Positions 1-64,000 of a stretch of 64,000 nt of DNA are shown piece by piece (positions within the stretch are counted from its first letter, which is position 1; every line of letters begins with the position of its first letter). Below the pieces are notes generated by a model. It saw nothing but the letters and a program-made list of their open reading frames with translations. It did no database searches and was not told where the DNA came from. Where the stretch lies: assembly GCA_964441265.1 (NCBI GenBank), contig CAYYKJ010000007.1, positions 1 through 64,000 on the forward strand, written 5' to 3'. The position numbers and the translations under genes are program-made. This DNA comes from an uncultured archaeon. Its GTDB lineage: Archaea; Aenigmatarchaeota; Aenigmatarchaeia; QMZP01; QMZT01.

Positions 1-150
1 GTTTGGCTACAAGTGCTGAAGGTTGTTGGGCCAGAAGTCCACGATTTCACTTAACAACTATTAAACGAACTTTTTCCTGTCAATGCGGTGCGGATGCTTC
101 TTGGTCAGGATCATGTGTGAATAAAAGAGACCCGGGGCAATAATATAAAA

Positions 151-1191
151 ATGATCGGAAAAATCGTCCAGGTGGCGGCCTTTTTTGTATGCCTGATCTC
201 AGGATTTCTTCTTTACGGTTCTCCGGTCGGCTTTTCTCTGCTCTTCGTTTCGGGGATCATAGTCCTGGTGAACGGGGCGGATTACCTGATAGACGGGGCC
301 TCCGGGGCTGCTTCCAGACTCCGGGTGTCCCCCCTCCTCATCGGGCTCACCATAGTGGCGTTCGGGACCTCCTTCTCGGAGGTGGTGGTAAGCGCCATGG
401 CCTCCTTCTTCGGCAACAGCGGCATATCAATAGGCAACGTGGTGGGCAGCAACATACTCAACATAGCCCTAGTGCTGGGAATAACCGCGATCATATATCC
501 GCTGGCAGTAAGGAAATCTACCATCAGGATAGAGACTCCCTTCATGATAATCTCCGGTCTGGTGATGATATTCCTCTGCTTCAATTTCCTGGACTTCTCC
601 CCGCTCCCCTTCGTTCTGGGAAGGATCGACGGGATCATAATGCTGCTGATGTTCACCGGGTTTATCTATTATGTCGTGAAAAAAGCGAAGGAGGGAAGGG
701 AGACCTTCGTACCGGTCCCGGGCGTGAAGAAGGGAAAAACCTGGAAGCTGGCGGCCATGCTGGTTCTGGGGCTGGCCGGAATATTCATAGGGGCCCAGCT
801 AATCATAGACAGTTCGGTCGGCCTGGCCGGGGCGTTCGGGATCAGCGAGACGATAATAGGTCTGACCATAGTGGCCCTGGGGACCTCCCTCCCGGAGCTG
901 GCCACCAACACGGCGGCCGCCCTGAAGAGGCGCGCGGACATAGCGGTGGGAAACATAGTGGGATCCAACATCTCCAACACCCTTCTGGTCCTCGGCATCG
1001 CCTCCCTGATAAGGCCCATACCGGTTAACCTGTCCTTCGTCATTTTCGACATGGCGGCGATGATGATGCTCTTCTTCATACTCATGGTTTTCATAGCCAC
1101 CGGGAAGAAACTGAGCAGAAGGGAGGGCATCGCCCTGATCGTCTTTTATGCCATCTATGCGGCGTATCTGGTGTTCAGCCTGCTGAGTTAG
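151..1191 (+). CDS. Ca2+/Na+ antiporter, CaCA family (YrbG-like)
   Basis: Multi-TM protein. Two internal alpha-repeats (GTSFSEVVVSA / GTSLPELATNT) and two GNxVGSN motifs. Confidence 0.8.
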   Translation: MIGKIVQVAAFFVCLISGFLLYGSPVGFSLLFVSGIIVLVNGADYLIDGASGAASRLRVSPLLIGLTIVAFGTSFSEVVVSAMASFFGNSGISIGNVVGSNILNIALVLGITAIIYPLAVRKSTIRIETPFMIISGLVMIFLCFNFLDFSPLPFVLGRIDGIIMLLMFTGFIYYVVKKAKEGRETFVPVPGVKKGKTWKLAAMLVLGLAGIFIGAQLIIDSSVGLAGAFGISETIIGLTIVALGTSLPELATNTAAALKRRADIAVGNIVGSNISNTLLVLGIASLIRPIPVNLSFVIFDMAAMMMLFFILMVFIATGKKLSRREGIALIVFYAIYAAYLVFSLLS

Positions 1192-2452
1192 TCCCATATT
1201 TCATGGAACTTGAATAAGCGGTCTTTGTGACGTAATGATTTTTTGATGAATAGATGTTGTCATTCTTGTCCACGTTTATTTCTGTCCTGCTGATTTCCTC
1301 GAAATCCTCGGTGATTAAGCTTTCTATCTTTCCGGTGAAGCTGTAGTTGACCCTGAGGATGTGGAGAGCTTGGTTTTTTGTTGAAGTGGCGAATCTCCAT
1401 TTTTCTTTGCCCGTCTTCCAGTCCAGAGCGTAAAGGTAACAGTCCCATCCACCGAACATTACCTCCCCTTCAAAAAATACTGCCGTGGACCATATGGTTC
1501 CGCTCGTCTGGAAGGACCACAACTCCTTCCCTGTATCTGCATTTAAGGCATAAAAATTCTTGTCTATCGATCCGAAATAAATTGTCCCTTCATGCATGAG
1601 CGGCTTGAAATTCTCCAGGATGTCTTTTGCCCTGAACCTCCAGAGCTCCTTCCCGTAAATGTCGATGCAGTAGAAGTTTTTGTCCCACGATCCGAGATAT
1701 ATCCTGTCCCCGTGAACCAATGGAGTTACGCCTGTCCCCTTACTCATCTTGAATTTCCACACCTCCCTCCCGGTCCTCGTGTCCAGTGCGTAAAGATAAC
1801 CGTCCCAGTTGGTGAAATACATGATACCGTCCCTGATCGGCTGCTGGTGATAATTGAACATGGAACCCCCTGTCTTGAACCTCCATAATTCTCTCCCCGT
1901 TTTCGCTTCCAGCGCATATACGTAGCCGTCGAATGATCCGATGTAAACGTTCTTCCCATCATACGTCGGTGTGCACCCCACCCTGTCGCCGGTTTTGAAT
2001 CTCCATTTCTCTTCACCGCTCTTCTTGTCCACCGCATATATGAACTCGTCCCACGATCCGAATATCACGAGGTCATCGCATACGGTCGGTGTTCCGGTCA
2101 CTCTTTTGCCAGTTTTAAATTTCCATATGAGATTCCCGTCACTTTCATCAACCGCGTAAAGATACCCGTCGAAAAAACCGGAATACACGATGCCATCGTC
2201 GATGACCGGATAAGAAGTGTCATTGACGTCGCCTGCCCGGAACCTCCAGATCTCTTTCCCCGTTCTCGCGTCCACGCAGTAAAGATGATAATCAGCACAC
2301 CCGAAGAAGAGCTTTCCGTTGTGGAGGGTCACGCCGGCGGATATGCTCCCGCCGTATCCCACGTCCCAGTCGTCCTTCTTGTTGAAACCGTATTCCGGCT
2401 CATCCACCACGAAATCGGCCATCTCCGTCTCGAAACCAGGCTTTATTATCAT
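1175..2452 (-). CDS. PQQ-like beta-propeller repeat protein (paralog family; C-terminal TKTAY tail)
   Basis: About seven repeats of the 'G.LYA(L/V)D..TG.E.WRF.TG' blade pattern. No signal peptide. 3' end overlaps the antiporter by 17 nt (convergent). Confidence 0.7.
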   Translation of the reverse strand: MIIKPGFETEMADFVVDEPEYGFNKKDDWDVGYGGSISAGVTLHNGKLFFGCADYHLYCVDARTGKEIWRFRAGDVNDTSYPVIDDGIVYSGFFDGYLYAVDESDGNLIWKFKTGKRVTGTPTVCDDLVIFGSWDEFIYAVDKKSGEEKWRFKTGDRVGCTPTYDGKNVYIGSFDGYVYALEAKTGRELWRFKTGGSMFNYHQQPIRDGIMYFTNWDGYLYALDTRTGREVWKFKMSKGTGVTPLVHGDRIYLGSWDKNFYCIDIYGKELWRFRAKDILENFKPLMHEGTIYFGSIDKNFYALNADTGKELWSFQTSGTIWSTAVFFEGEVMFGGWDCYLYALDWKTGKEKWRFATSTKNQALHILRVNYSFTGKIESLITEDFEEISRTEINVDKNDNIYSSKNHYVTKTAYSSSMKYGTNSAG

Positions 2453-2774
2453 CCTTTGACCTCTTTTGAAAATTGAATGTTGAATTTATTAATTTGAATT
2501 ACCGCTTTCCGCATCATTTTTTAAGCTATCCCCACTACTATTTCTTATTGTACGCGGAGGTAACAAAACGGCTATGTGGCCGGCTGCAGTGATCATGTCA
2601 CTGAGGCCATTCGGTATTATGAGACCTGAGGTCTATGACTTGCGGATACCGGCATAAGTGGGTTCGACCGACCCTTTCCTGGTAGCCGAAGGAAAGGGTC
2701 CGAATATCCCACCCTCCGCTTAATACTCCTCAGAATACAGTCTCTATTTAATCGGGCTAACCGATAATATAAAC

Positions 2775-3110
2775 ATGATGGGCATCATACTGTCCCTGGC
2801 GGCAGCGGTATGCTACGGGCTTTCCGCGTCCATACAAAAACATTCCATGGGCGACATCACCACCTTCGATATAAGGAAGATACTCAGGAACGGCACCTGG
2901 CTATTTTCGATACTTCTCGGGGCGGTAGGGATTCTTTTTTATCTCATGGCGCTGGCCGGCGCGGCTCTCACCACGGTGCAGCCCATTCTTTCCATATCGC
3001 TGGTCATACCTATAATTTTCGGTGTCTGCATGTTCAGGGAAAAACTGGGGAGGGTTCAATGGATAGCGGTGTTCTTGGTCTTTTCAGGCATCGTCCTGGT
3101 TTCAATCTAG
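2775..3110 (+). CDS. EamA/DMT-family transporter, N-terminal 4-TM half
   Basis: Hydrophobic 111-aa ORF, DMT-like. Confidence 0.5.
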   Translation: MMGIILSLAAAVCYGLSASIQKHSMGDITTFDIRKILRNGTWLFSILLGAVGILFYLMALAGAALTTVQPILSISLVIPIIFGVCMFREKLGRVQWIAVFLVFSGIVLVSI

Positions 3111-3454
3111 TGAACGGGTTCGAGGGGGCGATAGGAGGGGTACTCGTAGGTTTCGCTTCTTTCCTTATCAAATCGGTCCTCATGGATTTCACCTTCGGGA
3201 TATCGTCCATCCTGGGTCTGGTATTCAATTTCACAACATGGATAGCTCTCGTCCTCGGCGGGGCAGGTTTCCTTTTCTTCCAGAAGGCGCTCCATTCGGG
3301 GGACGTCTCGGTGGAGACCCCGATCATGGCGGGGTTCGGGATCATCGTCCCGGTTGTCATGGCCGTTCTCTTCCTTGGCGAATCCATTGACCCCACGAAG
3401 GCGGCAGGAATAGTTGTCGTGCTGGCGGGGGTCTTCCTCTTGGCGAAGAAGTGA
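3059..3454 (+). CDS. EamA/DMT-family transporter, C-terminal half (overlapping frame; possibly one frameshifted gene)
   Basis: Met at 3059 in a different frame; the hydrophobic 4-TM sequence continues to 3454. Confidence 0.45.
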   Translation: MDSGVLGLFRHRPGFNLVNGFEGAIGGVLVGFASFLIKSVLMDFTFGISSILGLVFNFTTWIALVLGGAGFLFFQKALHSGDVSVETPIMAGFGIIVPVVMAVLFLGESIDPTKAAGIVVVLAGVFLLAKK

Positions 3455-3457
3455 GGA

Positions 3458-4222
3458 TCAGAAATGCTTTACGCCGTCCTGGCTGGCGAGTATGACTTTG
3501 TTGGGTCTCGACTGATCATCTGCGAAAAGACCGAATGACTCCACTCCCTGGATTTTGTTGACTTCCCGCTCTATTTCGGAGAGATCACTTTGGCCGGCTT
3601 TGAACGGAGAGATGTCAGCGATCAGCATGTTCTCGTTCGTGTAGAATGTCTCACCATTGCTCTTTTTCCTGATGTCAATCTCGGATCCTCCGAACATGGA
3701 CTCCAGTTCTTCCAGCACCAGCTTTTCGTTGTTTTTACGGAAAACCACCCCCACGGGGTAATTGTTTTCTCCCAGGCTTTTCACCCTCTTGCTCTCGTCC
3801 ACGACCACGATGAAATATTTTGCTCCCCCTGCCAGCTTCTTTTCCCAATAAGTGCATCCTGAGAGGAGGGGATTGTCTCCGGCGGGAGGTTTTTTGGGCC
3901 CGCCTTTTATTACCGCCCTGAATTGGGGGCTTTCGTGGTTAATAACGACCTGGTCTGCCCCGTCTATGTAAACGTAATTCTTGCCCCTTAGTACACCCCT
4001 GTCAAAGGTTTTTATCCCGTATTTTTTTGCCTCCCTGGCGCTGCCTGGAAGGCCCGGGACTATCCCCTTTTTTTGGTCATATCCCTCTTCACTGATAAAC
4101 TGTATTACCTTGCATGCATTTCTTCCGGTTCCTATGCACCAGAAATCAAAACCAGAGTCATAGGCGGACCTTATGGATTCCTTCGCTGAGAATTCCATCA
4201 GTTTTCCCTGGTCGTATCCCAT
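3458..4222 (-). CDS. rpiA: ribose-5-phosphate isomerase A
   Basis: Motifs GIGTGRNA, YIDGADQV, IKGGP, GLFA and DGVK match RpiA. Confidence 0.8.
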   Translation of the reverse strand: MGYDQGKLMEFSAKESIRSAYDSGFDFWCIGTGRNACKVIQFISEEGYDQKKGIVPGLPGSAREAKKYGIKTFDRGVLRGKNYVYIDGADQVVINHESPQFRAVIKGGPKKPPAGDNPLLSGCTYWEKKLAGGAKYFIVVVDESKRVKSLGENNYPVGVVFRKNNEKLVLEELESMFGGSEIDIRKKSNGETFYTNENMLIADISPFKAGQSDLSEIEREVNKIQGVESFGLFADDQSRPNKVILASQDGVKHF

Positions 4223-4260
4223 GGTGAATGTTTGTATAATTAGTTTTATATTCGCCGCCT

Positions 4261-5706
4261 TCAGTAGGCCTTCGCGAAATAAACCATATGTTTAGATTGC
4301 TTCTTGCAGTGGATGCACTGTCCCTTCCTGATGTCGCCCTCGATGAGCCTTATGGTTGCCGAGGTGTCTTCCTTTATCTTCTCCTCGCAGGACTCGTTCC
4401 CGCACCAGTGCGCCTTAACCAGCCTGCCTTCCCTGATCTGCCTTTTCAGGTCCTCGTAGTTCCCGGCTTTGACCGTGCTCGATTCCAGGAAGCTCTTCGC
4501 CTTCGCATAGAGGTTGTTTTGGATGTCTTCCAGAATGGATTTCGCTTTTTTGGTCAGGAGCTTCCTCCTTATCGGTATCTTCTCTCCGGTGTCCCTCCTG
4601 ACCCCCATGACCTGCTTGCTTTCGATGTCCCTCGGGCCGATCTCTATCCTGAGGGGCACACCCTTCATCTCCCATTCGTTGAACTTCCATCCGGGGGAGT
4701 ATTCGTCCCTGTCATCAAGCTTGACGGAGAAATCCCCGGACAGCTCTTTCTCCAGTTTGGAGGCCTCCCTGAGTACGGTCTTCCTGTTGCTCGTCTTGTA
4801 TATGGGGACGATGACCATCTGCAGGGGGGCTATCCTGGGAGGCAGCACCAGACCTTTGTCGTCCCCGTGGGTCATGACGACCGAACCTATCAGCCTGGTG
4901 GATATTCCCCAGGATGTCTGCCAAGCGTGCCTGTCCTCCTTGTCTTTGTCCTTGAACTCTATGTCGAAAACCTTGGCGAAATGCTGGCCGAGATTGTGGG
5001 TGGTTCCCATCTGCAGTGCTTTCCCGTCAGGCATCAACGCCTCGAGCGTCATGGTGTAAAGCGCGCCCGCGAATGCCTCGCTTTTGGATTTCCTGCCCAT
5101 CAGGACGGGGACGGCGAGCTGGCTTTCCATTAGCTCCCTGTACTGCTCCGCCCTGAGCATGGCCTCGTCGCTGGCTTCCCTGTTGGTGGCGTGCGCTGTG
5201 TGGCCCTCCTGCCACAGGAACTCCCTCGTCCGGAGGAAAAGCCTCGTGGCCTTGCATTCCCACCTGACGATGTTGCACCACTGGTTTATCCGGAGGGGGA
5301 GATCTCTCCAGGACCTGATCCATTTTGAAAAGGTATCGTAGATTATGGTTTCCGAGGTCGGCCTGAGGGCATACCTCTCGTCGCTCTGCTCTTTCTTCTC
5401 TATCCAGGCGACCTCAGGGGTGAAGCCCTCGAAGTGTTCGGCTTCCTTCTGAAAGAAGGATTCTGGTATGAACATGGGGAAATAGGCGTTCTCCACACCG
5501 GTCTCCTTGATCTTCCTGTCGAACCATCCCCTGATCTTTTCCCACATGGAATACGCATAAGGCTTGATCACCATGCACCCGCTTATGGGGGCGTAATCGG
5601 CGAGGCCGGACTTCTGGACCACCTCGTTGTACCAGTCCGAAAAATTCTCCTCCCTTGTCGCCCCGATGCCGACCAGCTCTTCCCTGCTCTTGTTGACCAT
5701 GATCAC
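4261..5706 (-). CDS. proS: prolyl-tRNA synthetase (archaeal/eukaryal type)
   Basis: 481 aa with class II synthetase motifs and a C-terminal zinc-binding CxxC...CxxC; archaeal-type ProRS architecture. Confidence 0.9.
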   Translation of the reverse strand: MIMVNKSREELVGIGATREENFSDWYNEVVQKSGLADYAPISGCMVIKPYAYSMWEKIRGWFDRKIKETGVENAYFPMFIPESFFQKEAEHFEGFTPEVAWIEKKEQSDERYALRPTSETIIYDTFSKWIRSWRDLPLRINQWCNIVRWECKATRLFLRTREFLWQEGHTAHATNREASDEAMLRAEQYRELMESQLAVPVLMGRKSKSEAFAGALYTMTLEALMPDGKALQMGTTHNLGQHFAKVFDIEFKDKDKEDRHAWQTSWGISTRLIGSVVMTHGDDKGLVLPPRIAPLQMVIVPIYKTSNRKTVLREASKLEKELSGDFSVKLDDRDEYSPGWKFNEWEMKGVPLRIEIGPRDIESKQVMGVRRDTGEKIPIRRKLLTKKAKSILEDIQNNLYAKAKSFLESSTVKAGNYEDLKRQIREGRLVKAHWCGNESCEEKIKEDTSATIRLIEGDIRKGQCIHCKKQSKHMVYFAKAY

Positions 5707-5925
5707 ACCTTAAGTCCCCCTTTAGGGCATTCTCAGTTCACAATATAATTTTGTATAGAGGTTTAGTAAATAAAATTTTAAAAGGATGATATCCGGTTTT
5801 TCCTGCGTGGCACAATCTGGATAACTGTGGAAAACCATGGATTTTTAAGTCACGGATCGAATTCATGTTTAAACATAAATTTCGAGAGACGACGTTAGAC
5901 AATTGATCAGGTCGTCATTCGATAA

Positions 5926-6393
5926 ATGGGGTGTTGCTGTATGGATTTCAAGCTGGCTACTGTGTTAGGTGTTGTCATGGCCGCTGTGGTCATATCTTCT
6001 GCTTCTTTCGTTTGGGTGTTTTCCGTTTCCATGGTGAGCCCGGTTTCGATGGCTCTCGTTATAATTCTTTCCCTGACCTTCGGATGGATATACTTCGGTA
6101 AGGAGGAATCGACCGCGAAAGAGGCGATGGCCCTGGGCATATTCTGGATCATAATAGCCATAATACTTGAGGCGGCGGCGGCGGTCGGGTTCTTCCAGCA
6201 GTCCGATTACTTCAAGGTCAACCCCTCCATATACGCGGGTTACCTGCTCATGCTGGTTTTTACGGTGGCGGCTTTCTTCCTGAGGAGAAGACTCGGAAAG
6301 TCCTCGGAAGAGCAGGCCGAGCCCGGAAAGGACAAGGAAAAAGAGATGGCAATGAGGGGCGAGGCATTGCTGGAGCCCTCAATCGCCTCCTGA
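5926..6393 (+). CDS. hypothetical membrane protein
   Basis: Hydrophobic segments with a charged C-terminus; start uncertain. Confidence 0.4.
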   Translation: MGCCCMDFKLATVLGVVMAAVVISSASFVWVFSVSMVSPVSMALVIILSLTFGWIYFGKEESTAKEAMALGIFWIIIAIILEAAAAVGFFQQSDYFKVNPSIYAGYLLMLVFTVAAFFLRRRLGKSSEEQAEPGKDKEKEMAMRGEALLEPSIAS

Positions 6394-6410
6394 ACGACCT
6401 TTTAAAGGCA

Positions 6411-6430
6411 TATTTTTATATATATTACTT
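6411..6430 (+). promoter_or_regulatory. TATA-like element upstream of the rRNA operon
   Basis: 'tttttatatatatt' lies about 130 nt upstream of the 16S 5' end. Confidence 0.35.
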
Positions 6431-7455
6431 GCTATAGATATAATTCGTGCGTATAGATGAGAGCTTGACACCGGCTCCCGGCGACGGGAGCGTTAAGTTT
6501 GAGGTAGGAGAATGCAAAACCCTTGTTGAAGCTCATATGAGGAGCTTTATGCGTAACGCCAATCCCAATTCCGGCTGATCCTGCCGGAGGCCACTGCTAT
6601 TCGGATTTGGCTAAGCCATGCTCGTTCTGGGTTAAACCAGAGCAAAGAGCTCAGTAACACGTAGTCAACCTGCCCTTGGGTCCGGACGAATCTCGGGAAA
6701 CTGAGGATAATGCCGGATAGGCAAAAAGATCTGGAAACGTGTGACAACTTGGATTTCAATCACGAGTTGTCCTTCGCCGGTTTGACTTTTTGTCCAACCA
6801 AGGATGGGACTGCGGCTGATTAGGTTGTTGCCAGGCTAAAATGGACTGACGTTCATTTCGAATGTCTTTCTTTAGATTCCTGGCAAGCCGATAATCAGTA
6901 CGGGCCTTGAGAGAGGAAGCCCGGAGATGGATTCTGAGACAAGAATCCAGGCCCTACGGGGTGCAGCAGGCGCGAAACTTTCCCAATGTGCGCAAGCATG
7001 AGGAAGAGATCCGGAGTGTTCTCCTTTTGGGGGAACTTTTGTCAAGTCCAAAAAAGATTGACGGCTGATTCTGTGAATCCATGCCGTCGCTCTGTGGTTA
7101 GCTTGGCGAATAAGTGGTGGGTAATACGGGTGCCAGCCGCCGCGGTAATACCCGAGCCACAAGTGGTGGCCACGTTTATTGGGCTTAAAGTGTTCGTAGC
7201 CGGTTCTGCCAGTCCTTGGTGAAATCATCTGGTAAACCAGGTGGCTTGCTGAGGATACTACAGGACTTGGGACCGGGAGAGGTCAAGGGTACTGACGGGG
7301 TAGGGGTAAAAAGCGATTGTTGACCCGGATTTTTCTGATCAGGTCAACCTTCCTTACATTCCTATAATCCTGTCAGGACCACCAGTGGCGAAGGCGCTTG
7401 ACTAGAACGGATCCGACGGTGAGGGACGAAAGCCAGGGGATCGAATGGGATTAGA

Positions 7456-7799
7456 TATGGGTTCAGGAAAAGGTATTTATTTCCAGTAATTAACTATAAA
7501 TAGATTAGAATGCCCAGTATTTCAAGTGATATTTGTAGGATGACTCTGAAGGACATATCAGTAAAAGGCAAGCGGAAATTGATTTCACAACAACTTCGAA
7601 GGAGATTTGCCAATATATACTTGAATATTTTAAAATAATTGGACTAAAAACAAGTGGCAGAGTCAGAAGCCGAAGAAAGAACAGGGAGTACGAAATAAGG
7701 ATATACGGCAAGGAAAATTTAATACTTTTTTCAAAACATGTCAAGATAAAACATCCTGATAAAATTGCCAGAATGAAGAAATTCCTGTCCCACTAAAAA
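7456..7799 (+). mobile_element. 16S intron 1 with decayed LAGLIDADG endonuclease remnant
   Basis: Inserted after GGATTAGATA and AT-rich. Two short out-of-frame reading frames resemble homing-endonuclease fragments (…EICQYILEYFKIIGLKTSGRV…EYEIRIYGKENLILF…). Confidence 0.45.
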
Positions 7800-8061
7800 C
7801 CCCAGTAGTCCTGGCTGTAAACGATACCCACTAGACATTAGGGATCTTACGTGGGTTCCTGGTGTCGCAGGAAAACCGCTAAGTGGGTCGCCTGGGAAGT
7901 ACGGTCGCAAGGCTGAAACTTAAGGGAATTGGCGGGGGAGCACACAAGGGGTGGAGGCTGCGGTTCAATTCGATTCAACGCGGGGAACCTTACCAGAGGC
8001 GAGGCAGGCACTCACTGTCACTAATGGTAAGGTTTATTAGCACCGTAATCAACAATTAAAC

Positions 8062-8640
8062 ATGAGGAACATAGCAGACCTCTCAAAAATAACACCGAAA
8101 GAAAGGGGATACCTGATTGGATTTTACATCGGAGACGGTAACATATTTGAACAAAATTCTTCAGGGATTTACAGGCTCAGATATTTTCTCGGCCTTAAAG
8201 AAAAACCAATACAGGAATCCCTTGTTGAAATATTGTCCAAGTTATTTGCGAATATAAGGACCTACGATGGACAGGGAAATACAATTGTAATTGAAATTCA
8301 TTCAAAACAGTTCATAACTTGGGTGAAAAACAACTGTACAAAGGATGGGATTAAAAACAAAAGCTCATCTAAAAGATTCAAAATTGGTGTTATAGAGGGT
8401 CTGATAGACAGCGATGGATATGTTCAAAGAAACTATGTTGAGATAACAACTGTCAATGAGAAACTGCGAAAAAATATTATTGAAATTTTGAGCGGTTTCA
8501 AAACAAAACCAAATGTTAGAAGTTATTCTTCTCCAATTTCCGGAAGAACCGGATGGAGAGTTGGTTTTTCTTTAAAAAACGGTGCTTTTAAACCTACCAA
8601 GTGGGTTCTTGCCCCTCAAACAGCAGAAAATGCTGCGTAA
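8062..8640 (+). CDS. LAGLIDADG homing endonuclease (double-motif) in 16S intron 2
   Basis: LIGFYIGDGNI and IEGLIDSDGYV motifs. Lies inside a 16S insertion (~8013-8679). Confidence 0.8.
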   Translation: MRNIADLSKITPKERGYLIGFYIGDGNIFEQNSSGIYRLRYFLGLKEKPIQESLVEILSKLFANIRTYDGQGNTIVIEIHSKQFITWVKNNCTKDGIKNKSSSKRFKIGVIEGLIDSDGYVQRNYVEITTVNEKLRKNIIEILSGFKTKPNVRSYSSPISGRTGWRVGFSLKNGAFKPTKWVLAPQTAENAA

Positions 8641-8795
8641 GGTTTACCATGAAGACATACCGTGCGCGCATCTGCAATGAAGGTCAGGTTGAAGGCCTTA
8701 CCAGACAAGCTGAGAAGTAGTGCATGGCCGTCGTCATTCCACGAGGGCAAAACCGGCATCTGATATTCTTCTTTTCGTCCGAAAAGCAGATAAGG

Positions 8796-9368
8796 ATGCC
8801 TCCCGAATTAAGAATCATGAAAACTGTTGGTTTTCAGAAAAAACAAATCAAATGCTCCGAAAATGATGCCTATATTTTAGGATTGTTTAGGGCAGACGGG
8901 TATACTTGGACAGGAACATTCGGAATAACTAATAGAAATCAGAAAATATTAGAAAAAGCTGCAAAAATCCTTTCAAAATTCGGCCAAAACAAATGGAGAA
9001 ATGATGAGAAAGGATTTTTCAGGGTTTGCATAACAAGTAGGCCCAGAAAAAGGGAATTTCTGAAGGCAATGGAAAATACAGAAAAATCATTAATTGATAA
9101 CAAATTAATGATTGCATCATATTTCGCAGGTAAATATGATGGAGATGGTTCTTATTGGAAAAAAACAAGACTGAGGTTCAAAATAACATACGGGAAACCT
9201 GAAAATATAGAATTTGATCAAAAGCTATTGCTCTCCGTTGGTATTTCAAGTAAAATAAGAAAATATAAAAATGCAAATGCATTTGACCTTGAAATATCAA
9301 GTGGTGATGCTTTAGCATTTTTTGACCTGATAAAAAATATTCGATTAAATGTCCTCTTGGAACGATAA
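8796..9368 (+). CDS. LAGLIDADG homing endonuclease (double-motif) in 16S intron 3
   Basis: ILGLFRADGYT and YFAGKYDGDGSY motifs. The ORF track starts at 8724 inside the exon; internal Met 8796 is more likely. Confidence 0.7.
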   Translation: MPPELRIMKTVGFQKKQIKCSENDAYILGLFRADGYTWTGTFGITNRNQKILEKAAKILSKFGQNKWRNDEKGFFRVCITSRPRKREFLKAMENTEKSLIDNKLMIASYFAGKYDGDGSYWKKTRLRFKITYGKPENIEFDQKLLLSVGISSKIRKYKNANAFDLEISSGDALAFFDLIKNIRLNVLLER

Positions 9369-9927
9369 AGTTCGTGCCGTGAGAGCTTGATGCTTTCATG
9401 TCATAAAGTGCCATGTTCCGGTAAAGGTGTCGTCTTAAGTGACGTAACGAACAAGACCCATACCTCATGTTGCTATCCAACTCTGTCGGAGCACTCATGA
9501 GGGACCGCTGGCGATAAGCCAGAGGAAGGTGTGGTCGACGGCAGGTCCGTATGCCCTGAATCCTCTGGGTAACACGCGGCCTACAATGGATGGGACAATG
9601 GGATGCCACTCCGAAAGGAGGAGCTAATCCTTCAAACCCATTCCTGGTCCGGATCGAGGGCTGCAACCCGCCCTCGTGAAGCCGAAATCCCTAGTAGTCG
9701 CTGGTTAGCAAGTGCGAAAGTCGCCGCGAAAGCGGTAGCGCTTTCGGGTCTAAAATCTAGCGTCGAATAAGTTCCTGCTCCTTGCACACACTGCCCGTCA
9801 AGCCATCCGAGTGGAGTTTTGGCGAGGTCTTCCCTTCGGGGAGGATCAAACCACAACTTTGCAAGGAGGGCTAACTCCAATAGTAATATTTTGGAGAACA
9901 ATTATTATTGGGGGCCTAAAGTCGTAA

Positions 9928-10067
9928 AATGGCTAGATGGGCAATTTGAGAAGTCGCAAAACGATTTCTATGACATCTATAACGTGTGTATAAACGGATG
10001 AAGCCTAGCTTGTAGCGCTTCATCAGACTCATGTATAGTTAGGAATATCATCTAGCTGTTCGATAAA
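9928..10067 (+). mobile_element. small ORF-less intron near 16S 3' end
   Basis: A ~140 nt insertion separates AAGTCGTAA from CAAGGTAGCCGTA. Confidence 0.4.
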
Positions 10068-10196
10068 CAAGGTAGCCGTACGGGAACGTGCGGCTGGATC
10101 ACCTCCTTATATATTTCGAATGACAACTTATTTCGAAAATTTAGGTTGTCTCTCGAAACATTCAACAGGGTGCATACTTCTCCTACCGCAAAAATC

Positions 10197-10402
10197 GGGC
10201 CGGTAGATCAACGGTGCGTTTCAAAAGGGAGCTGACATTTCACCCCACAACGAAACGTTTCGGGGTGTTGTGGGTCAATCGCTCCCGCTGCGTTAAAGAT
10301 CGCTGCCCTTGCAAGGCAGAGGCTTCGGGTTCAAAGCGACCCTTTTGCTCAAAGAAGAAACAGCTGATGCTTGCGGGGGTCGGGAAAATCCCGACCGGTC
10401 CA
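10197..10402 (+). tRNA. tRNA-Ala(TGC) in the 16S-23S spacer with two non-canonical introns (D-loop and T-loop)
   Basis: Acceptor GGGCCGG/CCGGTCC with G3:U70 and A73. D-stem GATC/GATC. Anticodon arm CTGCC-CTTGCAA-GGCAG. T-stem TCGGG/CCCGA with the T-loop TTCAAA...T split by an insertion. Confidence 0.6.
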
Positions 10403-12005
10403 TGAGAAATTGCATGGCGGGTCCGCCGGAGAGCAAATCCGGGCCGGGCTGGCCGCATTCGCGCACGTAAATATTTAAATATATAGTAACATATAATACA
10501 TGCTCTCTGCAGCCGTGCAGGGCTGGGAGGGCCAAATCGAATGCATTGGTTGACTATCAGACTGTTCAGAGTCGGTCACGCCCCGGTGACAGCGGGCTTG
10601 GTTGGCAGGCAGATAGTCGAGGCGACTCGGTATCTATTTTCTGGACAGTTTCGGGAATACCATGCTTGTAATGTTGAAATGAGGCTCGTTACTGCAAATA
10701 ACGGGCTGATTTGAGAAGGATGATGACCACTTTGACGGTCACGTGAGCACCGGCATAGCAGGGCGCGCCTCGGCGGGCCGTGTTACCGGCTGCGATGAAA
10801 GAGTGAACACCATTAGAGTCCTTTGATGATTCCATAGGCGAGTTGTCCCGACCACAAGGGTCTGTTACGCTGCATGGTGGCTGACTTGGCTCGGAAAACG
10901 AAGAGGGACGTGGCAAGCTGCGAAAAGCCCGGGGTAGGTGCAAGCAGCCTTTGAACCCGGGATTTCCTAATGGGACTTCCCAGCATTTGCTATTCGCAAT
11001 AGCGAAGGTTGACGGCCTGGATTGAAACATCTTATTAGGGCCAGGAAGAGAAAGCAATCGCGATTCCCTGAGTAAAGGCGATCGAAAGGGGAACAGGACA
11101 AACCGAATCCCCTATTGAGAGATAGGGGACATGTGGGGTTTGGACCTGCGCTCGGCCCAACTTCCCAACCCGAAGTGACCTGGAACGGTTCACGACAAAG
11201 GGTGAGAGTCCCGTAGGGATAAGGAAGAGGGTTGATATCAGGTATCCGGAGTACCGTTGGTTGGAAATCCAGCGGGAATGCGGGAGACACTAACTCCCAA
11301 TCCTAAACATAATCCGAGTCCGATAGCGTACTAGTACGGTGACGGAAAGTCGAAAAGCATCCTTAACAGGAGCTGAAAAGAGCCTAAAGCCATGTAGTTA
11401 TAGGTTGGTAAGGCACATGCTTGCATGTGTTTTGCCGTCCGTTTTGAAACACGCGGCAAGGAGTTTATCTCCGTGGCGAGGATAACGTGATGGTATCCAT
11501 AGCGAAAGCGAGAACCCCGCAGCTTGCGAGGGGGTCAGGTGTGAAAGCGCCTACAGTCACGGGGATAATACCTGAAGCCGGTCGATCTAGCCCTGGGCAG
11601 GGTGAAGTCTAGCGAAAGCTGGATGGAGGCCCGTTACCGTTGCTGAGATTCAAATCGCTCAGGTGACCTGGGGCTAGGAGTGAAAATGGGGTGACGGCCA
11701 GAATTCATCTGTTTAGGCCGTCGTTCCTTCAACGCTAATCGAGATCGGCAATAGCTGGTTCCTCTCTAAATGTATCTGAGTACAGCCTGGCCGGAGGTAG
11801 AATATGGGGTAAAGATACTGATTGCGTAACCAAGGATCGAAAGGTCCAGTTGTGCTGTCAAACTCAGAATCCATGTTCGCCGTAGAAGGCTGGAGTGGGG
11901 GTGCCGGGGTAAGCTCGGTATCCGAAAGGGAAAGAACCCAGACTGAAGTTAAGGTCCCTAAATGTTGTCTAATCGAAGAAAAGCGTCATCAACCATAAAC
12001 AATAG

Positions 12006-12037
<32 letters not shown>

Positions 12038-12404
12038 CGAGCGAAGGCTTGGATTTATCGGATTAAGCCTTCATTCGAAAGAGAGAGTGTGTAATAACTC
12101 ACCTATCTAGGTTGATGGCCTTGAAAATGGACGGGACTAAGGCAACTACCGATACTTTGGATCACGAAAGTGATAGCGTAGGGAGGTGTCCTGCTGGGGC
12201 AGAAGTTCTTCCGTAAGGGGGAATGGACCTTGCAGGAATAAGAATCTTGCTGATAGTAGCAGCACTAGTGGAGTGAGAATCTCCACCACCTAAAGGGCTA
12301 GGGTTCCTCAGCAACGATTAAAAGCTTGACGCTGAATGGTCAGCGTCGGTTTGTCGAATCAGCTGAGGGTTAGTCGGTCCTAAGGCGTCTCCTAACCGGA
12401 GGAT

Positions 12405-12436
<32 letters not shown>

Positions 12437-13090
12437 CATGGAAGTACGTGCGGCGACGCAAGCCCGGTTCCAGACTTTTCGGGATAGGCTGACCATTTCG
12501 ATGGTTAACCCGTTAAGCCTGCGGAGTACCGTAATGGTGAGAAGCAGGTGAAGCGGGGAATAGCCCGTGTATTCGGGTTTGGCTGAATCCTGGAAACCGT
12601 GAAAATGGAAACGGGAAGGATCTTTCATGTCCGTACCGAGAACCGTTACTGGTGACCCTTGCTGAAAAGGTTAAGGTGTATTAGGTTAAATTACCCTAGG
12701 GAATTCGGCAAATTAGCCCCGAATCTTTGGTATGAGGGGTGCCTAGTCCCTTGGCTCAGCCAAGAAGACTAGGTCGCAGTGACAAGGGGGGTCCGACTGT
12801 TTAACAAATGGGAAGCGCAGATTTAATGATTATCTGTTCTTTTCGTGCTTCAGTCGGAAATCGAACCCTCGGACAGGCCAAGTTAGTATGAAAGGACGTT
12901 TTTACAAATTTCAAACTTTCCGTTCTTCCCAGTTAAAAAACATAGGGGGCTGCTAGTCGGAAACGATTTGTATAGCTCCTGAGGCCTGCCCAGTGCGAGT
13001 GTGTCAAGCTGGACTTCAATCCAGTGAAGCCCTCGTAAACGGCGGCGGTAACTCTGACCGTTGACTTAGGCGGTCACAAAATTTGGCTAT

Positions 13091-13738
13091 ATGCGGGAAC
13101 TCCATAGTATTCCGGGTCCTGAGAAAGGAAAAATCCCGGAAACGATGACGGATAATCCGCAGGAAACTGTTTGCTTCATGGGGGTGGTTACCATGAAGAA
13201 AGTCGAACAAGGGTTTAGTAAACTCTTGAGAAAAAAGCGTTACCTGAGATTTTATATCTTGGGTTTCGTTGATGCCGAAGGTTGTTTTAGTGTGTCATTG
13301 AAGCAACAGAAAACGACGAGATTCGGCTGGGTATTGGATCCGTTATTCCAGGTAACTCAACACAAAAATAACAGGATTGTACTCGAAAAGATAAAAGGAG
13401 AATTGGGTTGCGGAAGGATAATTGATAAACCCGGTCAAAAAGATACACTGATATATTTGGTTGATAACCGAAGACAACTGAACGAGAAAATAATTCCCTT
13501 CTTTGAAAAGTACAGGCTTGTTTCGAAGGACAGTGATTTCCAGAAATTCAAGAGAATCGTCAGAGGACTTGAAAAAAAGGAACACGGCGAATTGGAATCT
13601 TTCTTGAAACTGATCAAAAAAGCCTTCGAAATGAATCTGGGAGGGAAACAAAGAAGATACAAACTCGAAGAAGTCTTGAAAAAATTGGGAAGCAGACAGA
13701 ATCCCCAGAGGCCATACGCCAGACACTCAAGTGAGTGA
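13091..13738 (+). CDS. LAGLIDADG homing endonuclease (single-motif) in 23S intron
   Basis: ILGFVDAEGCF motif; the ORF lies inside a 23S insertion. The true start may be an internal Met. Confidence 0.75.
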   Translation: MRELHSIPGPEKGKIPETMTDNPQETVCFMGVVTMKKVEQGFSKLLRKKRYLRFYILGFVDAEGCFSVSLKQQKTTRFGWVLDPLFQVTQHKNNRIVLEKIKGELGCGRIIDKPGQKDTLIYLVDNRRQLNEKIIPFFEKYRLVSKDSDFQKFKRIVRGLEKKEHGELESFLKLIKKAFEMNLGGKQRRYKLEEVLKKLGSRQNPQRPYARHSSE

Positions 13739-14398
13739 AGATATGGTCCGACTCTTACAGTAATGTAAGTAAGTTGCTTAAGGTAGCGTAGTCCCTTGCC
13801 GATTAATTGTCGGCCTGCATCAAGGGCTTAACGAGATCCCCGCTGTCCTGGGGTAATGCCTAGTGAAATTAATTGTCCAGTGCATATTCTGGAGACCTTC
13901 AGTGGGACGAGAAGACCCCATTGAGCTTTACTGCAGTCTACTGCTGTGATATGATAATGGTTGCACAGTGTAGGTGGGAGCGTCGAACCCGCGTCTTTGG
14001 GTGCGGGGAATGCGACAATGTAACACCACCCTACCGTTCTCATATTGCTTATCCTTCGGGAGACACCAGTTGATGGGCAGTTTGGCTGGGGCGGTACGCC
14101 TCTGATAAGGGATCAGAGGTGCCCTAAGTTCGGCTCATTCCGGTCAGAAATCGGAATTAGAGTGCAAGAGCAAAAGCCGGACTGATAGGATTCTGCAAAG
14201 TGAGGAATCCTAACGCGAAAGCGTGGTCTAGCGATCCGCTGTGTCTTTATTAGATGAAAGCCAGCTCTGACAGAAAAGTTACCATGGGGATAATCAACCA
14301 GAGAGTTGATAGGTTTTGAAAGCCATGTCAGGGGATATCTTTTCCTTTCTGTATTTTGAGACGAAAGTAAGATAAATCCCATTAATGAAATAATAAGC

Positions 14399-14953
14399 AT
14401 GGATTTGATTGAAAAGGGATTCGTTTTCGGTGCCAGCGAAGACGGAACTGTTTACCATAGACCTTCAAGAAATCAATATAACATAGAAATCGAGCAGAAA
14501 GTTCAAAAATGGCTTGAGATTGTGAAGAAAGCAGTGCAGAAAACATATAACAAAAACGTGAGGATAGCAAGGACTTCTAAAGGTTATTTCAGGTTGCTTG
14601 TTTATTCCAAAAAACTGCATAATGATCTCAAATCTTTCAGAAAGGATTATTCGAAAATCCTAACCGAAAACAAAGACTTCCAGACCGGCTTCCTTCGCGG
14701 ATTTTTTGATGCGGAGGGAACGGTCCACAACAAAAGATATTCGATTAGGGTGGCATCGAAGAATAAGCAAACAATCCTTGTAATCAAGAAAATGCTTAAT
14801 AAATTCAATATTAAAACCGGTAAAATTCATGCCGATAAGACGGCATATGTTTTGCCTCTGTACGGAAAAGATAATCTAGAAAGATTCGATTCCGTTGTCA
14901 GTTTTAGACATGAAGAAAAGAAAGAAAGACTTTCAAAACTTCTCTCTGGTTGA
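14399..14953 (+). CDS. LAGLIDADG homing endonuclease (single-motif) in 23S intron
   Basis: LRGFFDAEGTV motif; inserted after GGGGATAA in 23S domain V. Confidence 0.75.
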   Translation: MDLIEKGFVFGASEDGTVYHRPSRNQYNIEIEQKVQKWLEIVKKAVQKTYNKNVRIARTSKGYFRLLVYSKKLHNDLKSFRKDYSKILTENKDFQTGFLRGFFDAEGTVHNKRYSIRVASKNKQTILVIKKMLNKFNIKTGKIHADKTAYVLPLYGKDNLERFDSVVSFRHEEKKERLSKLLSG

Positions 14954-15525
14954 TCCCGAAAATGGAGTCGTGACGCGTGAGAGTCCATAGCGTCATAACT
15001 TGGTTAACTTTCTAAAAGGTCTTTGATTTCCAAGTTAGACATGGATATATCGACCGCGTTCGTTGCTTCTCCGCCGTCGGCTCGGCTCTTCCTGGACGTG
15101 CAGCAGCGTCCAAGGGTGGGGGTGTTCACCCATCAAAGAGCCACGTTAGCTGGGTTAAATACGGTGCGAGCCAGTATGGTCTATATCTACTGAAGGTGTC
15201 GGGAACCTGAGGGGAAGAAGCACTCAGTACGAAAGGAACAGTGCATCGTGGCCTCTGGTGTACCAGTTGTGTATACATCGCTGGGTAGCTATGCCATTGT
15301 GGATAAGGGCTGAAAGCATCTAAGCTCGAAGCCGCTCCCGAAAATAGGTTCCCACTCCTCAAACTGATTGGCAACAACCGGTGCGAGGGAAAGGATCCGG
15401 TATACGACCGGGTTGATAGAATCGGGGTGTAAGTACCGAGGCAACGAGGTATTCAGCCTACGATCACTAATACTCCAAATGGCCCTGGTTAAAGGGACAA
15501 CTCGCCGCTATTATTTTTTTATCAT

Positions 15526-15786
15526 TTGCCCCGCTTAGCCACAGCTTTAATCTATTTAAGTTTCCGGCAAGAAATATTCATCATGATAGAGCTAAAAAAG
15601 AACCAGTGGTTCTCGATCGTTCTGTTCCTGATGGTGATATACGAGGTGATCTTCGGGTTCACCATGAACATGACCGGTTCCACCTACTTCCAGATGAACC
15701 AGCTGTACATATGGGTATTGTTCCTCATAGTGGTGACCCTCACCCTCTCGTTCTACTTCTGGAGCAGGGAATCGAGACTTTACTAG
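15526..15786 (+). CDS. hypothetical small membrane protein
   Basis: Two hydrophobic helices; weak support. Confidence 0.3.
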   Translation: MPRLATALIYLSFRQEIFIMIELKKNQWFSIVLFLMVIYEVIFGFTMNMTGSTYFQMNQLYIWVLFLIVVTLTLSFYFWSRESRLY

Positions 15787-15857
15787 ATCCCTTCTTTTCT
15801 CTTTTATTTCACTGGCAAAGGTAGTTCTGACTATGCCCCTTTGTATTTTTGTGGAAT

Positions 15858-16115
15858 TCAACAATTACTGTAGGAAAAAATATCTGAATGACCGCATTCA
15901 GGGCATTTCAATTTTTTGATCTTTTCAAATCCCCCGTGGAGACGGAATAATTTCTCTTTGTATTTCGCACCACATTCGCCGCAATTGACAACGGCTACCG
16001 GTTTTCCTATATCTAATGGATTATAAGAGTGCCTTATTATGATATTTGATTTACTTTTAGTTGTGCTGATATCATCTATGTGTATATTTTTCATCTTTGT
16101 TTTTATGTCAGACAT
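15858..16115 (-). CDS. zinc-ribbon protein
   Basis: CGECG…CPECG pair of CxxC motifs. Confidence 0.45.
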   Translation of the reverse strand: MSDIKTKMKNIHIDDISTTKSKSNIIIRHSYNPLDIGKPVAVVNCGECGAKYKEKLFRLHGGFEKIKKLKCPECGHSDIFSYSNC

Positions 16116-16149
16116 GTTTTATGATAAAATTTGTTGTCATTTAAGTCTT

Positions 16150-16440
16150 TATCCTAGAAAAATTCAGTTTGCCCGCTGACCGAAAAACAGTCATGGGAAG
16201 GCGCGGATGCCCGGTTTAGGGGGTTGCTTATGGGGTGAACATGCCAGCAATCTTCAGGCGGACCTCGAAAGTCCGTTGCCGGGCATCCGCTAACCCCGGA
16301 GGTTCGTTGTGACCCCCGGAGCTTCCAAGTGATGATTGTATGGAGTTTAAATATGTATTGCGAAGCCCTGGTATGGACGAGTGATTCATAAGGTATTTAA
16401 ACCCCTTCCCGGAGGCCGGTTTTTTCCAGAACCGCAGGTT
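16150..16440. ncRNA. candidate structured RNA (GC-rich, long complementary arms; identity unresolved)
   Basis: GCGGATGCCCGG…CCGGGCATCCGC inverted repeat; GGGGG/CCCC pairings; GAAA-loop hairpin GGACCUCGAAAGUCC. The overlapping minus-strand ORF looks non-coding. Confidence 0.3.
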
Positions 16441-16458
16441 CATAAGATTTAAAAGAAT

Positions 16459-17133
16459 TTGGAGTTTAGAGTAATTATGCACGTGATATTTTCCCCCATG
16501 TGGTTCATGGGCATAGATTCGATATTCGAAATCATGTCAGCGATAATCGCCATACTGGTGGGGTTCTATTCGTTCAAGATATACAGAGCCACCCGCAGGA
16601 AGGAATTCAAGTTCCTTTTCCTCGCCTTTGCGCTGCTGTTCTTCGCCTTCATAGCGAGATCGGTGACCGACCTGGCGGCGTATAATCTTTTCCTGGAGAG
16701 GATTCCGACCATATCCAGGATAGTCAGCGTCCAGTACGTGTATTTCGTCGGAATATACTTCTACCAGATGCTCACTCTTTTCGCCTATCTTACCCTGGCG
16801 GTGCTTTCTCTGAAGGTGAGGAGCAGGAGGACGATCTCGCTCCTTATCCTGTTTGTGGTCTTCTCGTCATTCACCACGCTGATAAACTATTCAATGTTCC
16901 ACCTGGTCTCGGCGGTGCTCTTGTCCTACGTGGTGCTGCATTTCTATGAGAACTGCAGGGAGAGGTCATGCACGAATTCACATCTTGTGTTCGTCTCCTT
17001 CCTGCTGATACTCTGCTCCCAGGTGGTTTTCATAATGATATTCCATTCGTTGTTCTACGTCTTCGGGCACTTCCTGCAGTTCGCGGGATATCTCGTGCTT
17101 CTGATAAATCTTTTGCTGGTGCATAGGTCATGA
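16459..17133 (+). CDS. polytopic membrane protein, unknown function
   Basis: About 6-7 hydrophobic helices. Its stop overlaps the start of the next gene. Confidence 0.5.
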   Translation: MEFRVIMHVIFSPMWFMGIDSIFEIMSAIIAILVGFYSFKIYRATRRKEFKFLFLAFALLFFAFIARSVTDLAAYNLFLERIPTISRIVSVQYVYFVGIYFYQMLTLFAYLTLAVLSLKVRSRRTISLLILFVVFSSFTTLINYSMFHLVSAVLLSYVVLHFYENCRERSCTNSHLVFVSFLLILCSQVVFIMIFHSLFYVFGHFLQFAGYLVLLINLLLVHRS

Positions 17134-17405
17134 AAAAGAGGAGGGACAAGGGGGAGATAGTTTACGACATGCTGTCTGCCTTGTGGGAGAGCAGGAGAGG
17201 CCTCAAGCCGACCCACCTCATATACAAGTCCAACATATCCTACGTCCGTCTCAAGAGGCACGTTAAGGAACTACTGGAAAAGGGAATGGTCAAAGAGGGG
17301 ACCGGAGAGGGCGGACACAAGGTCTATAAGATCACAGATAAGGGAATCAAATTCATCAGGGAATACGACAGGATGAAGAGGTTCATGGATTCGTTCGGAC
17401 TTTGA
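17130..17405 (+). CDS. small winged-helix DNA-binding protein
   Basis: 91 aa and basic, with a wHTH-like pattern. Translationally coupled to the upstream membrane protein (ATGA overlap). Confidence 0.5.
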   Translation: MKKRRDKGEIVYDMLSALWESRRGLKPTHLIYKSNISYVRLKRHVKELLEKGMVKEGTGEGGHKVYKITDKGIKFIREYDRMKRFMDSFGL

Positions 17406-17744
17406 TCTATTAATGCTTTTTGATGAATTGAGTTTGCGGGAAGAACTAAATGCGCGGCTGGAATTTATTGCATGTGGGATTCTCGCGCGTTTTTAAGCGA
17501 TTGCGATACATTTCCGATGTTAAAAAATCATGGCCAATCTGTATAGTCAAGTTATTTGGAACGTTTAAGCTGATGTACACCTCATTCGGGCCAAGGCCAT
17601 GTTCTTCCCCTCCTGGCGACTTGAAGAAATATTCACCCATTTTCGTCATTGTATGTTATTGGTTGTTTGGTTTTTTATTCGCTTCATATTAACTCGCCTT
17701 TTGGATACAGATACTTTTATAAATCTTTTTATAGAAGGGATAAT

Positions 17745-18115
17745 CAAGTTGAGCTGGGTAGATAGCTCCCCGGCCGTTCAGAGGGCTGTTCAGCCCCGAA
17801 CAGAGGCCGGGAGGAAGCTCCATTCACCCATACAAGGTAATGCCGGAAGGCATGGGCCGGGAGGCCCCCACAGGACACAGAAAAGACCGGCGCGGCAGAG
17901 CCATGATGCTTACGGTAGAACGGTTAAACCTGTTCTGATCCGGGCTGAGCGGGGAGGCCGATGCCGGGTGAAATAATCCGTGGTGCCGGGTGCAAGCCGG
18001 CTAAAAGCGGGCCGGACAGCAGGTCGTTCAACCGTCTAGACCGACTGGCCAGAGGCGCTCAGAAAAATGCTATCACCCCGTCCAGGGTTAGATGTTTGGT
18101 CCCTGCGGGATGACA
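17745..18115. ncRNA. candidate structured RNA (GC-rich island in AT-rich intergenic; RNase P RNA- or SRP RNA-like motifs but not assignable)
   Basis: Nested stems (GAGCT…AGCTC, CCGGCC…GGCCGG, CTGTTC…GAACAG) and an AUGCC-GGAA-GGCAU tetraloop hairpin. Motifs GGAAGCUCCAU, ACAGAAAAGACCGGC and GGGUGAAAU are present. No plausible ORF. Confidence 0.35.
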
Positions 18116-18176
18116 AAAAATGGGCTATTCCCAGCACAACTATTTCCTTTTTAAGATTTGATTTCGAGTTTTTATC

Positions 18177-19430
18177 ATGCAGCCGGAATACGGTTTCCAG
18201 GACTTCGAGATTGAACTGGAGGACATCCAGATAACCAAGACCAAGACCTTCGTCAGGGGTTTTGAGCCCACGGAAGGGGGATCGATCGCGTCCTCCCCGA
18301 AATTCTGGAAGGGTCTTGTTCATTTCGGGTCTTTCGACACGAACTGCTATGCCCTGACCCCTGACGGGGAGGAGGTTTGGAGGACCAAGCTGGGAGGCAT
18401 GGTCACCTGGGTGAATCCGGCTTTCTGGAACGGTTTCGTGATGTACGGGGCGTACGACAACAAATTCTACGCCCTCGACTCCATGACGGGGAAGATAATC
18501 TGGGAATTCCAGACAGGCGGTAAGATCGCCATGCAGGGATACGTTTCCGGCGACGTCGTTTACGTGGGGAGTTCGGACGGTTATGTCTATGCTCTGAGGA
18601 CATCTGACGGAAAGGAGCTCTGGAGGTTCAGGACAGGCGGGAAGGTGGCCACTCCACCGAGCGTCTACGGAGGCAGGGTATATTTCGGATCCTTCGACCA
18701 TAACATGTACTGCCTCTCCGAGGAGGGGAAGGAACTATGGCGGTTCAAGACCGGGGACGAGCTCCTGGCCGACAATCCCTATGAGGTTTACGACGGTGTC
18801 CTTTATTTCTCTTCCCTGGACTCCTACCTGTACGCGGTGGATGCGGAGACCGGCCGGCTCAAGTGGAAGTTCAAGACGGGGAAATACGGAAACACCTGCG
18901 CTCCCGTGCTCCACAGGGACAGGATATATCACGGCTGCAGGGACGGTATAGTCTACTGCCTTACCAGGGATGGGAAGGAGCTCTGGAGGTTCCAGGCGGA
19001 GAACCTGGTCGTCCAGGTGGGTATACACCGCGACAGGCTCTATTTCGGCGACGAGAGCGGGAACTTCTACTGCCTTTCCCTGGAAGGCAAGGAATTATGG
19101 AGATTCAAGACATCCGGGGCCGTGTTCACCGATCCATTATTCCACGAAGACCGGGTATGCATAGGATCTTTCGACTGCCACCTCTACTGCCTCTCCCTGG
19201 AAGGAAAGGAGCTCTGGAGGTTCCAGACCAGTTCGACGACCATGTCGGACATAGGGGAGCCCTACGAGATGTACGAGGCCGTGGTCTCCCAGGAGTCCGT
19301 GGACGAGGAAGGGTCCGGTGAAGAGGATAGCTATTCCGTCAACCTCTCCGGCGGAGGAATGGACGAATACGACGTGAAGAGCCAGTACGTGACCAAATCG
19401 GAATACGCCACCAAGAGCGAATACGCCTGA
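18177..19430 (+). CDS. PQQ-like beta-propeller repeat protein (paralog family; C-terminal YVTKSEYATKSEYA tail)
   Basis: Repeated 'YCL/YAL(D)..G.ELWRF.T' blades, an acidic N-terminus QPEYGFQDFEIE and a TKSEY-repeat C-terminus. Confidence 0.75.
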   Translation: MQPEYGFQDFEIELEDIQITKTKTFVRGFEPTEGGSIASSPKFWKGLVHFGSFDTNCYALTPDGEEVWRTKLGGMVTWVNPAFWNGFVMYGAYDNKFYALDSMTGKIIWEFQTGGKIAMQGYVSGDVVYVGSSDGYVYALRTSDGKELWRFRTGGKVATPPSVYGGRVYFGSFDHNMYCLSEEGKELWRFKTGDELLADNPYEVYDGVLYFSSLDSYLYAVDAETGRLKWKFKTGKYGNTCAPVLHRDRIYHGCRDGIVYCLTRDGKELWRFQAENLVVQVGIHRDRLYFGDESGNFYCLSLEGKELWRFKTSGAVFTDPLFHEDRVCIGSFDCHLYCLSLEGKELWRFQTSSTTMSDIGEPYEMYEAVVSQESVDEEGSGEEDSYSVNLSGGGMDEYDVKSQYVTKSEYATKSEYA

Positions 19431-19479
19431 AAAACGCTTTTAAACCTTCCCTGTTCTAAATATTATACGAGTGATCACG

Positions 19480-19641
19480 ATGGCCAAGAAGAACAAGACA
19501 TTCATGCCCCAGAGCACGGCGGGGCTCATCAGGTATTTCGAGCAGTCAGAGGAATCGATCAAGCTCAGGCCGGAGCACATCGTGGGCATATGCGTCGTGA
19601 TAATAATCGTTGAGATTATGCTCAAGTTCGTGTTCATTTGA
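19480..19641 (+). CDS. secG: preprotein translocase subunit Sec61beta/SecG (53 aa; absent from ORF track)
   Basis: MAKKNKTFMPQSTAGLIRYFEQSEESIKLRPEHIVGICVVIIIVEIMLKFVFI; the GLxRYF(E/D) motif plus a C-terminal TM. Confidence 0.7.
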   Translation: MAKKNKTFMPQSTAGLIRYFEQSEESIKLRPEHIVGICVVIIIVEIMLKFVFI

Positions 19642-19732
19642 TATTCACTATCTTTGAGTCATTTCTATAAAAAATATTTTTTTATAAGGACGTTCATATC
19701 TTTTTAAATCCTTTTGCGGCCAAGATATTATC

Positions 19733-20386
19733 ATGAGTTTGCCCGGATTCCGTAAGATAGAAGACGGGATAACCATGGTGAGCCTTTCCGGCATTGATTC
19801 CAACATCTATCTGATCGGGAAGGACACCCTGGTCGACACGGGCACTGGTTTCAACTTCGTCCGGCTTTATGATCTCTTCAAGAAGATGGGAGAGGATTTC
19901 GACAACATAAAGACCATAATAAACACCCACATGCATTTCGATCACGTGGGCGGCAACAAGTTCTTCGACAATGCGAAGGTGCTCATACACAGCCTTGATT
20001 CCGCCCCTCTGGAGAAGGGGGACGACGAGCACACCTGCGCGGGATTTTTCAACGGGGAGATGAAGCCTGTGGAGGTGCATCAGAAGCTCAAGGACGGGGA
20101 AAGGGTCGCCGGATTACGGGTGATCCATACTCCCGGGCACACCCCGGGCTCCGTATGCCTCTACGACGAGAAGAAGAAGATACTGTTCTCTGGGGACACC
20201 ATCTTCGCGGAGGGCGTGGGCAGGACGGATCTCCCGGGCGGCAGCGAGCAGGACCTTGAGAAGTCGCTTGAAAAACTCTCGGAACTGAAGACAGAGAAGA
20301 TACTCTGCGGGCATGGGGAGCCCATACTAAAAGACGGCAAGGACGTTCTCAAGAAGGTATTCGAGAACGTCTCGGACATACATTAG
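19733..20386 (+). CDS. metallo-beta-lactamase fold hydrolase
   Basis: HMHFDHVGG motif, downstream His/Asp ligands, IHTPGHTPGS. Confidence 0.8.
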   Translation: MSLPGFRKIEDGITMVSLSGIDSNIYLIGKDTLVDTGTGFNFVRLYDLFKKMGEDFDNIKTIINTHMHFDHVGGNKFFDNAKVLIHSLDSAPLEKGDDEHTCAGFFNGEMKPVEVHQKLKDGERVAGLRVIHTPGHTPGSVCLYDEKKKILFSGDTIFAEGVGRTDLPGGSEQDLEKSLEKLSELKTEKILCGHGEPILKDGKDVLKKVFENVSDIH

Positions 20387-20856
20387 ACTTCCCTGAACCC
20401 GAGGACCTTTCCGTCCTTCTGCCTGATCTCCAGATGGCTTATGGTTATGGGCGGGTTCTCGAGGAATTTCTCCACCATCCACACGTCCTGGGGGACCACT
20501 TTTTCATCCTTCAGTTCGTTTATCCAGAACCATTTTAGCTGCCCTTCTTTCGTTCCCCTCACTCTATTCTCTTCGGTTTCCGCGTGGGCGAGGAACACCA
20601 CCCCGGAAAAGACCACGCTCTTGTCCTCCTTCAGCCTCTCGTGTATTACGGACCTTATACCTTCTATCTTGGTTTTCAGTCCGGTTTCCTCCCTGATCTC
20701 CCTGGCCGCCGCCTCCTCCACGCTCTCGTCAGACTCCATCTTTCCCCCTATTAATGCCCAGTATCCCTTGTAGGGAGGGGAATTCCTATTTACGAGCAGG
20801 ATCTGGTCACCGCAGGTCACCATGCATATGACCATGGGAACCGGTCTTTTTTCCAT
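20383..20856 (-). CDS. NUDIX hydrolase
   Basis: Nudix box GGKMESDESVEEAAAREIREETGL. Confidence 0.8.
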   Translation of the reverse strand: MEKRPVPMVICMVTCGDQILLVNRNSPPYKGYWALIGGKMESDESVEEAAAREIREETGLKTKIEGIRSVIHERLKEDKSVVFSGVVFLAHAETEENRVRGTKEGQLKWFWINELKDEKVVPQDVWMVEKFLENPPITISHLEIRQKDGKVLGFREV

Positions 20857-20907
20857 GATAATTCATTGTCACTTTCCCTTAAAAAATGGGATTAGAAAAA
20901 GAATGAA

Positions 20908-21147
20908 TGGGCCCGACGGGAATTCCACGTTGCCTTTTTGGCAGGCGTAGGTTTTGTGACCTGCGCCAGCGTCCGTAAAAGCTACGCTTCGAACCCGCGA
21001 CACCCGGATATCTCCAGCGAAAGAAGCGCCGTTGCGCCTCTTGCCTTGTCATCCCCGTTAAGGTCATCATATCCGATAAGAGTCCGGTGCTCTAAATGTC
21101 CGGAAGTCCGCTTATGCGGAAAACCCGCCAGACTGAGCTACGGGCCC
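20908..21147 (-). tRNA. tRNA-Lys(CTT) with three introns (D-loop, anticodon loop 37/38, T-loop)
   Basis: Minus strand: GGGCCCG-TA-GCTC-AGTCTGG[intron]TAGAGC-A-CCGGA-CTCTTA[intron]A-TCCGG-GTGTC-GCGGG-TTCGAA[intron]T-CCCGT-CGGGCCC-A. The seven acceptor pairs are complementary. Confidence 0.55.
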
Positions 21148-21256
21148 ATTATTAGGGAGACAGCTTGTTTCAATGGGTTGGAGCTGTCATGCTCTGTGAG
21201 TTATTAATATAGATAAGGGAATTTATTTAAATTTGCAAAATCAGGAAAAACGGATT

Positions 21257-21454
21257 TTATTTCGTCCTTTTGTCCCGTGTGACGGTCTTCCACTGCCATT
21301 TGGCCTTCTTCATCCTGGCAGATTTGCCGAATCCGCAGGCTGCGCACACGCCCTTCGTGGCGTGGAATGCATGGCGGCCGCACCTACGGCAGAGTACGTG
21401 GGTCTTCCCCTGATGTTTGCCGAAGCTGGGTGTTCCTTTTGACATGAGAATCAT
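21257..21454 (-). CDS. rpl37e: ribosomal protein L37e
   Basis: [25 protein letters not shown]…CAACG zinc ribbon. Confidence 0.85.
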
Positions 21455-21462
21455 TCCTCATA

Positions 21463-21696
21463 TTATTTTGCGGGCGAAATCAGAACTATGTTGTCTCCTC
21501 TCACGAGGACGGTTCCTAGCTTGACGTTGCTCTCCCCGTCGTTAGACTGGACCTCTGCCTCCTCGAGCCATATGTTCAGGTGCGAATCAAAGGCCTTCAG
21601 GATGCCCGTGATTTTGTCCCTGTTCTTGACCTGTATTATTATCCTCTTGTTTTCGGAGCTTCCAAGAACGTCCAATGGTCTTTGCTGCATTTTCAA
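21463..21696 (-). CDS. Sm-like archaeal protein (LSm)
   Basis: Sm1/Sm2 pattern (PLDVL…GILKAFDSHLNIWL…VRGDNIVLI), adjacent to L37e as in many archaea. Confidence 0.8.
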   Translation of the reverse strand: MKMQQRPLDVLGSSENKRIIIQVKNRDKITGILKAFDSHLNIWLEEAEVQSNDGESNVKLGTVLVRGDNIVLISPAK

Positions 21697-21809
21697 ACCT
21701 CCTGTAAATCAGCTAACAGTGAATACACTCTATTTGATTCATTTATTTAAAAGCATATATTTATAAGTATTTACGGTTTTATAGTGTAATAATACCAATA
21801 TTCAGCGGT

Positions 21810-22205
21810 GTGAAAATGACCAAGTGGCACAGGAAATCCAAGAGATCCCTGACCGGGAGAAGGGTGAGGCATTCCAGGAAGAAGAAGAAATTCGAGAAGG
21901 GAAACGTGTTTCTGGAGACCAGGATAGGCAAGAGAAGCGTGAAGGTCCAGAAGACAATAGGCGGAAACAAAAAATTAAAGGTCCTGTCCGTTGAGAGGAT
22001 CAACGTGGCGGACCCCAAGAAGGGGACGATAAAGAGCGTAAAGGTCGAGTCCGTCGAGAAGAACCCCGCCAATCCGCATTACGTCCGAAGGAACGTGATC
22101 ACCAAGGGAGCGGTGGTCAAGACCGAACTGGGATCGGCCAGAGTGACCTCCAAGCCCGGACAGCACGGAATCGTGAACGCCGTACTAGCCGAGGAAAAGA
22201 AGTGA
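21810..22205 (+). CDS. rps8e: ribosomal protein S8e
   Basis: HRKSKRSLTGRR…TKGAVVKTELGSARVTSKPGQHGIVNAVLAE. Confidence 0.85.
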   Translation: MKMTKWHRKSKRSLTGRRVRHSRKKKKFEKGNVFLETRIGKRSVKVQKTIGGNKKLKVLSVERINVADPKKGTIKSVKVESVEKNPANPHYVRRNVITKGAVVKTELGSARVTSKPGQHGIVNAVLAEEKK

Positions 22206-22236
22206 ATCCCGTTACACGTTCCGTTTTAGAATCTTA

Positions 22237-22611
22237 TTGTCATATTCAACTTCTATGGGAAATTTATACGGAGAAATAGCGGATAAGCTTAGTGTTTGCG
22301 TGGGTGATTGGAATGAATATCCGTTACTTGAAGGGGATTCCCCTCAGGAGGGAGGCGTTAATGGGATTTTCCAGGAAATCGACGGTCCTTATTCGGAGAA
22401 GATGCCTGTCGTAGCAGCGGCAGCGGATAAGTTCGGTCTGGGATCGGGAGAAGTTCACGAACTCATTAAAATGACTATGAATGATCATTTCAGTAAGAAC
22501 AAAACCAGCAAGAAATCGATAGAACTTTCTTATCTCACCTGGTGCGAGATTTTTCGGATGGAGCCCGGTAAGGGTTACCTGAATGAATTGCTGAAATTGT
22601 CCAAAAAATAG
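22237..22611 (+). CDS. hypothetical protein
   Basis: ORF only; codon usage is plausible. Confidence 0.35.
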   Translation: MSYSTSMGNLYGEIADKLSVCVGDWNEYPLLEGDSPQEGGVNGIFQEIDGPYSEKMPVVAAAADKFGLGSGEVHELIKMTMNDHFSKNKTSKKSIELSYLTWCEIFRMEPGKGYLNELLKLSKK

Positions 22612-22612
22612 C

Positions 22613-22930
22613 CTATTTCAGCTCGATGTCGATCTTGACGCCCTCGGGGATCGGTATCCTGACCACCTGTCTGAGGGCGCGCTCGTTGGCCCCGATGTCC
22701 ACGATCCTCTTGTGTATGCGCATCTCGTACCTGTCGTAAGTGGCGTTTCCGTGCCCCGTCCCGTCGCCGCAGGGGGTCTTCATGGTGGTGACCTTGAGCT
22801 TCTTTGTCGGGAGGGGTATCGGTCCCCGGGTGGACACGCCGTATTTCTTGGCGATCTCCCTGATATCTTCGCATATCTGCTCGAGTTCCTTTATGTCCCT
22901 TCCGGCAATCTTGATGCGGGCATATTCCAT
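22613..22930 (-). CDS. rps10: ribosomal protein S10 (uS10)
   Basis: KIAGRDIKELEQ…GVSTRGPIPLPTK…YEMRIHKRIVDI. Confidence 0.85.
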   Translation of the reverse strand: MEYARIKIAGRDIKELEQICEDIREIAKKYGVSTRGPIPLPTKKLKVTTMKTPCGDGTGHGNATYDRYEMRIHKRIVDIGANERALRQVVRIPIPEGVKIDIELK

Positions 22931-22959
22931 ATTATCACGTTGACTCCGTTCTTAAATAA

Positions 22960-23442
22960 CTACCTCTTTGACCTCTGCTTGTATCTTCTTGCTCCCTGGG
23001 ATGATCTGGGGGGCTTGTGGGGCTCGGTCCTGCGGGGATCGTACGCGAGCATGTTGCGGTCGTAATCCATCAACTTTTCCCTGATACCCGATCCGAATAT
23101 CTCCACCAGGGCCTTGCCTATTGCCTGCCTGGCAGCGGATGCCTGGCCCATCACTCCTCCTCCCTTGACGTTTATGATGAAATCGTATTTCTTCCAGTCC
23201 GCACCGGACACTATGAGGGGCTCCATCACCCTCAGCCTGTATACCTCATTGGTCTCGTTTTCGATGAGATTGTAATTTATCTTTATCTTTCCGGAGCCCT
23301 TCCTGACCACCGCACGGGCTACGGATCTCTTCCTCTTCCCCGTGCTGTGGAGGGGCAGCTTCTTCGCTTTTGGGGTCTCCTTTTTCTTCCCTGCCTTCTC
23401 TTCCTTTGAAGCCTTTTTCTTTTCTGTCATGATATCACTCAA
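22960..23442 (-). CDS. rps9: ribosomal protein S9 (uS9)
   Basis: GKRKRSVARAVV…VKGGGVMGQASAARQAIGKAL…RYKQRSKR C-terminus. Confidence 0.85.
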   Translation of the reverse strand: MSDIMTEKKKASKEEKAGKKKETPKAKKLPLHSTGKRKRSVARAVVRKGSGKIKINYNLIENETNEVYRLRVMEPLIVSGADWKKYDFIINVKGGGVMGQASAARQAIGKALVEIFGSGIREKLMDYDRNMLAYDPRRTEPHKPPRSSQGARRYKQRSKR

Positions 23443-23899
23443 GTTTCGCCCCCAGCCCCCTGCTTATCTTTTCCAGTGTGACATATTTGTGGACGAGTTT
23501 GTTCTTGGTCTTTTCTATGGTCTCGAAATCACTGTCTTTGAATTCTTCGGGGACGGACATAAATACCCTCAGGCGCCTCATGGCGTTCCTGCCCTTCGGC
23601 TCCCTGCGGGGAACCATGCCTCTGACGATCCTTCTCAGGATGTCCTCGGGCCTTTTGGGGTAGAATGGCCCGTGATAAGGATCTCCTCTTCTCCTCTTCT
23701 TCTTGTAGGTCTCGAGTATGACTTCCGGTTTCCCGGATATTACCGCCTTCTCGGCGTTTGCTATGTATACCCTCTTTCCCCCCATCAGCATCTTGGCGGC
23801 GCAGGAGGCGACCCTGCCGGCTATACAGTTATCGGCGTTTATGAACATCTCCCCGGAATTCCCTGTCTTCTTCTCCCTTTCAGCGCTCTTTCCTGGCAT
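23435..23899 (-). CDS. rpl13: ribosomal protein L13 (uL13)
   Basis: INADNCIAGRVAS…GPFYPKRPEDILRRIVRGMVP. Confidence 0.85.
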   Translation of the reverse strand: MPGKSAEREKKTGNSGEMFINADNCIAGRVASCAAKMLMGGKRVYIANAEKAVISGKPEVILETYKKKRRRGDPYHGPFYPKRPEDILRRIVRGMVPRREPKGRNAMRRLRVFMSVPEEFKDSDFETIEKTKNKLVHKYVTLEKISRGLGAKLE

Positions 23900-23900
23900 T

Positions 23901-24251
23901 TTATCCCATTATCCTTGCCTTCGGCGTCTTTTCGGCGAATTCCTCTATGCTCATGCATTTTCCCCCGGCCTTTCCGATTTTCTCCCTCGCGGAACCGGAG
24001 AATTTCAGGGCATACACGTTGACTGCCTTGGATATGTCCCCGTTCCCCAGTACGGTTCCCGGGACCACTATGTTCTCCTTGGGCATGGAGAACCTCTCGA
24101 TCCTGTCCAGGTTCACCTCGTATCCGACCCTGGATGGCCTGTTTATCCCCCTGGCTATGGCCATGAATATGGGCTTCTTCTCCTTCCTAGACCTTTGCCT
24201 GAGGTTTTCTATCATTTCCTTCGTTGCCGGGTTTTTGTCCCTCGCTTTCAT
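23901..24251 (-). CDS. rpl18e: ribosomal protein L18e
   Basis: VNLDRIERF…VVPGTVLGNG…ALKFSGSAREKIGKAGG. Confidence 0.8.
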   Translation of the reverse strand: MKARDKNPATKEMIENLRQRSRKEKKPIFMAIARGINRPSRVGYEVNLDRIERFSMPKENIVVPGTVLGNGDISKAVNVYALKFSGSAREKIGKAGGKCMSIEEFAEKTPKARIMG

Positions 24252-24375
24252 GTTTTCACCATGAATCGGTATAAAGTGTATAGTCTATTAAGTTTATAAA
24301 TATTTAAATAAGAGCACACGGAGCGGGTATCGGTCGCTGCGGAGGGCCTTGCTTTTGGGGGACAGAGCCGTTTCC

Positions 24376-25155
24376 TTATATTTTCCCCCTCTCAGGCGCC
24401 TCCGGGCAGTCGCAGCCCCTCTTTTCGGGTATATTGGGAATCAGAACCTTCAGGAGCCTTTCCAGGTTGTCCGAATTCCCCTTCATGGTCTCCAGAACGT
24501 CGGAGACCTCCACCGCCTTCTCTTTGTAAACGTCATAATCCGTTATCATGGCGATGACGGAGTAGCAGATTCCCCTTTCCCTGGCCAGAACCGCCTCGGG
24601 TATGCAGGTCATCCCTATTATGTCGGCGAATTTCCTGAACATGCGCGATTCCGCCCTGGTGGAGAATCTGGGGCCCGGGACCCGGAGATACGTCCCCTTA
24701 TCGTGGGATTTTATTCCCACCTCTTCCGCCGACCTGATCATGGATTCCCTGATTTCAGGACAGAAAGGGTCTGCAAAGGCTATGTGGCGCACGTCCGGCC
24801 CGTCGTAGAAGGTGGTCACTTCCCTCCCCATGTCTATCAGCTGGTCGGGGAAAACGAAATCCCCCGGGTGGAGGTCATCCCTGAGCGAGCCGACCGCAGC
24901 GGTGCCTATGATCCTTTCGACGCCCATGTCCTCCATGGCCCGGACGTTCGCCCGGAAATTGATCGCGTGAGGGGGTATGGTATGCCCGCTCCCGTGCCTG
25001 AACAGGAATGCGACCCTTTTCCCGTGAAATTTTCCCACGATTATTTCGCTGGAGGGCTTCCCGTACCTGTTTTCGGGGCTCGTTTTCTCCGGTTTTTCCA
25101 GCATCCCTTCGGAATAAATGCCGGTTCCCCCTATGATTCCGATATCAGCTTTCAT
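24376..25155 (-). CDS. mtnP: S-methyl-5'-thioadenosine phosphorylase (PNP family)
   Basis: IGIIGGTG…FLFRHGSGH…GMTCIPEAVLARERGICYSVIAMITDYD. Confidence 0.8.
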   Translation of the reverse strand: MKADIGIIGGTGIYSEGMLEKPEKTSPENRYGKPSSEIIVGKFHGKRVAFLFRHGSGHTIPPHAINFRANVRAMEDMGVERIIGTAAVGSLRDDLHPGDFVFPDQLIDMGREVTTFYDGPDVRHIAFADPFCPEIRESMIRSAEEVGIKSHDKGTYLRVPGPRFSTRAESRMFRKFADIIGMTCIPEAVLARERGICYSVIAMITDYDVYKEKAVEVSDVLETMKGNSDNLERLLKVLIPNIPEKRGCDCPEAPERGKI

Positions 25156-25233
25156 GTCGGCCGCACCGCCCTTAAATAGATTATTATATTTATAAATTAT
25201 ATATTAACTGAATCGTTAAGCAGGAGGGCCGGA

Positions 25234-26274
25234 ATGGTAAAGGAAAAACCAAAAGAGAACCTGATGGTACTGTGCGTAGACAGGGACAATGACATAGGCG
25301 AAAAACTGGGCATCTCCGGACCCGTGACGGGCAGGAACAGCATAGTCAAGGTGGCCACAGACCTCAGCATGAAGGATCCTGAGGAGAGCGATGCAAACGC
25401 CCTTTTCGGGGCGGTGAAGCTTCTGGACGAACTCAAGGACAAATACAGCACCGAGGTATCGGTGATTACCGGTTCTAAGAGCAGGGGCGTGGATTCCGAC
25501 AGGGAGGTCGCCAGGCAGCTTGACCATGTCCTCTCCAAGAGACCCAGCGATTTCGTTATACTCGTTTCAGACGGCAAGGACGACGAGTACGTGATACCCA
25601 TAATACAGTCCAAGGTCCCGATACTCTCGGTAAAGAGGATAATAGTCAGGCAGTCGGAGCAGCTCGAATCATCCTACTACAAGATAAAGGACTTTCTGAA
25701 CGAGACCATGGAAAACCCCAAGTTTTCCAGGATGCTTTTCGGCATACCCGCGGTGGTCCTGCTGGTCTGGGCCCTTTTCGGATACGAGGGATGGCGCCTG
25801 ATACTGGGCATAGTCGGTGCTTACCTCTTCATAAAGGGCTTCAAGCTGGAGGATTACGTAGTGGGCATTTTCGACGAGCTGAAAAACTCATTCACCAAGC
25901 GTAGATTCGCATTCTTCGTGTATATAGTTTCATTCGCAATAGTCGCACTTGCCCTTTACAGGGGTTACGTATCGGTAATGGAATTCGCGAACATAGGGCT
26001 TTTCGAGAGCATGGCTGCCTTCCTGATAGCTTCGGTATATTTTTTCTGGATAGCCGGGACAATAGCCTGGCTGGGCAACAACATCTCCCTGGGAACTAAA
26101 TCCTCTTCCAGAATGGCCTCGGTTCCGATTTTCGGGCTCGCGGTTGCCATAGTGCTCTACAACGTTTCGGAGATAATACTCAATCCGGAGATATCATCCT
26201 TCAATTTCATAATCTCCATAGCGTTGGGCTTCGTGATAGCCTTCATAGCGCTTTCCCTGGAAGCCGTGGACTGA
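25234..26274 (+). CDS. DUF373-family archaeal membrane protein
   Basis: N-terminal LCVDRDNDIG motif plus a C-terminal polytopic region. Confidence 0.6.
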   Translation: MVKEKPKENLMVLCVDRDNDIGEKLGISGPVTGRNSIVKVATDLSMKDPEESDANALFGAVKLLDELKDKYSTEVSVITGSKSRGVDSDREVARQLDHVLSKRPSDFVILVSDGKDDEYVIPIIQSKVPILSVKRIIVRQSEQLESSYYKIKDFLNETMENPKFSRMLFGIPAVVLLVWALFGYEGWRLILGIVGAYLFIKGFKLEDYVVGIFDELKNSFTKRRFAFFVYIVSFAIVALALYRGYVSVMEFANIGLFESMAAFLIASVYFFWIAGTIAWLGNNISLGTKSSSRMASVPIFGLAVAIVLYNVSEIILNPEISSFNFIISIALGFVIAFIALSLEAVD

Positions 26275-26275
26275 T

Positions 26276-27283
26276 TCATTCCAGGACCTTTTCCGCGGTC
26301 TTATCTTTGTCAGGTTCCTTTTTCTCCGGGGGCTTTTCCTGCTTTGCATTCCCCTTTTCATACCCTTCCTTCCCTTGCAGCTTCCCCTGGAGAAGGACAA
26401 TGTTCCTGTTGCATTCGTCTTTTATCTTCCTGAACGCCTCCCTGCTCATCTGCTTTTTCTCATGTTTCTCGGCCGCTATCTCCTTCGCCCTTGACAGTTC
26501 CCCTATCTTCTTCTTTATCTCTTCCTCGCTCATGTCCTGCTTTATCTTCTTGAGCTCCATTGCCTCCAGGGCGTCCTCCATGTCCCTCTGGGTCTTCTCC
26601 TTTTCCAGCTGCATCTCTGCTTCCTTTTCTGCCCTCTCTTTTTCCAGCTTCGCGAACTCCTCTTCCCTGCTTTCCTCCACTTTATCATCTCCCCTTTCAG
26701 ATGGCTTCGGTATGTCCTTCGGGAAATCCCATTCAACCGAAAACGAAACCATTTCAATGCCGAACCCGGTGAGTATCCCCCCCGTTTTCTCTTCCATCTC
26801 CTTTCCGATTTTCTCCCTCAGTGATCCGTTCCTGCTGACTTCGAGCAGGCCGAGACCGCTCAGATGGGGCGCTATCACGCCTGAAATCAGCTCCATGTAT
26901 ATCTCATTCCAGAGATCGTCCTCGTAGAGCATTTCCTTGGATTTCATCAGGTTTTCCCTGAATTCATCCACGTCCTGAACCCTGAATACTATTTCGACAT
27001 CCAGGGAGAGCTTCTGGACATCCCTGGTCCTTATTTTCCTTATCTTCTTCTCCAGCTTCCTTTCTGAGGCGTCTACGAAGAGCGCATGGGTGAAATCCGA
27101 GTTTATCGGACCGAAGGAATATGTTTTCCCTCCATCCAGTATGTTCTGGAGTATGCCGTTCTTCTCCAGAACGACCGATATGCCTTCGGCCACCTTTATA
27201 TCCTTCCTCAGAAAGCCCGGAAATTCCTCCTTGTGGAACTTCTGGGCGAGAACGTTCCCTTTACGTTTCCATTCCCTGAACAT
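26276..27283 (-). CDS. SPFH/band-7-like domain protein with long E/K-rich coiled-coil tail
   Basis: The N-terminal ~180 aa fit the SPFH pattern (VDASERKLE…VEIVFRVQDVDEF). The C-terminal ~150 aa are a charged heptad-like repeat. Confidence 0.5.
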   Translation of the reverse strand: MFREWKRKGNVLAQKFHKEEFPGFLRKDIKVAEGISVVLEKNGILQNILDGGKTYSFGPINSDFTHALFVDASERKLEKKIRKIRTRDVQKLSLDVEIVFRVQDVDEFRENLMKSKEMLYEDDLWNEIYMELISGVIAPHLSGLGLLEVSRNGSLREKIGKEMEEKTGGILTGFGIEMVSFSVEWDFPKDIPKPSERGDDKVEESREEEFAKLEKERAEKEAEMQLEKEKTQRDMEDALEAMELKKIKQDMSEEEIKKKIGELSRAKEIAAEKHEKKQMSREAFRKIKDECNRNIVLLQGKLQGKEGYEKGNAKQEKPPEKKEPDKDKTAEKVLE

Positions 27284-27371
27284 GCGCTCACCGGATTACC
27301 CTGTTTTTAAAGTATGACGAAAAAGCATAAAAATAAAGTATTTAAATTGTAAAGACCCATATTAGAGAATT

Positions 27372-27800
27372 GTGAGTGGTACTATGGCATCAATAGGAGA
27401 GGCACATGCCGAAAAACTGATAGAAGCGATGGCCAAAGAAATGGAGAAAATGGACCAGATAACCCCCCCGGAATGGGCTTCCGTAGTCAAGACGGGAGTG
27501 TCCAAGGAGAGGGCGCCCGCCCAGAAGAACTGGTGGTATGTCCGCTCCGCCTCCGTGCTGAGGAAGATTGCCAGGGGAGATGCCCTGGGGGTATCCAGGC
27601 TGAGGAGGATATACGGCTCGAGGAAGCGCAGCGGCCACAGGCCTGAACACAAGCACGTGGCTTCGGGGGCGGTCATAAGAAAGATACTCCAGCAGCTCGA
27701 GGCTGCGGAACTCGTGAAAACCGCGAAACCCCGGGGCAGGATAACCACCCCCAAGGGAAAGAAATTCATTAATGATGTTTCGAAGAAGATCGCGGGCTGA
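27372..27800 (+). CDS. rps19e: ribosomal protein S19e
   Basis: WASVVKTGVSKERAPAQKNWWYVRSASVLRKIA…GVSRLRRIYGSRKRSGHRPEH. Confidence 0.8.
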   Translation: MSGTMASIGEAHAEKLIEAMAKEMEKMDQITPPEWASVVKTGVSKERAPAQKNWWYVRSASVLRKIARGDALGVSRLRRIYGSRKRSGHRPEHKHVASGAVIRKILQQLEAAELVKTAKPRGRITTPKGKKFINDVSKKIAG

Positions 27801-27805
27801 TTGAA

Positions 27806-28087
27806 ATGAACACAATGGATCCCAACGATCTCGCCAAAGCAAGGCAGATGGAACAGATAGAGAAGACGAAGAAGAAGCTCCTTGCAAAGATACTTAGCAA
27901 GGAGGCCTACGAGAGACTCGGAAGGGTGAGATTCGCCAATCCCGAGCTTGCCTCGCAGGCGGAGCTGTACATACTTCAGGTTTACCAGGCCGGTAAGCTG
28001 GGCGGCTCCGTGAGCGACGGTCAGATGAGGGAGGTTCTGAAGGCCCTCTCGGAAGGCAAAAAGGACTTCAAGATAAAGAGGCAGTGA
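27806..28087 (+). CDS. PDCD5/TFAR19-like dsDNA-binding protein
   Basis: KILSKEAYERLGRVRFANPELASQAELYILQ pattern, in the conserved position after S19e. Confidence 0.6.
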   Translation: MNTMDPNDLAKARQMEQIEKTKKKLLAKILSKEAYERLGRVRFANPELASQAELYILQVYQAGKLGGSVSDGQMREVLKALSEGKKDFKIKRQ

Positions 28088-28091
28088 TTAC

Positions 28092-28262
28092 ATGTCGAGA
28101 AACAAGACAGCAGGAAAGAAGAAGAGGCTTTCGTCCAAAGGTAACCTCAGGCCCGCCCCCAGATGGGCCGACATAAAGAAGTTCTCCCTGAAGAGGGCCA
28201 GAACCAGGAGAATAAGGGTAAGGACGAGGAACTGGAGAAGGGGATCGGGGCTGGACGTATAG
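28092..28262 (+). CDS. rpl39e: ribosomal protein L39e (56 aa; absent from ORF track)
   Basis: MSRNKTAGKKKRLSSKGNLRPAPRWADIKKFSLKRARTRRIRVRTRNWRRGSGLDV. Confidence 0.75.
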   Translation: MSRNKTAGKKKRLSSKGNLRPAPRWADIKKFSLKRARTRRIRVRTRNWRRGSGLDV

Positions 28263-28263
28263 A

Positions 28264-28884
28264 GTGATTCTTATGGCGGAGAAAGGGAAAACCAATGACA
28301 TCGAGCGCGTGTACAGGATAAACCTCAGGAGGGCATGGCTGAACCACCCCAGGTCCAGAAGGACCAAAAAATCGATTTCTGCCATCAGGGAATTCGTCCT
28401 CAGGCACACCAAATCCGCCGACGTCAAGATATCCGGGGGCATAAACGAGTATGTTATGTCCAGGGGATTCAAGAAGCCCCCCGGGAAGATAAGCATAGAG
28501 GTCAGCGGGGATTTCGCCTCCGTGCAGGCAAAGCTTCCAGGCGAGGTCATAACGAAGAGGGAAGTCAAGAAGTCAGGCATGGGTGGCCTGAAGGAAAGGC
28601 TCATGACGAAGCGGGGCGTTACTCCTAAGAAGAAAGAGGAGATCGAGGAAAAGGCGAAGGAGGCGACCTCGGATGAGAAGATAAAGGAAGCCACCGAAAG
28701 GGTCGCCAAAGAGGAGAAGACCGAAAAGCCGTCCGGGAAGCTGGCGGAAAAGGGAAAAAAGGATACCAAAAAGAAAAAGCCGGAGAAGCCCCCCGGGAAG
28801 AAAAAGCAGAAAAAGCCAGAGACAAAGAAGGCATCAAAAAAGCCGAAAAATCAGGATAAATCTTCTAAACAGGGGAAGAAATGA
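28264..28884 (+). CDS. rpl31e: ribosomal protein L31e with ~110-aa Lys/Glu-rich C-terminal extension
   Basis: The N-terminal 90 aa match L31e (YRINLRRAW…RRTKKSISAIREFVLRHTK…DVKISGGINEYVMSRG); the remainder is a KKPE-rich tail. Confidence 0.75.
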   Translation: MILMAEKGKTNDIERVYRINLRRAWLNHPRSRRTKKSISAIREFVLRHTKSADVKISGGINEYVMSRGFKKPPGKISIEVSGDFASVQAKLPGEVITKREVKKSGMGGLKERLMTKRGVTPKKKEEIEEKAKEATSDEKIKEATERVAKEEKTEKPSGKLAEKGKKDTKKKKPEKPPGKKKQKKPETKKASKKPKNQDKSSKQGKK

Positions 28885-28888
28885 TAAA

Positions 28889-29548
28889 ATGGGTGTTGAA
28901 AGGCTCCGCTTCCGGAGAAACCCCAACATAGGGCTGTACGGGTTCTCGAACGAAAAATCATGCTTTCTGGGCAGGGTTCTCAAGAAGACCATGAGAGACA
29001 AGATCTCGGAGGCCCTGGGAACCCCCGTGATCAGCGGAACCATGATGGGCACCTCCCTGGCCGGGATATTCTCCGCCGGCAACTCCAAAGGTATAATAGT
29101 TTCTGACAAGCTTTTCGAGAACGAGATCAAGGCCCTCGAAAAGCAGACCAGCGTGCTGACCCTGAAGACCAGCTTCACCGCCCTGGGGAATCTCATTCTC
29201 TGCAACGATCACGGCTGTATCATTTCTGAGGAGATCAAAAAACATTCCGGGAAGATCAGCGATTTCCTCGGCGTCCCGGTGAAGACCGGAACGATAGCGG
29301 GTATGGATCTCGTGGGTTCCCTTGCCCTGGCCACCAACAAGGGGTGCCTCGCCTACAAGATGATCGAGACCAGCGAGGCCAAAGCGATAGGCAAGGTTCT
29401 GAAGGTGGGCGTGGACGTGGGGTCGGTAAACTTCGGGAACTACTGGGTCAGATCAGGCATCATAGCCAACTCCAGGGGCGCGGTCGTGGGAGAGCAGACC
29501 AGCGGGCCGGAACTGGGGATAATCGCGGAGACGCTGGGGTTCGTGTAA
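28889..29548 (+). CDS. eif6: translation initiation factor 6 (aIF6)
   Basis: NPNIGLYGFSNEKSCFLG…ALGNLILCNDHGCIIS, with pseudo-5-fold repeats. Confidence 0.8.
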   Translation: MGVERLRFRRNPNIGLYGFSNEKSCFLGRVLKKTMRDKISEALGTPVISGTMMGTSLAGIFSAGNSKGIIVSDKLFENEIKALEKQTSVLTLKTSFTALGNLILCNDHGCIISEEIKKHSGKISDFLGVPVKTGTIAGMDLVGSLALATNKGCLAYKMIETSEAKAIGKVLKVGVDVGSVNFGNYWVRSGIIANSRGAVVGEQTSGPELGIIAETLGFV

Positions 29549-29582
29549 GTAATAATATAAGCCACAAACGGAAATCTTTTCC

Positions 29583-29900
29583 ATGAAAGATGGATTTTAC
29601 AGGGTTCTGATAAGTGCGACCACTAAACAGGAAGCAGAGCGGGTACTCAAGATCCTCCTGAGCAACAGACTGATAGCAGGAGGACTGATCACTCAGGGCC
29701 TCTCCAACCACTGGTGGAAGGGAAAGATCGAAGAGGAAACTTATTATAATCTGTCTGCTTTCACGATCAATCAGCACAAAGACGAAATAATCTCCGAGGT
29801 CGAAAAAATCCATCGTGATGAAACGCCAATAGTTGCCTTCTTCCATATCGATTATGCCAATGAAGGGTTTTTCGAATGGGTCAAGAAAAATGCGAAATAG
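29583..29900 (+). CDS. cutA: CutA-like divalent-cation tolerance protein
   Basis: ISATTKQEAERVLKILLSNRLIAGG…HWWKGKIEEETYYNLSAFT…. Confidence 0.6.
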   Translation: MKDGFYRVLISATTKQEAERVLKILLSNRLIAGGLITQGLSNHWWKGKIEEETYYNLSAFTINQHKDEIISEVEKIHRDETPIVAFFHIDYANEGFFEWVKKNAK

Positions 29901-29949
29901 GCTGCAGAAACCAAAACACTTAAATATTATTGTTTACTTATATATTCAT

Positions 29950-30537
29950 ATGGTTATTAAAGTAAACGACACTGATTTGAATGTGCTTAGTTTGTTCACG
30001 AAGGGATACGACAAGGGATATTACATCCGGGAGGTCGAAAAGCTTCTGAGCGTGAGTTCAAGAACTGCTCTTGTGACATTGGACAAGCTCGAAAAGAGGG
30101 GCATTCTTGACTCGAAAAGAAAAGGCAATATCAAGATTTACTCAATAAAAAAATCAAGTGTATCGAGGGAGTTTTTCCTTCTGACCGAACAATACAAAAA
30201 AATACAGTTCCTTGAAGGTAACCATCTGATCAAGGAAATCCTGGAAAAAGCAGACGATTTCATGCGAGGAATAGTCATCGTTTTTGGGAGTTATGCCAAA
30301 GGGACGCAAAAAGAAGATTCTGATCTGGACCTGTTTGTTGTAGGTGAATACGAAGAGGATAAAATAAAGGCGGTGGGGAAGAAATACGGGACTAATGTGA
30401 ATATCAAGAGTTATCCCGTGGAGGTCTTCAATGAAGAAATACATGATGATATTTTACTCAAAGAGGTCACAGAAAATCACATTTTAATAAAGGGTACAGA
30501 GGCATTTGTAAGGGGGGTTTTGAAATGGATCAGATAG
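29950..30537 (+). CDS. minimal nucleotidyltransferase (MNT) with N-terminal wHTH; antitoxin-like
   Basis: GSYAKGTQKEDSDLDLFVV pol-beta NTase signature. The ORF track starts at 29833; Met 29950 is more likely. Confidence 0.65.
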   Translation: MVIKVNDTDLNVLSLFTKGYDKGYYIREVEKLLSVSSRTALVTLDKLEKRGILDSKRKGNIKIYSIKKSSVSREFFLLTEQYKKIQFLEGNHLIKEILEKADDFMRGIVIVFGSYAKGTQKEDSDLDLFVVGEYEEDKIKAVGKKYGTNVNIKSYPVEVFNEEIHDDILLKEVTENHILIKGTEAFVRGVLKWIR

Positions 30538-30989
30538 AATGGTGCTTGCGCCAAAGGAAAGGGATTGAACTTGTAGATCCAAACGATAATCTCAGAGATG
30601 CTTACTTGGTCAAAGCCGAGGAAGCTTTGGGCACGTTGAGAACATCAGAAAGCAGGGACTGGCAATTGATCGCCGCGTATTATACAATTTACCATGGAAT
30701 CTATTCCCTGCTCATGGAAATTGGTGTGAAATGCGAGATCCATTCATGCACCATTGAATTTGCCAAAAGATTTCTGAGCGATTATTTTTCCCCTGGGGAT
30801 TTTGAACTGATCAACAAGGCATTCTCCGCCAGGATCGATTCTCAATATTATGTGAACAGGGAGGTTCCCAACCGGAATTATGATGTCATTGTCAAGAAGA
30901 CCCCGGGGTTTCTGGTCAAGTGCAAGAACATTGTAATTGATCAAAGAGAGATTGAGGGCATAAGAGACAAGATTTCTTCGGCGGAATAG
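30525..30989 (+). CDS. HEPN-domain protein (toxin-like partner of MNT)
   Basis: All alpha-helical, ~150 aa, 13-nt overlap with the MNT gene, R…H-containing helix. Confidence 0.5.
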   Translation: MDQIEWCLRQRKGIELVDPNDNLRDAYLVKAEEALGTLRTSESRDWQLIAAYYTIYHGIYSLLMEIGVKCEIHSCTIEFAKRFLSDYFSPGDFELINKAFSARIDSQYYVNREVPNRNYDVIVKKTPGFLVKCKNIVIDQREIEGIRDKISSAE

Positions 30990-31066
30990 TCTTCGTTTGC
31001 ATTCGGGGCGTAGTAAGACAAATTCCGCGTGGCCAATATAATAAAAATGAACAGGCGAAGTTTTTT

Positions 31067-31492
31067 TTATCTGTACTCGCTCCCTCCTGATCTGTATCCA
31101 CTCCCTCCGGAGGAGTACTCGCTCTTCGTCGTGTATTCGTTCTCGATGATCTGGATTTCGGGGTTTGGCCCGTAGTCTATGGGCTTTTCGTCCTCTACCG
31201 TCACCCCTTCTCCCGTTATGATCGTTACAAGCGCGACCTCGCTGTGGTCGATCACCTTCTCCTTCGAAGGGCTTCCTCCGGTCCTGAACTTCCATATCTC
31301 TTTTCCCGTTTTCGCGTCGAGGGCGTAGAAATAATAGTTGTCGCACCCGAAGTAAACGATGCCTTCGGATTCGCAGGGACGGCATGCAATGGTCCCGCCG
31401 TATTCATGCCTCCACCTGAGTCCGTAATTCTTCTGGAAAGCCGAATCGGTGATCTCTATGTCGAAATCCTCCGTGAAGTCGAATCCGTCCAT
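31067..31492 (-). CDS. truncated paralog of the PQQ-propeller family (N-terminal motif + one blade + TKSEY tail)
   Basis: DGFDFTEDFDIE N-terminus, a single YALDAKTGKEIWKFRTGG blade, and an ENEYTTKSEYSSGGSGYRSGGSEYR tail. Confidence 0.5.
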   Translation of the reverse strand: MDGFDFTEDFDIEITDSAFQKNYGLRWRHEYGGTIACRPCESEGIVYFGCDNYYFYALDAKTGKEIWKFRTGGSPSKEKVIDHSEVALVTIITGEGVTVEDEKPIDYGPNPEIQIIENEYTTKSEYSSGGSGYRSGGSEYR

Positions 31493-31525
31493 CTTTAGAA
31501 GATGGATGAAAGAAATAAATTTGGA

Positions 31526-31798
31526 TCAAAGAGGCATGTCCGGGAGGGTCCTGCATTCGACCCCGAAGGTCCTCTTAACGGAGAAATCGCTCAAATCTAT
31601 CACCTCAAATTCGACCGGCCCCTTCCCGGAGAAGACGGAAGTGTATGAGGATGCGTATTTGACGTGGCAGGGAACTTCTCCTGAAACGGCATCGCACGGA
31701 CATATATATCTCCCTTTGTACCTAAGGGCAGTTCCGTATATGCTCTTCCCACACTGGCTGCAGGACACTGACATCGATGCCATGAATAGGAATGGCAA
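31526..31798 (-). CDS. hypothetical Cys-rich protein
   Basis: CSQCG…CPC…C pattern; weak support. Confidence 0.3.
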   Translation of the reverse strand: MPFLFMASMSVSCSQCGKSIYGTALRYKGRYICPCDAVSGEVPCHVKYASSYTSVFSGKGPVEFEVIDLSDFSVKRTFGVECRTLPDMPL

Positions 31799-33790
31799 CT
31801 AATTTTTAAAAACGGATTGTGCGCCCCCTTGGGTTTCCATGTACCCTCCATTCTCCCTCGCGTACGCGATCAGCTCCCGGTATGTCCCGTGATGCTCAAG
31901 GGTTTTGGAATCGCCCGTCATGATCAGCTTCTTCCTCGCCCTGGTTATGGAGACGTTCAGCCTCCTGAGATCCTCCAGGAAGCCTATCGATCCCTTCCCG
32001 TTCGATCTCACGAAAGAGACAAGGATGACGTCCTTCTCCCTGCCCTGGAAGCCGTCCACGGTCTTGGTCTCGACGTCCTCCGGGAGTTCCCTTTTCATGA
32101 GGTCTGTCTGGTCGTCGTAGGGGGATATGACCCCGATGCCTCTCGGCTTCACGCCCAGTTCCAGGAGCTGTTTTACCAGCTTCCTGATGATCGCGGCCTC
32201 CCAGGGGTTCTCCCTGGACTTTGACCCCGGCCTCTTCCTCTCCGGACATGATCCCAGTGTGTCGAGGAACACGAGCGGTCTCTCCGGATCGAGAGGGCCC
32301 TTGACCTTTATGTTCAGCTTATGGTTTCTGACGCTCTCCGCCGCGCGGAGGCCGTCGCTGTAGAATTGTTTACTGGGGAAGTCCATTATCACGCCGTTCA
32401 TCCGGTACTGGGTCTCCAGCATCTCCTTTATTCCCTCCCCGTGGACCTCGATCATCCTCTCGAACAGGGTCTCCTCCAGACCTCCTTTTTTCGCCTTCTG
32501 GTTCATTATGGTGGGTGGAAGTTGTTTGTGGTCCCCTGCCATCACGACCTTGCTTCCCCGGTTCATGGGTATGAGGCAGGACGGCTCGGTCGACTGCGTT
32601 GCCTCGTCTATGAATATGACGTCGAATTTCCTCTCCTCCATGATCTCGCTTCCGGCGGTGGAATTTGTGGTACACACCACATCCGCACTGTCCAGTATCT
32701 CGTTCACGGCCCCGTCCTCCAGCTTTTTGGCCTTTTCGATGAGACCGCTCATCCTTTCCTGGAGTCTGGCCCATTCCGCCATCTTCTTTATCTTCCCCGG
32801 CGGGACCCCTCTGGACCCCTCTCCCTTGCCGGCCAGCTCCAGTATCTTCTCGTTGCTCATGCCCCTCCTCCACCTCTGGGATGGGTATTCGTGCTCTTCC
32901 TTCTTCTCACTTATCCTGTCCGCCTCCTCCCTCAGCTTCCTGGCCTCCCCGTATTTCTCCACGTCCTGTACCAGGAAATCGAGGGAATGCTGCCTTAGGG
33001 ATTTGGTTATCCTGGCCGGGTGGCCAACCCTGACGGCCTTCCTCCCCTTCCCGGTTATGAAATCTACCATGTTGTCGACCGCTACGTTGGAAGCTGCAGT
33101 AGCCAGGACCTTCTTCCCCATTTTCACGTGCTGGATTATTATCTCTATCAGGGTGGTGGTCTTTCCCGTCCCCGGGGGGCCGTGGACCAGGAACATGTCC
33201 TTCGCTGCCACGGACATTTTCACCGCCCTCCTCTGGGAGGGGTCCAGTGTTTCGTCCTCTATCCTTATTCCCGGGGACTCCGAGAAGCCGGGCTTCCGCT
33301 TCCCCAGAAGGATGTCCCTCATCTCGGCCTTCCTGCCTTCCGCCTTCTCCATCCTGCCCAGGACGTCTTTCATCCTCTGGAAAGTTATGTCGTTGACGTA
33401 GAGGTCCATCCTCAGGCCCCTGCCGTATGCAAGGCGAGGGGGCTTCCTTTCGAAAGAAACGGTGACGGAATAACTGGTCTTGCCGCAGACCGTTCCCGTG
33501 GGATTCTCCTTGAGGAGGGGGTTCCCCCTGCTGATCAGGACGAGGTCTCCGACGGATATCTCCGTTTCCGGGAGCGGCCCTCCCCTCACGTACTTTATGA
33601 TGTGGCTTCCCCCCAGGCCGGTCCCCTGGTCCCTTCCCTTCAGGCCAAGAAGCGCCCTGCCCTTAGATTCCCTTTCCCGGGGGCTCATGTTCCTTATCTC
33701 GTTCTCGTGGGCCCGCATCTCCTCCTGCCTTTCCAGCTCCACCAGCCTCCCGTACCTCTTCCTGTATCTCCCGTAATCCCTGAAAATCAT
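31799..33790 (-). CDS. SF1B helicase, Upf1/Sen1/Dna2-like
   Basis: Walker A LVHGPPGTGKTTT, DEATQ-like IDEATQ, VDGFQGREKDVIL, ITRARKKLI. Confidence 0.8.
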   Translation of the reverse strand: MIFRDYGRYRKRYGRLVELERQEEMRAHENEIRNMSPRERESKGRALLGLKGRDQGTGLGGSHIIKYVRGGPLPETEISVGDLVLISRGNPLLKENPTGTVCGKTSYSVTVSFERKPPRLAYGRGLRMDLYVNDITFQRMKDVLGRMEKAEGRKAEMRDILLGKRKPGFSESPGIRIEDETLDPSQRRAVKMSVAAKDMFLVHGPPGTGKTTTLIEIIIQHVKMGKKVLATAASNVAVDNMVDFITGKGRKAVRVGHPARITKSLRQHSLDFLVQDVEKYGEARKLREEADRISEKKEEHEYPSQRWRRGMSNEKILELAGKGEGSRGVPPGKIKKMAEWARLQERMSGLIEKAKKLEDGAVNEILDSADVVCTTNSTAGSEIMEERKFDVIFIDEATQSTEPSCLIPMNRGSKVVMAGDHKQLPPTIMNQKAKKGGLEETLFERMIEVHGEGIKEMLETQYRMNGVIMDFPSKQFYSDGLRAAESVRNHKLNIKVKGPLDPERPLVFLDTLGSCPERKRPGSKSRENPWEAAIIRKLVKQLLELGVKPRGIGVISPYDDQTDLMKRELPEDVETKTVDGFQGREKDVILVSFVRSNGKGSIGFLEDLRRLNVSITRARKKLIMTGDSKTLEHHGTYRELIAYARENGGYMETQGGAQSVFKN

Positions 33791-33873
33791 ATAAACAACT
33801 GGACGGGGAGTGCTTTAAATGTTTTTGTCCGGTCCGGGGCCTGCTCTTAAATTAGCGTCACCAATCTGATAAT

Positions 33874-34965
33874 ATGCCTGAGATAAAGCAGATCCCGGAG
33901 GACTTCGTGGTCAGGGAGATCTTCCGGAAGAAGGAACCCGGGGAAGGAGGGAAGACCGAGGACAGCCACTACGTATGGTTCACGCTCAAGAAGACCAACT
34001 GGAGCCTTTTCCGGGCGGTCAAAATGATCTCAAGGAAGCTGGGGGTCTCCGTGAAGAGATTCGGATATGCCGGCACCAAGGACAAGAGGGCGGTGACATA
34101 CCAGAAGGTTTCTGTGTGGAACGTCCCGATGGAGCGGCTGGAGTCGGTCAGGATAAAGGACATCGAGCTATCCGGTTTCGAGGAGAGGAGGGAGAGGATA
34201 AATCTGGGGGACCTGAAAGGCAACCGCTTCGAGATAACGGTAAGGGACATCGGGAAAGGGAAAAGGAAGGGTATGGAGAAGAACCTGGAGAGGATAAAAA
34301 GGGAGGGCATGATCAATTTTTACGGAAAGCAGAGGTTCGGGGTGAGGGGCAACACACACCTGGTCGGAAAGGAGATAATAAGGGACCGTCTGAAGGAGGC
34401 GGTCTGGACGTACCTGACTCATGGGAGAGAAAGGGAAAGGAACGAAGACGCCAGGTCGTTCAGGGAGAACCTGGAAAAGGGCGGGGATTTCATGGCCGCC
34501 ATTAAGGAGTGCCCGGGTTTCCTGGGGACCGAGAAGACACTTTTGCAGCACCTCGCCCGGGAACCGAACGATTACGCGGGAGCGCTGAGGAGGATACCGA
34601 AAAAGCTCCGGAGGATATTCGTCCATGCCTACCAGTCATACCTGTGGAACGAGATCGCGAAGGTTACGGAAGAGAAAACAATACCTATTATAGGTTTCGA
34701 TACCGATCTCTCGAAATACGAGTCGGGAAAAGAAATGAAGAGAATCCTCGGAGGGGAGGGGATAAAACCGGGCGATTTCAGGCTCAAGTCAATGCCCGAG
34801 CTCTCCGCCGAGGGGAGCGAGAGGAAAAGGATAGTTAGACCGAAGAAACTCGAATGGTCCTTCGGGGAGGATGAAATCAACGAGGGAAAGCTGAAATGCC
34901 TGCTGAAGTTCGGGATACCCCCGGGCTCCTACGCAACGGTCCTCGTGGACGGGGTGCTGAAATGA
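33874..34965 (+). CDS. truD: tRNA pseudouridine synthase TruD/Pus7
   Basis: FGYAGTKDKRAVTYQ catalytic-Asp motif; N-terminal IPEDFVVREI. Confidence 0.8.
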   Translation: MPEIKQIPEDFVVREIFRKKEPGEGGKTEDSHYVWFTLKKTNWSLFRAVKMISRKLGVSVKRFGYAGTKDKRAVTYQKVSVWNVPMERLESVRIKDIELSGFEERRERINLGDLKGNRFEITVRDIGKGKRKGMEKNLERIKREGMINFYGKQRFGVRGNTHLVGKEIIRDRLKEAVWTYLTHGRERERNEDARSFRENLEKGGDFMAAIKECPGFLGTEKTLLQHLAREPNDYAGALRRIPKKLRRIFVHAYQSYLWNEIAKVTEEKTIPIIGFDTDLSKYESGKEMKRILGGEGIKPGDFRLKSMPELSAEGSERKRIVRPKKLEWSFGEDEINEGKLKCLLKFGIPPGSYATVLVDGVLK

Positions 34966-36059
34966 GGATAGGCAAATTCGCTCTGGTGGGGGGAAGCGGG
35001 ATACTGGTGAACGAGTTCTTCCTGTGGTTCTTCACGGAGATTTTCGGTTTCTATTATCTCGTTTCCTCTGCGATAGCCATAGAGCTGTCCATAATCTCCA
35101 ATTTCGTCCTGAACAATTACTGGACCTTCGGGGACAGGAAGAAAGACGTGGGATTTTTCAGGAGGCTGATCAAGTTCAATTCCGTCTCCCTGATCGGGAT
35201 GGTTTTCACCATATTGATACTGCACCTGTTGACGGAATATTTCGGGATTTACTACCTTATATCCAACCTCATCGCCATATCCATCGTCTTCGTATGGAAT
35301 TACTTCGCCAACAAGAGATGGACCTGGTCCCCGGGAATAAGGAGAATCCCCCCGGTGGCAAAGAATCCCATGGTTTCCATAGTGATCCCAACCTACAACG
35401 AGAGGGAGAACCTGGAACTGCTGATACCCGAGATATTCATGTCCCTCTCCGAGGGGGGCGTGAAGGGGGAGGTGATCGTCGTGGATGACGATTCCCCTGA
35501 CGGGACCGGGGAGACCGCGGAAAGGATGAAGAAGAGGTTCAGGATGAAGGTCATTCGCAGGGAGGGGAAGAAGGGTCTTTCCTCCGCGGTTCTGGAAGGT
35601 TTCGGGAAGGCGGAGGGGGAGATACTGGGGGTGATGGATGCCGATTTCTCTCACCCCCCGGGGGACATTCCGAGGCTGGTGAATCCAATAATCAGGAACC
35701 GGGCGGACATGACGGTGGGCAGCCGCAAGGTCCGCGGCGGAGGAACCGAAGGCTGGCCGCTGAAGAGGAAGATCATATCATGGGGGGCCGGCCTCCTGGC
35801 CAGGCCGCTGACCAGCGTGAGGGATCCCATGTCCGGTTTCTTCTTCCTCAAGAAGGGGGTCATCAGGGGATTGGACCTGAACCCCACCGGATACAAGATA
35901 GGTCTGGAGGTAATGGTCAAGGGAAGTAACGCGAGGATACTTGAGGTCCCCTTCGTTTTCCGGGAAAGGAAGTCCGGAGAGAGCAAGCTTACTTTCAGGG
36001 AGGATCTCCGGTATCTCTTCCATTTGATTAAATTATATTGGTACAAAGCGAATAGATAA
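34962..36059 (+). CDS. GtrA-domain + GT2 glycosyltransferase (dolichyl-phosphate hexose synthase-like)
   Basis: N-terminal GtrA-like 4-TM region. Then VSIVIPTYNERENL…VVDDDSPDGT…DADFSHPP…QEG-less DPM1-like GT2. Start overlaps the truD stop. Confidence 0.75.
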   Translation: MRIGKFALVGGSGILVNEFFLWFFTEIFGFYYLVSSAIAIELSIISNFVLNNYWTFGDRKKDVGFFRRLIKFNSVSLIGMVFTILILHLLTEYFGIYYLISNLIAISIVFVWNYFANKRWTWSPGIRRIPPVAKNPMVSIVIPTYNERENLELLIPEIFMSLSEGGVKGEVIVVDDDSPDGTGETAERMKKRFRMKVIRREGKKGLSSAVLEGFGKAEGEILGVMDADFSHPPGDIPRLVNPIIRNRADMTVGSRKVRGGGTEGWPLKRKIISWGAGLLARPLTSVRDPMSGFFFLKKGVIRGLDLNPTGYKIGLEVMVKGSNARILEVPFVFRERKSGESKLTFREDLRYLFHLIKLYWYKANR

Positions 36060-36061
36060 AC

Positions 36062-37414
36062 ATGAACGGAATCCTGAAGAGAAGGGAGCTGGCGGTTTTC
36101 GTTTTGTTCCTGATATGCTATTCGTATTTCTACCTGCCGGCCGGATGGAACGAGAACAGCAGATACGACCTTACCTATTCCATGGTGGAAAACGGGACCT
36201 TCCGGATAGGCAGTTACCATGAGAACACACATGACAAATCATTCCTTGACGGACATTACTATTCGGACAAGGCACCGGGCTCCTCCTTCTTCGGTGCTGT
36301 GGCCTATTCGATGCTCGCCCCTTTCTCGGGGCCGGGCCCGGTTGCGGAGTATTTCATCAGGTTCCTGGTGGTCTCCCTCCCCTCCGCCTTCCTCTGCGTG
36401 CTTATTTACAGGCTTTCCGGCGAGTTCACGAAAAGGGAGAGGTACAGGGTGCTCGTGACCCTCGCTTACGGTCTGGGTACGATGGCTTTCCCTTATTCTC
36501 TCATGTTCTACGGTCACCAGATAGCCAGCGTTCTCCTGTTCTCCTGCTTCTATCTCCTTTTCACCAGGAGGGGTAGGATAGGTGATTACGGTCTCTTCGC
36601 CTGCGGTCTGATGATGGGAGCCGCTTTCATGACCGAATTCCCCGCCGCAATCATTTCGGTCTTCTTGTTCTTCTATGCATTCGCGGTTCTTGAGAATAAG
36701 GAGAAGATTTCCTTCCTGATACTGGGGATCATACCTCCCCTCATAATCCTCGCGGCCTACAATTTCCTCTGTTTTGGGGGGATGTTTTCCACCGGATATT
36801 CGTACCTCGCCTACCAGGAGTCCGCTGAATTCCAGTCCGCGGGATTCCTGGGGGTGTCACTCCCCGATCCCCTCGTCCTGTTGGGCATACTGTTCTCCCC
36901 GTACAGAGGGCTGTTCTTCTTTTCCCCATTCCTGCTCCTCTGCATACCCGGATTCCACCGCTTCTACAGGAACAACCGCCTCAGGAAGGAGTTCTGGCTG
37001 TTCCTCCTCTCCGTTCTTTCGTTCATTCTGTGGAATGCCGGTTATTCGGTGTGGTGGGGAGGATGGTCTCCCGGCCCCAGGCACCTAGTGCCCGTGATAC
37101 CTTTCATGGTCGTTACAATAATGCTATATTCCAGGGAATTCTCCGGCTGGAAGGAAAAGTTCGCGGTTCTGCTGGCGGCGGCTTCCATCGTCCTTACCTT
37201 TTCGGTCACCGTTACCGATCCCTTCCTGCCGGAGGGGGCATACAATCCCCTCGTCCAGCACACGATTCCCCTTCTCGCCAGGGGCGATTTCGCGTTCAAC
37301 GCGGGCAACCTGCTCGGTCTGGGGGGATTGCTTTCCCTGGTCCCCCTGCTGGCTGCCTTGGCGGTAATCCTGTGGATTCTTTCAGGAAGGAGGTTCCTGC
37401 AATGGATATCATAA
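36062..37414 (+). CDS. GT-C fold membrane glycosyltransferase (ArnT/PMT-like)
   Basis: ~11 TM, an N-terminal luminal loop with YSDKAPG, and an aromatic-rich architecture. Confidence 0.55.
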   Translation: MNGILKRRELAVFVLFLICYSYFYLPAGWNENSRYDLTYSMVENGTFRIGSYHENTHDKSFLDGHYYSDKAPGSSFFGAVAYSMLAPFSGPGPVAEYFIRFLVVSLPSAFLCVLIYRLSGEFTKRERYRVLVTLAYGLGTMAFPYSLMFYGHQIASVLLFSCFYLLFTRRGRIGDYGLFACGLMMGAAFMTEFPAAIISVFLFFYAFAVLENKEKISFLILGIIPPLIILAAYNFLCFGGMFSTGYSYLAYQESAEFQSAGFLGVSLPDPLVLLGILFSPYRGLFFFSPFLLLCIPGFHRFYRNNRLRKEFWLFLLSVLSFILWNAGYSVWWGGWSPGPRHLVPVIPFMVVTIMLYSREFSGWKEKFAVLLAAASIVLTFSVTVTDPFLPEGAYNPLVQHTIPLLARGDFAFNAGNLLGLGGLLSLVPLLAALAVILWILSGRRFLQWIS

Positions 37415-38805
37415 GAAGGATAGGCCCCGTGCGCATCCTTCTACTGGCCATACTGGGGGTCGGGATATTGCACATGATCCTGAAGTTCCACTTCATACTG
37501 TGGGACGAGGCGGTGTACATAGGCATAGGCAAGTACCTCTTTTCCCTTGGTTCGGTGGGGCTTTTCGAGGTCATCCGCCCGCCCGCCCTGCCGGTGATGC
37601 TCGGGTTCCTGTGGTTCCTGGGGGAGAGGGCGACCCTGTCTTACGACCTGCTCATCCTCCTCTTCTCCATGGGAAACGTGTACATGGCCTATCTCCTTGG
37701 GAAGAGAATTTCCGGGGAAAATGCCGGCCTTCTGGCGGGAGCATTACTCGCCATCACCCCCGTCTTCCTTTACAATTCCTTCAGGATAATGACCGGCATA
37801 CCATCCGCCTTCTTCGTTCTGATCTCCGTTTATCTGTATCTTGAGAAGAGGCCCCTTCTGGCCGGCCTTTTCTCGGGGCTGGCAGTTATGTTCAGATTCA
37901 CCAACGGGATACTTTTGCCGGTGCTCTTTTTGCTTCTCGTTCTGGACCATCACGGGGACCCCAAAAGACTGCTGAGGAAATCCCTTCTCATAGTCTTGGG
38001 ATTCTTGGTGGTCGTTTCTCCCTACCTCTTTGCCAGCCATCTCGCGTACGGAGATCCCCTCCATCCCCTGGTGCTCGCCGGCCAGCACCAGTACAATCCC
38101 GTCCACATCGTGGGTAATCCCGCGGAGAACCTCTTTTATTACCCCTCCCTCCTTTTCTGGGACAATATGCTGCTTTCCTTCTCCTTGTTTTCACTCCTGT
38201 ACATATCGGAAAACAAATGGGTGAGATATCTGTTGTTGATTTCGCTCGTATACTTGGTGGTGTTCACCTGGATGCCCAACAAGCAGCTCCGGTTCTCTCT
38301 CCCCTTTCTCCCGCTCCTTGCCGTGCTCTCCTCCTTCGGAATGCTGAGGATGAAGGACTACCTCCTGGAACAGAGGAGGAGGGTGATACTTTTCATCGCC
38401 TTCTCGCTGCTTATACTCCTATCAACCTCCGTCTCCCTTTGCAAGGATTTCCACAGGTTCGATTCCTTCCCGTCGGAGGAGCCGGGGATAGTCGGGGAAT
38501 ACTACCGCTATTTCGAGGACTCGGAGGGAACCATACTCACCAGCGACCCGGTCCCGGCCGCCTATTCAGACGTGTACATGGTCCCCTATTACAACAACAT
38601 AACCGATGCACACAGGATCTATGACCGGCATGTCGACCGGAGCGATTATGTGATCTTCAGCTTCAATCCGTTCCCCTGCTTTGACAGAGAATGCGAAGAA
38701 TTAAGAGAAGAACTGTTCGGGAAGATAAGCAGGAACGAGCTCTGCTTCAGCGAGACCTACGAGGAAACCAAGTACATCTTCAGGGTCAGTAAAACTCGGG
38801 ATTGA
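37403..38805 (+). CDS. GT-C fold membrane glycosyltransferase (ArnT/PMT-like), second copy
   Basis: A polytopic N-terminal half with WDEAVYIGIGKY (DE..Y-like) and a C-terminal soluble domain. Likely start at Met 37403; 12-nt overlap with the upstream gene. Confidence 0.55.
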
Positions 38806-40351
38806 TGTCGTCGAAGGTGGTCTGGCCGGGGAATTCCTTTAGGAGTTTGTATCCGTAAGGGTAGGAGACCGTGTGGAAGAGTATGGCCCTGTTTTCCGGG
38901 TCCTCCTCCAGCCATTCTCTGACCTCGCGGTAATCTCCAGAGCTGAATACTCTGACGGCTATGGCTTTTGCCCCTGTTTCCCTGGCCCTTTCGGTAACCC
39001 TTCCCATCTGCCCGAAATCGTCTATGAGGACGTATTCCACGTCCAGTTCTATGTCACCTGTCAGCTGATCGAAATACATCCTTGGGGTGTCGTAATAGCT
39101 GAGGGCGAACTTGTCACCGGATACCCCCATGACCACGAATTTCTCTTCCGTGCCGAATTCAACGGGCCTGTCTCCTATCACCATTATGTTGCCTTCCCTC
39201 CTGATGGGAGGGGAGCCCAGTATCTCTAATCCGCTCCCGAGAATGAGGGGCAGGTACTTGTCCGTGAAGCATATGGTCTTTATGCCCTTGCTCCCGAGAT
39301 ACATGGCCGCCTTGATCTTGCCGGGATTGTCGCAGCAACCCACCACCACCGTGGCGTTTTTCCGGACGGCCTGCTCCACCAGCATGTTTATGCCGTGGGT
39401 GTCTATTATGACCGCGATGTCTTCCCTGAAGAAGCGGGTGGTTGGGTAGAGGACCTTGTCCCTTGGGACCTCGAACCGGAAGACTCCATTCTCATCCGGA
39501 GCGTACCACTTCCCCTCCCGGTTTATGACGACGGTCCCACTGGCCGTCATGTGGGTGAGTCCCACCTCCCGTATTTCCCGGATGCGTGCCCCTTCGTGCC
39601 ATCCTATTTCCGGGAGGAGTTCGGTCTTGTTGTAACTCAGCCTTTCGGAGAAGGTGGTGAGGAGCTTCGGCCTCTGGAGTTCGTATTCGGTAAGCAATTC
39701 GTCCCTTCCGGCCCTGTAGAGAGGACCATAAAATATCTGGTAGCTCAGCCAATCCCTGGTGACCCTGTCGACCTGAGAAACCAGGATATCATGTTTGCCG
39801 AGATTTATTGAGGATTTCCCTGTTACGAACCCCTCCGGGTTCTCGGGGACGGAAAGGTTGAAGTCGGGGAGCCCCGCGGTATCCGTTTCGAAGTCGAGTG
39901 TTTCATTCAAGGCCAGAGCCTCGTCAAGTTCAGAGCGGAATTCGTTCCCCGCCGACTTCCAGAGTTCCGATGCCTTCAGCAGATCCCCTTCCGCATCCCT
40001 CCCGCAGTCCAGGGAGGCGAGCGTCTCGTATATTATCGCATCCCGCTCCGGTTCCCCTGAGAGCGAATGCTCGTAATGTGGGACCGATTCGCATATCAGG
40101 GAGGAGTCGTTTTTCAGTCTCCCCAGTATCAGGAGGATATCCCCCCTGGCGAAATCGCTTATGTCCTCCTCCAGAAGGTTCGTGAGGTTTCCTGTGAATG
40201 ACCTTTCATCCGAGCCCGTTGCCCTCAGGACGAAATGGAAGTCATGATTCTTCCCATGAGGGTCCGCATCCTGGTTCAATGTATCGGGGGCTAATAGCAT
40301 TGCTCCTAAAAAAATCATTATTATCACGAGAAGTGTTATTTCCATCTTCAT
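38786..40351 (-). CDS. secreted/membrane-anchored protein of unknown function
   Basis: N-terminal signal/anchor MKMEITLLVIIMIFLGAMLLA. ~500 aa with no recognisable motif. Confidence 0.5.
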   Translation of the reverse strand: MKMEITLLVIIMIFLGAMLLAPDTLNQDADPHGKNHDFHFVLRATGSDERSFTGNLTNLLEEDISDFARGDILLILGRLKNDSSLICESVPHYEHSLSGEPERDAIIYETLASLDCGRDAEGDLLKASELWKSAGNEFRSELDEALALNETLDFETDTAGLPDFNLSVPENPEGFVTGKSSINLGKHDILVSQVDRVTRDWLSYQIFYGPLYRAGRDELLTEYELQRPKLLTTFSERLSYNKTELLPEIGWHEGARIREIREVGLTHMTASGTVVINREGKWYAPDENGVFRFEVPRDKVLYPTTRFFREDIAVIIDTHGINMLVEQAVRKNATVVVGCCDNPGKIKAAMYLGSKGIKTICFTDKYLPLILGSGLEILGSPPIRREGNIMVIGDRPVEFGTEEKFVVMGVSGDKFALSYYDTPRMYFDQLTGDIELDVEYVLIDDFGQMGRVTERARETGAKAIAVRVFSSGDYREVREWLEEDPENRAILFHTVSYPYGYKLLKEFPGQTTFDDINPEFY

Positions 40352-40400
40352 GTTGAAATAGTTCCGGCAGTATTTAAATTCAGGTATTCCTATTATAAAA

Positions 40401-41807
40401 ATGGGCGAAATGGGGAAGGCCGTTGGGGCTTTTTATGACATGGTGAAGGAAAACAGACTGATTGCGGTCCTTTTCGTTTTTTCAACTCTTTTCTTCCTTT
40501 TCCAGCACACGACGGGAATATCCTGGGACTTCGCTTCCTACGTCCTTAACGCGAAATACCTTTTCGGAGACGGGTTCTATTTCGAGCTTCTCCGGCCCCC
40601 GGTGACTCCTTTTCTTCTGGGGATTTTCAGCGTTTTCGGATGGGCCGCTTCTGAGTATGTGTACATAATATTCGTTTCTTCTCTGTATCTTTTTTCCTGC
40701 GTCAGGGTTTCTGAGGCCCTCGGGATCGACAGGAGGATTTTTTACGCTCTCTCCCTCAACCCCTTCGTTCTTTTTTACGGGCTTTCAGTAGGTACCGAGC
40801 TCCTTTCCCTGGCCCTCCTCCAGCTCTTCGCTTACTACGCGCTCAGGAGCGACGGTTTTAGATCGGGTGTCTGTTCCGGCCTATGTTCCCTCGTCAGGTA
40901 CACCAATCTGATTTATGCCCCTCTCATACTCCTTTCGAAGAGTCTCAGGAAGATTCTTGTATTCGCTCTGGTGGTTGCGCTTGTATTCTCGCCCTGGCTC
41001 CTTTTCAATTACCTGAATTACGGACACCCCCTGATGAGCATGCTGGATTCCTTCATACTGACCGTAACGACGAGGGCGGACATCGTAATGGGTTTTGATA
41101 TCTCTCATGTGTTTATTGCCGGGAATTATCTCATCCCTCTCTTCCTTTTAGGAGTTTTTCTGAAATACAGGGAGGGATCATTCGGAAAGAAAGAATGGGC
41201 CATGTTACTGGTCCTTTTCCTCACCCTATTCTCTTATTACAGGATACCCCTGAAGCACCCCAGGTTCCTTTTCAATCTGGCGCTCCCGTTAGCCTATTTT
41301 TCTTCATTGTCGCTGGAAAAATACAGGATCAGGCCCCTTTTTGTAGCCCTGTTCAGCATTGTGCTGGGTCTGGTTTTGCTGTTTCTGGTGGCGACCTCCA
41401 GCCCGATAGTCCCCCGCATGGGGCCTTCCGACCCTTCCGTGTATCTGGCGCACGGGGGGGGATGCATGGTGAGCAGCAACAGGTGGGTTTATTTCAATTA
41501 CCTCGGAATCCCTGCCGTTCCCAATCCGAGGGATTTCAGGCTGGAAGAGTACGTGAACGAGGGATACAGGATAATAATTTTCAGGGATCCCGAACCCGAT
41601 TATGCCCGCAATCTCAGCTTTCTGAGGCAGTTTCCGGTGATAGAGGAGGGAAACAATTACGTTGTGATCGGGAATGAGAGCCTGTGCCTTGATCCTTACG
41701 TGATTAACAGCACATACCACCAGCAGCTGAACGAGTCCATATACATCGGATACGGCTATCCGGTGGAGAAAGACCCCCTGAAAATCGTGATTTCGGGAGA
41801 ATACTAG
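40401..41807 (+). CDS. polytopic membrane protein, GT-C/DUF2029-like putative glycosyltransferase
   Basis: >10 TM, with a C-terminal soluble domain. Confidence 0.4.
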   Translation: MGEMGKAVGAFYDMVKENRLIAVLFVFSTLFFLFQHTTGISWDFASYVLNAKYLFGDGFYFELLRPPVTPFLLGIFSVFGWAASEYVYIIFVSSLYLFSCVRVSEALGIDRRIFYALSLNPFVLFYGLSVGTELLSLALLQLFAYYALRSDGFRSGVCSGLCSLVRYTNLIYAPLILLSKSLRKILVFALVVALVFSPWLLFNYLNYGHPLMSMLDSFILTVTTRADIVMGFDISHVFIAGNYLIPLFLLGVFLKYREGSFGKKEWAMLLVLFLTLFSYYRIPLKHPRFLFNLALPLAYFSSLSLEKYRIRPLFVALFSIVLGLVLLFLVATSSPIVPRMGPSDPSVYLAHGGGCMVSSNRWVYFNYLGIPAVPNPRDFRLEEYVNEGYRIIIFRDPEPDYARNLSFLRQFPVIEEGNNYVVIGNESLCLDPYVINSTYHQQLNESIYIGYGYPVEKDPLKIVISGEY

Positions 41808-41846
41808 CTTTTTAAGAATTTAATCCTTAAAATCCAAAGAATAAAC

Positions 41847-43085
41847 ATGCTTGAGGATATTTTGTTCAACGGACTGTATTACATCCTGATATACGTGACT
41901 CTGTTCATATCCGTTTTCTGGTTCATGATATTCTTCGAGAAAAAGGACAGTATGACCAGAGACCCGGCGAAGCTCAAAAGGACACCCGGCCTGACCATGA
42001 TAGTCCCGGCTTACAACGAGGAAAAGAACCTGGGCAGGACCGTGGACTCCGTCCTGGGACAACATTATCCGAAAAACAAGCTGAAGGTCATAATAGTCGA
42101 CGACGCCTCCACCGACGGGACTGCCGCCGTGGGAAGGGAATACGCGGAAAAGTATCCCAACGTCAGGTTCTTCAGGCACAGGAAAAACAGGAGGAAGGCC
42201 GCTGCCACCAACACCGGACTCAGGCACGTGGATACGGAACTGGTCGGGTTCATAGACGCGGACACCGTTCTTGAGGAAAGGGACGCCCTCGTCCGCTCGA
42301 TATCCTATTTCGGAAACAAGAAAACGGGAAGCGTCATAGCTACTATAAAGCCCATGGACACCAGGACGTTCTCCCAGAAGCTCCAGAAGATAGAGTACAC
42401 CTTCACCGCCCTCGTGAGGAAGCTCCTGACCTTTCTGGGGGCGCTCTACATGACTCCCGCCTTCGCCCTTTACAGGACAAATCTCGTGAGGGAACTGGGG
42501 GGATGGGACGAGGAGAATTTCACCGAGGACCTGGAGATGGGCCTCAGGCTGCAGAACGAGGGCTATAAGATAGAGATGTCGATGAACGCGGCCGTCAAAA
42601 CGGACACCCCTGCCTCATTCAGCAAGTTCTGGAACCAGCGCATAAGGTGGGCCAGGGGATTCGTGCACAATTCCAGAAAATACACCCATATCTTCTTCGG
42701 GAGGAGCTTTGGTCACCTCGGATGGTTCGTTCTTCCCACCCAGTATCTGGTAGTGCTGCTGGCCATACCGGTTTTCCTTTATGGATTTTTTGACGCTCTC
42801 GATTCAGCGTACAGGACCGTGGTCAATTACTCTCTCATAGGTTTCGATGTACCTTACATACTTTCCCACCCCCTCAGCATTAATTTCAATTTCTTCAACC
42901 TTTCGCTGTTCCTCGTCACCCTGGTGGCCCTGGCAGCCCTTATAAGAATCGGCAGCAAACAAATCAACGAAAGCATAAACAAGCTCGAATACATACTTTA
43001 CATACCCCTCTATCCCCTGGTGAACATGCTGGTGTGGATGTGCGTGTTTTACCACGAGATCCGGAGAAGTGAGTACAAATGGTGA
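41847..43085 (+). CDS. processive family-2 glycosyltransferase (cellulose/chitin/NodC-synthase-like)
   Basis: The four GT2 synthase signatures are present in order: DDASTDGT, DAD, TED, QRIRWARG (QxxRW). Flanking TM helices. Confidence 0.8.
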   Translation: MLEDILFNGLYYILIYVTLFISVFWFMIFFEKKDSMTRDPAKLKRTPGLTMIVPAYNEEKNLGRTVDSVLGQHYPKNKLKVIIVDDASTDGTAAVGREYAEKYPNVRFFRHRKNRRKAAATNTGLRHVDTELVGFIDADTVLEERDALVRSISYFGNKKTGSVIATIKPMDTRTFSQKLQKIEYTFTALVRKLLTFLGALYMTPAFALYRTNLVRELGGWDEENFTEDLEMGLRLQNEGYKIEMSMNAAVKTDTPASFSKFWNQRIRWARGFVHNSRKYTHIFFGRSFGHLGWFVLPTQYLVVLLAIPVFLYGFFDALDSAYRTVVNYSLIGFDVPYILSHPLSINFNFFNLSLFLVTLVALAALIRIGSKQINESINKLEYILYIPLYPLVNMLVWMCVFYHEIRRSEYKW

Positions 43086-43756
43086 AGAAGAAGAAAAGCC
43101 CTTATATCGTGGCAGGCGTGGTTTCCTTCGTGATATTCATAGTGGGGTTCCTCGTCGGCTTCGCCATGCTTGATTTCCAGCTGGAGAACATCAGGCTGGA
43201 GATGGACAGGAACGAGCTGGAACTGAAGAACATAAATCTGGAACTCATGCTTCTCGACAAACTGGGGGATGGGGAAAAGCTGTGCTCCTACCTCAACAGG
43301 AGGATAGAATACATAGACAGGAAGACCTGGGAGCTGGGCAACAAGATAGTCAACCCAGAAGAAATAAACCAGCAGTATTTCGACATGCTTTCCAGGAGGT
43401 ATTCCGTCTCGCTCATAGAGGACTGGCTTTTCTCCGAGGAGCTTTCCGAGAGATGCGAGACGAAGAGGGTGAACGTGCTTTATTTCTTCGAGAAGAATTC
43501 CGACCTGTGCCAGTCCCAGGGGTATGTGCTGGATTATCTGGTCGAGAAGGACAAGGAGAACTACCTACGCATATTCTCACTTGACAAGGACCTCGACGAG
43601 CCCGCCATACAGATACTGGTGGAGGCGTACGACATAGAGAAGGCCCCCACCGTGGTGGTGGAGGGCAACAAGTTCGAGGGATTCCGGACGAAAGAGGAAC
43701 TGATGAACATATTCTGTGCGATAAACAGCGATTTCTCTTTCTGCGTACCATCCTGA
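43079..43756 (+). CDS. single-TM membrane-anchored protein coupled to the processive GT2
   Basis: 7-nt overlap with the upstream gene; an N-terminal TM, then coiled-coil and a soluble domain. Confidence 0.5.
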   Translation: MVKKKKSPYIVAGVVSFVIFIVGFLVGFAMLDFQLENIRLEMDRNELELKNINLELMLLDKLGDGEKLCSYLNRRIEYIDRKTWELGNKIVNPEEINQQYFDMLSRRYSVSLIEDWLFSEELSERCETKRVNVLYFFEKNSDLCQSQGYVLDYLVEKDKENYLRIFSLDKDLDEPAIQILVEAYDIEKAPTVVVEGNKFEGFRTKEELMNIFCAINSDFSFCVPS

Positions 43757-43864
43757 ATCCGTTTCCTGCGGAGTTCTGATATACGTACCCCTGTCTGGGC
43801 ATCGAAAATAAAAAGAAAAAGGGGTAACGTAGGCGCAATGCCTACGTTTTATTATTCAACGGAT

Positions 43865-46228
43865 TTATACGACTGCGCCTTTGTACTGGTCGCCTGACAG
43901 TGTAGCCATCTTGCTCGGCTTTATCACGTAGTTACCGATGAGGTCCCTAGTGTCAGCCGCCTGGTTACCTGCCACGATGAGCGCTTTCTGACCAGAACCG
44001 AACACGTCCTCTACGACCTCTATAAGGCCATTGCCCGACGTCTTGAGCGTGTCGTCCTCGAACCATGCTGTGCATGCGTCGGAGACGTTCCACTCGGTGT
44101 TGAGCAATTCCTTTACCAGAGTGTTTGCGCAGGGTCCGCCAACAAGGATAAGGTCCTTGTTAAGGGTGCTGGTCTGAGTTATCTCGCTCGGGAATTTGGC
44201 AACCGGGTTGGTTATTGGAACAGCTTCGCTGTATGTTCCTCCTGACGTTCCGCCAGTCGTGGATATCACCGGATCCGTCCCTATGGCTACGTTCGCGTAT
44301 GCCGGCCTTGTTCCTGGGTAGTACAGAGTCATCTTGTCGGAGTCGGTGTCTCTCTCTATGAAGGTACCGTAGTTGGATACGGCCCTGTAGAGCTTCTCTG
44401 TCCCGACCTGGTTCTCTGTCGGACCTGATGCCATTGTTACTGTGGCGATTTCCTGTGTGCTTCCGTCCCAGTTAGCAAGGAACTTCAGGGCCTGCCCTGA
44501 AGGCTCGTTTCCGCTGATGGAATACAACGGGCTCTCCGTGAAGGTCATGTTACCTACCTGGCTGAGGTCGATCTTTCCCTGTTCTTTCGTGTAAAGGTAC
44601 ACGTTCTCGTTGTCCACGATCGAACCGTTGCCGTTGAGGTCAACAGCTACCTCGTGAGAGGTGTCGTTGTATTTCAATACGAACTGGTTCGCACCCACTA
44701 TCAGGTTACCGTCATACAGGTTTGATGAACCGGTGTATGCGACCTCGTATTCGTCACCGCTTCCAAGATCCGTGAAAGTGAGGATCTTGTTGGTGTCGTC
44801 GTACGAGGAGTACCTGAGCAGGTACGATTTCTTGTCCTTGTCGAGTCCGAAGTACTCGTATCTGGCTATCCAGTCAGCGTCTGCCGGGACCGATATGTTG
44901 GGCTCCTGAACGTGGAACGCTTTTGAACCGTCCCCGTACTTCCAGCCCGAGCTGTAATAGAACACGTCTTTTGCGTATTCCGTGCTGTCGTCGTTCGTGA
45001 AGGTCAGTTTCACCTTGGTCGTACCGTCCTTCGCGAAGACAACCTTGTCCCTGTCGCTGCCTGTAAGTGCTGGTGTCATGCCTTCGAGCGCATACTTGAA
45101 GTTACCGAACAGCGGGTCCGTGTGGGAAGTCCCATCCGTGAGGTAGACTGTGTCTTCCGGAGCGACAGAGAATGTTAGCGAGTTTATCTCTGCGTTCTGC
45201 GTGCCGCCCTGTACGAAGTCTACGCTGGAACTCGTCATAAGGTCGTCGTTCTTTTTGACGGAGTTGTCAGTATCTGACAGCTCGATCTTGTCGCTCCCTA
45301 TGAAAAGCTCCACCGAACCGCTTGACTGGTCGGCTCCGGTGTACACAAGGCTTACCTGGCTGACGTATACGTTTGTGCTAATGCCAGATGCCAGTGTGTA
45401 TGAATTACCGGAAGCCCATCCGTACGTCGGCGGATTGGCTCCGTTTACCTGCACGTATGCCGTTGTTCCTGCACTGTCCCAACCGACAAGGCTGAGCGTG
45501 TAGTCGGTACCTCCGACCGTGACCGTTTCCTCATCTCCTGAGCCCGAAAGCGTAACGGTCTGAGCGCCGCTGGCCGCGTAAAGGGTCAGGGATGTGTTCG
45601 TCGGGTTCGGACCTATCTTGTATTCAGTGCCGAACATTTCTACTGACTTATCTTCGGCATCCGAAGGGTTCAGTCCGCCGAGGAAGATCACTTTCAGATC
45701 GTATGTGGTCGAGGTGTCGAACTTCACGTTGAGCACCGGCTCATCCCAGTCGTCCGGACTCTCGTCATAAAGGACCTTGTGGGTTCCGAGGTTAACCAAC
45801 TGAAGGTAGTTGACGCTCGGGTTCGTCTGAACGCTGCCCTTTGCAAGCATGTCGGGCATTTCAGAGTCCGTAAGGCTTGTCTTTATGGTCGAGAAGGCCA
45901 GATTAAGGTACGGGTAGTCGCTGGCGCTCTTCAACAGTATTCCGTTGGTAACTGATGTCTCCCCTGATGTCGAAGGGATCGATTTCTCTTCGACTGCGTA
46001 GTTTGAAACCAGGCTTGCCGCGATGTCTGCTGCACCCACCACATCTGTGGTGTCAACACCGGAACCAACCACTATGGCTGGTGATGTAAGTGTGCTTGTG
46101 GCAGAATCGGCCACCACGTATGGTGAAAGACCCTGGTCCAGGGTAGTTGCTGCAAAGGCTCCGAAAGCCAGTGTTGCTCCTGCTGCTATTGTTGCCAAAC
46201 CTCCTGCGATTAATTGCTTGATTTTCAT
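43865..46228 (-). CDS. putative S-layer / major surface glycoprotein
   Basis: Signal peptide MKIKQLIAGGLATIAAGATLAFGAFA. 787 aa, rich in T/S/N/G/Y/V/D with many N-x-S/T sequons. Strong AT-rich promoter region upstream (46229-46437). Confidence 0.5.
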   Translation of the reverse strand: MKIKQLIAGGLATIAAGATLAFGAFAATTLDQGLSPYVVADSATSTLTSPAIVVGSGVDTTDVVGAADIAASLVSNYAVEEKSIPSTSGETSVTNGILLKSASDYPYLNLAFSTIKTSLTDSEMPDMLAKGSVQTNPSVNYLQLVNLGTHKVLYDESPDDWDEPVLNVKFDTSTTYDLKVIFLGGLNPSDAEDKSVEMFGTEYKIGPNPTNTSLTLYAASGAQTVTLSGSGDEETVTVGGTDYTLSLVGWDSAGTTAYVQVNGANPPTYGWASGNSYTLASGISTNVYVSQVSLVYTGADQSSGSVELFIGSDKIELSDTDNSVKKNDDLMTSSSVDFVQGGTQNAEINSLTFSVAPEDTVYLTDGTSHTDPLFGNFKYALEGMTPALTGSDRDKVVFAKDGTTKVKLTFTNDDSTEYAKDVFYYSSGWKYGDGSKAFHVQEPNISVPADADWIARYEYFGLDKDKKSYLLRYSSYDDTNKILTFTDLGSGDEYEVAYTGSSNLYDGNLIVGANQFVLKYNDTSHEVAVDLNGNGSIVDNENVYLYTKEQGKIDLSQVGNMTFTESPLYSISGNEPSGQALKFLANWDGSTQEIATVTMASGPTENQVGTEKLYRAVSNYGTFIERDTDSDKMTLYYPGTRPAYANVAIGTDPVISTTGGTSGGTYSEAVPITNPVAKFPSEITQTSTLNKDLILVGGPCANTLVKELLNTEWNVSDACTAWFEDDTLKTSGNGLIEVVEDVFGSGQKALIVAGNQAADTRDLIGNYVIKPSKMATLSGDQYKGAVV

Positions 46229-46437
46229 ATCATATCTCCTCCTATGTTATATTTTGAGCCCTATGGGCTCTTCGTGATAAATTGTTTGTTCGATGGGGTA
46301 TATATAACTTCATTGAAACAGTTATATGGACCGTTCCATCTGGATTTAATAATATTTATATGGACTCATAATAGTTTTTTTGATGTTTTAATTGTTCCAA
46401 AAAGATTTAAAATCCTTTTTTGGCTATTTAATAGATT

Positions 46438-47292
46438 TTAAACTATTATTAGTATTATATCTCCGATTAAAAACGTTATTATCGTGGTGAGCAGGAAAAC
46501 AGGAGCGAACCGGACACCCTCTTTTATACACACGAACTTCCTGTTCTTTCGTATCTTTTCCACCTCCTCCTTTTCGAGTCCTCTCCACTTGTCATCGAGG
46601 ACAACGTCCCCCTCCCTGAGTTCTGAGACGGGAATCCTCTTCTTGAACATGTCCTTCTCTATCAACCTGGCGTAACTCGTGAAAATGAGTATGAAAGAAA
46701 GCAGGAAGGGAAGCATTAGCATGGTGGGCATTGAGGCGGGGGGTATGCCGAAAGTAATCGAAAGGTACATCACGGAAAGATAGCTGCCCAGGAAAAATAC
46801 CGCCACGAAAAATCCGTATCTCTTTGAATCATTTCTGATTTCCCTGAGGAAGGATTTCCTGAGCTTTCTGCTTCTGTATCCCAGTAAGAGGGAATAGCAT
46901 ATCAGGTAGAAGAGCGAAACGAAGAGGAAGTTCAGGAGGAGGGCCAGCGGAAGGTTGAACGTCACCGGGACCTCGAATCCCGTCATGTCAGGGAAGAGGA
47001 ATCCCATCGCTCCGAGGAGCCACGCATCTCCGTCTCCCCACTGCTTGAGGAAATACATGACCAGACCAAGCCCCAGGAACAGGCAGCCCACCATCACAGA
47101 ATTCGCCAGCAGGGAGAAGTCGGAGTAGAGGAAAGAGAATACCGCCCTCGCCGCCAGGGCCGAGATTATCATGGAATACGGGAGCCAGTCGGGGAATTCC
47201 GTATACCTGAGATCCCAGTAGCTCCCAGCCGAAAACCCGGCCAAACCGATTATCAAGGACACTATCCAGAGCATAATAATATATGACTGCAT
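46438..47292 (-). CDS. A24-family prepilin/preflagellin peptidase (PibD/FlaK-like)
   Basis: Polytopic, with WGDGDAWLLGAMG (the GDxxLL aspartyl motif). Confidence 0.6.
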   Translation of the reverse strand: MQSYIIMLWIVSLIIGLAGFSAGSYWDLRYTEFPDWLPYSMIISALAARAVFSFLYSDFSLLANSVMVGCLFLGLGLVMYFLKQWGDGDAWLLGAMGFLFPDMTGFEVPVTFNLPLALLLNFLFVSLFYLICYSLLLGYRSRKLRKSFLREIRNDSKRYGFFVAVFFLGSYLSVMYLSITFGIPPASMPTMLMLPFLLSFILIFTSYARLIEKDMFKKRIPVSELREGDVVLDDKWRGLEKEEVEKIRKNRKFVCIKEGVRFAPVFLLTTIITFLIGDIILIIV

Positions 47293-47310
47293 CTGAATAA
47301 ATGTTTTAGA

Positions 47311-48156
47311 TCATTCGAGACGTTTTTCGTATTCTTCTATAAACGTATCGAATTCTTTTTGATCGAATGTTTCCTTCCATGGCGGTTTCAAATTATCTTT
47401 ATAATTTACAAATCTTTCCAGTTCTTTCATTCTAGATTCCCAGTTCAATTTACTTGGTTTAAGGTGCCTGTCCACAAGCTCCCAGTCCAGTATCATAATG
47501 CCGAAGGGATTATTTTTTTCGGGCCTCATGAGGTAAACATTTCCGGGGTGGAAATCCCTTTGAAGAATTCCCTTTTCATCCATGGTACCGTGCATCTTTA
47601 TCATTGTCTCAGAAAGAGGTTCGATTACAATCCTTTTCATTTCTTCGGATGAGAGATTCACATGACCCTTTGTTTTAAGGAAATCGTCTAGGAACGATCC
47701 CGGTGGGTATTGTCTCATGACAATGTAAAAATTTGGAGATTCGTGTAAATTTAGTCCTGATAATATCACTTCAGAAGAAGTTCTTATCAATCTCAAATTG
47801 TGTACGTTAGAGGAAGAATATATTTCATTGAGTCCCCTTTCCTCTACCATCTTCTCTTTGTCTTTTCTTGTAATATCGTGCATCAAGTCAATGTTCTTGG
47901 CGGGTTCCATTCTCTTGATATATAAGTTCCTGTTACCTTTCCTCCATTCTAGTATGGTCGACCTGTCACCTTCATAGACAGTCCGTTTTATTTCCCCTGT
48001 TTTTATTTTTTCTTCCAAAAACCCTCTCGGGTTCCTTTTGAAATCAATCGGTAACTTGAAATCAATTATTGGATTATATATTTCTCTGCCCAATTTCAGA
48101 TGTCCATAACTTTCTAGTACATCTTTTTTGTGAAATTTTGTTTTTTCCATAACCAA
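47311..48156 (-). CDS. atypical protein kinase-like protein
   Basis: ILQRDFHPGNVYL resembles the HRDLKPxN catalytic loop, and ILDWELVD the DFG-like site. The gene is markedly AT-rich relative to its neighbours. Confidence 0.5.
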   Translation of the reverse strand: MVMEKTKFHKKDVLESYGHLKLGREIYNPIIDFKLPIDFKRNPRGFLEEKIKTGEIKRTVYEGDRSTILEWRKGNRNLYIKRMEPAKNIDLMHDITRKDKEKMVEERGLNEIYSSSNVHNLRLIRTSSEVILSGLNLHESPNFYIVMRQYPPGSFLDDFLKTKGHVNLSSEEMKRIVIEPLSETMIKMHGTMDEKGILQRDFHPGNVYLMRPEKNNPFGIMILDWELVDRHLKPSKLNWESRMKELERFVNYKDNLKPPWKETFDQKEFDTFIEEYEKRLE

Positions 48157-48253
48157 ATAAGCAAAAGTTTATTTATAAATGGTTACTATTTAGTAGTTAT
48201 TTTTTATAATTCGCATATAAATTTAAAGATTAGAATAAAGAAATTGATAACAC

Positions 48254-48447
48254 GGGGTTATGGTGTAGCTTGGTCTAGCTGATCCCTGGTGGGACAGGCG
48301 CCAAAAGCATCGGAGCTTCGGGCCAATTCCGCTCTAACGGGCGGGATAGCGAAACGGCTTCAGACCTGGGTTCAAAAGCGCGGTAATCGAAACAACTGTT
48401 TCCGCGGGGAATATTCCCGCCTGCGCGGACATTCCCAGTAACCCCAT
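48254..48447 (+). tRNA. tRNA-like gene with T-loop intron (and further insertions); anticodon unresolved
   Basis: Acceptor GGGGTTA/TAACCCC. T-arm CTGGG-TTCAAA[intron]T-CCCAG. D-loop-like AGCTTGGTCTAGC. ~118 nt of extra sequence. Confidence 0.4.
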
Positions 48448-48667
48448 TAGAAAGCATTTATTCACGGTGATTTAGAACAGGCCCTTGATGAAGAGCACCG
48501 TGGTCACCAGGACGGTGAAGCATATGAGGAAGAAAGCCCCCTGAATGAATGCCATCCTCATGAATTCGTTTTCGGTTTTTATTTTTTCCATAGAAACCAT
48601 TCCTGTAGGATTATGGTATTGTATCCCAAGAATATATGATGCTCCTAAAAAAATATTTTTTTTAAAA

Positions 48668-50842
48668 TTATTCTATTCCCTTCCGGGACTTTATCTGGTT
48701 TATCACCTTCTGCTCCAGGTCCTTGGTGAGCGGCTCGTGTATGACGTCTATCAGCCAGTAGAATCCGAGTCCGGAAGTAGAGGACTTCAGAGATGAGTTG
48801 AAACCGAACATGTCCGCCACCGGAAGCTTGGCCTTTATGGTGGTGGTCCCCCTCTCGTCCTTCATTTCGAGTATCTGTCCCCTCCTGTTCTGGACCTCCT
48901 TCATGGCCCCGCTGACCTGCTCCGTGGGGACGTCTATCCTTATTATCTGTTTCGGCTCGAGTATGTACGCCCCGGCCTTTATCATGGCGTTCCTCATTGC
49001 CGACCTGGTGGCGGGTATCACCTGGGCGGGACCCCTGTGTATGGCATCCTCGTGGAGCTTCGCGTCCACGATCTTGATTTTGACGCCGGTGCAGGGCTCC
49101 CTTGCCAGAGGACCCTCGCTCATGGCCTCGGTGAAGGACTGCTTGAGCATCTCCATCACCTCGAGTATGGCCTGAACCCCCCTGGTCATGTCTATGAATA
49201 TGCATTTGTTGTGAATGAGCTTGATCTTCTTGGACTCGTCCCTGTCGAATCCCAGCTCAACCAGCTGGTCCTGAAGTTCGACCATCTTCTTTTTCACTTC
49301 CATGTCCTGGATTTCCCCTCTCATCATCGCCTGGTAGACCTTCGGTTCGAGCGGCTCCGCGACCATGTAGAACCTGTTGTGCTTGTTGGGCGATTTCCCC
49401 TCCACGGGGGACGGGGTCATGGATTTCACGGATTCCCTGTATATGACTATGGGAGAGGAAACGTCGACGTCTATGTTCTCTTCCTTCAGCGGCCTCTCTA
49501 TCTTTGCGTTTATGTGTAGCTCTCCCAGGCCGGAGACCAGGTATTCGCCTGTCTCCTCGTTTATCTTGACTTCAAGGGTAGGGTCTTCCTTTCCGGTCCT
49601 TCTGAGGAACTCGATGAGCTTGGAGAGCTGCTTGGGGCTCTTGGGCTCTATGGCCTTGGTCACCACGGGCTCGAATATGTGCCTTATGGACTCGAAACTG
49701 GGCATTTCGTTGTCCGGATCGCTTATGGTTTCCCCGGAGTATGCCTCCTTCAGTCCCACTATACCGACTATGTTGCCCGCATCCACTTCCTCCATGTTGA
49801 CCCTCTGCTGGCCCTTGTAAACGGAAACCTGCTGGAGCTTTTGCGTCTGTTTGCTCCCGACAAGCAGGACCTCTTGGCCGGTCTTCATCTTCCCGGAGAA
49901 TATCCTCACCGTGGCCACGTAACCGGCATGCGGGTCGGGGTAAAGTTTGGTCACGACTCCCGCCAGCTTACCGTCAGGATCGCATTTCATCATGTCCTTG
50001 GCAACTTCTGATTCGTTGCTCCCGGGCCATATCTTCGGGATCCTGTAGGCCTGGGATTCGAGAGGATCGGGGAGGTGCTTGATGACCATGTTGAGGACTA
50101 TCTCGTGAAGGGGGGCTTTCTCTGCCAGCTCCTTCTCCCCCTCCGCCCCCTTCTCGGTCATCTCTATTATGTCCTTGAAGCTCATCCCCGTCTTCTTCAT
50201 GAAGGGTATTGAGATGGCCCAGTTCTTCACGGCGGATCCGAATGCAACGCCGCCGTCGTTGACGCTGACCATCCATTTGTTCTTGTATTCCTTCTCGGCG
50301 TATTTCTGTATGAGCATGTTGACTTCGGTTATTATCTTCTTGAACTTTTCCTGCATATCCTCGGGTGTCAGCTTTAGCTCCTTTATCAGCCTGTCCACCT
50401 TGTTTATGAAAAGTATCGGCTTCACCCGCTCCTTGAGGGCCTGCCTGATGACCGTTTCGGTCTGGGGCATGCACCCCTCCACGGCGTCTGTGACCACCAC
50501 AACGCCGTCGACGGCCCTCATTGCCCTGGTGACATCTCCCCCGAAGTCCACGTGGCCTGGGGTGTCTATGAGGTTGATGAGATACTTTTGTCCCTCCCAG
50601 TCGTGCACCATTGATACGTTTGCAGAATAAATCGTTATTCCCCTTTCCTGTTCCTGCTCCACGAAATCCATCGCCAGCTGCTGGCCGGCAAGTTCGCTGG
50701 ATATCATGCCGGCTCCCGCTAGCAGGTTGTCGGAAAGGGTGGTTTTTCCGTGATCTATATGGGCCACTATTCCTATGTTTCTGATCTGCTCGGGCTTCCT
50801 CATCAGTTCCTTGACGAGAAGATTCATGTTTTCCTTGGTCAT
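48668..50842 (-). CDS. fusA: elongation factor 2 (aEF-2)
   Basis: IRNIGIVAHIDHGKTTLSD G-domain; 724 aa; a diphthamide-region His is present. Confidence 0.95.
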   Translation of the reverse strand: MTKENMNLLVKELMRKPEQIRNIGIVAHIDHGKTTLSDNLLAGAGMISSELAGQQLAMDFVEQEQERGITIYSANVSMVHDWEGQKYLINLIDTPGHVDFGGDVTRAMRAVDGVVVVTDAVEGCMPQTETVIRQALKERVKPILFINKVDRLIKELKLTPEDMQEKFKKIITEVNMLIQKYAEKEYKNKWMVSVNDGGVAFGSAVKNWAISIPFMKKTGMSFKDIIEMTEKGAEGEKELAEKAPLHEIVLNMVIKHLPDPLESQAYRIPKIWPGSNESEVAKDMMKCDPDGKLAGVVTKLYPDPHAGYVATVRIFSGKMKTGQEVLLVGSKQTQKLQQVSVYKGQQRVNMEEVDAGNIVGIVGLKEAYSGETISDPDNEMPSFESIRHIFEPVVTKAIEPKSPKQLSKLIEFLRRTGKEDPTLEVKINEETGEYLVSGLGELHINAKIERPLKEENIDVDVSSPIVIYRESVKSMTPSPVEGKSPNKHNRFYMVAEPLEPKVYQAMMRGEIQDMEVKKKMVELQDQLVELGFDRDESKKIKLIHNKCIFIDMTRGVQAILEVMEMLKQSFTEAMSEGPLAREPCTGVKIKIVDAKLHEDAIHRGPAQVIPATRSAMRNAMIKAGAYILEPKQIIRIDVPTEQVSGAMKEVQNRRGQILEMKDERGTTTIKAKLPVADMFGFNSSLKSSTSGLGFYWLIDVIHEPLTKDLEQKVINQIKSRKGIE

Positions 50843-50920
50843 TTCAAATCACAATTTCTTTAATTTGTAGATAATATATATAAATGTTAGCAGCGAGAAT
50901 CAGCAGGCGTCCGGGAAGGA

Positions 50921-51520
50921 TTATCTTGCCCCTTCTGCTTCCCTCTCTATGCGGCTCCTCTCCCTCACCACCGGATTTTTCTGGTCGTTGTTGGCAATCG
51001 CTATCAGCTCGTCAGCGATGACCTCAGGGAACTTCTTCTTTTTCTGGAAAGAGGAAGCGAAAATGTTCTGCGCTATCAGGCGGAGCGAGATGTCCAGCCT
51101 TCTCTGGGGCGTGGTTATTACGGCCTTCCTGGCTATTATACCCCCGAGACGGTAGCCCATTACCTCCTCGAGCAGCGCCCCGTTCTCGACTGCCTCCACC
51201 AGGACCTGCACCGGATTTTTTTTCGTTTTCTTGTATATTGTCTCAAAGGCTTCCTTGACCGCGAGGTAGACGTTCTGGTACCCTCCGGTTACATGCCTGG
51301 AGGTGATCTTGTGCCTTTTTCCCCTGTGGCCGGGGACCCTCAGCTTGTTTATCAGCCTCTCCACTATGCTCATCTGTTTCTTGTGTATGGAGGGGGTTAT
51401 CAGTTTTCCCGATGATTTTGGCACTATGAAAGGCCTGACGTTGACGTATCTTTTCAGTCCCGGGTCATTTACCTTGACGCCGGAGACGTCCCACCGGTTG
51501 AAAAGCAGAATCTTGTCCAT
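50921..51520 (-). CDS. rps7: ribosomal protein S7 (uS7)
   Basis: S7 pattern …LINKLRVPGHRGKRH…AIENGALLEE…. Confidence 0.9.
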   Translation of the reverse strand: MDKILLFNRWDVSGVKVNDPGLKRYVNVRPFIVPKSSGKLITPSIHKKQMSIVERLINKLRVPGHRGKRHKITSRHVTGGYQNVYLAVKEAFETIYKKTKKNPVQVLVEAVENGALLEEVMGYRLGGIIARKAVITTPQRRLDISLRLIAQNIFASSFQKKKKFPEVIADELIAIANNDQKNPVVRERSRIEREAEGAR

Positions 51521-51521
51521 T

Positions 51522-51953
51522 TTATCCTTCCTTCTTCTCCTTCTTCCCCTTCCTTATTTCGTCGAGTGATACGCCGTTGACGGCTATGACCTTGTATTTT
51601 ATGCCGTGCATGGAACCCACAGCTCCTCCCTGGGACCCGCCCAGACCCGCTATAAGAACCTCGTCGTGCTCGTCTATGTGCTTTATGGCGCCGGTCTTGG
51701 GGACGAAAGCGGTGACGTGTATGCCGTTCTTGATTATCTGGCACCTCACGGTCTTTATTATACCCGAGTGGGGCTGCTTCTGCTCGACTCCCTTCTTCTT
51801 GAGCACCAGCGCCCTGGCCAGAGGTGATCCCTTCATGGGCCTCTCCTGCCACAGTTTCAGCTTCTTTCTCTTGTACTGGTCGGAGTTCCATCTGAACTTC
51901 TTCCTCTTCTTCTTCAGGTTCCTTGCGGAAAATTGTCCTGTCATTTTGATCAC
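51522..51953 (-). CDS. rps12: ribosomal protein S12 (uS12)
   Basis: KKPHSGIIKTVRCQIIKNGIHVTAFVP…GGAVGSMHGIKYKV. Confidence 0.85.
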   Translation of the reverse strand: MIKMTGQFSARNLKKKRKKFRWNSDQYKRKKLKLWQERPMKGSPLARALVLKKKGVEQKQPHSGIIKTVRCQIIKNGIHVTAFVPKTGAIKHIDEHDEVLIAGLGGSQGGAVGSMHGIKYKVIAVNGVSLDEIRKGKKEKKEG

Positions 51954-52354
51954 TTGAGCTTGAGGTTGTTTATCTTGAAATGCCTCTTGAGGAATTCCCT
52001 CACTATCTTTATGTTCCTGCCGTTCCTGCCTATCACGGTTGATCTTTCGCTGGCAGGTATGGTTATCACGACCGAATCTCCCTTGATATCAAGGGTCTTG
52101 ATGCTCGGTATCATGCTCCTGAGCAGTCCCTCGGGCGTTTCGGCGTACTCGAATATCTTTATGGATTTTCCGAGCGTCCTTTCCACGATCTTTATGGTCG
52201 AGCCGTTCTTTCCTATCGCCAGTCCCATCTTTCCCGGCTCTATGAGGAAATAGGCGCAGTTTTCGTCGATGAGACAGTCCCTCACATGCACGCCGGTTAT
52301 CTCCTCGAAGGTTCCGACAGCCCTTATGTGCTCGGTGTTCAGTTTAACTCCCAT
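51950..52354 (-). CDS. nusA: archaeal NusA-like termination factor (two KH domains)
   Basis: IGKNGSTIKIVERTLGKSI and IGRNGRNIKIVREFL KH GxxG motifs. Confidence 0.8.
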   Translation of the reverse strand: MGVKLNTEHIRAVGTFEEITGVHVRDCLIDENCAYFLIEPGKMGLAIGKNGSTIKIVERTLGKSIKIFEYAETPEGLLRSMIPSIKTLDIKGDSVVITIPASERSTVIGRNGRNIKIVREFLKRHFKINNLKLK

Positions 52355-52358
52355 GATT

Positions 52359-52622
52359 TCACTTTTTTATTCCTAGTATTGTCACGTTGAAAGGTTTTCC
52401 GCAGAACTCGCCAAGCTGCCGCGAGTTCCCCTTGAACGTTTCCGATCCGATACCAAAGTTTTTATTATAGTAATTTAAATTCCTTTTCACGCTTTCCGGT
52501 GCGTTCGAAGCGTATATTATCAGCTTCAGACCCGACTGTTTCGCTGTCCTCTCAACAGCCCGGCTTCCCATCACTGTTTTTCCCTCTTTCATCGCTTCCT
52601 TTATGGTTTCCTTTACTTCCAT
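52359..52622 (-). CDS. rpl30e: ribosomal protein L30e
   Basis: KTVMGSRAVERTAKQSGLKLIIYASNAPE…GNSRQLGEFCGKPFNVTILGI. Confidence 0.85.
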   Translation of the reverse strand: MEVKETIKEAMKEGKTVMGSRAVERTAKQSGLKLIIYASNAPESVKRNLNYYNKNFGIGSETFKGNSRQLGEFCGKPFNVTILGIKK

Positions 52623-52632
52623 GAAATTTCAC

Positions 52633-53025
52633 CTAATAAATATAACCCAGCAGGACGCCTCCGATCCCGTCCTTCCCGGCCTGTCCGTGCTCCATGACTC
52701 CCTTGGATGTGGAGAGGAACATGAGCCCTATGTTGACGGCGGGAAGATATCTCTTCTCCCACTTTATCATTTCGTCCTTCTTTATCTCGAAACGGGGCCT
52801 TATCACCCTGCAGTCGTTTATCCTTCCCACGAGCTCTATCTTGAACTTTCCGCTCTTCCCGTCATCTATGAATTCGAAGTTGCCTATGTATTTCTTTTCC
52901 TTCATTATTCCGAGTATCTTCTTTATGAGCTTGGTGGCCGGAACCATGCACATCCTTTTCCCTATCGTTTCCGCGTTCTTTATCGTGCAGAACATGTCCC
53001 CGAGTATATCATGTCTCATAATCAC
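52633..53025 (-). CDS. rps8: ribosomal protein S8 (uS8)
   Basis: DILGDMFCTIKNAE…KILGIMKEKKYIGNFEFIDD. Confidence 0.85.
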   Translation of the reverse strand: MIMRHDILGDMFCTIKNAETIGKRMCMVPATKLIKKILGIMKEKKYIGNFEFIDDGKSGKFKIELVGRINDCRVIRPRFEIKKDEMIKWEKRYLPAVNIGLMFLSTSKGVMEHGQAGKDGIGGVLLGYIY

Positions 53026-53028
53026 ACC

Positions 53029-53259
53029 TCATCTGAATTTCCTGAATCCGAGTTTCTCGGCAATCTCCCTGAAGCATTGCCTGCAGTAGCGGAGACCGTA
53101 CTTGTTTATCACGCCTTCGGTCTTTCCGCATCTCCTGCAGGGGGTGACGTTCCTCCCGAACTTCCTGTCTTTGGGCTTGTTGAACTTCATGAACCTGTCC
53201 ATCTTCACTTTCTTCCCCTTCAGCTGCTTTTTCGCGTTTTCGAAAGTCATGCCAATCAC
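53029..53259 (-). CDS. rps14: ribosomal protein S14 (zinc-binding type)
   Basis: [25 protein letters not shown]. Confidence 0.85.
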
Positions 53260-53774
53260 TCAGCCCCCTTTTCGGCTATATCAACATCAAATTCCTTTTT
53301 TACCCAATCCATTGCTTCATCGGGCTTTATCCTGTGGGATTTCCCGACTTTTTTCGGCATTATGCGCCTTTTCTTGATCCTGTAGCCCTTCCTCTCAAGG
53401 GTGGCGCATACGTCCATTCCCATTATGTCTATCTCCGGGTCGTATTTTATTCCCGGGAGGTGTATGTATTCCTTCACCCCCACGGAGAAGTTCCCGTTCC
53501 TGTCGAAGCTGGATGCCGGCAGCCTGTTCTCGATGCTTTTCAGGGCGTCCTCTAGGAATGCCCTCGCTTCCTTTCCCCGGAGGGTGACCTTCACTCCTAT
53601 GGGCCTTCCTTTACCTCCTCCGAAACTGGTCCTTTTTTTTCTCTTCGTGACGGTCATTTTCCCGCCCGACAGCTTTGACATGAGCTTTTTGGCGGTTTCC
53701 AGTTTGGGACCGGCCTCTCCTGCCCCTATGTTGATCGTGACCTTCTCCAGCATTATATTTTTCATCGGATTCAT
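53256..53774 (-). CDS. rpl5: ribosomal protein L5 (uL5)
   Basis: [12 protein letters not shown]…[15 protein letters not shown]…[15 protein letters not shown]. Confidence 0.9.
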
Positions 53775-54448
53775 TTGAATTCACCTACGAGAATGTAATC
53801 CTTAACCGTCTCTATGTCCCCTTCATTCGTCTCTATTATGGTCCTGTTGACCTCGAGCATGTGCTTCTTCTCCTGGATTTCCTTTATCTTTCCCTTCAAT
53901 CCGAGGTTCCTTCCGGAAACGATCATCACCTTCGCCCCCTTCTCGAATTTGAAGTGCTTCATGATCTTCTGCTCCGGCAGCTTGATCAGCAGGGAATCGC
54001 TGGTCTTGTAGGAGCTCTTGCCGACCAGTATGTTCCTCCCGTCATGAAGACTGAGCTGGATCTTGCCTCCGTTGACCAGCTTCTTGTTCTTTATCCTGCA
54101 GAGCTTCTGCCCGGAGTCAGAGGATTTGATTTCCTGGAGGGCAAGCCCTTTCCTGTCCACGGTGACCCTGAAAGACTTCTTCATGGCCGGGAACTCCAGC
54201 ACGTCCATCAGACCAACCGGGAAATTGGGGTCTTTCCTTTCCTTCTTGTCCACCAGGACTCCGCCGGATTTTATTATCCTGCCGGCTTCCCCCGCATTCT
54301 GGGCCATACCCATGACGTTCCTGATGATCACGGTCAGCGGTATGCAGCTGCCGATGGGATGCGGTCCCGCCCTCGGCCTGACCGCGAACTTGTTTCCCTT
54401 TTTTGCAACCTTCCAGTATGAAGGAATCACGTATCTCTTCAGATGCAT
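53771..54448 (-). CDS. rps4e: ribosomal protein S4e
   Basis: MHLKRYVIPSYWKVAKKGNKFAVRPRAGPH… with S4/KOW domains. Confidence 0.9.
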   Translation of the reverse strand: MHLKRYVIPSYWKVAKKGNKFAVRPRAGPHPIGSCIPLTVIIRNVMGMAQNAGEAGRIIKSGGVLVDKKERKDPNFPVGLMDVLEFPAMKKSFRVTVDRKGLALQEIKSSDSGQKLCRIKNKKLVNGGKIQLSLHDGRNILVGKSSYKTSDSLLIKLPEQKIMKHFKFEKGAKVMIVSGRNLGLKGKIKEIQEKKHMLEVNRTIIETNEGDIETVKDYILVGEFK

Positions 54449-54449
54449 A

Positions 54450-54857
54450 TCAGCTCTTTACCTCCGGTTTCTTTGATCTTGATCTTTCCACAACCATCTG
54501 CCTTCTCTTGTCGTCCATGTCCGGCTCCACTATTATCAGATTGGACGGGTTAACCGGCCTCAGGACCTCGGACCCGTCGACCTTCTTGACATTCACGCCC
54601 TCTATGTATACCTTCGAATTCTTCAGGTCGATCCTGTCAATCTTTCCCTTGGTTCCCTTGGACGATCCCCTGATAAGCTTCACCTCGTCTCCCTTCCTCA
54701 GGGGGAGCGATCTCCTTTCGAACCGGTTCCTGAGCGCGTCGGATAGGTGGGCGCTCAAGAATTTGTGCCTGGTGTGGGTGGGAGCGTTGTGCCTGAACTT
54801 CCTCTGCTTCCTCGGCTGGACGCTCGAATTCCATTTGTTTGACCATTCCTTCTTCAT
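54450..54857 (-). CDS. rpl24: ribosomal protein L24 (uL24)
   Basis: KOW motif LRKGDEVKLIRGSSKGTKGKI. Confidence 0.85.
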   Translation of the reverse strand: MKKEWSNKWNSSVQPRKQRKFRHNAPTHTRHKFLSAHLSDALRNRFERRSLPLRKGDEVKLIRGSSKGTKGKIDRIDLKNSKVYIEGVNVKKVDGSEVLRPVNPSNLIIVEPDMDDKRRQMVVERSRSKKPEVKS

Positions 54858-55256
54858 TCAGATCACCATGCTCGCTATCTTGCCTATGGCAGGGAACCTT
54901 TCCACTGCTTCTCTCGCTATGGGGCCCTTTATCTGGGTCCCCTTGGGATCGCCGTTCTCGTCGACCGCCACGGCCGCATTGTCCTCGAAATAAACGTAAA
55001 TTCCCTCGCCCCTCCTGTATTCCCTTTTCTGCCTGACTATAACGGCCCTGTGCACCTCGTGCCTGACCTTTTCAGTACCGACCCTGACCTTGCAGAAGAC
55101 CAGCGATCCCACGCCCGCCCTTGGCTTTGCCCTCCGGTTGGTCTTGTAGCCCTTGACTGAGATTATTTCCAGCATCTTGGCTCCGGAGTTGTCTATGCAT
55201 TTGAGCTTTGTTCTGGGTGTGAAGCTTTTCTGTACCCTGGATGACATTCCCTTCAT
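54858..55256 (-). CDS. rpl14: ribosomal protein L14 (uL14)
   Basis: KLKCIDNSGAKMLEIISVKGY…. Confidence 0.9.
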   Translation of the reverse strand: MKGMSSRVQKSFTPRTKLKCIDNSGAKMLEIISVKGYKTNRRAKPRAGVGSLVFCKVRVGTEKVRHEVHRAVIVRQKREYRRGEGIYVYFEDNAAVAVDENGDPKGTQIKGPIAREAVERFPAIGKIASMVI

Positions 55257-55624
55257 TTCTTTTCACCCTTCTTTTGGACGACCACGAAATGCTTGGTCTT
55301 AGAAAAAGGCCTGCACTCGGCTATAACGACTCTTTCCCCTTCCCTGGCGTGTATGCAGGGGGGGTTGTGCGCGGAAACCCTGGATTTCTTCTTCTCGTAC
55401 CTCTGGTATTTGGGGATGAATTCGTGGTATCCCCAGGATACCCGTACGGTGTTGTGGGACTTGGCCGACTTCACAATACCCTCGAAGACCCTTCCCCTGA
55501 CTGGCATTTCCCCGTGCCATGGGCACCTGGGATCCTCGCACTTCGCTTCAGGCGGCTTGATGCCGAGCCCTATGTCATTTTTCATACTAATTCCATTATC
55601 CAACTTATTTAAATACATTAACAT
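55253..55624 (-). CDS. rps17: ribosomal protein S17 (uS17)
   Basis: RGRVFEGIVKSAKSHNTVRVSW…HAREGERVVIAECRPFSKTKHF; probably starts at an internal Met. Confidence 0.85.
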   Translation of the reverse strand: MLMYLNKLDNGISMKNDIGLGIKPPEAKCEDPRCPWHGEMPVRGRVFEGIVKSAKSHNTVRVSWGYHEFIPKYQRYEKKKSRVSAHNPPCIHAREGERVVIAECRPFSKTKHFVVVQKKGEKK

Positions 55625-55695
55625 TACAGACGATTAACGGATTATATATTAAGAGGGTTAAATATTTAAGTAGTTTTGCGGTTTTCAGGTGAAAC

Positions 55696-56292
55696 ATGAT
55701 AAGGGCGGTAATATTCGACATGGGTGGAGTGATGGTCAAAAACAAATCAGAGGCGGTTTTCAGCAGACTCGCAGAGAAACTGGGCGTCGATCCCGCTTCT
55801 TTGGACGATTTGCGAAAGGAAAATTACCGGGAGATGCTGATAGGGGAAAAATCTTCGAGGCAGTTTGCAGAGATGATCAGCCGGCGTTTTAATCTCAGTG
55901 CCGATGTTATCGGGGAATGGAAGAAATCCTATTTAGAAGTGATGCCGGTAAACGAAGATCTTGCCGAGATGACTGGGAGCTTAAAGAGAATATATAAAGT
56001 GGCGATTATTTCGAACGTCCCTGATCTGCATGCTGACATTAATAAAAAGAGAGGCGTTTTTTCTCATTTCGAGCCGGCATTGATATCCTGCGACGTAGGT
56101 ATGGCCAAGCCCGATAGGGGAATATTCGAACTCGCCCTGGAAAAACTGGACATGAAAGCTGAAGAATGCATTTTCATCGACGATCGCGAGAAGTTTCTGA
56201 AGACTCCGGAAGAGATGGGCTTCCGCACGATACACTTCCGGAGCAACGGGCAATTGAAGAAAGATCTTGTGAAACTCGGGGTTCAGATTTAA
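55696..56292 (+). CDS. HAD-superfamily hydrolase, subfamily IA
   Basis: Motif I FDMGGV, motif II S/T (ISN), motif III K…, motif IV DD. Confidence 0.75.
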   Translation: MIRAVIFDMGGVMVKNKSEAVFSRLAEKLGVDPASLDDLRKENYREMLIGEKSSRQFAEMISRRFNLSADVIGEWKKSYLEVMPVNEDLAEMTGSLKRIYKVAIISNVPDLHADINKKRGVFSHFEPALISCDVGMAKPDRGIFELALEKLDMKAEECIFIDDREKFLKTPEEMGFRTIHFRSNGQLKKDLVKLGVQI

Positions 56293-56333
56293 AAGAATTC
56301 ATTCCCATTCTATACCACCGGGAGAGGGGTGAC

Positions 56334-57830
56334 ATGTTTTCTGAGGAAGACCGGAAGATTCTGGAGAATCACGTGACCAGTATAGACGGGGATATATACG
56401 CGATTTACAACCTCCCTCCCGAAGTGGTCGCCGTTCTTTTCGCCTACGTCTCCCGCTCGCCGGCGAGCTTCAGGGAGAACCTGCTCAAGCTGATAAAGAG
56501 CAGGGACCTCGACATGGGGGAACTGATCACCAGTTTCCGGAGGAAGGGGATGGATTACGGGGAGGCGAAGGAGAAGGCCAGGAAATTCCACGAGAAATGG
56601 GTCGTTGGATACGGCCACTCCTCCGTGGCCGAGCACGCCTTCGCAAGCATAGCCATAGAGAACGTGTCCATTCTCGCCACCAAGGTGATCGAGGACAACC
56701 GCCTGGCCTCCTACACCGAGAAGTCCACCAGATACCAGGTTTTCGACAGGGACAGGTACTACAAACCCGGAAGGATCATGGATTCGGAATTCTCCGGGGA
56801 GTATGAAGACTTCTGCAATTCACTTTTCGGTTTCTACACGGAAAACATGCCAAAGGTGATCGGCCATTTCAAGAAGGCCCATCCGAAACCGGAGGACATG
56901 AGCGAAAGGTTGTACGAATCCGTCTCCAAGGCGAGGGCCTGCGACGTCATGAGGTATGCCCTCCCGGCGGCCACCCTGACGAACCTGGGCATGACCATAA
57001 ACGCCCGCTCTCTGGAGCACGCCATCCGGAAACTGCTCTCCCATCCCCTGCGGGAGATGAACGAGACGGGGAAGGGAATCAGGGGGGAGGTCACCAAGAT
57101 CATCCCCACACTGGTGAAATACGCGGACAGGAACGAGTATATCGCTGAAACGAACAATGCGATGAAATCCTTCGGGATGGGCGGGGATCGGGAAGAGGGG
57201 AAGGCGGTCTCGCTGGTGGAATACGACAGGGAAGCGGAAGAAAAGCTCGTCTCGGCTATCCTGTACAGATATTCAAAAAGGTCCTATGGTCAGATAAAAG
57301 AATCGGTTAAAAAAATGCCTGCGGGAGAGAAGGAGGAAGTGATCGATGAGTTCCTGAAGAGGATGGAGAAGCACGACATTCCCATGCGTGAGCTGGAGCA
57401 CGTTTACTACACCTTCGACATCCTGTTGGACTACGGGGCATTCAGGGACATACAGCGCCACAGGATGTGCACCCAGACAAACCAGGAGCTGGGCACGGGT
57501 CATGGATATTCGGTACCCAAGGAGATGGAAGAGGTCGGGATAAAGGAAGGATTCACGGATCTCATGGAAAGGGCCAAGGAGCTGTTCGGTAAGATTTCAA
57601 GGAAGTTCCCCAAGGAGGCGCAGTATCTGGTCCCTCTCGCCTTCCGCAAGCGCGTTCTGATCACCTGGAACCTCAGGGAGCTGTTCTATTTCGTGCGCCT
57701 GCGCTCCGGCAAGGGGGGCCACGAATCCTACAGAAAAATCGCCTGCCGGGTATATGATGAGCTCGAAAAGGTTCATCCCCTTATGGCGAAGTACATCACG
57801 GTAGAAAGAATTAATGGTCCTGCAAGGTAG
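56334..57830 (+). CDS. tandem ThyX-like (flavin-dependent thymidylate synthase family) protein
   Basis: Half 1 has GHSSVAEHAFASIAIENVS…DNRLASYTEKSTRY (RHR replaced by DNR). Half 2 has FRDIQRHRMCTQTNQ (RHR present, SxRY missing). The ORF track starts at 56166, overlapping the HAD gene; Met 56334 is more likely. Confidence 0.5.
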   Translation: MFSEEDRKILENHVTSIDGDIYAIYNLPPEVVAVLFAYVSRSPASFRENLLKLIKSRDLDMGELITSFRRKGMDYGEAKEKARKFHEKWVVGYGHSSVAEHAFASIAIENVSILATKVIEDNRLASYTEKSTRYQVFDRDRYYKPGRIMDSEFSGEYEDFCNSLFGFYTENMPKVIGHFKKAHPKPEDMSERLYESVSKARACDVMRYALPAATLTNLGMTINARSLEHAIRKLLSHPLREMNETGKGIRGEVTKIIPTLVKYADRNEYIAETNNAMKSFGMGGDREEGKAVSLVEYDREAEEKLVSAILYRYSKRSYGQIKESVKKMPAGEKEEVIDEFLKRMEKHDIPMRELEHVYYTFDILLDYGAFRDIQRHRMCTQTNQELGTGHGYSVPKEMEEVGIKEGFTDLMERAKELFGKISRKFPKEAQYLVPLAFRKRVLITWNLRELFYFVRLRSGKGGHESYRKIACRVYDELEKVHPLMAKYITVERINGPAR

Positions 57831-57928
57831 TTATTCCTCTATTCTTTCGATGATCTCTTTTGGATTGTCTGCGAAGTGGATAAATTCTCTCTCACTTTTC
57901 CCTGTCATTTCTTTAACACTTCCCTGTT

Positions 57929-58210
57929 TTACCACTTCTTGAACTTCTTCTTTATCCTGTCCTCGGGCCGGGATATCATGACCTCGCCCCTGACCGATAC
58001 CCTCCTCCCGCCGGGAAGGATGAAAACGAATGTGCATTCCCCCTTCGCCAGCGTGGCTTCCTTCCCGTTGTCTTTCTCTATTTTCAGGGTGTTCCTGGTC
58101 TCGTCGATTACCCTGCCCCTTATCCCCACGGATTTTGGGTTTCTGGCCTCCTTGACCTCTATTTTCAGGCCGATCAGCTCGTGGCGGACCAGATTTTCAG
58201 GGGTGATCAT
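57929..58210 (-). CDS. rnp1: RNase P protein subunit Rpp29/Pop4
   Basis: LIGLKIEVKEARNPKSVGIRGRVIDETRNTLKIE…. Confidence 0.75.
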   Translation of the reverse strand: MITPENLVRHELIGLKIEVKEARNPKSVGIRGRVIDETRNTLKIEKDNGKEATLAKGECTFVFILPGGRRVSVRGEVMISRPEDRIKKKFKKW

Positions 58211-58262
58211 AGGAATATCTTGATCACCATACTAAAAAATGCATTCTTCCCCGGGTGTATAC

Positions 58263-58568
58263 TTATCTCACTTCAACATTCTTCTCCGGAAATCCGAGCT
58301 TGGCGAGAACCTTCTTTATCTGCCTGCGGTGGTCGCCCTGGAGTTCTATGGTGTCCCCCTTCATGGTCCCCCCGCACGCCAGCTTTGTCTTCAGCTGCTT
58401 GAGGAGGAATTTTACGTCGACATCCCTGCTTATTCCGGATATCAGCGTTATCCGCTTTCCGTATCTCTTTCTGTCGGAGGTTACCCATATCTTTTCCTCT
58501 TCCTTTGCCACCACGTCGCAGACGCATATGCTCTTGTCAAGTCCGCATTTCTTGCAGATTTCACTCAT
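58263..58568 (-). CDS. sui1: translation initiation factor aSUI1 (eIF1)
   Basis: KRYGKRITLISGI…KLACGGTMKGDTIELQGDHR. Confidence 0.85.
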   Translation of the reverse strand: MSEICKKCGLDKSICVCDVVAKEEEKIWVTSDRKRYGKRITLISGISRDVDVKFLLKQLKTKLACGGTMKGDTIELQGDHRRQIKKVLAKLGFPEKNVEVR

Positions 58569-58629
58569 CTTTTTGTTTCACCTTCCGTTCTAAAAAAAGA
58601 TTTTCCCGAACCTTGGAATCTGGAGCTGG

Positions 58630-58839
58630 TCATTTTCTCTTCTCTTTCTCCCTTCTGATAGTAAGAATGCGGGCTATGGTCTTCCGTATCTCGTTCAGTT
58701 TGCCGGGCGAGGTGACCGATGCCCCTATATGGATGTTCGCCCTTTCCTTGCTCAGTTCGAGCCTGAGTTCTTTCAACTGCTCATCCAGCTTCTTGTCGTT
58801 CATCTTTCTGATTTCCTTGGTTCTCAGGATAGCCATCAT
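58630..58839 (-). CDS. rpl29: ribosomal protein L29 (uL29)
   Basis: ILRTKEIRKMNDKKLDEQLKELRLEL. Confidence 0.8.
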   Translation of the reverse strand: MMAILRTKEIRKMNDKKLDEQLKELRLELSKERANIHIGASVTSPGKLNEIRKTIARILTIRREKEKRK

Positions 58840-59486
58840 TTATCACCCTTTCCGGTTTCCTTGTTTTTCTTTTTATTCTTTTTAACGCCTTTTTTTTCCT
58901 CTTCGGGTATGTCCTCGGCAAGAACGGGCGCATGGGTCATTATTTTCACCTTCACCCCTATCTTGCCGGGCCTGGTGTTGGCCTCCTTGAATCCGTAGTC
59001 AACCATCTCCCGGGCGGGCTCACCGCAGTGTTTGAGGTATCCGTCGGTGAATTTTCCCATCCTGCCTTTGGATCCGCCCAGTTTACCTGATATGATTATT
59101 TCAGCCCCTATGGCCCCGGCCTTCATGGTTCTTTTGATGCTTATGTTCCCTATCTTCTTGTAGTTGTATCCGCTTTCGAGGGCAGTCGCGATTTTCCTGG
59201 CGACTATGCTGGCGTCGAGGTCCGCGGAGGGTATGCTCCTCACGTCTATCTGGGGGTTCTCGAGTTTGAAATGATTCTTTAGGTCCTCGGTCATGCCGTT
59301 GATTTTCTTCCCCCCGGCGCCGATTATCCTCCCCGGCCTGTCGGTGTATATGATTATCTTGACCCCGAGGGGGGTCCTCTCCATCTCGATTTTCGAATAG
59401 TTTTCGTCCGGGAAGTTATCTCGTATGAAATTCTCTATCTGCATCTTTCTCGTGCTGTAATCGACGAAGAAATTTTTCAGTAACAT
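58836..59486 (-). CDS. rps3: ribosomal protein S3 (uS3)
   Basis: KH domain IGAGGKKINGMTEDL; K-rich C-terminus. Confidence 0.9.
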   Translation of the reverse strand: MLLKNFFVDYSTRKMQIENFIRDNFPDENYSKIEMERTPLGVKIIIYTDRPGRIIGAGGKKINGMTEDLKNHFKLENPQIDVRSIPSADLDASIVARKIATALESGYNYKKIGNISIKRTMKAGAIGAEIIISGKLGGSKGRMGKFTDGYLKHCGEPAREMVDYGFKEANTRPGKIGVKVKIMTHAPVLAEDIPEEEKKGVKKNKKKNKETGKGDK

Positions 59487-59488
59487 GA

Positions 59489-59878
59489 TCAGTTCTGGGA
59501 GAGGACTATCTGTATGTTGGTCATCTTCCTCTTCGTCCCCCTTAGTTTTAAACGCCTGGGTCTCATGAACCCGAAGCCCTGATGGGCCGAGGCGTGTATT
59601 ATCATCCTTCCGGTGTCCAGCCCCTTGAATTCGGCATTCGCCTCTGCCGAATTGAGTATAGAGAGTATCTCCTTCGCGGAGTTGGTGTAATATTTGCCTT
59701 TTATATCTCTCTTCTTCTGGAGGAGGTCCTCCAGCATCCTCCTTCCCTTCTGGAGGTTCTTCCTGTTTATCTCCCTGCAGAGGATCACTGAGTCCTTGGT
59801 GGATATTCTGAGGGCTCTCCCGTACGCCTTTGCGGATTTCTTGGGGCTCATTTTCGTAGCGTAACTGTCAGCCATCAT
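59489..59878 (-). CDS. rpl22: ribosomal protein L22 (uL22)
   Basis: AKAYGRALRISTKDSVILCREI…. Confidence 0.85.
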   Translation of the reverse strand: MMADSYATKMSPKKSAKAYGRALRISTKDSVILCREINRKNLQKGRRMLEDLLQKKRDIKGKYYTNSAKEILSILNSAEANAEFKGLDTGRMIIHASAHQGFGFMRPRRLKLRGTKRKMTNIQIVLSQN

Positions 59879-59886
59879 ATATCACC

Positions 59887-60267
59887 TTACTTCAGGGGCA
59901 CGAACTTGCTCGAGCGCGTGGCACCGAATCCTGGGGCGGAGTGCTGCACCTTCTTCCTGGTCTGGGAAAATTCTCCCAGCCGGTGCCCGAGCATTTCGGG
60001 TGTGACCTCAACGGTTACATACTCCTTTCCGTTGTGCACCCCGATCTTCTCGCCTGTCATCTCAGGAAGTATTATCATTTCCCGGCAGGTGGTCCTGTGA
60101 AATTTTCCGGGCTTTTTCTTTATTTTCTCCAGAAGTTTCTTCTGGTTCTCTGTCATTCCCCTCTTCAGGGACCTCCTCATCCTTGAGGGGAGCATCTCGC
60201 TGAATTCAGCCGTGCTCATCTTCCTTATCTCCTCCATGTCCCTTCCGCGGTAGCTTTCCTTTGGCAT
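59887..60267 (-). CDS. rps19: ribosomal protein S19 (uS19)
   Basis: MPKESYRGRDMEEI…GVHNGKEYVTVEVTPEMLGHRLGEF. The ORF track extends the N-terminus spuriously to 60582. Confidence 0.85.
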   Translation of the reverse strand: MPKESYRGRDMEEIRKMSTAEFSEMLPSRMRRSLKRGMTENQKKLLEKIKKKPGKFHRTTCREMIILPEMTGEKIGVHNGKEYVTVEVTPEMLGHRLGEFSQTRKKVQHSAPGFGATRSSKFVPLK

Positions 60268-60272
60268 AACCA

Positions 60273-60941
60273 TCACTTTCCTGCCCTCTTCCCTGTTCTC
60301 CTGGCTCCCCATGAACCCACCTTTGCGCCCGGAGGCGCATGCCTGCTGGTGGTAGTCGGCTTTCCGGGCCCGGTCGGCCCTCCGAACGGGTGGTCTATGG
60401 CGTTCATGGCGACGCCGGACGTCCTCGGATAAAGCTTGCCCTTCCTGTGCATTATGATCCATTTCTTGCCTGCTTTGACCAGGGGCTTTTCGATGTGGCC
60501 TCCGCCTGCAGGCACCCCCGTGCTTGCCCTGCAATCGGTGTGGAAGGTCTTCTTTTTTTTCGATGACAGCTGGACAACGCATTTCTTCCCGCTCTTCGAA
60601 ACTATGGTCCCGAAAGATCCCGCGGTCCTGCAGAATTTCGGTCCCGAATTGGGGGATGATTCTATGGCAAAGATCGAAGCCCCTATTGGAGCATCTCCAA
60701 GGGTCGAGATGAATCCGGTGTCATCGCCGGTCTTGATTCCCAGGGGGGCCAGCAGATAGTTGCTGCTGCCGTCCTGATATTTCACCCTGGCGAGGGGGGT
60801 CCTTCTCGAGGGGTCGTTCACTATATCGACCACCTTTCCCTTTTCTTTCCTGTAGGACAGTCTGGTGTCTAACCTTCTCTTGCGGGCCCTGTATGTGGGG
60901 GTCCCTCTTCCTCTCCTCTGGGGTATCAGTCTCCTGCCCAT
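60273..60941 (-). CDS. rpl2: ribosomal protein L2 (uL2)
   Basis: GRRLIPQRRGRG…HRKGKLYPRTSGVAMNAIDHPFGG. Confidence 0.85.
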   Translation of the reverse strand: MGRRLIPQRRGRGTPTYRARKRRLDTRLSYRKEKGKVVDIVNDPSRRTPLARVKYQDGSSNYLLAPLGIKTGDDTGFISTLGDAPIGASIFAIESSPNSGPKFCRTAGSFGTIVSKSGKKCVVQLSSKKKKTFHTDCRASTGVPAGGGHIEKPLVKAGKKWIIMHRKGKLYPRTSGVAMNAIDHPFGGPTGPGKPTTTSRHAPPGAKVGSWGARRTGKRAGK

Positions 60942-60959
60942 TTTTTTACCTTGTATGTA

Positions 60960-61286
60960 TTATATCATACCGAGTTTCGAGGCCACGTCCGATGCTGAAA
61001 ACTCTGGGTTTATTTTAACGTAGGCCTTTTTATATCCCTTCCTGTTTACTTCGCTTTTCACCCATTCAACCTTTACCTCGAACTCCTTTTCTATGGCCTC
61101 CTTTACCTGTCTTTTGGTGGCCTTGCGGTCGACTATGAAAACGAGCTTGTTCTCCATCTCCACCATGTTCATTGATTTCTCCGTGAGGTGGGGGTAAACC
61201 AGTATGTCCCAGGGACGGAGCTCCTTCTTTTTGGTGTCTCCTTTCCCTTTCGTCTCCTTTTTCTCACTTTGCTTCTTTTTTGGCAT
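60960..61286 (-). CDS. rpl23: ribosomal protein L23 (uL23)
   Basis: ILVYPHLTEKSMNMVEMENKLVFIVDRKATKRQVKEAIEKEFEVKV. Confidence 0.85.
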   Translation of the reverse strand: MPKKKQSEKKETKGKGDTKKKELRPWDILVYPHLTEKSMNMVEMENKLVFIVDRKATKRQVKEAIEKEFEVKVEWVKSEVNRKGYKKAYVKINPEFSASDVASKLGMI

Positions 61287-62079
61287 TTCCCTTCACCTTC
61301 CTGCCCAGTTCCTTCACGGCCGACTCAGACCAGATGGTCATCCTCCCGGGATGTGTCCCGGGCGCGACCAACTCTGCGGTGAGCCCGCTGACATTAGAAA
61401 CGTCCAGTCCCGGTATGCCCTTGGCGGCTTTCATTATTCCCTTGTCGTCGCTGATTATGATCAGGGGCCCTTTTTTTTTCTTGAATTTCCTCCCCCTTGT
61501 CTTCCCCCTTCCGGACCTTATCTTTTTCTCCGAGCACCTCTCGAGTTCCTCTCCCAGTCCGATCGAGAGCAGGAGGTTCCTCACGTCCCCGGTCTTTTTG
61601 ATAGCCTCGAACCCGTCCTCGAACACCACGGGCAAATTCATGTCCTTTATTCTGTGCCTTTTGGAAACCATTTTCCCGTCAGCGGAGGCGGCCAGTGCGG
61701 AATAAATCGCCTTCTTCAGTTCCTTCCTGTTTATTTTTTTCTCCCATTTCTTCTCGGTTTTTGGGGGATGCGCCTTCCTTCCCTTGACCACCTCGGATCC
61801 GACCCTTGCAGTCATGTTCAGAAATCCCTGGTTGTGTATCCTTTTCATCCGGGCCATCTCCCTGTTCATCATGCTGTGCCTGATCTGCCTCCTTCCGTGA
61901 TAGTGCGCAGAGCTCCTCTGTCCGGCCAGAGGATCGGCTCCGTATTTCTGCCTCTTTATGCTCTGCTCCGAAAGCACGGCCCTCTTTATGAGGTCCGGCC
62001 TGACCCTTCCGGAGAAGGGTTCCGGGAGCTCAATTTTTCTCTTCTCTTTTCCCTTCAAATCGTGCACGGTTACCTTCAT
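61264..62079 (-). CDS. rpl4: ribosomal protein L4 (uL4)
   Basis: The ~270-aa L4 pattern …GRRQIRHSMMNREMAR…KKKGPLIIISDDKG…. Confidence 0.85.
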   Translation of the reverse strand: MKVTVHDLKGKEKRKIELPEPFSGRVRPDLIKRAVLSEQSIKRQKYGADPLAGQRSSAHYHGRRQIRHSMMNREMARMKRIHNQGFLNMTARVGSEVVKGRKAHPPKTEKKWEKKINRKELKKAIYSALAASADGKMVSKRHRIKDMNLPVVFEDGFEAIKKTGDVRNLLLSIGLGEELERCSEKKIRSGRGKTRGRKFKKKKGPLIIISDDKGIMKAAKGIPGLDVSNVSGLTAELVAPGTHPGRMTIWSESAVKELGRKVKGNAKKEAK

Positions 62080-62197
62080 TTTCCCACCGGTTACTCTGGT
62101 TAAACGAATTATACTATTAATCTTTTTAATATTTAAGCGTTTTTATAAGAAAGAAATCGCTGCATGGTTTATTAATCCCTTTTCACTAAATCTAAAC

Positions 62198-62437
62198 ATG
62201 ACCAAGCAGGGGGACGAGGAATCCCACAAGACAAAACAGCCGTGGAGATCCAAGATAATGCTGATGGCCGCCCTGGCGGTCGTCTTCGTAATTCTGGTTT
62301 ACTCCATCGTGCACCTCTTCAGGACGGGTGAGAACCCCCTGCTGATGATAGCGCTGATAGTTGTCCTGCTCATAATGATACCGGTTTCCATATTCTCGGT
62401 AGACACGGCTTTCTATCATTATTCATGGAACGGGTAG
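62198..62437 (+). CDS. small 2-TM membrane protein (tandem paralog 1)
   Basis: MTKQGDEESHKTKQPWRSKIMLMAALAVVFVIL…LIVVLLIMIPVSIFSVDTAFY. Confidence 0.4.
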   Translation: MTKQGDEESHKTKQPWRSKIMLMAALAVVFVILVYSIVHLFRTGENPLLMIALIVVLLIMIPVSIFSVDTAFYHYSWNG

Positions 62438-62445
62438 GTGGATAA

Positions 62446-62670
62446 ATGTTTATCTCAAAGATATGGCCCGTCGGAAAGGAGAGATTCGGATGGAAGACCA
62501 GGTTTCTGGTGACCATCGCCATACTTGTCATATTCATCCTTCTCTTTTCCATACTCTTCCTCATCACCCGGGAGGAGATAGGCATACTTCTGGTTGGTCT
62601 GGTGGTGCTTCTCATAATGGTGCTGGTTCCCTTCGCCGCCTTCTCCATGGATGTGGCATACGGACCCTAA
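62446..62670 (+). CDS. small 2-TM membrane protein (tandem paralog 2)
   Basis: WKTRFLVTIAILVIFILL…LVVLLIMVLVPFAAFSMDVAY; similar to paralog 1. Confidence 0.4.
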   Translation: MFISKIWPVGKERFGWKTRFLVTIAILVIFILLFSILFLITREEIGILLVGLVVLLIMVLVPFAAFSMDVAYGP

Positions 62671-62683
62671 AGAGCAGATTTTT

Positions 62684-63418
62684 CTACCCGGTCTCGAAAT
62701 TCCTGAGGTATTCCTCCTCAGAGAAGTGAAGGTCCCCGGGGACTATGATTACAGCGGGGGAGGGCAGCGATTCAGAAACGCTCTCCGCCTTCCCGTATAT
62801 TATTTTTTCGTCTTCTGAGCCCAGCCTGGAACAGAACACGATTTTCTTTTCGCTCGATATCCTTTTCCATCTCCCCTTCCCGGCCTTGAGGAGGATTTCA
62901 GTCGCCTTCGAGGTGTCCAGGTCCCTGTCCAGCAGGAGCAGTGAGTGAAGCCCGGCCTCCAGATTCTTTTCGATCGCCCCGTAAAAAGAATCCGGGCTGT
63001 AATTCTCCTCGGGTGAGGGGATGGTCACCACCCTCCCGAACTTGTAGAGCTGGAGTCCGGTCCTCCCGACCGCTGTCAGGACGGATGATGAGTGCACGAT
63101 GCGGAAGGGTATTCCCTTCTCGCCGGCCTCAGCAAGAAGGTGAAGATGGGTAGTGGCCACCAGGGGATCCCCGGGAACCAGCAGGACCACGTCCTTATTT
63201 CCTGCTTTTTTAATCAGTTTTTCCGATTCCTCCTCCACACCCTTCCTTTCGAGGGGTATAATATCCTTACCAATCATCTTCCCCAATGATTCAAGCGATC
63301 CTCCCCAGGCGGCGGTGTACAGTTCGGCATAGACCTCATCCGCTTTCCCGCAGATATTCATACCCCTGACCGAGATGTCCTTCTCGTCCCAGATGCCCAA
63401 ACCTACCAGGTGAATCAT
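62684..63418 (-). CDS. dph5: diphthine synthase
   Basis: MIHLVGLGIWDEKDISVRG…LLVPGDPLVATTHLHL…IVHSSSVLTAVGRTGLQLYKFG. The ORF track N-terminus to 63985 is spurious. Confidence 0.8.
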   Translation of the reverse strand: MIHLVGLGIWDEKDISVRGMNICGKADEVYAELYTAAWGGSLESLGKMIGKDIIPLERKGVEEESEKLIKKAGNKDVVLLVPGDPLVATTHLHLLAEAGEKGIPFRIVHSSSVLTAVGRTGLQLYKFGRVVTIPSPEENYSPDSFYGAIEKNLEAGLHSLLLLDRDLDTSKATEILLKAGKGRWKRISSEKKIVFCSRLGSEDEKIIYGKAESVSESLPSPAVIIVPGDLHFSEEEYLRNFETG

Positions 63419-63472
63419 GAATAGAATTGACCGGTTTGTTTTAAATTTAAGTTTTCTTTCCAAGACCTGATC

Positions 63473-64000
63473 ATGGACGACATGTTCATGGCCACCGCCG
63501 GGGAAGGAATGGGATTCGAGCTGGGAGACTTCGCCAAAAAGACCAGCGGGAAGAAATCCTTCCTGACCTGGCACATAGAGGAGGGCGGGGGCTCCATAAA
63601 CTCCAGCCCGAGGCTGAGGGGGGATTACATCTACGTCGCCGCAATGGATGGCTGTCTTTACAAGCTCGACAAGGAAACGGGAAAGTTGGTCTGGAAGTTC
63701 AAGGCGGGAGGCCTCTTCTGTGACGCTTATCCTGTATTCATGGACGGTTTCATATACATCGGAAATTACGATCACAATTTTTACGCCATAGAAGAGGAGA
63801 CGGGGAAGGAGCTCTGGCGCTTCCAGACCGGGGACAGGATATACGGCTCCTCCGCCCTCGTAACGGGCGATATGGTGATATTCACCTCCAAGGACTACTA
63901 TGTCTATTCCCTGAACCGCAGAACAGGCGAGATAATCTGGACCTTCCGAACCGGCGGATGGGCCGCCTCCACCCCCACAGAACACGATGGCAGGATACTG
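63473..64000 (+). CDS. PQQ-like beta-propeller repeat protein (paralog; 3'-truncated by window end)
   Basis: GFELGDF N-terminal motif and repeated YKLDKETGKLVWKFKAGG / YAIEEETGKELWRFQTGD blades. Confidence 0.7.
   Translation, partial: MDDMFMATAGEGMGFELGDFAKKTSGKKSFLTWHIEEGGGSINSSPRLRGDYIYVAAMDGCLYKLDKETGKLVWKFKAGGLFCDAYPVFMDGFIYIGNYDHNFYAIEEETGKELWRFQTGDRIYGSSALVTGDMVIFTSKDYYVYSLNRRTGEIIWTFRTGGWAASTPTEHDGRIL

Follow-up and report, generated by a model that had tools for sequence, protein, structure and literature searches.

Which elements interrupt the rRNA operon of this contig, how many there are, and how they may have multiplied are the questions raised by the locus. The window, the whole 64-kb stretch of DNA analysed here, very probably harbours a single rRNA operon (16S, tRNA-Ala, 23S) of an Aenigmarchaeota-like DPANN archaeon, interrupted by about nineteen intervening sequences in the rRNA genes and two in tRNA-Ala. 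Comparison with intron-less relatives and E. coli revealed twelve insertions in the 16S and seven in the 23S rRNA gene, eighteen of the bulge-helix-bulge (BHB) type and one group I intron. Two thirds of the BHB insertions (12/18) are mini-introns of 36-60 nt. The larger ones comprise three with intact ORFs (ORF1, ORF2 and ORF4), one with an endonuclease remnant and two without ORF.

The first-pass annotation had described an intron-riddled archaeal 16S-23S operon in which four LAGLIDADG genes are intact and a fifth is decayed. This core reading holds, the place of the operon being confirmed by colinear Rfam SSU and LSU matches, and all four ORFs score above the Pfam LAGLIDADG cut-offs. Its intron count, about four in the 16S and at least two (taken as two) in the 23S rRNA gene, was about threefold too low, because the twelve mini-introns and a 130-nt ORF-less 23S intron had been overlooked.

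Organisation of the rRNA operon

The 16S rRNA gene (6568..10108; all features lie on the forward strand unless stated otherwise; Rfam RF01959) spans 3541 nt, of which about 1450 nt remain once the twelve insertions are removed, so that 59% of the gene is intron. The Rfam SSU match covers 6568-9917 (928 bits), and the true 3' end, GGATCACCTCCT, was read from the sequence at about 10108, beyond the end of that match. The 23S rRNA gene (10853..15490; Rfam RF02540, 2243 bits) is reduced from 4638 to about 2932 nt by removal of its seven insertions, and is flanked by an inverted repeat (10837-10849 / 15494-15506). Exons out of line with rRNA, as in an assembly chimera, had been named earlier as what would overturn the reading; the exons proved colinear, and both spliced products (1450 and 2932 nt) align end to end with the E. 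coli 16S and 23S rRNA.

Sequence reading and RNAduplex identified a pre-16S processing stem, whose 5' strand (6503..6530) pairs with 10161-10187. The 5' strand forms a canonical BHB, composed of GGUAGGAGAA, UGCA, the bulge AAA and CCCUUGUUGAA, and the 3' strand (10161..10187) reads UUCAACAGGG, UGCA, the bulge UAC and UUCUCCUACC. The spacer possesses a tRNA-Ala(UGC) with a G3.U70 pair (10197..10402), recognised by comparison with the spacer tRNA-Ala of relative L003. It is split by an 81-nt D-loop intron (10216-10296; BHB with H 4, h 4) and a T-loop insertion (approximately 10336-10388), and ARAGORN called no tRNA at this locus.

ProRS homologues show 78% identity to an Aenigmarchaeota protein, which is the basis for the host assignment.

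BHB geometry and the larger BHB introns

At the eighteen BHB insertions, helix H joins exon positions -6 to -3 to a 4-nt stretch close to the 3' end of the intron, and the splice sites are held in two A-rich bulges of 3 nt, the same geometry as in the operon's own pre-16S processing stem. A strict test for a 4-bp helix and 3-nt bulges was passed by 13 of the 18 insertions, versus 1.8% of random pseudo-insertions (P = 2e-19). In four of the five relaxed BHBs, H measures 3-4 bp and the helices flanking it are weaker or imperfect, and the fifth passes the strict test if its 3' end is shifted by one nucleotide. The BHB test is also passed by 12 of the 47 insertions of relative L005, versus 2.1% in the null set (P = 2e-10).

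Three larger introns in the 16S rRNA gene carry endonuclease genes or their remains. The 342-nt intron in GGAUUAGAU|ACCC (7457..7798; Ec793/794, where Ec denotes E. coli positions, approximate within variable regions; H 4, h' 4) contains a truncated remnant (7542-7796). This was earlier taken for a frameshifted gene; the copy is indeed decayed, with 84 in-frame codons of the C-terminal half, no N-terminal domain and no visible frameshift, and shows 55% identity to residues 148-231 of the endonuclease at the same site in L008 (E 2e-31). The 618-nt intron of the h33/34 region (8002..8619; H 4, gagg/CCUC; h' 6) carries ORF1 (8062..8640, 192 aa), which runs past the 3' splice site and through a 9-nt micro-exon into the next mini-intron, and has same-site homologues of 51-66% identity. 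The 633-nt intron in GUCGUC|AGUUCGUG (8736..9368; Ec~1066; H 4, h' 5) carries ORF2 (8796..9368, 190 aa; 58% identity to the same-site ORF of L005), which may instead start at 8817, as in the gene call of assembly L001. Both ORFs are intact two-domain LAGLIDADG endonucleases with Pfam LAGLIDADG_3 in two stretches each, in agreement with their earlier description as double-motif. The micro-exon previously estimated at about 55 nt between the two introns is real and measures 58 nt (8678-8735).

An ORF-less intron of 140 nt interrupts AAGUCGUA|ACAAGG (9927..10066; Ec1498/1499; H 4, h' 12). Its closing helix shows compensatory changes, with GCUAGAUG/CAUCUAGC here and GCGAGACG/CGUCUCGC in L090. The ORF-less intron of the 23S rRNA gene (12808..12937, 130 nt, near Ec1782) has an hBHBh' motif with h 4, H 4 and h' 7, and at the same site L003 possesses a 565-nt intron bearing an endonuclease. 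The 669-nt intron in GGGGAU|AAUGG (14292..14960; Ec2449; H 3/4, h 4, h' 12) carries ORF4 (14399..14953, 184 aa; Pfam LAGLIDADG_3), an intact I-DmoI-like endonuclease with 62% identity to the same-site ORF of L003. Both 23S ORFs had been annotated as single-motif, which is correct for 13091-13738; ORF4 is two-domain, its residues 18-167 aligning with residues 27-178 of I-DmoI, near full length.

These introns are polymorphic among relatives. L090 lacks the Ec793, ORF1 and Ec1066 introns and retains that at Ec1498, L058 lacks the introns at Ec1782 and Ec2449, and L003 those at Ec1066, Ec1491 (a mini-intron) and Ec1498, together with the group I intron.

A group I intron in the 23S rRNA gene

The first-pass annotation had implicitly treated all insertions as BHB introns. 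Alignment, the check it proposed for junctions and BHB motifs, recovered such motifs at eighteen insertions, thirteen of them strict; the remaining one, the 715-nt intron inserted after U1923 of the 23S rRNA (13062..13776), is a group I intron. Its P1 helix forms between gaccgU of the 5' exon and GCGGUC of the intron, with a U.G wobble, and the intron ends at G13776. The generic Rfam Intron_gpI model, used here rather than subtype models, matches 13495-13770, including the GAAGAUAUGGUCC core (33 bits, E 1.2e-6). This score is below the family gathering score of 50, which probably stems from an ORF that overlaps the core and breaks it up. Archaeal group I introns at LSU/1923 have been published (PMC6125680).

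The intron encodes ORF3 (13091..13738), an intact single-domain LAGLIDADG_1 endonuclease (Pfam PF00961, 80.8 bits), which probably starts at M35 (13193) and then comprises 181 aa, as in the public annotation. PDB matches of ORF3 include halves of I-SmaMI and I-OnuI, the 169-aa chain 3e54 ('rRNA intron-encoded endonuclease') and I-CeuI. Among the 173 homologues listed few are named, and those are archaeal (Micrarchaeota, Nitrososphaera).

Mini-introns

Eight mini-introns were found in the 16S rRNA gene. The 46-nt element near Ec198 (6737..6782) belongs to the UGAC-hairpin family (covariance model 30 bits) and has a relaxed BHB with an H of 4 bp and weak flanking helices. A perfect hBHBh' motif (h 8 bp, H 4 bp, h' 3 bp) is present at the 36-nt element near Ec265 (6842..6877), which is absent in L090, as is the 46-nt element near Ec452 (7054..7099; core AAGAUUGACGGC...GCCGUCGCUCUG; 35 bits; H 3/4 bp, h 10 bp). 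The h23 (690) loop contains 48 nt (7312..7359; H 4 bp). Nine nucleotides 3' of the ORF1 intron lies a 49-nt element (8629..8677; H 4, gcag/CUGC; h' 4), absent in L003 and present in L005, and 13 nt 3' of the ORF2 intron one of 43 nt (9382..9424; Ec~1075-1081; H 4, h' 4), absent in L090. The remaining two are a 45-nt element near Ec1362 (9711..9755; H 4, h 6) and a 46-nt element in the decoding centre, between G1491 and A1492 (9874..9919), with an HBh' motif (h' 12 bp or longer) and no counterpart in L090 or L003.

The 23S rRNA gene possesses four more. A 47-nt element near Ec784 (11687..11733; core GGGGUGACGGCC...GGCCGUCGUUCC; 33 bits) has a BHB with H 4 and h' 12, and another of 47 nt lies at the junction of the GTPase-associated centre (12037..12083; Ec~1085), a site occupied by 83 nt in L003 and 676 nt in L008. 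A 38-nt element is found near Ec1326 (12321..12358; core AAAGCUUGACGCUGA...UCAGCGUCGG), and a 60-nt element near Ec2475 (14989..15048; H 4, h 2), 28 nt 3' of the ORF4 intron, is absent in L058 and L003 and present in L008 and L005. Altogether, 4 of the 12 mini-introns lie 7-28 nt from a larger intron. Left unspliced, several insertions can be expected to impair function, namely those in the 690 loop, in the GTPase centre and between G1491 and A1492.

Many mini-introns share the core CAGAUUGACG...CGUCUUUCUG and the hairpin consensus CAGA-UU-GACGNN...NNCGUC-UU-UCUG, and among these only the 4-nt exon-pairing tail differs by site. The family was defined by alignment A1 and covariance model R1. 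In L005 its core occupies more than 25 different rRNA sites; L003, L058, L090 and the window have it too. R1 matches in the 64-kb window are confined to the rRNA operon, and in L003, L005, L058 and L090 they fall on the rRNA sense strand only. Two matches to the family model lie outside mature rRNA (5880-5924, minus strand; 10114-10158, a hairpin in the 16S 3' trailer with 21.8 bits, E 0.003). Unrelated terminator-like hairpins of bacteria in metagenomes fit the exact pattern as well, so that a hairpin with U-rich tail is not fully specific to the family. L005 harbours about 23 insertions in the 16S and about 43 in the 23S rRNA gene, counting all insertions of at least 20 nt. That one relative has dozens of rRNA sites with the core suggests intron proliferation.

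Proposed mechanism and alternative explanations

In the proposed mechanism, a tRNA-splicing endonuclease would cut both BHB bulges and an RtcB-type ligase would join the exons, releasing BHB introns as circles, while the U1923 intron presumably self-splices. Genes for the splicing endonuclease and ligase are absent from the 64-kb window. The four LAGLIDADG endonucleases presumably cut intron-less alleles, and repair would spread the intron; a fifth intron retains just the C-terminal half of its endonuclease gene, two others are ORF-less shells, and the mini-introns are minimal BHB substrates. The sequence itself shows the anatomy of the operon, its junctions, the BHB geometry, the hallmarks of group I, the family of the endonucleases, the polymorphism among relatives and the mini-intron family, and from it we infer that the insertions are spliced, that the endonucleases are active and how the mini-introns spread.

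Expansion segments are usually found at hairpin tips, where most of the mini-insertions also lie, and the 36-60-nt insertions form stable hairpins. They could accordingly be segments kept in mature rRNA, or be cut without ligation to leave fragmented rRNA. We regard this as very improbable, since the exact 4-bp/3-nt-bulge geometry at alignment-defined junctions is far above chance, some insertions lie away from helix tips, at single-stranded or junction positions that are essential (the GTPase-centre junction, G1491/A1492, Ec~1075 and, with a 38-nt insert, the 530 loop of L090), the corresponding positions are uninterrupted in close relatives, and micro-exons of 7-13 nt between some of them would not be functional were the inserts expansions. 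The extreme intron load and the metagenomic assembly of the contig could also point to a non-functional pseudogene or chimera, with working rRNA genes elsewhere. The probability of this is close to negligible: the exons are complete and colinear and keep universally conserved motifs, neither the BHB motifs nor the processing stems are damaged, long contigs of relatives in other samples are organised in the same way, and the densest part, from ORF1 through the micro-exon to ORF2, is 100% identical in independent assemblies of two sequencing runs (L001 and L002), which argues against a chimera. It is likewise improbable that 13062-13776 is one more BHB intron with a vestigial group I likeness. 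A weak alternative BHB (H 4, h 2, h' 3) is available if the junction is moved by one nucleotide, L058 has only an insert of about 43 nt at or near U1923 in place of the intron, and decay of group I into BHB introns has been proposed, according to PMC6125680. However, that BHB would leave a product one nucleotide off in length, whereas the P1 wobble coincides with the 5' junction, the intron has a terminal G, Rfam matches the conserved J8/7-P7 core, and ORF3 is of the LAGLIDADG_1 type with named homologues in Micrarchaeota and Nitrososphaera, phyla with reported LSU/1923 and 1931 group I introns (PMC6125680).

For the mini-intron family, it is possible, if unlikely, that the likeness reflects convergent selection and not common descent or transposition, each mini-intron being an independently decayed endonuclease intron; a splicing endonuclease, ligase or assembly factor, for example, may require a particular hairpin. 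Apparent decay series at Ec1782 (565 nt with ORF in L003, 130 nt here, 0 in L058) and Ec1085 (676, 83 and 47 nt) are in line with this, as are an overall pairwise similarity among the window's mini-introns barely above that of shuffled sequence and a conservation limited to the stem base and flanks. Nevertheless, the conserved part is primary sequence (CAGAUU-GACG...CGUC-UUUCUG), beyond structure, and recurs at many rRNA sites; the same 20 nt are not expected from decay of unrelated endonuclease introns, and BHB intron transposition among tRNA genes provides a precedent (Fujishima 2010, as cited in a passage of PMC4090602).

Comparison with known systems

Similar to the crenarchaeal rRNA introns (Thermoproteales and Desulfurococcales 16S/23S; I-DmoI of Desulfurococcus mobilis), described in general, with their LAGLIDADG genes, in PMC4496867, the introns found here have BHB motifs at their junctions, carry one- or two-domain LAGLIDADG ORFs, remnants or no ORF, and are inserted within conserved stretches, GGAUUAGAUACCC among them; the alignment of ORF4 with I-DmoI extends along the length of the protein. 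The crenarchaeal hosts are thermophiles, whereas this DPANN archaeon (Aenigmarchaeota) is mesophile-like, and its one 16S rRNA gene has 12 sites versus 13 loci across all taxa surveyed in PMC4496867, whose list lacks most of the positions reported here.

The mini-introns resemble the 'HP' class of short (<50 nt), hairpin-forming 16S introns (Jay and Inskeep 2015, PMC4496867) in size, hairpin form and BHB context. In both, an endonuclease intron may lie a few nucleotides away (HP at 1205/1213 and 901/908; here the ORF1, ORF2 and ORF4 introns have such neighbours at 9, 13 and 28 nt), an adjacency that fits co-conversion during homing. In contrast to HP introns as described there, many copies have a core conserved across sites, both rRNAs, a tRNA and several genomes, and the number per gene is much higher (eight in the 16S here, more in L005 when all insertions of at least 20 nt are counted). 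The group I intron shares the LSU/1923 site with archaeal IB4/IA3 introns, one of which, IB4.28, is from Aenigmarchaeota (Nawrocki, Jones and Eddy 2018, PMC6125680).

According to the passage of PMC4090602 that cites Fujishima 2010, near-identical short BHB introns at differing positions of different tRNA genes point to gain by transposition, the BHB requirement defining the permissible targets. As far as that passage describes it, the case is alike in having near-identical short BHB introns at different positions of stable-RNA genes; its hosts are tRNA genes of a crenarchaeal order, whereas here they are mainly DPANN 16S and 23S rRNA genes, with at least one related-looking copy in tRNA-Ala. 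CPR/Patescibacteria are also ultrasmall, host-dependent organisms with heavily interrupted rRNA genes, some insertions encoding LAGLIDADG proteins, but they are bacterial, PMC11270868 describes no BHB splicing pathway for them, and according to it their insertions either are group I introns or are cut out with no ligation. Archaeal group I introns, hairpin mini-introns and rRNA introns that carry homing endonucleases have all been published before, whereas the density of insertions and the conserved mini-intron family appear to be new.

Insertions in the rRNA operon

The rRNA operon of the window is riddled with introns and homing endonuclease genes, as the first-pass annotation had described, and this main reading stands. 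The archaeal SSU and LSU rRNA models of Rfam, each covered end to end, matched the + strand at 6568-9917 (929 bits) and 10853-15490 (2243 bits). The 16S match ended early because of two further insertions near the 3' end, and the true end of the gene lies at about 10108 (GGATCACCTCCT). The genes span 3541 nt (16S) and 4638 nt (23S), while the corresponding models are 1478 and 2987 long.

Insertions were mapped by blastn, MAFFT and a global alignment at each junction, with E. coli rrnH as numbering reference. Relatives were gathered by two routes, namely contigs encoding homologues of the 16S intron endonuclease ORF1 (loci L003 and L005-L009), and a DNA pattern scan (L058, L072, L090). The pattern was a variant of the 16S 3'-terminal helix, which is not lineage-specific and gave mostly bacterial matches; only L058, L072, L073 and L090 were useful. 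Comparison with the relatives gave 12 insertions in the 16S gene and 7 in the 23S gene, so that the introns reported earlier are present, but their number is well above the former count of about four and at least two.

All insertions are read on the + strand. The 16S gene contains short mini-introns at 6737-6782 (E. coli ~198), 6842-6877 (~265), 7054-7099 (~452), 7312-7359 (690 loop), 8629-8677 (S1010b, 9 nt downstream of the ORF1 intron), 9382-9424 (~1075-1081), 9711-9755 (~1362) and 9874-9919 (1491/1492). The longer 16S insertions are an intron with an endonuclease remnant at 7457-7798 (793/794), the ORF1 intron at 8002-8619 (h33/34 region), the ORF2 intron at 8736-9368 (~1066), and a 140-nt intron at 9927-10066 (1498/1499). 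The 23S gene carries mini-introns at 11687-11733 (~784), 12037-12083 (~1085), 12321-12358 (~1326) and 14989-15048 (~2475), together with a 130-nt intron at 12808-12937 (~1782), a probable group I intron with ORF3 at 13062-13776 (1923), and the ORF4 intron at 14292-14960 (2449).

Several of these insertions are separated by very short exons on the + strand. The micro-exon previously noticed between the ORF1 and ORF2 introns is present and measures 58 nt (8678-8735), and others of 9 nt (8620-8628), 13 nt (9369-9381), 7 nt (9920-9926) and 28 nt (14961-14988) were found. Without insertions the 16S is 1450 nt long, therefore 59% of the gene is intervening sequence, and the 23S is 2932 nt long. Both spliced sequences are colinear with E. 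coli 16S and 23S (66% identity) and can be aligned over their full length without any gap reaching 25 nt; the non-colinear exons that would have spoken against the first reading were not seen.

The 23S gene is bordered by a 13-nt perfect inverted repeat, GGCGAGUUGUCCC at 10837-10849 and GGGACAACUCGCC at 15494-15506, a few nucleotides from either end, which presumably forms a 23S processing stem. In L003, the closest relative with data, an archaeal RNase P RNA (Rfam RF00373, 124 bits) lies directly downstream of the 23S gene at 5886-6192; the Rfam scan of the corresponding part of the window, up to 19000, gave no match to this RNA.

The host of the operon is an uncultured DPANN archaeon. The adjoining prolyl-tRNA synthetase shares 78% identity with a protein of 'Candidatus Aenigmarchaeota archaeon', most other named top matches are from the same phylum, and the other window genes checked with Pfam are ordinary archaeal housekeeping genes. 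One ORF, at 56166-57830, encodes a ThyX (Thy1 family) protein of 554 aa with two Thy1 stretches. ThyX proteins are usually about half as long, and this length would point to an insertion or to duplication in tandem.

Bulge-helix-bulge motifs at the junctions

Bulge-helix-bulge (BHB) motifs were searched at the alignment-defined junctions as two 3-nt bulges on opposite strands with 4 bp between them, the product length being exact. A search demanding both flanking helices missed most motifs, which were recovered with one flanking helix. The strict test required a fully paired central helix (4/4), one flanking helix of at least 3 bp and exact length. Alignment, the check suggested with the first-pass annotation for exon junctions and BHB motifs, gave 19 mapped junction pairs, and 13 of the 18 non-group-I insertions passed the strict test, compared with 1.8% of random pseudo-insertions in the same rRNA (binomial P = 2e-19). 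The mini-intron S1010b passes after a 1-nt boundary correction. In S452 and L2449 (7054-7099 and 14292-14960) three of the four central pairs form, next to flanking helices of 10 and 12 bp; S198 and L2475 (6737-6782 and 14989-15048) have complete central helices and short flanking ones. The BHB class considered earlier applies to 18 insertions by geometry, and probably not to 13062-13776, which has group I junctions at LSU/1923.

The polarity of the motif is uniform: four nucleotides close to the 3' end of the intron are paired to exon positions -6 to -3, and the bulge sequences are N-A|A on the 5' side and A-N|N on the 3' side. The same motif is present in the pre-16S processing stem (6503-6530 with 10161-10187), with the central helix UGCA/UGCA and the bulges AAA and UAC. 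Of 47 short insertions in the relative L005, where the boundaries are less finely mapped, 12 contain a strict BHB, against a null of 2.1% (P = 2e-10). The closing helix of the intron at E. coli 1498 shows compensatory changes, GCUAGAUG/CAUCUAGC in the window versus GCGAGACG/CGUCUCGC in L090. For the ORF1 intron, a placement proposed by cmscan, with the intron-internal GGUAAGG as exon strand, was ruled out by comparison with L090, L003 and L005.

The insertions interrupt stable-RNA genes, and intron-less alleles exist in L090, L058 and L003. An insert retained at G1491/A1492, in the 690 loop or at the GTPase-centre junction should be incompatible with function. From these features of the DNA we infer that the insertions are spliced out. 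Splicing of this type would involve cleavage by the tRNA-splicing endonuclease, joining of the exons by RtcB and release of a circular intron; genes for these two enzymes were not found among 21 of the larger ORFs of the 64-kb window searched with Pfam.

Probable group I intron in the 23S gene

With permissive settings, Rfam yielded one additional match in the operon, Intron_gpI at 13495-13770 (33 bits, E 1.5e-5), and no group I signal in the other introns. When the 13062-13776 intron alone was searched, the match spanned the full model (RF00028) with an E-value of 1.2e-6 at 33.3 bits, which is below the gathering score of 50. The match includes the conserved core segment GAAGAUAUGGUCC. The intron is inserted after E. 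coli U1923, as judged against L058 and the E. coli sequence. Its 5' exon, gaccgU13061, pairs with intron GCGGUC (13071-13076) in P1, and in this GACCGU-GCGGUC hexamer pairing the splice site carries a U.G wobble; the last base of the intron is G13776. The predicted junctions thereby fit the group I rules. Ten archaeal IB4 group I introns are listed at LSU/1923, including one in Aenigmarchaeota (PMC6125680).

Endonuclease genes

The four endonuclease ORFs are uninterrupted, encode 181-192 aa, a length like that of their homologues, and score above the Pfam cut-offs. Against PF14528 (cut-off 22.5) ORF1 (8062-8640), ORF2 (8796-9368) and ORF4 (14399-14953) reach 45, 51 and 62 bits, and ORF3 (13091-13738) reaches 81 bits against PF00961 (LAGLIDADG_1; cut-off 23.1). 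The motifs in the translations are GFYIGDGN and GLIDSDGY in ORF1, GLFRADGY and KYDGDGSY in ORF2, GFVDAEGC in ORF3, and GASEDGT and GFFDAEGT in ORF4, each LAGLIDADG helix ending with an acidic residue.

ORF1 and ORF2 had been described as double-motif proteins; each indeed matches LAGLIDADG_3 in two stretches, and they are therefore two-domain monomers. Both 23S ORFs had been taken as single-motif, which holds for ORF3 and fails for ORF4. ORF3 is a single-domain LAGLIDADG_1 protein, probably starting at 13193, and resembles each half of I-SmaMI/I-OnuI as well as a homodimeric rRNA-intron enzyme (PDB 3e54). ORF4 is two-domain because of its two acidic motifs (ASEDGT and FFDAEGT), and its residues 18-167 align with residues 27-178 of I-DmoI.

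The four proteins are barely related to each other. For ORF1, ORF2 and ORF4 the nearest relative found occupies the same rRNA position of other genomes, with identities of 66% (L003), 58% (L005) and 51% (L008) for ORF1, 58% (L005) for ORF2, and 62% (L003) for ORF4. These same-site relatives, together with introns that are polymorphic among relatives, are indirect signs in line with homing, in which ORF1, ORF2 and ORF4 would cut the intron-less allele at a specific site. ORF3 has many homologues, the named ones being from 'archaeon', Nitrososphaera and Micrarchaeota, and none in the fetched loci.

The reading frame of ORF1 crosses the 3' splice site of its intron (8619/8620), the 9-nt micro-exon, and 12 nt of the next mini-intron, therefore its last codons overlap the BHB and exon sequence. 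The homologue in L003, which lacks that mini-intron, stops inside the exon. The fifth, decayed endonuclease copy lies in the intron at E. coli 793 and consists of 84 in-frame codons (7542-7796), which share 55% identity (E 2e-31) with residues 148-231 of the same-site endonuclease of L008, a protein of 231 aa. The copy is decayed as first described, and since its N-terminal domain is absent it is a deletion remnant, not a frameshifted gene. The 130-nt and 140-nt introns at E. coli 1782 and 1498 showed no protein homology to the same-site endonuclease of L003.

Distribution of the insertions among relatives

An assembly chimera is made unlikely by two short contigs from independent assemblies and different sequencing runs, which are 100% identical to the window over ORF1, the micro-exon and ORF2. 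The sequence of the window is present in the runs SRR7048218 and SRR7048220, and relatives are present in ERZ27250192/193/208. Relatives from other samples have a similar interrupted architecture on contigs of 15-330 kb.

No large insertion is shared by all relatives. In L090 the E. coli 793, ORF1 and 1066 introns are missing; L058 lacks those at 1782 and 2449 and has at U1923 only an insert of ~43 nt instead of the group I intron; L003 lacks the 1066, 1491, 1498 and group I introns. The window in turn lacks some introns of its relatives, such as a 612-nt endonuclease intron near E. coli 908 in L090. At E. coli 1782, L003 has a 565-nt endonuclease intron. L090 also has 38 nt inserted into the universally conserved 530-loop of its 16S (GCCAGCCGCC|GCGGUAAUAC; L090 position about 560-600, E. 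coli 526), a strong hint that such short inserts need to be spliced out.

The operon of L005 (ENA ERZ27250192 k141_1274815, 8329-19286; also L006, L007 and L137) is far more interrupted than that of the window. Its 16S gene extends over 3.9 kb and its 23S gene over 6.4 kb, with ~23 and ~43 insertions of at least 20 nt, respectively (~66 in total), mostly of 30-50 nt.

Interrupted tRNA-Ala in the spacer

The 16S-23S spacer encodes a tRNA-Ala(UGC) with G3.U70 at 10197-10402, and ARAGORN found no tRNA in the 64-kb window or in the related loci. The gene contains an 81-nt D-loop intron (10216-10296) with a BHB of complete central helix (4/4) and an outer helix of 4 bp, and a T-loop insertion of ~53 nt (~10336-10388). 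In L003 the D-arm is intact and the T-loop insert is only 14 nt long, and L090 has an intron at the canonical position and a T-loop insert. The T-loop insertion is thus common to the tRNA-Ala of all three.

A family of mini-introns

The twelve mini-introns are 36-60 nt long, with 11 of them not exceeding 49 nt. All are hairpins without an ORF and all have BHB geometry in the rRNA. Many copies share the sequence A-CAGA-UU-GACGNN-loop-NNCGUC-UU-UCUG, after which come a 4-nt tail particular to the site and two nucleotides of the bulge. In the window this motif can be seen clearly at 7054, 11687, 12321, 6842 and 6737; it is very clear in L005, and also present in L003, L090 and L058. A kink-turn or C/D-box identity of its UGAC motif was rejected, as GAC-GUC is Watson-Crick paired and tandem G.A or C/D boxes are missing.

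A covariance model was built on 23 mini-intron copies, and six of the 12 window mini-introns were used to build it or clearly match it. The model found nothing significant beyond the operon region in the 64-kb window. In 94 kb of related loci it matched only the sense strand of rRNA, including copies outside the training set, and at least 20 insertions of L005; the more distant L008 and L072 gave no match. Two matches in the window lie outside mature rRNA, at 10114-10158 (+, 16S 3' trailer) and 5880-5924 (-, intergenic upstream). The stem of the former closely resembles that of the 6737 mini-intron, the latter lies just upstream of a 155-aa hydrophobic-looking ORF, and both have the flanks UUCGAAUGAC...GUCUCUCGAAA in common. 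Insertion of a copy, a regulatory hairpin and a match by chance are all conceivable for them.

A metagenome scan with the exact mini-intron pattern returned 59 loci. As only four of them are rRNA mini-introns of the lineage (L137, L159, L164, L178), the scan says little on the spread of the family; the other matches are an unrelated terminator-like hairpin of gut bacteria and chance matches. An identical 34-nt hairpin, ACAGATTGACGTTAAAGTAAAAAACGTCTTTTTG, occurs in many human-gut contigs (L131, L132, L134 and ~30 other loci). This hairpin resembles an intrinsic terminator of bacteria and has no relation to the archaeal mini-introns, and its recurrence means that a match to the motif pattern is not in itself specific.

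The best reading of these data is that the mini-introns are a family multiplied among sites, with the shared primary sequence pointing in this direction. Their likeness may also stem from convergence on a hairpin needed by the splicing machinery of the lineage. Size series at single sites, namely 565, 130 and 0 nt at E. coli 1782 and 676, 83 and 47 nt at E. coli 1085, show that some short introns arise by shrinkage.

Multiplication among sites, our preferred reading, can be extended to a bolder proposal, which we put forward tentatively and with some doubt: the ~45-nt mini-introns might be a proliferating, non-autonomous 'BHB cassette' that spread to dozens of 16S, 23S and tRNA positions in one Aenigmarchaeota lineage. 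Such a cassette would consist of the hairpin (CAGA-UU-GACGNN...NNCGUC-UU-UCUG) and a 4-nt tail whose only requirement would be pairing to the exon stretch that directly precedes an A-rich loop. It could have spread by transposition or reverse splicing, aided by co-conversion beside endonuclease-bearing introns, and a conserved small circular RNA would be set free in many copies from every transcript.

Significance and comparison with known introns

The scale of interruption is unusual, with more than half of the 16S gene being intron and micro-exons down to 7-9 nt. Further features of note are the co-occurrence of BHB and group I introns in one 23S gene, and a mini-intron family whose primary sequence is conserved at numerous rRNA positions of four or more related genomes. 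Universal 16S primers and the standard programs for rRNA and tRNA detection fail on such genes, Rfam having cut the 16S by 190 nt and ARAGORN having reported no tRNA, so the lineage will be under-counted in surveys. If the family truly transposes, it would offer a tractable natural system for the gain of protein-spliced (BHB) introns, which has been studied so far mainly via the tRNA introns of Thermoproteales.

Homing-endonuclease introns in archaeal rRNA, hairpin mini-introns and group I introns of DPANN archaea have all been documented before; the headline of the first-pass annotation therefore adds a further example to biology that is already known. What looks new is the extreme intron density, together with a conserved mini-intron family that has apparently proliferated, and no description of such a family in DPANN rRNA was found in open-access papers and preprints. 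Hairpin introns of less than 50 nt (the 'HP' class) are known in 16S genes of Thermoproteales, where they neighbour introns with endonuclease genes at a distance of a few nucleotides and undergo co-conversion together with these (PMC4496867). Similarly, the ORF1, ORF2 and ORF4 introns of the window are followed by mini-introns after 9, 13 and 28 nt. The multiplication of the mini-introns would also parallel the transposition of tRNA introns inferred for Thermoproteales (PMC4090602).

Follow-up and report, generated by a model that had tools for sequence, protein, structure and literature searches.

The 16S–23S spacer of the archaeal rRNA operon described here raises the question of whether a 206-nt stretch, in which the parts of a tRNA-Ala are separated by intervening sequence, is a gene that can be matured by splicing or the remains of one. 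The stretch belongs to a window of 64 kb, this being the whole stretch of DNA that was analyzed, and is located between the 3′ end of the 16S rRNA (GGATCACCTCC, 10097–10107) and the start of the 23S rRNA at ~10800–10853. It had been read in the initial annotation as a spacer tRNA-Ala(UGC) that folds only after the removal of about 130 nt, of which a block of ~70 nt would lie in the D-loop and a block of ~55 nt in the T-loop between positions 59 and 60; a search for BHB motifs at each junction was named beforehand as the test that could refute this reading. The features of the window are collected in Table 1.

In its unspliced form the gene is not recognized by the usual tRNA finders. ARAGORN returned no tRNAs from the unspliced sequence across the entire 64-kb window, and no tRNA-Ala was obtained when it was applied to the unspliced gene with or without the intron option and with lowered thresholds; a tRNA-Pro match that it gave on the unspliced gene at the 80% threshold was rejected as spurious. 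The Rfam tRNA model (gathering and E-value thresholds) reached only 16.8 bits on the unspliced gene, and this in a wrong register. Splice variants were then enumerated by taking one block out of the D-loop region and one out of the T-loop region, and 1536 of the 5796 variants were called tRNA-Ala(TGC) by ARAGORN, none being assigned to any other isotype. The check with ARAGORN that had been proposed initially is thus blind to the unspliced gene, but it does give tRNA-Ala(tgc) for the 72-nt spliced product (GGGCCGGTAGATCAACGGTAGATCGCTGCCCTTGCAAGGCAGAGGCTTCGGGTTCAAATCCCGACCGGTCCA). This product folds into a canonical cloverleaf of −30.6 kcal/mol, which is within 0.8 kcal/mol of its MFE structure (−31.4 kcal/mol). 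The elements that had been pointed out at the outset are all present: G3 (10199) pairs with U70 (10399), A73 corresponds to 10402, the anticodon is of the NGC type within the expected arm, and the T-loop is broken as TTCAAA/.../T. The two introns add up to 134 nt; the block in the D-loop is longer than had been thought, and the one in the T-loop slightly shorter, its site at 59/60 having been placed correctly. CCA is absent from the gene, which is directly followed by TGAG. Since all three exons are colinear within the 206 nt, the gene is neither split nor permuted.

Table 1. Features of the window (a slash within a bulge marks the cut)
Feature	Coordinates	Strand	Details
tRNA-Ala(UGC) gene	10197-10402	+	206 nt; exons 1 to 3, separated by introns 1 and 2
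Exon 1	10197-10215	+	tRNA positions 1-20; acceptor GGGCCGG, U8, A9, D-stem GATC, D-loop AACGGT
Intron 1	10216-10296	+	81 nt; position 20/21, D-loop
Exon 2	10297-10335	+	tRNA positions 21-59; A21, D-stem 3′ strand GATC, G26
Exon 2, anticodon arm	within 10297-10335	+	CTGCC-CTTGCAA-GGCAG; anticodon TGC at 10310-10312
Exon 2, 3′ half	within 10297-10335	+	variable loop AGGCT, T-stem TCGGG, T-loop TTCAAA
Intron 2	10336-10388	+	53 nt; position 59/60, T-loop
Exon 3	10389-10402	+	tRNA positions 60-73; U60, T-stem CCCGA, acceptor CCGGTCC, A73
Intron 1 BHB			outer helix D-stem GATC:GATC, 4 bp; central helix AACG:CGTT, 4 of 4 pairs; bulges GT/G and AA/A
Intron 2 BHB			outer helix T-stem TCGGG:CCCGA, 5 bp; central helix TTCA:GGAA; bulges AA/G and AA/T
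tRNA-Cys(GCA)	2554-2720	+	U73; introns 2590-2647 (37/38, 58 nt) and 2669-2706 (59/60, 38 nt)
tRNA-Pro(CGG)	48254-48446	+	introns 48277-48305 (D-loop, just before A21), 48323-48355 (37/38) and 48377-48432 (59/60)
tRNA-Lys(CUU)	20908-21147	-	introns ~21097-21126 (D-loop), 21010-21076 (37/38, 67 nt) and 20922-20987 (59/60, 66 nt)
16S 3′ processing-stem strand	10160-10192	+	pairs with 6498-6530; ends 4 nt before tRNA-Ala
16S rRNA	6557-10117		Rfam match 6568-9917, ending early
23S rRNA	10790-15527		Rfam match 10853-15490
RNase P RNA (archaeal)	17757-18131	+	74 bits against the Rfam gathering score of 84; 375 nt over a 288-position model

A canonical BHB has two 3-nt bulges on opposite strands with a 4-bp helix between them, and is cut after the second nucleotide of each bulge. 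The geometry that was looked for on each strand, from 5′ to 3′, was a helix, the 4-nt central helix, the 3-nt bulge and another helix, and both junctions of the tRNA-Ala gene fit it in the correct register. The test named in advance therefore came out in favor of two non-canonical BHB introns, of which the first interrupts the D-loop and the second the T-loop, precisely at 59/60, and the motifs are accompanied by orthologue boundaries and by compensatory changes in relatives, as described below. At intron 1 the inner helix adjacent to the 5′ splice site consists of two pairs only (C-G and G.U), and this site is a relaxed (hBH-type) motif; further inside, the intron contains the hairpins GGGAGC/GCTCCC and CCCACAAC/GTTGTGGG. 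In intron 2 three of the four central pairs are formed, the fourth being an A.G mismatch, and the inner helix, CGACCC:GGGTCG, has six Watson–Crick pairs followed by two G.U pairs. When the introns were shuffled, with the splice sites fixed via homologues, the observed BHB pairing was equaled in 0.12% of cases for intron 1 and in 0.012% for intron 2. An unconstrained MFE fold of the 206-nt precursor (z-score of −3.5 versus shuffles) recovered the acceptor stem, the D-stem, the AACG:CGUU helix and the AAA bulge. A chance origin is unlikely, because shuffles rarely match the BHB pairing and because the fold of the precursor recovers the helices.

The exon boundaries could be set independently, because orthologues with one intron or none (L006, L009, L036 and others) display the junctions. 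Five intronless genes (L006, L009, L013, L017 and L019) read GGGCCGGTAGATCAACGGTAGATCGC..., precisely as the predicted removal of intron 1 would leave the exons joined. Exon 1 is identical to their 5′ part as well as to that of L036. The D-loop of these intronless relatives, AACGGTA, fixes the boundary of intron 1 at 20/21, the sole cut that produces it. The T-loop is less straightforward, since the insertion is flanked by runs of A (AAA/G...AAAA/T) and the registers 56/57, 57/58, 58/59 and 59/60 all give TTCAAAT. By sequence these four solutions are equivalent, and one might therefore suppose that the tRNA-Ala and its introns are real but that other bonds are cut, either at one of the first three T-loop registers or elsewhere within the relaxed motif of the D-loop; the mismatched fourth central pair of intron 2 and the weak inner helix of intron 1 would be in keeping with this. 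However, only 59/60 gives two 3-nt bulges beside the central helix with the cut falling behind the second nucleotide in each, and 20/21 alone gives the D-loop found in the relatives. The T-loop register is set without ambiguity by the tRNA-Cys gene of the same window, TTCGAC/.../T, for which 59/60 is the sole solution and whose spliced T-loop, TTCGACT, is that of the uninterrupted L002 orthologue. A different register is accordingly considered very unlikely.

Relatives of the gene were collected by scanning one genome per species with the exon-2 pattern, which gave 29 loci, mostly from MAGs of Aenigmatarchaeota and other DPANN with some from Thermoplasmata, and by scanning metagenomes with an exon-only pattern, which gave 20 more; a metagenome scan for the exon 1/intron 1 junction GGGCCGGTAGATCAACGGTG yielded no match. 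The rRNA exons of the window are most similar to those of the Aenigmatarchaeota type, the 23S identity being 78% to L002 and 82% to L036, and the organism thus sits close to that phylum as a rather divergent member of DPANN. L036, a metagenome contig, is the closest relative found: its D-loop AACGGTA is uninterrupted, its 59/60 intron, of 43 nt, is unrelated to that of the window, it matches exon 2 at 100% over 39 nt, and its spliced gene gives a mature 72-mer identical to that of the window. Among the 36 distinct tRNA-Ala genes that were compared, with the window’s own included, 19 have an intron at 59/60. An intron at 20/21 was seen in five genomes, namely that of the window and L010, L012, L016 and L028; in the last four it is 11 to 58 nt long. 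Aenigmatarchaeota-type spacer tRNA-Ala genes, in which the number of introns ranges from zero to two and their sites are fixed, offer a clean natural series for following intron gain and loss and the specificity of the endonuclease. In a separate group, the Thermoplasmata/DHVE2 MAGs L008, L014, L015, L020 and L026, one or two extra tRNA-Ala 3′ ends (..CCTCCCGCCCGGTCCA) occur 60–130 nt downstream of the intact gene, and these copies resemble the duplicated attachment sites that an element leaves on integrating into a tRNA gene.

The comparison also allowed the motifs themselves to be followed. When 19 T-loop junctions, those of the tRNA-Cys, tRNA-Pro and tRNA-Lys genes of the window among them, were aligned in a fixed register, 82% of the cells paired, as against 26–58% with the partners slid, and none of 500 shuffles scored as high in covariation as the observed alignment. 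Compensatory changes occur at five of the six pairs of the inner helix, with 52 cells in which both sides have changed. Position 57, which belongs to the fourth central pair, has no partner in 11 of the 19 junctions, so that the effective motif in the T-loop has three central pairs. At 20/21 the central helix of the four other genomes reads AGCG:CGCT, AATG:CATT, AGTG:CATT and AGTG:CACT, covarying with the D-loop, and two of its four pairs covary across the five genomes. The BHB is therefore kept in the homologues through compensatory changes while the sequence and the length of the introns drift.

Such conservation bears on the suspicion that the spacer gene is a decaying pseudogene, hit by two random insertions and never matured, with alanine being decoded via another copy. 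Some Aenigmatarchaeota-type genomes do have an intronless tRNA-Ala(UGC) outside the spacer, and the failure of the standard finders to see the window gene would also fit. Decay, however, should not have left the exons undamaged and their product equal to that of L036, nor would random insertions be expected in exact BHB register at both sites, or at sites at which introns with compensatory changes recur in many genomes. Every one of the window’s four tRNA genes is broken up in this manner, and since they cannot all be decaying, a pseudogene is very unlikely.

The three other genes came to light in a search of the 64-kb window for complementarity of the T-arm and the acceptor stem, and their products, spliced in silico, were all accepted by ARAGORN as tRNA-Cys, tRNA-Pro and tRNA-Lys. 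The tRNA-Cys gene, which in unspliced form was missed by both ARAGORN and Rfam, has at 59/60 a perfect hBHBh′ motif with the central helix TTCG:CGAA and a 10-bp inner helix. In the tRNA-Pro gene the first two introns were obtained from an automated enumeration of BHB motifs and the third, in the T-loop, was placed by hand; its junction there is a relaxed BHB with two of the four central pairs. The boundaries of the D-loop intron of tRNA-Lys are uncertain, an orthologue being lacking and the outer helix weak. The window as a whole contains ten introns in four tRNA genes, i.e., 2.5 per gene, and the 59/60 site is interrupted in four of four. As all four genes need the removal of a 59/60 intron, the organism must be able to splice such sites. 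A Pfam scan of 57 ORFs of the window turned up neither an EndA (tRNA_int_endo) nor an RtcB domain. Candidate tRNAs other than tRNA-Ala with a T-loop broken at about 59/60 were also noticed in the DPANN loci L005, L018, L022, L028 and L043.

The 5′ ends of the T-loop introns were compared between the tRNA-Ala (10336–10348) and tRNA-Cys (2669–2680) genes of the window and the loci L011, L035 and L037. A motif, CGACCC(T/G), is common to the introns of tRNA-Ala (GCGACCCTTTTGC), tRNA-Cys (CGACCCTTTCC) and the tRNA-Ala of L011 (AGCGACCCGAAGG), and this sharing may reflect a common origin or movement of the intron from one tRNA gene to another.

The density seen in the window may extend to the rest of the genome. 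It is conceivable, at somewhat less than even chances, that nearly every tRNA gene of this DPANN lineage has an intron at 59/60, with further introns in many of them directly ahead of A21 and at 37/38. If so, it would be the highest tRNA intron load known, with ~2.5 introns per gene (from the four genes of the window) against a published maximum of 1.5, and BHB splicing would be obligatory before any tRNA could fold its elbow.

Larger insertions are found in the rRNA genes of the same operon. The 16S has about four (7458–7792, 8003–8675, 8737–9426 and 9878–10035), the last of which is the reason why the Rfam 16S match stops at 9917, and the 23S has about three (12809–12935, 13062–13776 and 14294–15046). 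LAGLIDADG ORFs are present in four of the rRNA insertions (8062–8640, 8724–9368, 13091–13738 and 14399–14953). One LAGLIDADG ORF of the window was matched only by a 2.7-kb Logan contig of run SRR7048220, and exact look-ups of the window’s S-layer-like protein and EF-2 gave no match. Within the 23S insertion that has a LAGLIDADG_1 ORF, a weak match to group I introns was obtained at 13495–13770 (+; 33 bits, E of 1e-4, below the gathering score). Group I introns have been reported in archaea (PMC6125680), and some of the rRNA introns of the window may be of group I instead of BHB type.

With such neighbors, it could be asked whether the two insertions in the tRNA-Ala gene are themselves self-splicing group I or group II introns, or small mobile elements. 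The core of a group I ribozyme exceeds ~200 nt, and inserts of 81 and 53 nt are far below this size; Rfam gave only chance-level matches in 10100–10860 at E values up to 10, none of them to an intron family, and both inserts have the BHB geometry. Self-splicing or mobility is therefore scarcely credible for these two inserts. The euryarchaeal tRNA-Trp intron, by comparison, encodes a C/D box sRNA, with a C box (RUGAUGA) and a D box (CUGA) at the ends of the intron and a guide segment. A role of the two introns as a C/D box sRNA or as a member of another Rfam family was considered and rejected, no match to a snoRNA family being found in 10216–10296 or 10336–10388. The CTGATGC of intron 2 is confined to the 3′ part and does not amount to a C...D arrangement, and the sole C/D match in the spacer (sR17, 10675–10748) is at the level of chance in Rfam. 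Elsewhere in the window, the 37/38 intron of tRNA-Lys has a C-box-like heptamer, ATGATGA, and a D box was not found in it.

The stretch is thus very probably a functional, colinear spacer tRNA-Ala(UGC) gene of an uncultured DPANN archaeon with two BHB introns, at 20/21 and 59/60. The boundaries, the BHB geometry, the cloverleaf with its alanine identity elements, and the conservation and covariation of the two sites are seen in the sequence and in the comparison with relatives; the splicing itself is predicted. From what is known of RNA processing in archaea, the tRNA-Ala would be transcribed together with the 16S rRNA. The processing stem of the 16S, whose 6498–6512 and 10178–10192 portions form an inverted repeat of 93% complementarity, has a BHB-like motif of its own when the two flanks are folded together, with the central helix AUGCA:UGCAU and the bulges AAAC and ACU. 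EndA would cut this stem as well as the four intron bulges, each 3-nt bulge being opened behind its second nucleotide, and the three exons would then be joined by RtcB. The 5′ end would be trimmed by RNase P and the 3′ end by tRNase Z, and CCA would be added post-transcriptionally. The D- and T-loops of a tRNA lock its elbow, and with introns in both of these loops the L-shape would be formed only after splicing. The 59/60 intron was present in 18 of the 23 distinct spacer tRNA-Ala genes (from DPANN and Thermoplasmata MAGs) and in 1 of the 13 located elsewhere, a comparison that is uncorrected for phylogeny and for the search pattern and that hints at a role in coupling the processing of pre-rRNA and tRNA.

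Several other features of the window were noted. Downstream of the tRNA-Ala gene there is a GC-rich hairpin region (10415–10458), followed at ~10474–10481 by an AT-rich box of the TTTAAATA type; similar boxes occupy the corresponding location in L002 and L010, which suggests that this may be an internal promoter of the 23S’s own. The archaeal RNase P RNA, which scores below its gathering threshold, is either divergent or itself contains an insertion. Two ORFs are oversized: one of 554 aa (56166–57830, +) has two ThyX (Thy1) stretches and is about twice the usual length, and one of 231 aa (59887–60582, −) has a ribosomal S19 domain confined to its C-terminal third. A fusion, a misassigned start codon or an insertion could account for either.

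Neither ARAGORN nor the Rfam tRNA model detected any of the window’s four tRNA genes in unspliced form, and this has consequences for the way in which tRNA sets of DPANN are counted. The “missing” tRNAs of these archaea are still put down to lost or split genes (PMC5829648; bioRxiv 10.64898/2026.05.13.725050). Kaneta et al. 2018 took incomplete tRNA sets to point to undetected disrupted genes and found markedly more disrupted tRNA genes in DPANN lineages with an L3-loop EndA (PMC5829648). Loci like the spacer tRNA-Ala indicate that part of the gap consists of hidden multi-intron genes. In the likeness to ARMAN-2 and other DPANN with broad-specificity EndAs (PMC3239211, PMC5829648), the window shares the disrupted genes, the relaxed BHB motifs and the incomplete predicted tRNA sets.

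The initial annotation had held that multiple introns at non-canonical positions are known from only a few archaeal lineages, which understates their spread. Non-canonical introns have been reported in Thermoproteales, Thaumarchaeota, Korarchaeota, Nanoarchaeota, ARMAN, other DPANN and Asgard (PMC3218864, PMC5829648), and the literature documents multiple and non-canonical BHB introns thoroughly for Thermoproteales and for several more phyla (PMC3218864, PMC4033280, PMC8450103). The closest parallel is with Thermoproteales such as P. calidifontis, P. aerophilum and Thermofilum pendens (Sugahara 2008; Chan 2011, PMC3218864; PMC8450103), in which short non-canonical BHB introns, including those in the D- and T-loops, are removed by EndA, occur up to three per gene, defeat simple finders and vary fast in presence among relatives. 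The window lineage, in contrast, is a DPANN near Aenigmatarchaeota and not a crenarchaeon, and its gene is in the rRNA spacer. Its intron sites are concentrated (59/60 in four of four genes, just before A21 in at least two), whereas those of Thermoproteales are scattered, and the predicted type of its endonuclease probably differs from theirs. The published maximum is that of Pyrobaculum calidifontis, with 71 introns in 46 genes, the mean for Thermoproteales being 0.84 per gene (PMC8450103); the 2.5 introns per gene of the window exceed this, but come from only four genes.

The 59/60 site itself is a documented BHB junction, known from the permuted tRNAs of T. pendens and the red alga Cyanidioschyzon merolae (PMC3218864), in which a BHB around T-loop 59/60 is likewise processed by the splicing endonuclease. 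Unlike in those genes, the exons of the window are colinear, an ordinary intron is predicted to be excised, and there would be no circular tRNA-body intermediate. No description of introns in Aenigmatarchaeota-type spacer tRNA-Ala genes, or of a recurrent 59/60 site, was found in the literature searched, where the strings “59/60” and “20/21” are unsearchable. The occurrence of 59/60 in yet another lineage, the third and a distant one, adds to the argument for a preferred BHB insertion point in the T-loop. Of interest to the specialist are this fixed site, the local density of introns, and the failure of both ARAGORN and the Rfam tRNA model.

The intronless spacer tRNA-Ala(UGC) of Euryarchaeota, finally, resembles the window gene in its 16S–23S position, its isoacceptor, its identity elements, its release from the pre-rRNA and its processing stems with a BHB. 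It differs in that the window gene is interrupted twice and would need two extra splicing events to mature. The tRNA-Ala of the window is, then, a known kind of archaeal gene structure, with a conventional mechanism and unusually dense introns.

Follow-up and report, generated by a model that had tools for sequence, protein, structure and literature searches.

A probable RNase P RNA gene of an Aenigmarchaeota archaeon that scores below the Rfam gathering threshold

The 64,000-nt stretch of archaeal DNA analyzed here (hereafter, the window) contains a GC-rich island that, judging from its sequence and from its relatives, is very probably the gene for the catalytic RNA subunit of the ribonucleoprotein RNase P of an Aenigmarchaeota (DPANN) archaeon. 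The RNA is a new, somewhat divergent member of a well-known family, and the gene is of an ordinary kind. The Rfam model of archaeal RNase P RNA (RF00373, RNaseP_arch) matches positions 17757-18131 of the + strand over its entire length (model positions 1-288 of 288) with a score of 74.0 bits (E = 1.9e−20 on a 901-nt region; E = 1.4e−18 on the 64-kb window with 4227 Rfam families). It is the top match within the RNase P clan for the region and the sole RNase P match in the window. Because 74 bits falls below the gathering score of RF00373 (84 bits), default Rfam annotation misses the gene: a scan of the window at gathering thresholds returned only two rRNAs, and the RNase P RNA was found only by an E-value threshold. 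An nhmmer profile built from relatives only has its sole match in the window at 17750-18140 (E = 3.1e−45). The first-pass annotation had suspected a structured noncoding RNA, perhaps an RNase P RNA, and had named Infernal and Rfam as the check. That suspicion is borne out by the end-to-end match, though it lies under the gathering score, and by orthologues that exceed this score. A literature search retrieved no description of an Aenigmarchaeota RNase P RNA; the two papers that matched, an inventory of the protein subunits of archaeal RNase P and a study on archaeal proviruses, do not describe it.

The G+C content of positions 17745-18115, the interval originally delimited, is 60.4%, compared with 50.2% in the whole window, 37.5% in the 5′ spacer (17406-17744), and 24.3% in the 3′ spacer (18140-18176). 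The description of a GC-rich island within an AT-rich intergenic region therefore holds, and the gap between the stop codon of the HTH_45 gene (17405) and the start codon of the PQQ-propeller gene (18177) measures 771 bp. The end of the island had been placed too early, as the element runs to 18139. An end at 18115 keeps just the first two bases of the P4 3′ strand and drops the entire P1 3′ strand. Thermodynamic folding by itself is unpersuasive (the MFE z-scores, −2.3 for the + strand and −2.6 for the − strand, are weak alone and alike on both strands), which is why the argument is built on homology and covariation. The AT-rich 310 bp upstream of the promoter (17406-17715) are unconserved across the orthologous loci and appear to be spacer DNA. 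The small ORFs called in this upstream stretch vary by contig: those of the window encode 67 and 80 aa, and that of the orthologous locus L121 encodes 57 aa. The features of the locus are as follows, in window coordinates.

17130-17405: HTH_45 winged-helix gene, 5′ neighbor of the RNA gene
17599-17976 and 17961-18113: mechanical ORFs of 125 aa and 50 aa over the island
17716-17723 (+): putative TATA box TTTATAAA, centered ~27-30 nt upstream of the first P1 base
17749-18139 (+): probable RNase P RNA gene, ~390 nt, its ends being the two P1 strands; located by RF00373 and the relatives-only profile
17749-17758 (+): P1 5′ strand UUGAGCUGGG, pairing with CCCAGCACAA at 18130-18139 (9 pairs and one A-A mismatch)
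17761-17766 (+): P2 5′ strand GAUAGC, pairing with GCUAUC at 18069-18074 (6 bp)
17770-17810 (+): P3, an expanded three-segment hairpin of 41 nt
17811-17824 (+): CR-I and P4 5′ strand GAGGAAGCUCCAUU, with bulged U17819
17825-17829 with 17988-17992 (+): P5, enclosing the specificity domain (17825-17992); compensatory change
17836-17839 with 17984-17987 (+): P7
17840-17853 (+): P8 (AUGCC-GGAA-GGCAU), compensatory changes in 3 pairs
17854-17867 (+): P9 (GGGCC-GGGA-GGCCC), compensatory changes in 2 pairs
17868-17875 with 17977-17983 (+): P10/11, 1 compensatory pair in P11
17877-17886 (+): CR-II ACAGAAAAGA
17887-17967 (+): P12, 81 nt, 3 compensatory pairs
17897-17956 (+): P12 K-turn module and distal P12, with GAGC-NNN-GA on each strand (17898-17906 and 17947-17955)
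17907-17946 (+): distal P12 extension
17966-17974 (+): CR-III GGGUGAAAU
17992-17996 (+): J5/15 GCAAG
17996-17998 with 18054-18056 (+): P15 (GCC/GGC), around a 55-nt P16/P17-like expansion
18057-18074 (+): J15/2 GCUCAGAAAAAU and, after it, the P2 3′ strand GCUAUC; aligned to the RF00373 consensus GCuuAGucGAAUGCcgcc
18075-18111 (+): P19 hairpin CCCG-UC-CAGGG...CCCUG-CGGG, between the P2 and P4 3′ strands
18114-18126 (+): CR-V and P4 3′ strand ACAAAAAAUGGGCU, pairing with 17816-17824
18143-18152 (+): T-runs, TTT and then TTTTT, 4-13 nt past P1
18177-19430 (+): PQQ-like beta-propeller gene, with its ATG 37 nt past the RNA 3′ end
57929-58210 (−): Rpp29 gene, 93 aa (PF01868, RNase_P-MRP_p29; 90.5 bits, E = 6.5e−26)

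All of the conserved regions, CR-I to CR-V, are found in canonical order (17811-17824, 17877-17886, 17966-17974, J5/15 GCAAG at 17992-17996, and 18114-18126). A base-by-base check against the sequence confirmed every helix. The RNase P-like motifs that had been noticed earlier are where they were said to be (GGAGGAAGCUCCAU at 17810-17823, with the other two at the positions of CR-II and CR-III), and GGAAGCUCCAU constitutes CR-I and the 5′ strand of P4. Their order had been judged not to fit the canonical P4 arrangement, a difficulty that arose because the interval stopped at 18115, before most of the P4 3′ strand, and that disappears once this strand is included. The P4 pseudoknot pairs AGC(U)CCAUU with AAUGGGCU in 8 pairs around the canonical bulged U (U17819). 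Every P4 cell in the alignment of orthologues is paired, and an A-U pair is replaced by G-C in L125 and L133 (columns 73/374).

Compensatory changes are also seen in P1 (U-A to C-G, alignment columns 6/386) and at the base of P15 (G-C to A-U), while the basal helix of P3 shows one compensatory and two one-sided changes. P2 is pairable in all four orthologues yet invariant and thus lacks covariation support. The P2 5′ segment AUAGCUC (17762-17768) can also make 7 pairs with the P4 3′ segment GGGCUAU (18122-18128), and the bases involved are invariant in four of four sequences; this pairing may represent an alternative conformer, or it may be a coincidence, as P2 and CR-I both contain AGCUCC. 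The 55-nt interior of P15-17 folds differently in the window RNA and in L121 and is not alignable to the consensus; the fold within P15-17 is uncertain. Inspection of the P15-17 interior revealed no convincing complement to J5/7 (AUACAA) that could serve as the P6 partner. The hairpin between the 3′ strands of P2 and P4 carries compensatory changes in 5 of its 10 pairs among the orthologues. We considered this hairpin as a candidate new element and rejected the idea: it is P19, which has been described for archaeal clades (PMC12974513) and is present in Asgard RNase P RNAs. Because Asgard RNAs with a hairpin at this place still score 160-180 bits, the low score is not explained by P19, which is not a new element either.

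The specificity domain is complete, with all helices of the P7-P8-P9-P10/11 cruciform and of P12 formed. The AUGCC-GGAA-GGCAU hairpin of the first-pass annotation is indeed present and corresponds to P8; a second tetraloop hairpin, GGGCC-GGGA-GGCCC, follows it as P9. The GAGC-NNN-GA pattern on both P12 strands fits two K-turn consensus units, and its eight G/A positions are invariant in four of four orthologues; a competing 5-bp Watson-Crick helix is also possible in the module. In the RNase P RNAs of Pyrococcus and Methanococcus, the euryarchaeal P12 carries a double K-turn where L7Ae binds (Lai et al. 2017, PMC5499556), and by analogy L7Ae would bind the K-turn module in P12 of the window RNA. 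A single motif search of the window for L7Ae found none. The possibility that the symmetric P12 module is unique to the clade was rejected, as the same pattern occurs in an RNase P RNA of Desulfurococcales.

Orthologues were located via a conserved gene pair, in which a gene for a 218-aa membrane protein is followed by HTH_45. They are found in L121 (5597-5956, 360 nt; GCA_016932215.1, an NCBI Aenigmarchaeota metagenome-assembled genome), L125 (3322-3601, 280 nt), and L133 (4769-5049, 281 nt). Against RF00373 the three score 102.9, 94.7, and 92.5 bits, respectively, and all exceed the gathering score; the window RNA has the lowest score of the four and is the longest. Its pairwise identity to each orthologue is ~70%. 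In comparison, RNase P RNAs of Asgard archaea and Woesearchaeota score 157-180 bits on the same model, and a 3′-truncated RNase P RNA of an unclassified archaeon (L053) scores 115 bits. Given that the four RNAs reach only 74-103 bits, we conclude that the clade is poorly served by RF00373. The organism was assigned through protein matches: the best matches of the PQQ protein are Candidatus Aenigmarchaeota proteins (top match, 75% identity), and the 218-aa membrane protein also matches a protein named Aenigmarchaeota. Exact look-ups of the PQQ and HTH_45 proteins of the window matched no contig.

The alignment of the four sequences supports the predicted structure. RNAalifold recovers P1, P3, P4, P5, P7, P8, P9, P11, P12, P15, and the 3′ hairpin, with double changes in 20 of 79 pairs. 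In a separate count we used a structure set by hand, with P2 added as a pseudoknot (74 pairs, four sequences). The two bases can pair in 98.6% of the cells, compared with 37-45% when partners are slid by 1-3 columns, and changes on both sides occur in 19 of the 74 pairs, compared with 1-5 in the slid-partner controls. None of 500 shuffles reached the observed values; sequences that share ancestry may outscore shuffles even where no structure exists, and the slid-partner control therefore carries more weight. The covariation support comes from three independent lineages only.

Lengths vary substantially among the four RNAs. P3 measures 41 nt in the window RNA and 17 nt in L125 and L133; the P15-17 interior measures 55 nt in the window RNA, 42 nt in L121, and is a 4-5-nt loop in L125 and L133; and distal P12 is likewise expanded in the window RNA relative to L125 and L133. 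The insertions of the window RNA are clean helix extensions at sites where RNase P RNAs normally vary. An origin of these expansions as copies of rRNA insertions or of some other repeat was rejected, as blastn-short of the window gave chance 10- to 18-mers only.

Gene order is shared as well. The order LSU rRNA ... 218-aa membrane protein - HTH_45 - RNase P RNA is seen in the window, L121, and L133; the L125 sequence, which begins downstream of any rRNA gene, shows membrane protein - HTH_45 - RNase P RNA. The membrane protein belongs to no Pfam family, and its ORF shares 4 nt with that of HTH_45. There is no synteny at the locus of the PQQ paralogue P0002 (L139), and no RNase P RNA was found beside HTH_45 at the loci of distant membrane-protein homologues (L132, L135-138) or on short contigs with P0122 (L128-131). 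A scan of genome contigs with GAGGAAGCTCC...ACAGAAAMGA yielded, among the matches listed, no Aenigmarchaeota; those listed were RNase P RNAs of Asgard archaea, Thaumarchaeota, Micrarchaeota, and others, together with random bacterial matches. The CR-I variant GAGGAAGCUCC (the GCUCC form) is widespread in archaea among the same matches, and therefore it is no peculiarity of the window RNA. A three-block scan of metagenomes found no close relative and returned one chance, coding-like match (L123) and one canonical RNase P RNA (L124). The latter, at 1385-1689 of JGI metagenome contig Ga0172382_10004160, is a 305-nt archaeal RNA (169.8 bits), which has the CR-I form GAGGAAGCUCCAU as in the window RNA but no P19.

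The block (A)C(U/C)TTTATAAA(T/C)C, which reads ACTTTTATAAATC in the window, is invariant in four of four loci, and the rest of the upstream DNA is unconserved. The element TTTATAAA is thus a putative promoter, with the transcription start placed by the usual archaeal distance between TATA box and start. Every orthologous locus has a T5 run past P1, likely an archaeal termination signal. Rpp29, which the first-pass annotation had reported in the window, is encoded there as listed above. Together, the conserved TATA box, the downstream oligo-T run, and the Rpp29 gene are consistent with a functional gene. The downstream neighbor differs among the loci: in L125 and L133, the gene downstream of the orthologous RNA is Sec61-beta and not a PQQ gene. 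Since Sec61-beta takes that place, the RNA is not tied to the PQQ gene.

How far do other readings account for these data? The island might be a decaying, nonfunctional copy of an RNase P RNA gene, its low score reflecting relaxed selection, while another RNase P RNA locus or a protein-only HARP matures tRNA 5′ ends. The score is below the gathering threshold and the lowest of the clade (74 versus 92-103 bits), and the insertions in P3, P12, and P15-17 are large relative to the sister RNAs. Decay would not be expected, however, to leave every conserved region and the bulged-U P4 intact, to keep the TATA box invariant, or to compensate the substitutions relative to the sister lineages in 19 pairs; the inserted segments extend helices cleanly at positions that normally vary, and Rpp29 is retained. 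The analysis covered 64 kb of the genome, and within it there is no second RNase P match; another RNase P RNA copy or a protein-only RNase P may lie elsewhere. We therefore consider a decayed copy improbable.

More improbable still is that the island encodes a different structured RNA, either a 5′ leader or riboswitch of the PQQ gene or an unrelated small RNA, that resembles RNase P RNA by chance. The RNA does end 37 nt before the PQQ ATG on the same strand, and its MFE z-score is modest, with little difference between the strands, but chance likeness is hard to reconcile with an E value of 1e−18 against the full RNase P model with the conserved regions all in order. A leader of the PQQ gene is also at odds with the Sec61-beta gene downstream in L125 and L133 and with the RNA's own conserved TATA box and putative terminator, and, RF00373 aside, Rfam gives nothing but a noise-level match for the region (13 bits, E = 6). 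Least credible of all, with a negligible probability in our estimation, is a protein-coding region, be it the 125-aa ORF at 17599-17976 or antisense ORFs. Some mechanical ORFs do overlap the island (125, 50, and 44 aa), and in other contigs gene callers put small ORFs on the orthologous regions or close to them; the earlier remark that no protein-like ORF is present is hence right in the sense that there is no coding gene, but not in the literal sense. Indels of 1, 8, 9, and 13 nt distinguish the orthologues within the region and so exclude a coding reading. Moreover, the variation takes the form of paired compensatory changes and does not follow codon position, and the 125-aa ORF begins in unconserved AT-rich DNA.

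An RNase P RNA gene thus being the preferred reading, we propose that it would be transcribed from its own TATA promoter (17716-17723), with transcription ending at the oligo-T run near 18148. The ~390-nt RNA would fold into a catalytic domain, comprising P1, P2, P3, the P4 pseudoknot, P5, P15 with a P16/17-like extension, and P19 stacked on P2, and into a specificity domain, comprising the P7-P8-P9-P10/11 cruciform, the CR-II/CR-III module, and a long P12. Its partners would be the window-encoded Rpp29 and presumably Rpp21, Pop5, Rpp30, and L7Ae; L7Ae would bind at the P12 K-turn module. The resulting ribonucleoprotein would remove the 5′ leaders of pre-tRNAs by Mg2+-dependent hydrolysis at the P4 core.

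The rRNA genes upstream of the locus are unusually long. The SSU rRNA gene (6568-9917) spans 3350 nt versus a 1478-nt model, and the LSU rRNA gene (10853-15490) spans 4638 nt versus a 2987-nt model. Four LAGLIDADG homing-endonuclease ORFs lie within these genes (8062-8640, 8724-9368, 13091-13738, and 14399-14953). A match to the group I intron model RF00028 at 13495-13770 (+), within the LSU rRNA, is sub-threshold (33.2 bits; gathering score, 50; E = 1e−4) and overlaps the end of a LAGLIDADG_1 ORF. Compared with the archaeal model, the SSU rRNA has insertions of 39-49 nt at about 6737-6783, 6852-6890, 7053-7100, and 7311-7359, each of which folds as a hairpin that lengthens an existing helix; these insertions could be expansion segments or mini-introns. 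ARAGORN found no tRNA genes in the 64 kb, including the 935-nt 16S-23S spacer (9918-10852), and 5S rRNA had no Rfam match in the window. The long RNase P RNAs occur in genomes with an insertion-rich LSU rRNA (390 nt in the window; 360 nt in L121, with LSU insertions of 152, 242, and 721 nt), and in L133 the 3′ half of the LSU rRNA is almost without insertions and the RNase P RNA measures 281 nt. The size of the RNase P RNA may track the rRNA insertion load of the same genomes, an anecdotal relationship at n = 3. If it does, it would suggest that structured RNAs have expanded lineage-wide in a reduced DPANN genome.

The finding matters mainly for annotation and involves no new principle. At the default Rfam threshold, this genome would seem to be without an RNase P RNA. 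Nanoarchaeum equitans is known to lack RNase P altogether, and for that reason an apparent absence of the RNA in DPANN archaea invites over-interpretation. A clade-specific model that would recover such genes reliably could be seeded with the four sequences, their structure as supported by covariation, and the conserved neighborhood. The range of 280-390 nt within one clade with ~70% core identity is also a data point on the growth and shrinkage of P3, P12, and P15-17.

Among known RNase P RNAs, the window RNA is closest in predicted architecture to type A (RF00373, e.g., that of Pyrococcus furiosus): it is type A-like with a full specificity domain and P19 and is neither type T nor type M. 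The order of elements from P1 to P1′ is the same, and the P4 bulged U, the GNRA-type loops on P8 and P9, the P12 K-turn signatures, and the Rpp29 gene are shared. Unlike the RNase P RNAs of Asgard archaea and Woesearchaeota (157-180 bits) and that of L124, the window RNA scores 74 bits, and no P6 was found in it. Its J11/12 is shorter (ACAGAAAAGAC versus ACAGAAACGAnAC), its P3 measures 41 nt and its P12 81 nt, and its P15-17 interior is not alignable to the consensus. Asgard RNase P RNAs with P19 (Promethearchaeota, Thor-, Odin-, and Hermodarchaeota) resemble it in having a hairpin that separates the P2 3′ strand from the ACAnAA of CR-V and in the CR-I variant GAGGAAGCUCC(AU). Of 120 loci from archaea and bacteria compared by nhmmer, they also match it best, yet at ≤28 bits; in contrast to the window RNA, they are well matched by the Rfam model, and their P12 module is of the usual AUGAnnAUGAUGC type. 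Bacterial type B and eukaryal RNAs with P19 or eP19 (e.g., Geobacillus stearothermophilus) likewise have a J2/4 helix stacking on P2, but they are of another domain-level family, and the rest of the window RNA is archaeal.

The short P15 hairpin of L125 and L133, without P16/P17, recalls type M of Methanococcales. Type M, however, lacks P8 and P16/P17/P6, whereas the window RNA has a covarying P8 and a long P15-17 region. The first-pass annotation had suggested a comparison with the minimal type T RNAs of Thermoproteaceae (Pyrobaculum, RF02357), which are ~200 nt long and have lost most of the specificity domain. This comparison proved inapplicable because the whole specificity domain (P7-P12, CR-II, and CR-III) is present in the ~390-nt window RNA; P8, P9, P10/11, P12, CR-II, and CR-III are kept by all of its relatives, too. 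With the published double K-turn module, in which one helix serves KT2 as its noncanonical and KT3 as its canonical helix (Lai et al. 2017, PMC5499556), P12 of the window RNA shares two adjacent K-turn consensus units at the same position. Unlike in that module, the units of the window RNA bulge on opposite strands and are predicted to share a 2-bp canonical helix.

One could take the Aenigmarchaeota RNAs as a sub-type of their own among archaeal RNase P RNAs, poorly modelled so far and defined by a shortened J11/12, P19, an opposite-polarity pair of K-turns sharing a 2-bp helix, and a variable periphery of the catalytic domain, a proposal that we regard as doubtful. In such a sub-type, the periphery would vary among close relatives, the extremes being a bare P15 hairpin in an RNA of 280 nt and an extension of 55 nt in one of 390 nt. 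Each individual element of the window RNA, that is, P19, the P12 K-turn signatures, and the expansions of P3, P12, and P15-17, is already known in archaea.

Follow-up and report, generated by a model that had tools for sequence, protein, structure and literature searches.

Four open reading frames (ORFs) in the 64,000-nucleotide stretch of DNA analysed here (the window), which comes from a tiny DPANN archaeon of the Aenigmatarchaeota, share a propeller repeat and unusual ends, which raises the question of what kind of family they form and what the shared ends do. The initial annotation had proposed an expanded set of cytoplasmic-looking paralogs with an acidic N-terminus, a Tyr-rich C-terminal tail and a common docking, modification or sorting partner. 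All four ORFs are indeed present: a 425-aa protein (1175..2452, minus strand), a 417-aa protein (18177..19430, plus strand), a 141-aa ‘mini’ member (31067..31492, minus strand) and a fourth member truncated by the window end, with 176 aa visible (63473..64000, plus strand). Each of them matches Pfam PQQ_2 / Beta-prop_ACSF4, and the family HMM run against the six-frame translation of the window retrieved exactly these four ORFs and no extra fragment.

The full architecture is seen in the 417-aa protein, which scores 197.5 bits against PF13570 (cut-off 133) and 196.5 bits against PF13360 (cut-off 27.6). In its AlphaFold2 (AF2) model (pLDDT 89.5), as in that of a member of tail class B (pLDDT 83.3), eight four-stranded blades form a closed propeller, here made of residues 34–352 (18276..19232; all features of this gene lie on the plus strand). 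Outside the blades, DSSP assigned an extra N-terminal strand (residues 16–21, 18222..18239, the ...EVKK of the family) and an extra C-terminal strand (residues 366–371, 19272..19289, F-E-x-x-V-K-K). Corresponding strands occupy residues 18–23 and 370–375 of the class-B model. The protein begins with an acidic, aromatic N-head (residues 1–15, MQPEYGFQDFEIELE, 18177..18221), supported by pLDDT, conservation and the N-terminal profile, and ends with a tail of Tyr hexads (residues 396–417, DEYDVKSQYVTKSEYATKSEYA, 19362..19427; Tyr 398/404/410/416), supported by alignment, conservation and pLDDT. Both ends are predicted to be disordered: pLDDT is below 50 in the head (residues 2–4 and 6–12) and everywhere beyond residue 378, with values of ~40 in the tail, and the AlphaFold models hold no hint of a bound conformation of either terminus. 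Within the propeller, variability is highest in strand A (1.43 bits) and the A–B loop (1.68 bits); any propeller normally varies in its inner strands and loops, which is no proof of receptor diversification. Family-wide, the conserved propeller columns correspond to structural residues of the repeat (Gly, Trp, Tyr and Asp), and blades 5–8 bear conserved family-specific surface features (TGKYGN, SRDG, SEDGN and SWDCH).

The other window members vary this plan. The 425-aa protein is full-length (family HMM E = 6.7e-146; PF13570 228.4 bits and PF13360 166.5 bits, both over cut-off), and GAGGT is found ~8 nt upstream of the first ATG of its gene. Its tail, NIYSSKNHYVTKTAYSSSMKYGTNSAG up to the stop (1178..1258, minus strand; recognized by translation and C-terminal profile), retains four Tyr with a spacing of 6, the acidic residues being mostly gone. 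The fourth copy (family HMM E = 6.7e-51) passes PF13360 with 66.4 bits; in the MAG most closely related, the corresponding protein (L001:11273-12535; 55% identity across the visible part) is full-length and carries the tail, ending ...SQYSVKSEYVFRSEYA. In the 141-aa protein a single blade lies between an N-head and a degenerate tail. The family HMM covers profile positions 5–88 only, plus a weak tail match, and neither the PF13360 nor the PF13570 cut-off is passed. A TATA-like AAATTTATTT lies upstream of the gene, and the stretch after its stop is A/T-rich (AAAAAAAA ... TTTTTATT). We found a single identical copy of the protein (P0166) and no ortholog with its architecture; it forms a singleton cluster. 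Having been listed as a further paralog, this ORF does carry the family termini and one blade, but it is probably a lineage-specific, one-blade in-frame deletion derivative.

The tails are not an annotation artefact: in the 417-, 425- and 141-aa ORFs they are read in frame and no stop precedes them, the 417-aa protein reading YVTKSEYATKSEYA and the 141-aa protein EYTTKSEYSSGGSGYRSGGSEYR up to the stop codon. To control for composition, terminus profiles were built without the window proteins or the close ortholog, and bit scores were compared with the best of 1000 shuffles. Similarity of the termini clearly exceeded composition in the 417-aa protein (N-terminus 40.5 versus 7.1 bits, C-terminus 37.4 versus 14.4) and in the 425-aa protein (17.5 versus 6.4 and 16.8 versus 11.8). 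The 141-aa protein also beat all shuffles, but by a small margin (11.6 versus 8.4 and 10.8 versus 10.0), and the N-terminus of the fourth copy matched the profile weakly (3.5 bits, equalled by 39 of the 1000 shuffles); the full-length profile alignment of this copy starts at profile position 2. The claim of a shared acidic N-terminus holds in the form of a family-wide motif, GF...DF.[VI]E[LIVM]E[DE].x[VI][KR]K. The hexapeptide (E/Q)PEYGF, common to the 417- and 425-aa proteins, occupies non-equivalent positions in the family alignment.

Public entries name such proteins ‘outer membrane protein assembly factor BamB’ or ‘PQQ-binding-like beta-propeller repeat protein’. If these names and the similar fold were taken at face value, the proteins would be BamB-like assembly factors or PQQ-dependent dehydrogenases and their tails irrelevant low-complexity sequence. 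Yet the 417-aa protein stays far below the NCBIfam cut-offs for BamB (TIGR03300, 157.4 versus 285.2; PRK11138, 101.8 versus 423), as does the 425-aa protein (164.6 and 129.2, respectively), and scores against PQQ alcohol/glucose dehydrogenases are lower than required as well (TIGR03075, 78.2 versus 480.05; TIGR03074, 31.8 versus 832.65), these enzymes being 550–780 aa long compared to ~420 aa for the family. Moreover, lipoprotein and Sec signals are absent, no part of the protein is better conserved than the tails and, to our knowledge, archaea have neither an outer membrane nor BamA. Thus, both public labels fail for the family, and the functions that they imply are almost certainly wrong.

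A homology search yielded 3885 proteins; the top 120 are ~415–460 aa long, and every named protein among them is from Aenigmarchaeota. When GTDB species genomes were searched with an 11-sequence alignment, 556 relatives were found, and of the best 80 loci nearly all belong to Aenigmatarchaeota, a lineage of uncultivated DPANN archaea. Two or more copies are present in half of the 80 sources (79 fetched loci and the window), with 10 copies in one source, while several MAGs hold at least 12–22 distinct copies in the stretches fetched, frequently in tandem arrays. The family is therefore, as first supposed, an expanded paralogous one, and we describe it as Aenigmatarchaeota-specific, heavily expanded, eight-bladed PQQ-like β-propeller proteins. 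No description of it was found in the literature on PQQ, propeller or BamB proteins of Aenigmarchaeota/Aenigmatarchaeota or on WD40 expansion in DPANN; a 2026 preprint on six-bladed PQQ enzymes deals with a different family. An ortholog of the 417-aa protein (P0001) is 74.6% identical to it, within the range of the neighbouring housekeeping genes (45–88%), which indicates ordinary purifying selection. Two complete or near-complete Aenigmatarchaeota assemblies among the relatives measure 1.05 and 1.1 Mb, and in such ~1-Mb genomes the family makes up 1–2% of the gene count. Taken together with purifying selection, this share means that the proteins must play an important role for these archaea.

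We then asked how strongly the termini are conserved, using an alignment of 111 family sequences (~40% identity). The N-head consensus is M-D-F-G-F-E-G-F-x(2-4)-D-F-x-V-E-L-E-D-x-E-V-K-K; F10 and R27 are conserved, too, and Met1 starts 96 of the 111 sequences, so the start position is fixed. The tail comprises, as a rule, four [S/T]-[E/D]-Y hexads, with Ser at –2 in 75% and Glu/Asp at –1 in 77% of them. Its conserved Tyr columns are 386/398/404/410/416, three of them invariant (Y404, Y410 and Y416) and two near-invariant, Y398 among the latter. Information content is 2.54 bits/column in the tail, 2.27 in the N-head and 2.32 in the propeller; the tail is thus the most conserved region per column, though disordered, and the proposal that terminal motifs are conserved across paralogs is borne out, the motifs being under strong selection. 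Codons vary freely at the conserved positions (Tyr TAC 348, TAT 256; Ser TCN 280, AGY 224), which places selection on the protein and rules out conservation at the nucleotide level. Three tail classes can be told apart. Class A, to which the 417-aa protein belongs, ends directly after the fourth Tyr (E-Y-A, E-Y-G or E-Y-K), classes B and C have 9–35 residues beyond the last Tyr, and class C keeps the Tyr while losing the S-[E/D] context. The N-head remains unchanged as the tail class shifts from A to B to C.

Of the 554 cells in the tail Tyr columns, 545 are Tyr and 1 is Phe, i.e. 0.18% Phe compared to 9% in the Tyr columns of the propeller (Fisher P-value = 2e-21). This near-absolute preference for Tyr over Phe suggests that the hydroxyl matters, through either hydrogen-bonded recognition or covalent modification. 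If the latter, the strict Tyr (and the Ser at –2) would be phosphorylated, sulfated, cross-linked or otherwise modified to control function. The scarcity of Phe (1 of 554 cells), the frequent Ser at –2 and Glu/Asp at –1, and the predicted disorder of the tail, which would make it accessible, are all consistent with this. However, propeller Y178 and Y138, which are structural, are as strict as the tail Tyr, class C tails keep Tyr alone without the S-[E/D] context, and no kinase, sulfotransferase, radical-SAM or other modifying enzyme recurs beside family members or occurs among the window genes scanned. We therefore regard a modification substrate as a quite unlikely explanation of the tail.

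The distribution of the motifs bears on the idea of a sorting tag. Searched against 1.84 billion representatives, the tail profile gave 52 matches, all of them family members or fragments save two low-complexity outliers, at a limited sensitivity, E <= 1e-3 being passed by 52 of thousands of true family tails; divergent tail copies on other proteins could escape such a short-motif search. In 0.96 Mb of related loci, the tail was found on 175 and the head on 169 of 182 full-size propellers, and neither on any of the ~6,600 other ORFs. The head profile retrieved six sequences, all of them short pieces or frameshifted remnants that belong to the family; full-length members were absent from its list, making this search weakly informative. 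Isolated heads and tails had no relevant match in Pfam or NCBIfam at E <= 10, a full-length scan of five homologs at the same threshold placed no family on the termini, and sequence-profile searches of the PDB with tail and head profiles gave nothing or chance matches (E >= 0.8). Profile searches of databases and related loci thus revealed no carrier outside the propeller family. A tail found on one family only is unlike a general sorting tag, which is normally common to unrelated cargo families and includes a hydrophobic segment. With both termini so confined and nothing hydrophobic in them, that part of the initial proposal is not supported.

Signals for known export routes are likewise missing. 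In the four window proteins the first 20 residues carry a net charge of –5 to –7 (median –7 in 113 sequences), the first 30 residues have a mean hydropathy of –0.3 to –0.95, and the 19-residue Kyte-Doolittle maximum is 0.74–1.11, in agreement with the earlier statement that signal peptides and transmembrane segments are lacking. The positive n-region and hydrophobic h-region of a Sec, Tat or class III signal peptide are not seen, nor is a lipoprotein signal with its lipobox Cys, the N-terminus being acidic and free of hydrophobic stretches; no tail class contains a hydrophobic segment. The proteins do look cytoplasmic, a location judged solely by their lack of known signals. One could nevertheless imagine that the termini direct the propellers to the cell exterior or to the site of host contact, or anchor them there, by a non-classical path. 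DPANN archaea need contact with a host, and characterised relatives of the fold are mostly extracytoplasmic (BamB, YxaL, quinoprotein dehydrogenases). PQQ-propeller proteins, comparable by description only, have been reported from haloarchaeal extracellular vesicles (bioRxiv 10.1101/2023.03.03.530948). Against such routing stand the confinement of the motifs to one protein family, the strongly acidic N-terminus without a hydrophobic segment, and the lack of a linked transporter or sortase gene, and we consider it very unlikely.

Gene neighbourhoods gave no partner. When neighbours at the 80 loci were clustered, no gene recurred more than ordinary synteny would explain. A RecA/KaiC-like ATPase and a flap-endonuclease-like ORF (both identified by eye) form the top non-family clusters; each is present at 11 of 80 loci and reflects synteny. 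Since neither a modifying enzyme, nor a docking partner, nor any other recurrent adjoining gene flanks the family members inspected, the ‘new system’ suspected at first reduces to a protein family with private terminal motifs and is not a demonstrable multi-gene system. A RiPP precursor was also ruled out, the family consisting of 420-aa proteins in 12–22 copies without a linked maturase. The shared docking partner or Tyr modification originally suggested is possible.

We favour, at a probability of about one half, the view that these are cytoplasmic non-enzymatic scaffold or receptor propellers with termini that serve docking or assembly as short linear motifs specific to the family. The extra N- and C-terminal strands would probably pair and clasp the propeller ring, so that the conserved disordered head and tail leave the fold at one common point. 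The acidic, Phe-rich N-head (net charge about –7 over 20 residues) and the C-tail, with Tyr at i, i+6, i+12 and i+18 mostly within [S/T]-[E/D]-Y, may fold upon binding only, tethering every paralog to one shared partner or to further members of the family. Paralog-specific recognition would come from the propeller, because the innermost strand A and the A–B loop vary most. A constant handle would then be combined with a variable propeller, which is the logic of substrate-receptor or adaptor families. We infer both the docking role and the existence of a partner.

Alternatively, the four-Tyr tail and/or the FG-like acidic head may bind the propeller or the termini of other members, giving homo- or hetero-oligomers, lattices or condensates, e.g. 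a coat beneath the membrane. The fixed number and spacing of Tyr suggest a periodic binding surface, the termini are common to many paralogs, which we take to be co-expressed, and the 141-aa tail SGGSGYRSGGSEY resembles Tyr-rich low-complexity ‘sticker’ sequences. One-blade ‘mini’ proteins with both termini also recur in other metagenomes, but they are singletons with no sign of selective retention. Nothing is docked in the AF2 monomer models, and the match between the hexad (~20 Å if extended) and the inter-blade distance is a geometric argument only. Self-assembly is thus possible but rather unlikely. The termini might also act in cis, folding onto their own propeller to plug its channel or edge strand as an autoinhibitory switch, much as the order–disorder N-terminus of TolB to which they can be likened. 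Both exit next to the point where the ring closes, adjacent to the two extra strands predicted with confidence, and blades 5–8 bear the conserved family-specific surface features named above. Still, pLDDT of the termini is ~35–45 despite deep alignments, and the N-head is constant across changing tail classes A, B and C, which makes an intramolecular switch improbable in our opinion.

A bolder reading, which we hold to be unlikely, is that an assembly or export machinery specific to DPANN, so far undescribed, uses the head and four-Tyr tail as its handles. Paralogs might, for example, form a polymeric coat or lattice, or reach the host-contact site or vesicles without a Sec signal, the variable propellers serving as interchangeable recognition modules. 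Were this true, 12–22 copies in ~1-Mb genomes would mark a central unseen piece of Aenigmatarchaeota cell biology. If the termini are docking or assembly signals, they would be one of few documented examples in which an archaeal paralog family is organised by conserved short linear motifs. The motifs are precise and cheap to search, allowing annotators to split the family from generic PQQ repeats, and they offer concrete experimental handles, with tail peptides for pull-downs, Tyr-to-Phe mutants and target peptides by which metaproteomics could detect modification or localisation.

Comparison with known systems places the family among PQQ-like propeller proteins such as BamB, YxaL and tetrathionate hydrolase, with which it shares the fold, full-length members passing the PF13360/PF13570 cut-offs. 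In contrast to these, it has no signal peptide or lipobox, is compact and without catalytic insertions, has extra N and C strands and a disordered N-head and Tyr-hexad tail that match no Pfam, NCBIfam or PDB sequence, and is archaeal (DPANN) and massively paralogous. Haloarchaeal HVO_1020 and Hlac_2402, likened to the family by description only, are PQQ-repeat propellers from extracellular-vesicle proteomes, and a vesicle GTPase family is reportedly conserved in DPANN (bioRxiv 10.1101/2023.03.03.530948; PMC10927574); there is no small GTPase among the window genes scanned. PGF-CTERM/archaeosortase tags and HbYX tails also are conserved motifs at the extreme C-terminus, where class A ends in Tyr-X. 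Unlike PGF-CTERM, the tail has no transmembrane helix or basic cluster, and a single tag on several unrelated families was not seen in 1.84 billion representatives or 0.96 Mb of related loci. An HbYX tail was ruled out, as the residue before the last Tyr is Glu/Asp and not hydrophobic, and the last Tyr of classes B and C lies 9–35 residues from the end. The Type VII YxxxD/E signal was excluded by the position of the acid, at +5 instead of +4. F-box/WD40 receptors (Fbw7, Cdc4) and eight-bladed WD40 scaffolds (Rsa4/Notchless, TBL1XR1) resemble the family in their possible working, not by membership: it has no F-box or recognised adaptor domain, its handles are disordered peptides, and no ubiquitin-ligase-like hub is known or was found for it. 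TolB, which is periplasmic, six-bladed and single-copy, has a different motif and is compared by description, with no sequence relationship claimed, shares the layout that we propose to be at work here, a folded propeller with a short conserved disordered terminus that contacts a partner.

All four propeller ORFs reported in the initial annotation are present in the window and match PQQ-like propeller models from Pfam. Two of them encode full-length family members of 417 aa (18177-19430, plus strand) and 425 aa (1175-2452, minus strand), with scores well above the gathering cut-offs. The third encodes a 141-aa protein (31067-31492, minus strand), and the fourth runs from 63473 to the end of the window and continues beyond it, with 176 aa visible. 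A family profile run against the six-frame translation revealed no copies or fragments in the window beyond these four. Propeller and tail are read in one frame and no earlier stop codon interrupts it, which closes the explanation that the tails are an annotation artefact. The counterpart of the fourth copy in the closest relative has a common start with it (MDDMFMAT...GFELGDFA), is 55% identical over the visible part and ends in ...SQYSVKSEYVFRSEYA. As this full-length counterpart is tailed, the truncated copy most likely has a tail too.

The termini were compared using one profile for the first 45 and one for the last 45 residues, both built from the family without the window proteins and their close ortholog. 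The proposed similarity of the termini stands for the 417-, 425- and 141-aa proteins, both ends of which scored above all 1000 composition-preserving shuffles (by a comfortable margin for the first two and a narrow one for the third); the N-terminus of the fourth copy is only weakly similar to the family profile. Conservation across the family is stronger evidence than the shuffle test. Among 111 homologs (~40% identity), no exception occurs at Tyr404, Tyr410 and Tyr416 of the 417-aa protein, and almost none at Tyr398 and Tyr386. The tail hexad has the consensus S (75%) - E/D (77%) - Y (99%) - x - x - x, and the hexad tail carries 2.54 bits per column, compared with 2.32 for the propeller and 2.27 for the N-terminal head. 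The head consensus is M-D-F-G-F-E-G-F-E-S-S-D-F-D-V-E-L-E-D-x-E-V-K-K. The hexapeptide (E/Q)PEYGF, taken earlier for the shared N-terminal motif, occupies different alignment positions in the two proteins that have it; the pattern kept family-wide is GF...DF.VELED.EVKK.

Codons at the conserved tail positions vary freely (348 TAC and 256 TAT for Tyr, both TCN and AGY for the preceding Ser), indicating selection on the peptide. Phe replaces a tail Tyr in 1 of 554 alignment cells, versus 9% where Tyr is the majority residue of a propeller column. This points to a role of the hydroxyl, in either hydrogen-bonded recognition or modification; Tyr modification is one alternative reading of the tail. 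Four Tyr at a constant distance of six residues suggest a periodic binding surface, and this spacing is kept in all three tail classes that we distinguished. Class A proteins, including the full-length copies of the window, end within a few residues after the fourth Tyr. In class B, the commonest (108 of 171 full-size copies in the fetched loci), F-V-M-F-E...W-T-S-D and then ~30 more residues extend past the hexads, and class C tails read A-Y-K-S-R-I-T-Y-Q-V-S-T-Q-Y-x-E-K-G-K-Y-Q-V-D-S-D-E-E-A-F/L. Most MAGs contain classes A and B together. A strict four-Tyr run is absent from 27 of the 171 copies, among them the closest ortholog of the 417-aa protein (Phe-Tyr-Tyr-Tyr).

The absence of a signal peptide or membrane segment was borne out, with a maximum 19-residue hydropathy mean of 0.74-1.11, far from that of a membrane segment. 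The first 20 residues of the four window proteins have a net charge of -5 to -7. ORFs were taken at their longest possible length, and 96 of 111 homologs begin at Met1 of the family consensus, so the N-termini are not truncated signal peptides. Non-classical export, with the termini as its signal, is one alternative reading.

The initial annotation named a sorting system among possible partners of the termini; a general sorting tag would normally be expected on other proteins as well. Within 0.96 Mb of fetched Aenigmatarchaeota loci, the tail was found on 175 and the head on 169 of 182 full-size propeller ORFs, and neither on any of ~6,600 non-propeller ORFs. Among 1.84 billion representative proteins, the tail profile gave 52 matches at E <= 1e-3: full-length family members, their contig-edge fragments, 'mini' proteins of the family and two unrelated low-complexity proteins. 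The head profile matched family fragments only, and neither end matched Pfam, NCBIfam or PDB chains. Both motifs are thus private to the family, within the modest sensitivity of short-motif searches, which argues against a general sorting signal. An unrelated 214-aa protein (P0165), whose N-terminal part looks YhbY/CRM-like by eye, ends in ~10 K-S-E-Y-R-G-type hexads with the same period-6 Tyr pattern; these may be convergent low complexity.

AlphaFold predicts eight-bladed propellers with confidence for both the 417-aa protein and one long-tailed relative (mean pLDDT 89.5 and 83.3). Besides the 32 blade strands, each contains exactly one extra N-terminal (residues 16-21) and one extra C-terminal strand (residues 366-371), while pLDDT is below 50 for the first 12-16 residues and for everything beyond residue ~378. 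A closed propeller brings its first and last blades together, so the extra strands would pair, and head and tail would leave the modelled fold side by side. The termini could alternatively act on their own propeller as a cis-regulatory plug. Structural neighbours include designed 8-blade proteins, tetrathionate hydrolase, YxaL and BamB, and, among eukaryotic proteins, 8-bladed WD40 scaffolds such as Rsa4/Notchless, TBL1XR1 and Fbw7/Cdc4. The conserved columns comprise structural residues of the repeat (Gly, Trp, Tyr and Asp) and a few blade-specific motifs (TGKYGN, SRDG, SEDGN and SWDCH), and none of them resembles a quinoprotein active site. Variability is highest in strand A, the innermost, and in the A-B loop.

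The best homolog of the 417-aa protein (75% identity) and all other named matches come from 'Candidatus Aenigmarchaeota' MAGs, and Aenigmatarchaeota account for nearly all of the 80 best loci from species-representative genomes. The suggested expansion was confirmed: the fetched stretches alone hold at least 12-22 distinct copies in several MAGs, numbers that are lower bounds and may include contig duplication inside MAGs. Assemblies seen whole measure ~1.05-1.1 Mb. Half of the 80 sources (79 fetched loci and the window) have at least two copies, and one has ten. Related MAGs contain head-to-tail tandem arrays of up to 7-10 class-B genes (seven in locus L070) with almost no intergenic space, which suggests operon-like co-expression of paralogs.

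The closest relative keeps the order of genes that surrounds the 417-aa gene (HTH protein, propeller, Sec61beta, metallo-beta-lactamase fold, NUDIX), with the fourth-copy counterpart in tandem between propeller and Sec61beta; in the window, 44 kb separate the fourth copy (at 63473) from this place. The Sec61beta gene (19480-19641; 53 aa, Pfam E = 5e-12) separates the propeller from the metallo-beta-lactamase-fold gene. No non-family neighbour recurs beyond synteny, the best cluster occurring in 11 of 80 loci. The 417-aa protein is 74.6% identical between the two closest genomes, compared with 45-88% for housekeeping neighbours, indicating ordinary purifying selection, with no arms-race signature.

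The 141-aa ORF consists of a head, one blade and a degenerate tail with Tyr spacing drifting to 7, between promoter-like and terminator-like flanks. No ortholog with this architecture was found, the sole match being the same protein in another assembly of the same organism, and we read the ORF as a probable recent deletion derivative. If it functions at all, it might for instance compete with the longer members for their partner. Five metagenome proteins (P0122, P0124, P0132, P0145 and P0162) have intact head and tail around one to three blades; the three that were looked up (P0122, P0124, P0145) are each a singleton cluster. In P0122 the start of blade 1 is fused to the end of blade 8 at the repeated TG.E.WRF motif, the expected product of unequal recombination between blades, in frame by construction. 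The mini proteins look like in-frame deletions via recombination between blade repeats.

The surroundings are ordinary archaeal housekeeping DNA, with genes for prolyl-tRNA synthetase, ribosomal proteins, EF-2-like and eIF-6 proteins. The rRNA operon (6568-15490) has large insertions (SSU 3350 nt for a 1478-nt model, LSU 4638 nt for a 2987-nt model), and within them lie four LAGLIDADG homing-endonuclease ORFs, two in the SSU (8062-8640 and 8724-9368) and two in the LSU (13091-13738 and 14399-14953), which indicates multiple rRNA introns with endonuclease genes. In a cell-envelope cluster (34896-46228), GT2 glycosyltransferases, one of which has a GtrA-like membrane domain fused to it, are accompanied by membrane glycosyltransferases of PMT_2-like and GT87-like type and by two unassigned ORFs of 450 and 521 aa; after them comes a 787-aa S-layer protein (S_layer_C; 43865-46228, minus strand); a prepilin-peptidase-like gene lies at 46438-47292. 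At 29833-30989, directly adjoining the 141-aa ORF, a nucleotidyltransferase gene (NTP_transf_2/Polbeta) shares a few bases with a 154-aa ORF that has no Pfam match, a layout that resembles a minimal nucleotidyltransferase/HEPN-type pair.

The family is thus a lineage-specific, expanded set of signal-less, apparently non-enzymatic propellers whose two termini, predicted to be disordered, are conserved to the same degree as the fold and confined to this family. The observation made initially is confirmed and its interpretation partly supported. The termini would be short linear motifs, ordered only on binding, that connect all paralogs to one common partner or to one another, with the propeller offering a paralog-specific surface. 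We give this docking or assembly reading as a whole a probability of about 0.5. The alternatives are self-assembly, in which the paralogs would bind each other, Tyr modification, non-classical export and a plug that regulates in cis, and some of them could hold together. We consider it improbable that the termini serve a new machinery for assembly or export as its handles.

The fold family is already known; what is new is an expanded, DPANN-specific set of paralogs with sharply delimited terminal motifs not described before. Both score and fold place these proteins in the PQQ-like propeller repeat superfamily. They are not BamB (equivalog scores half of the cut-off, no lipobox, an archaeon as the source) or quinoprotein dehydrogenases (scores far below cut-off, proteins too small), nor do they carry Sec, Tat, PGF-CTERM or HbYX signals. 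Haloarchaeal PQQ propellers have been reported in extracellular vesicles (bioRxiv 10.1101/2023.03.03.530948) and are a possible lead. A constant handle on a variable propeller would follow the logic of adaptor and substrate-receptor families, and in this working logic, by analogy only, the family is like F-box/WD40-type receptors and TolB-like 'propeller plus disordered handle' proteins.
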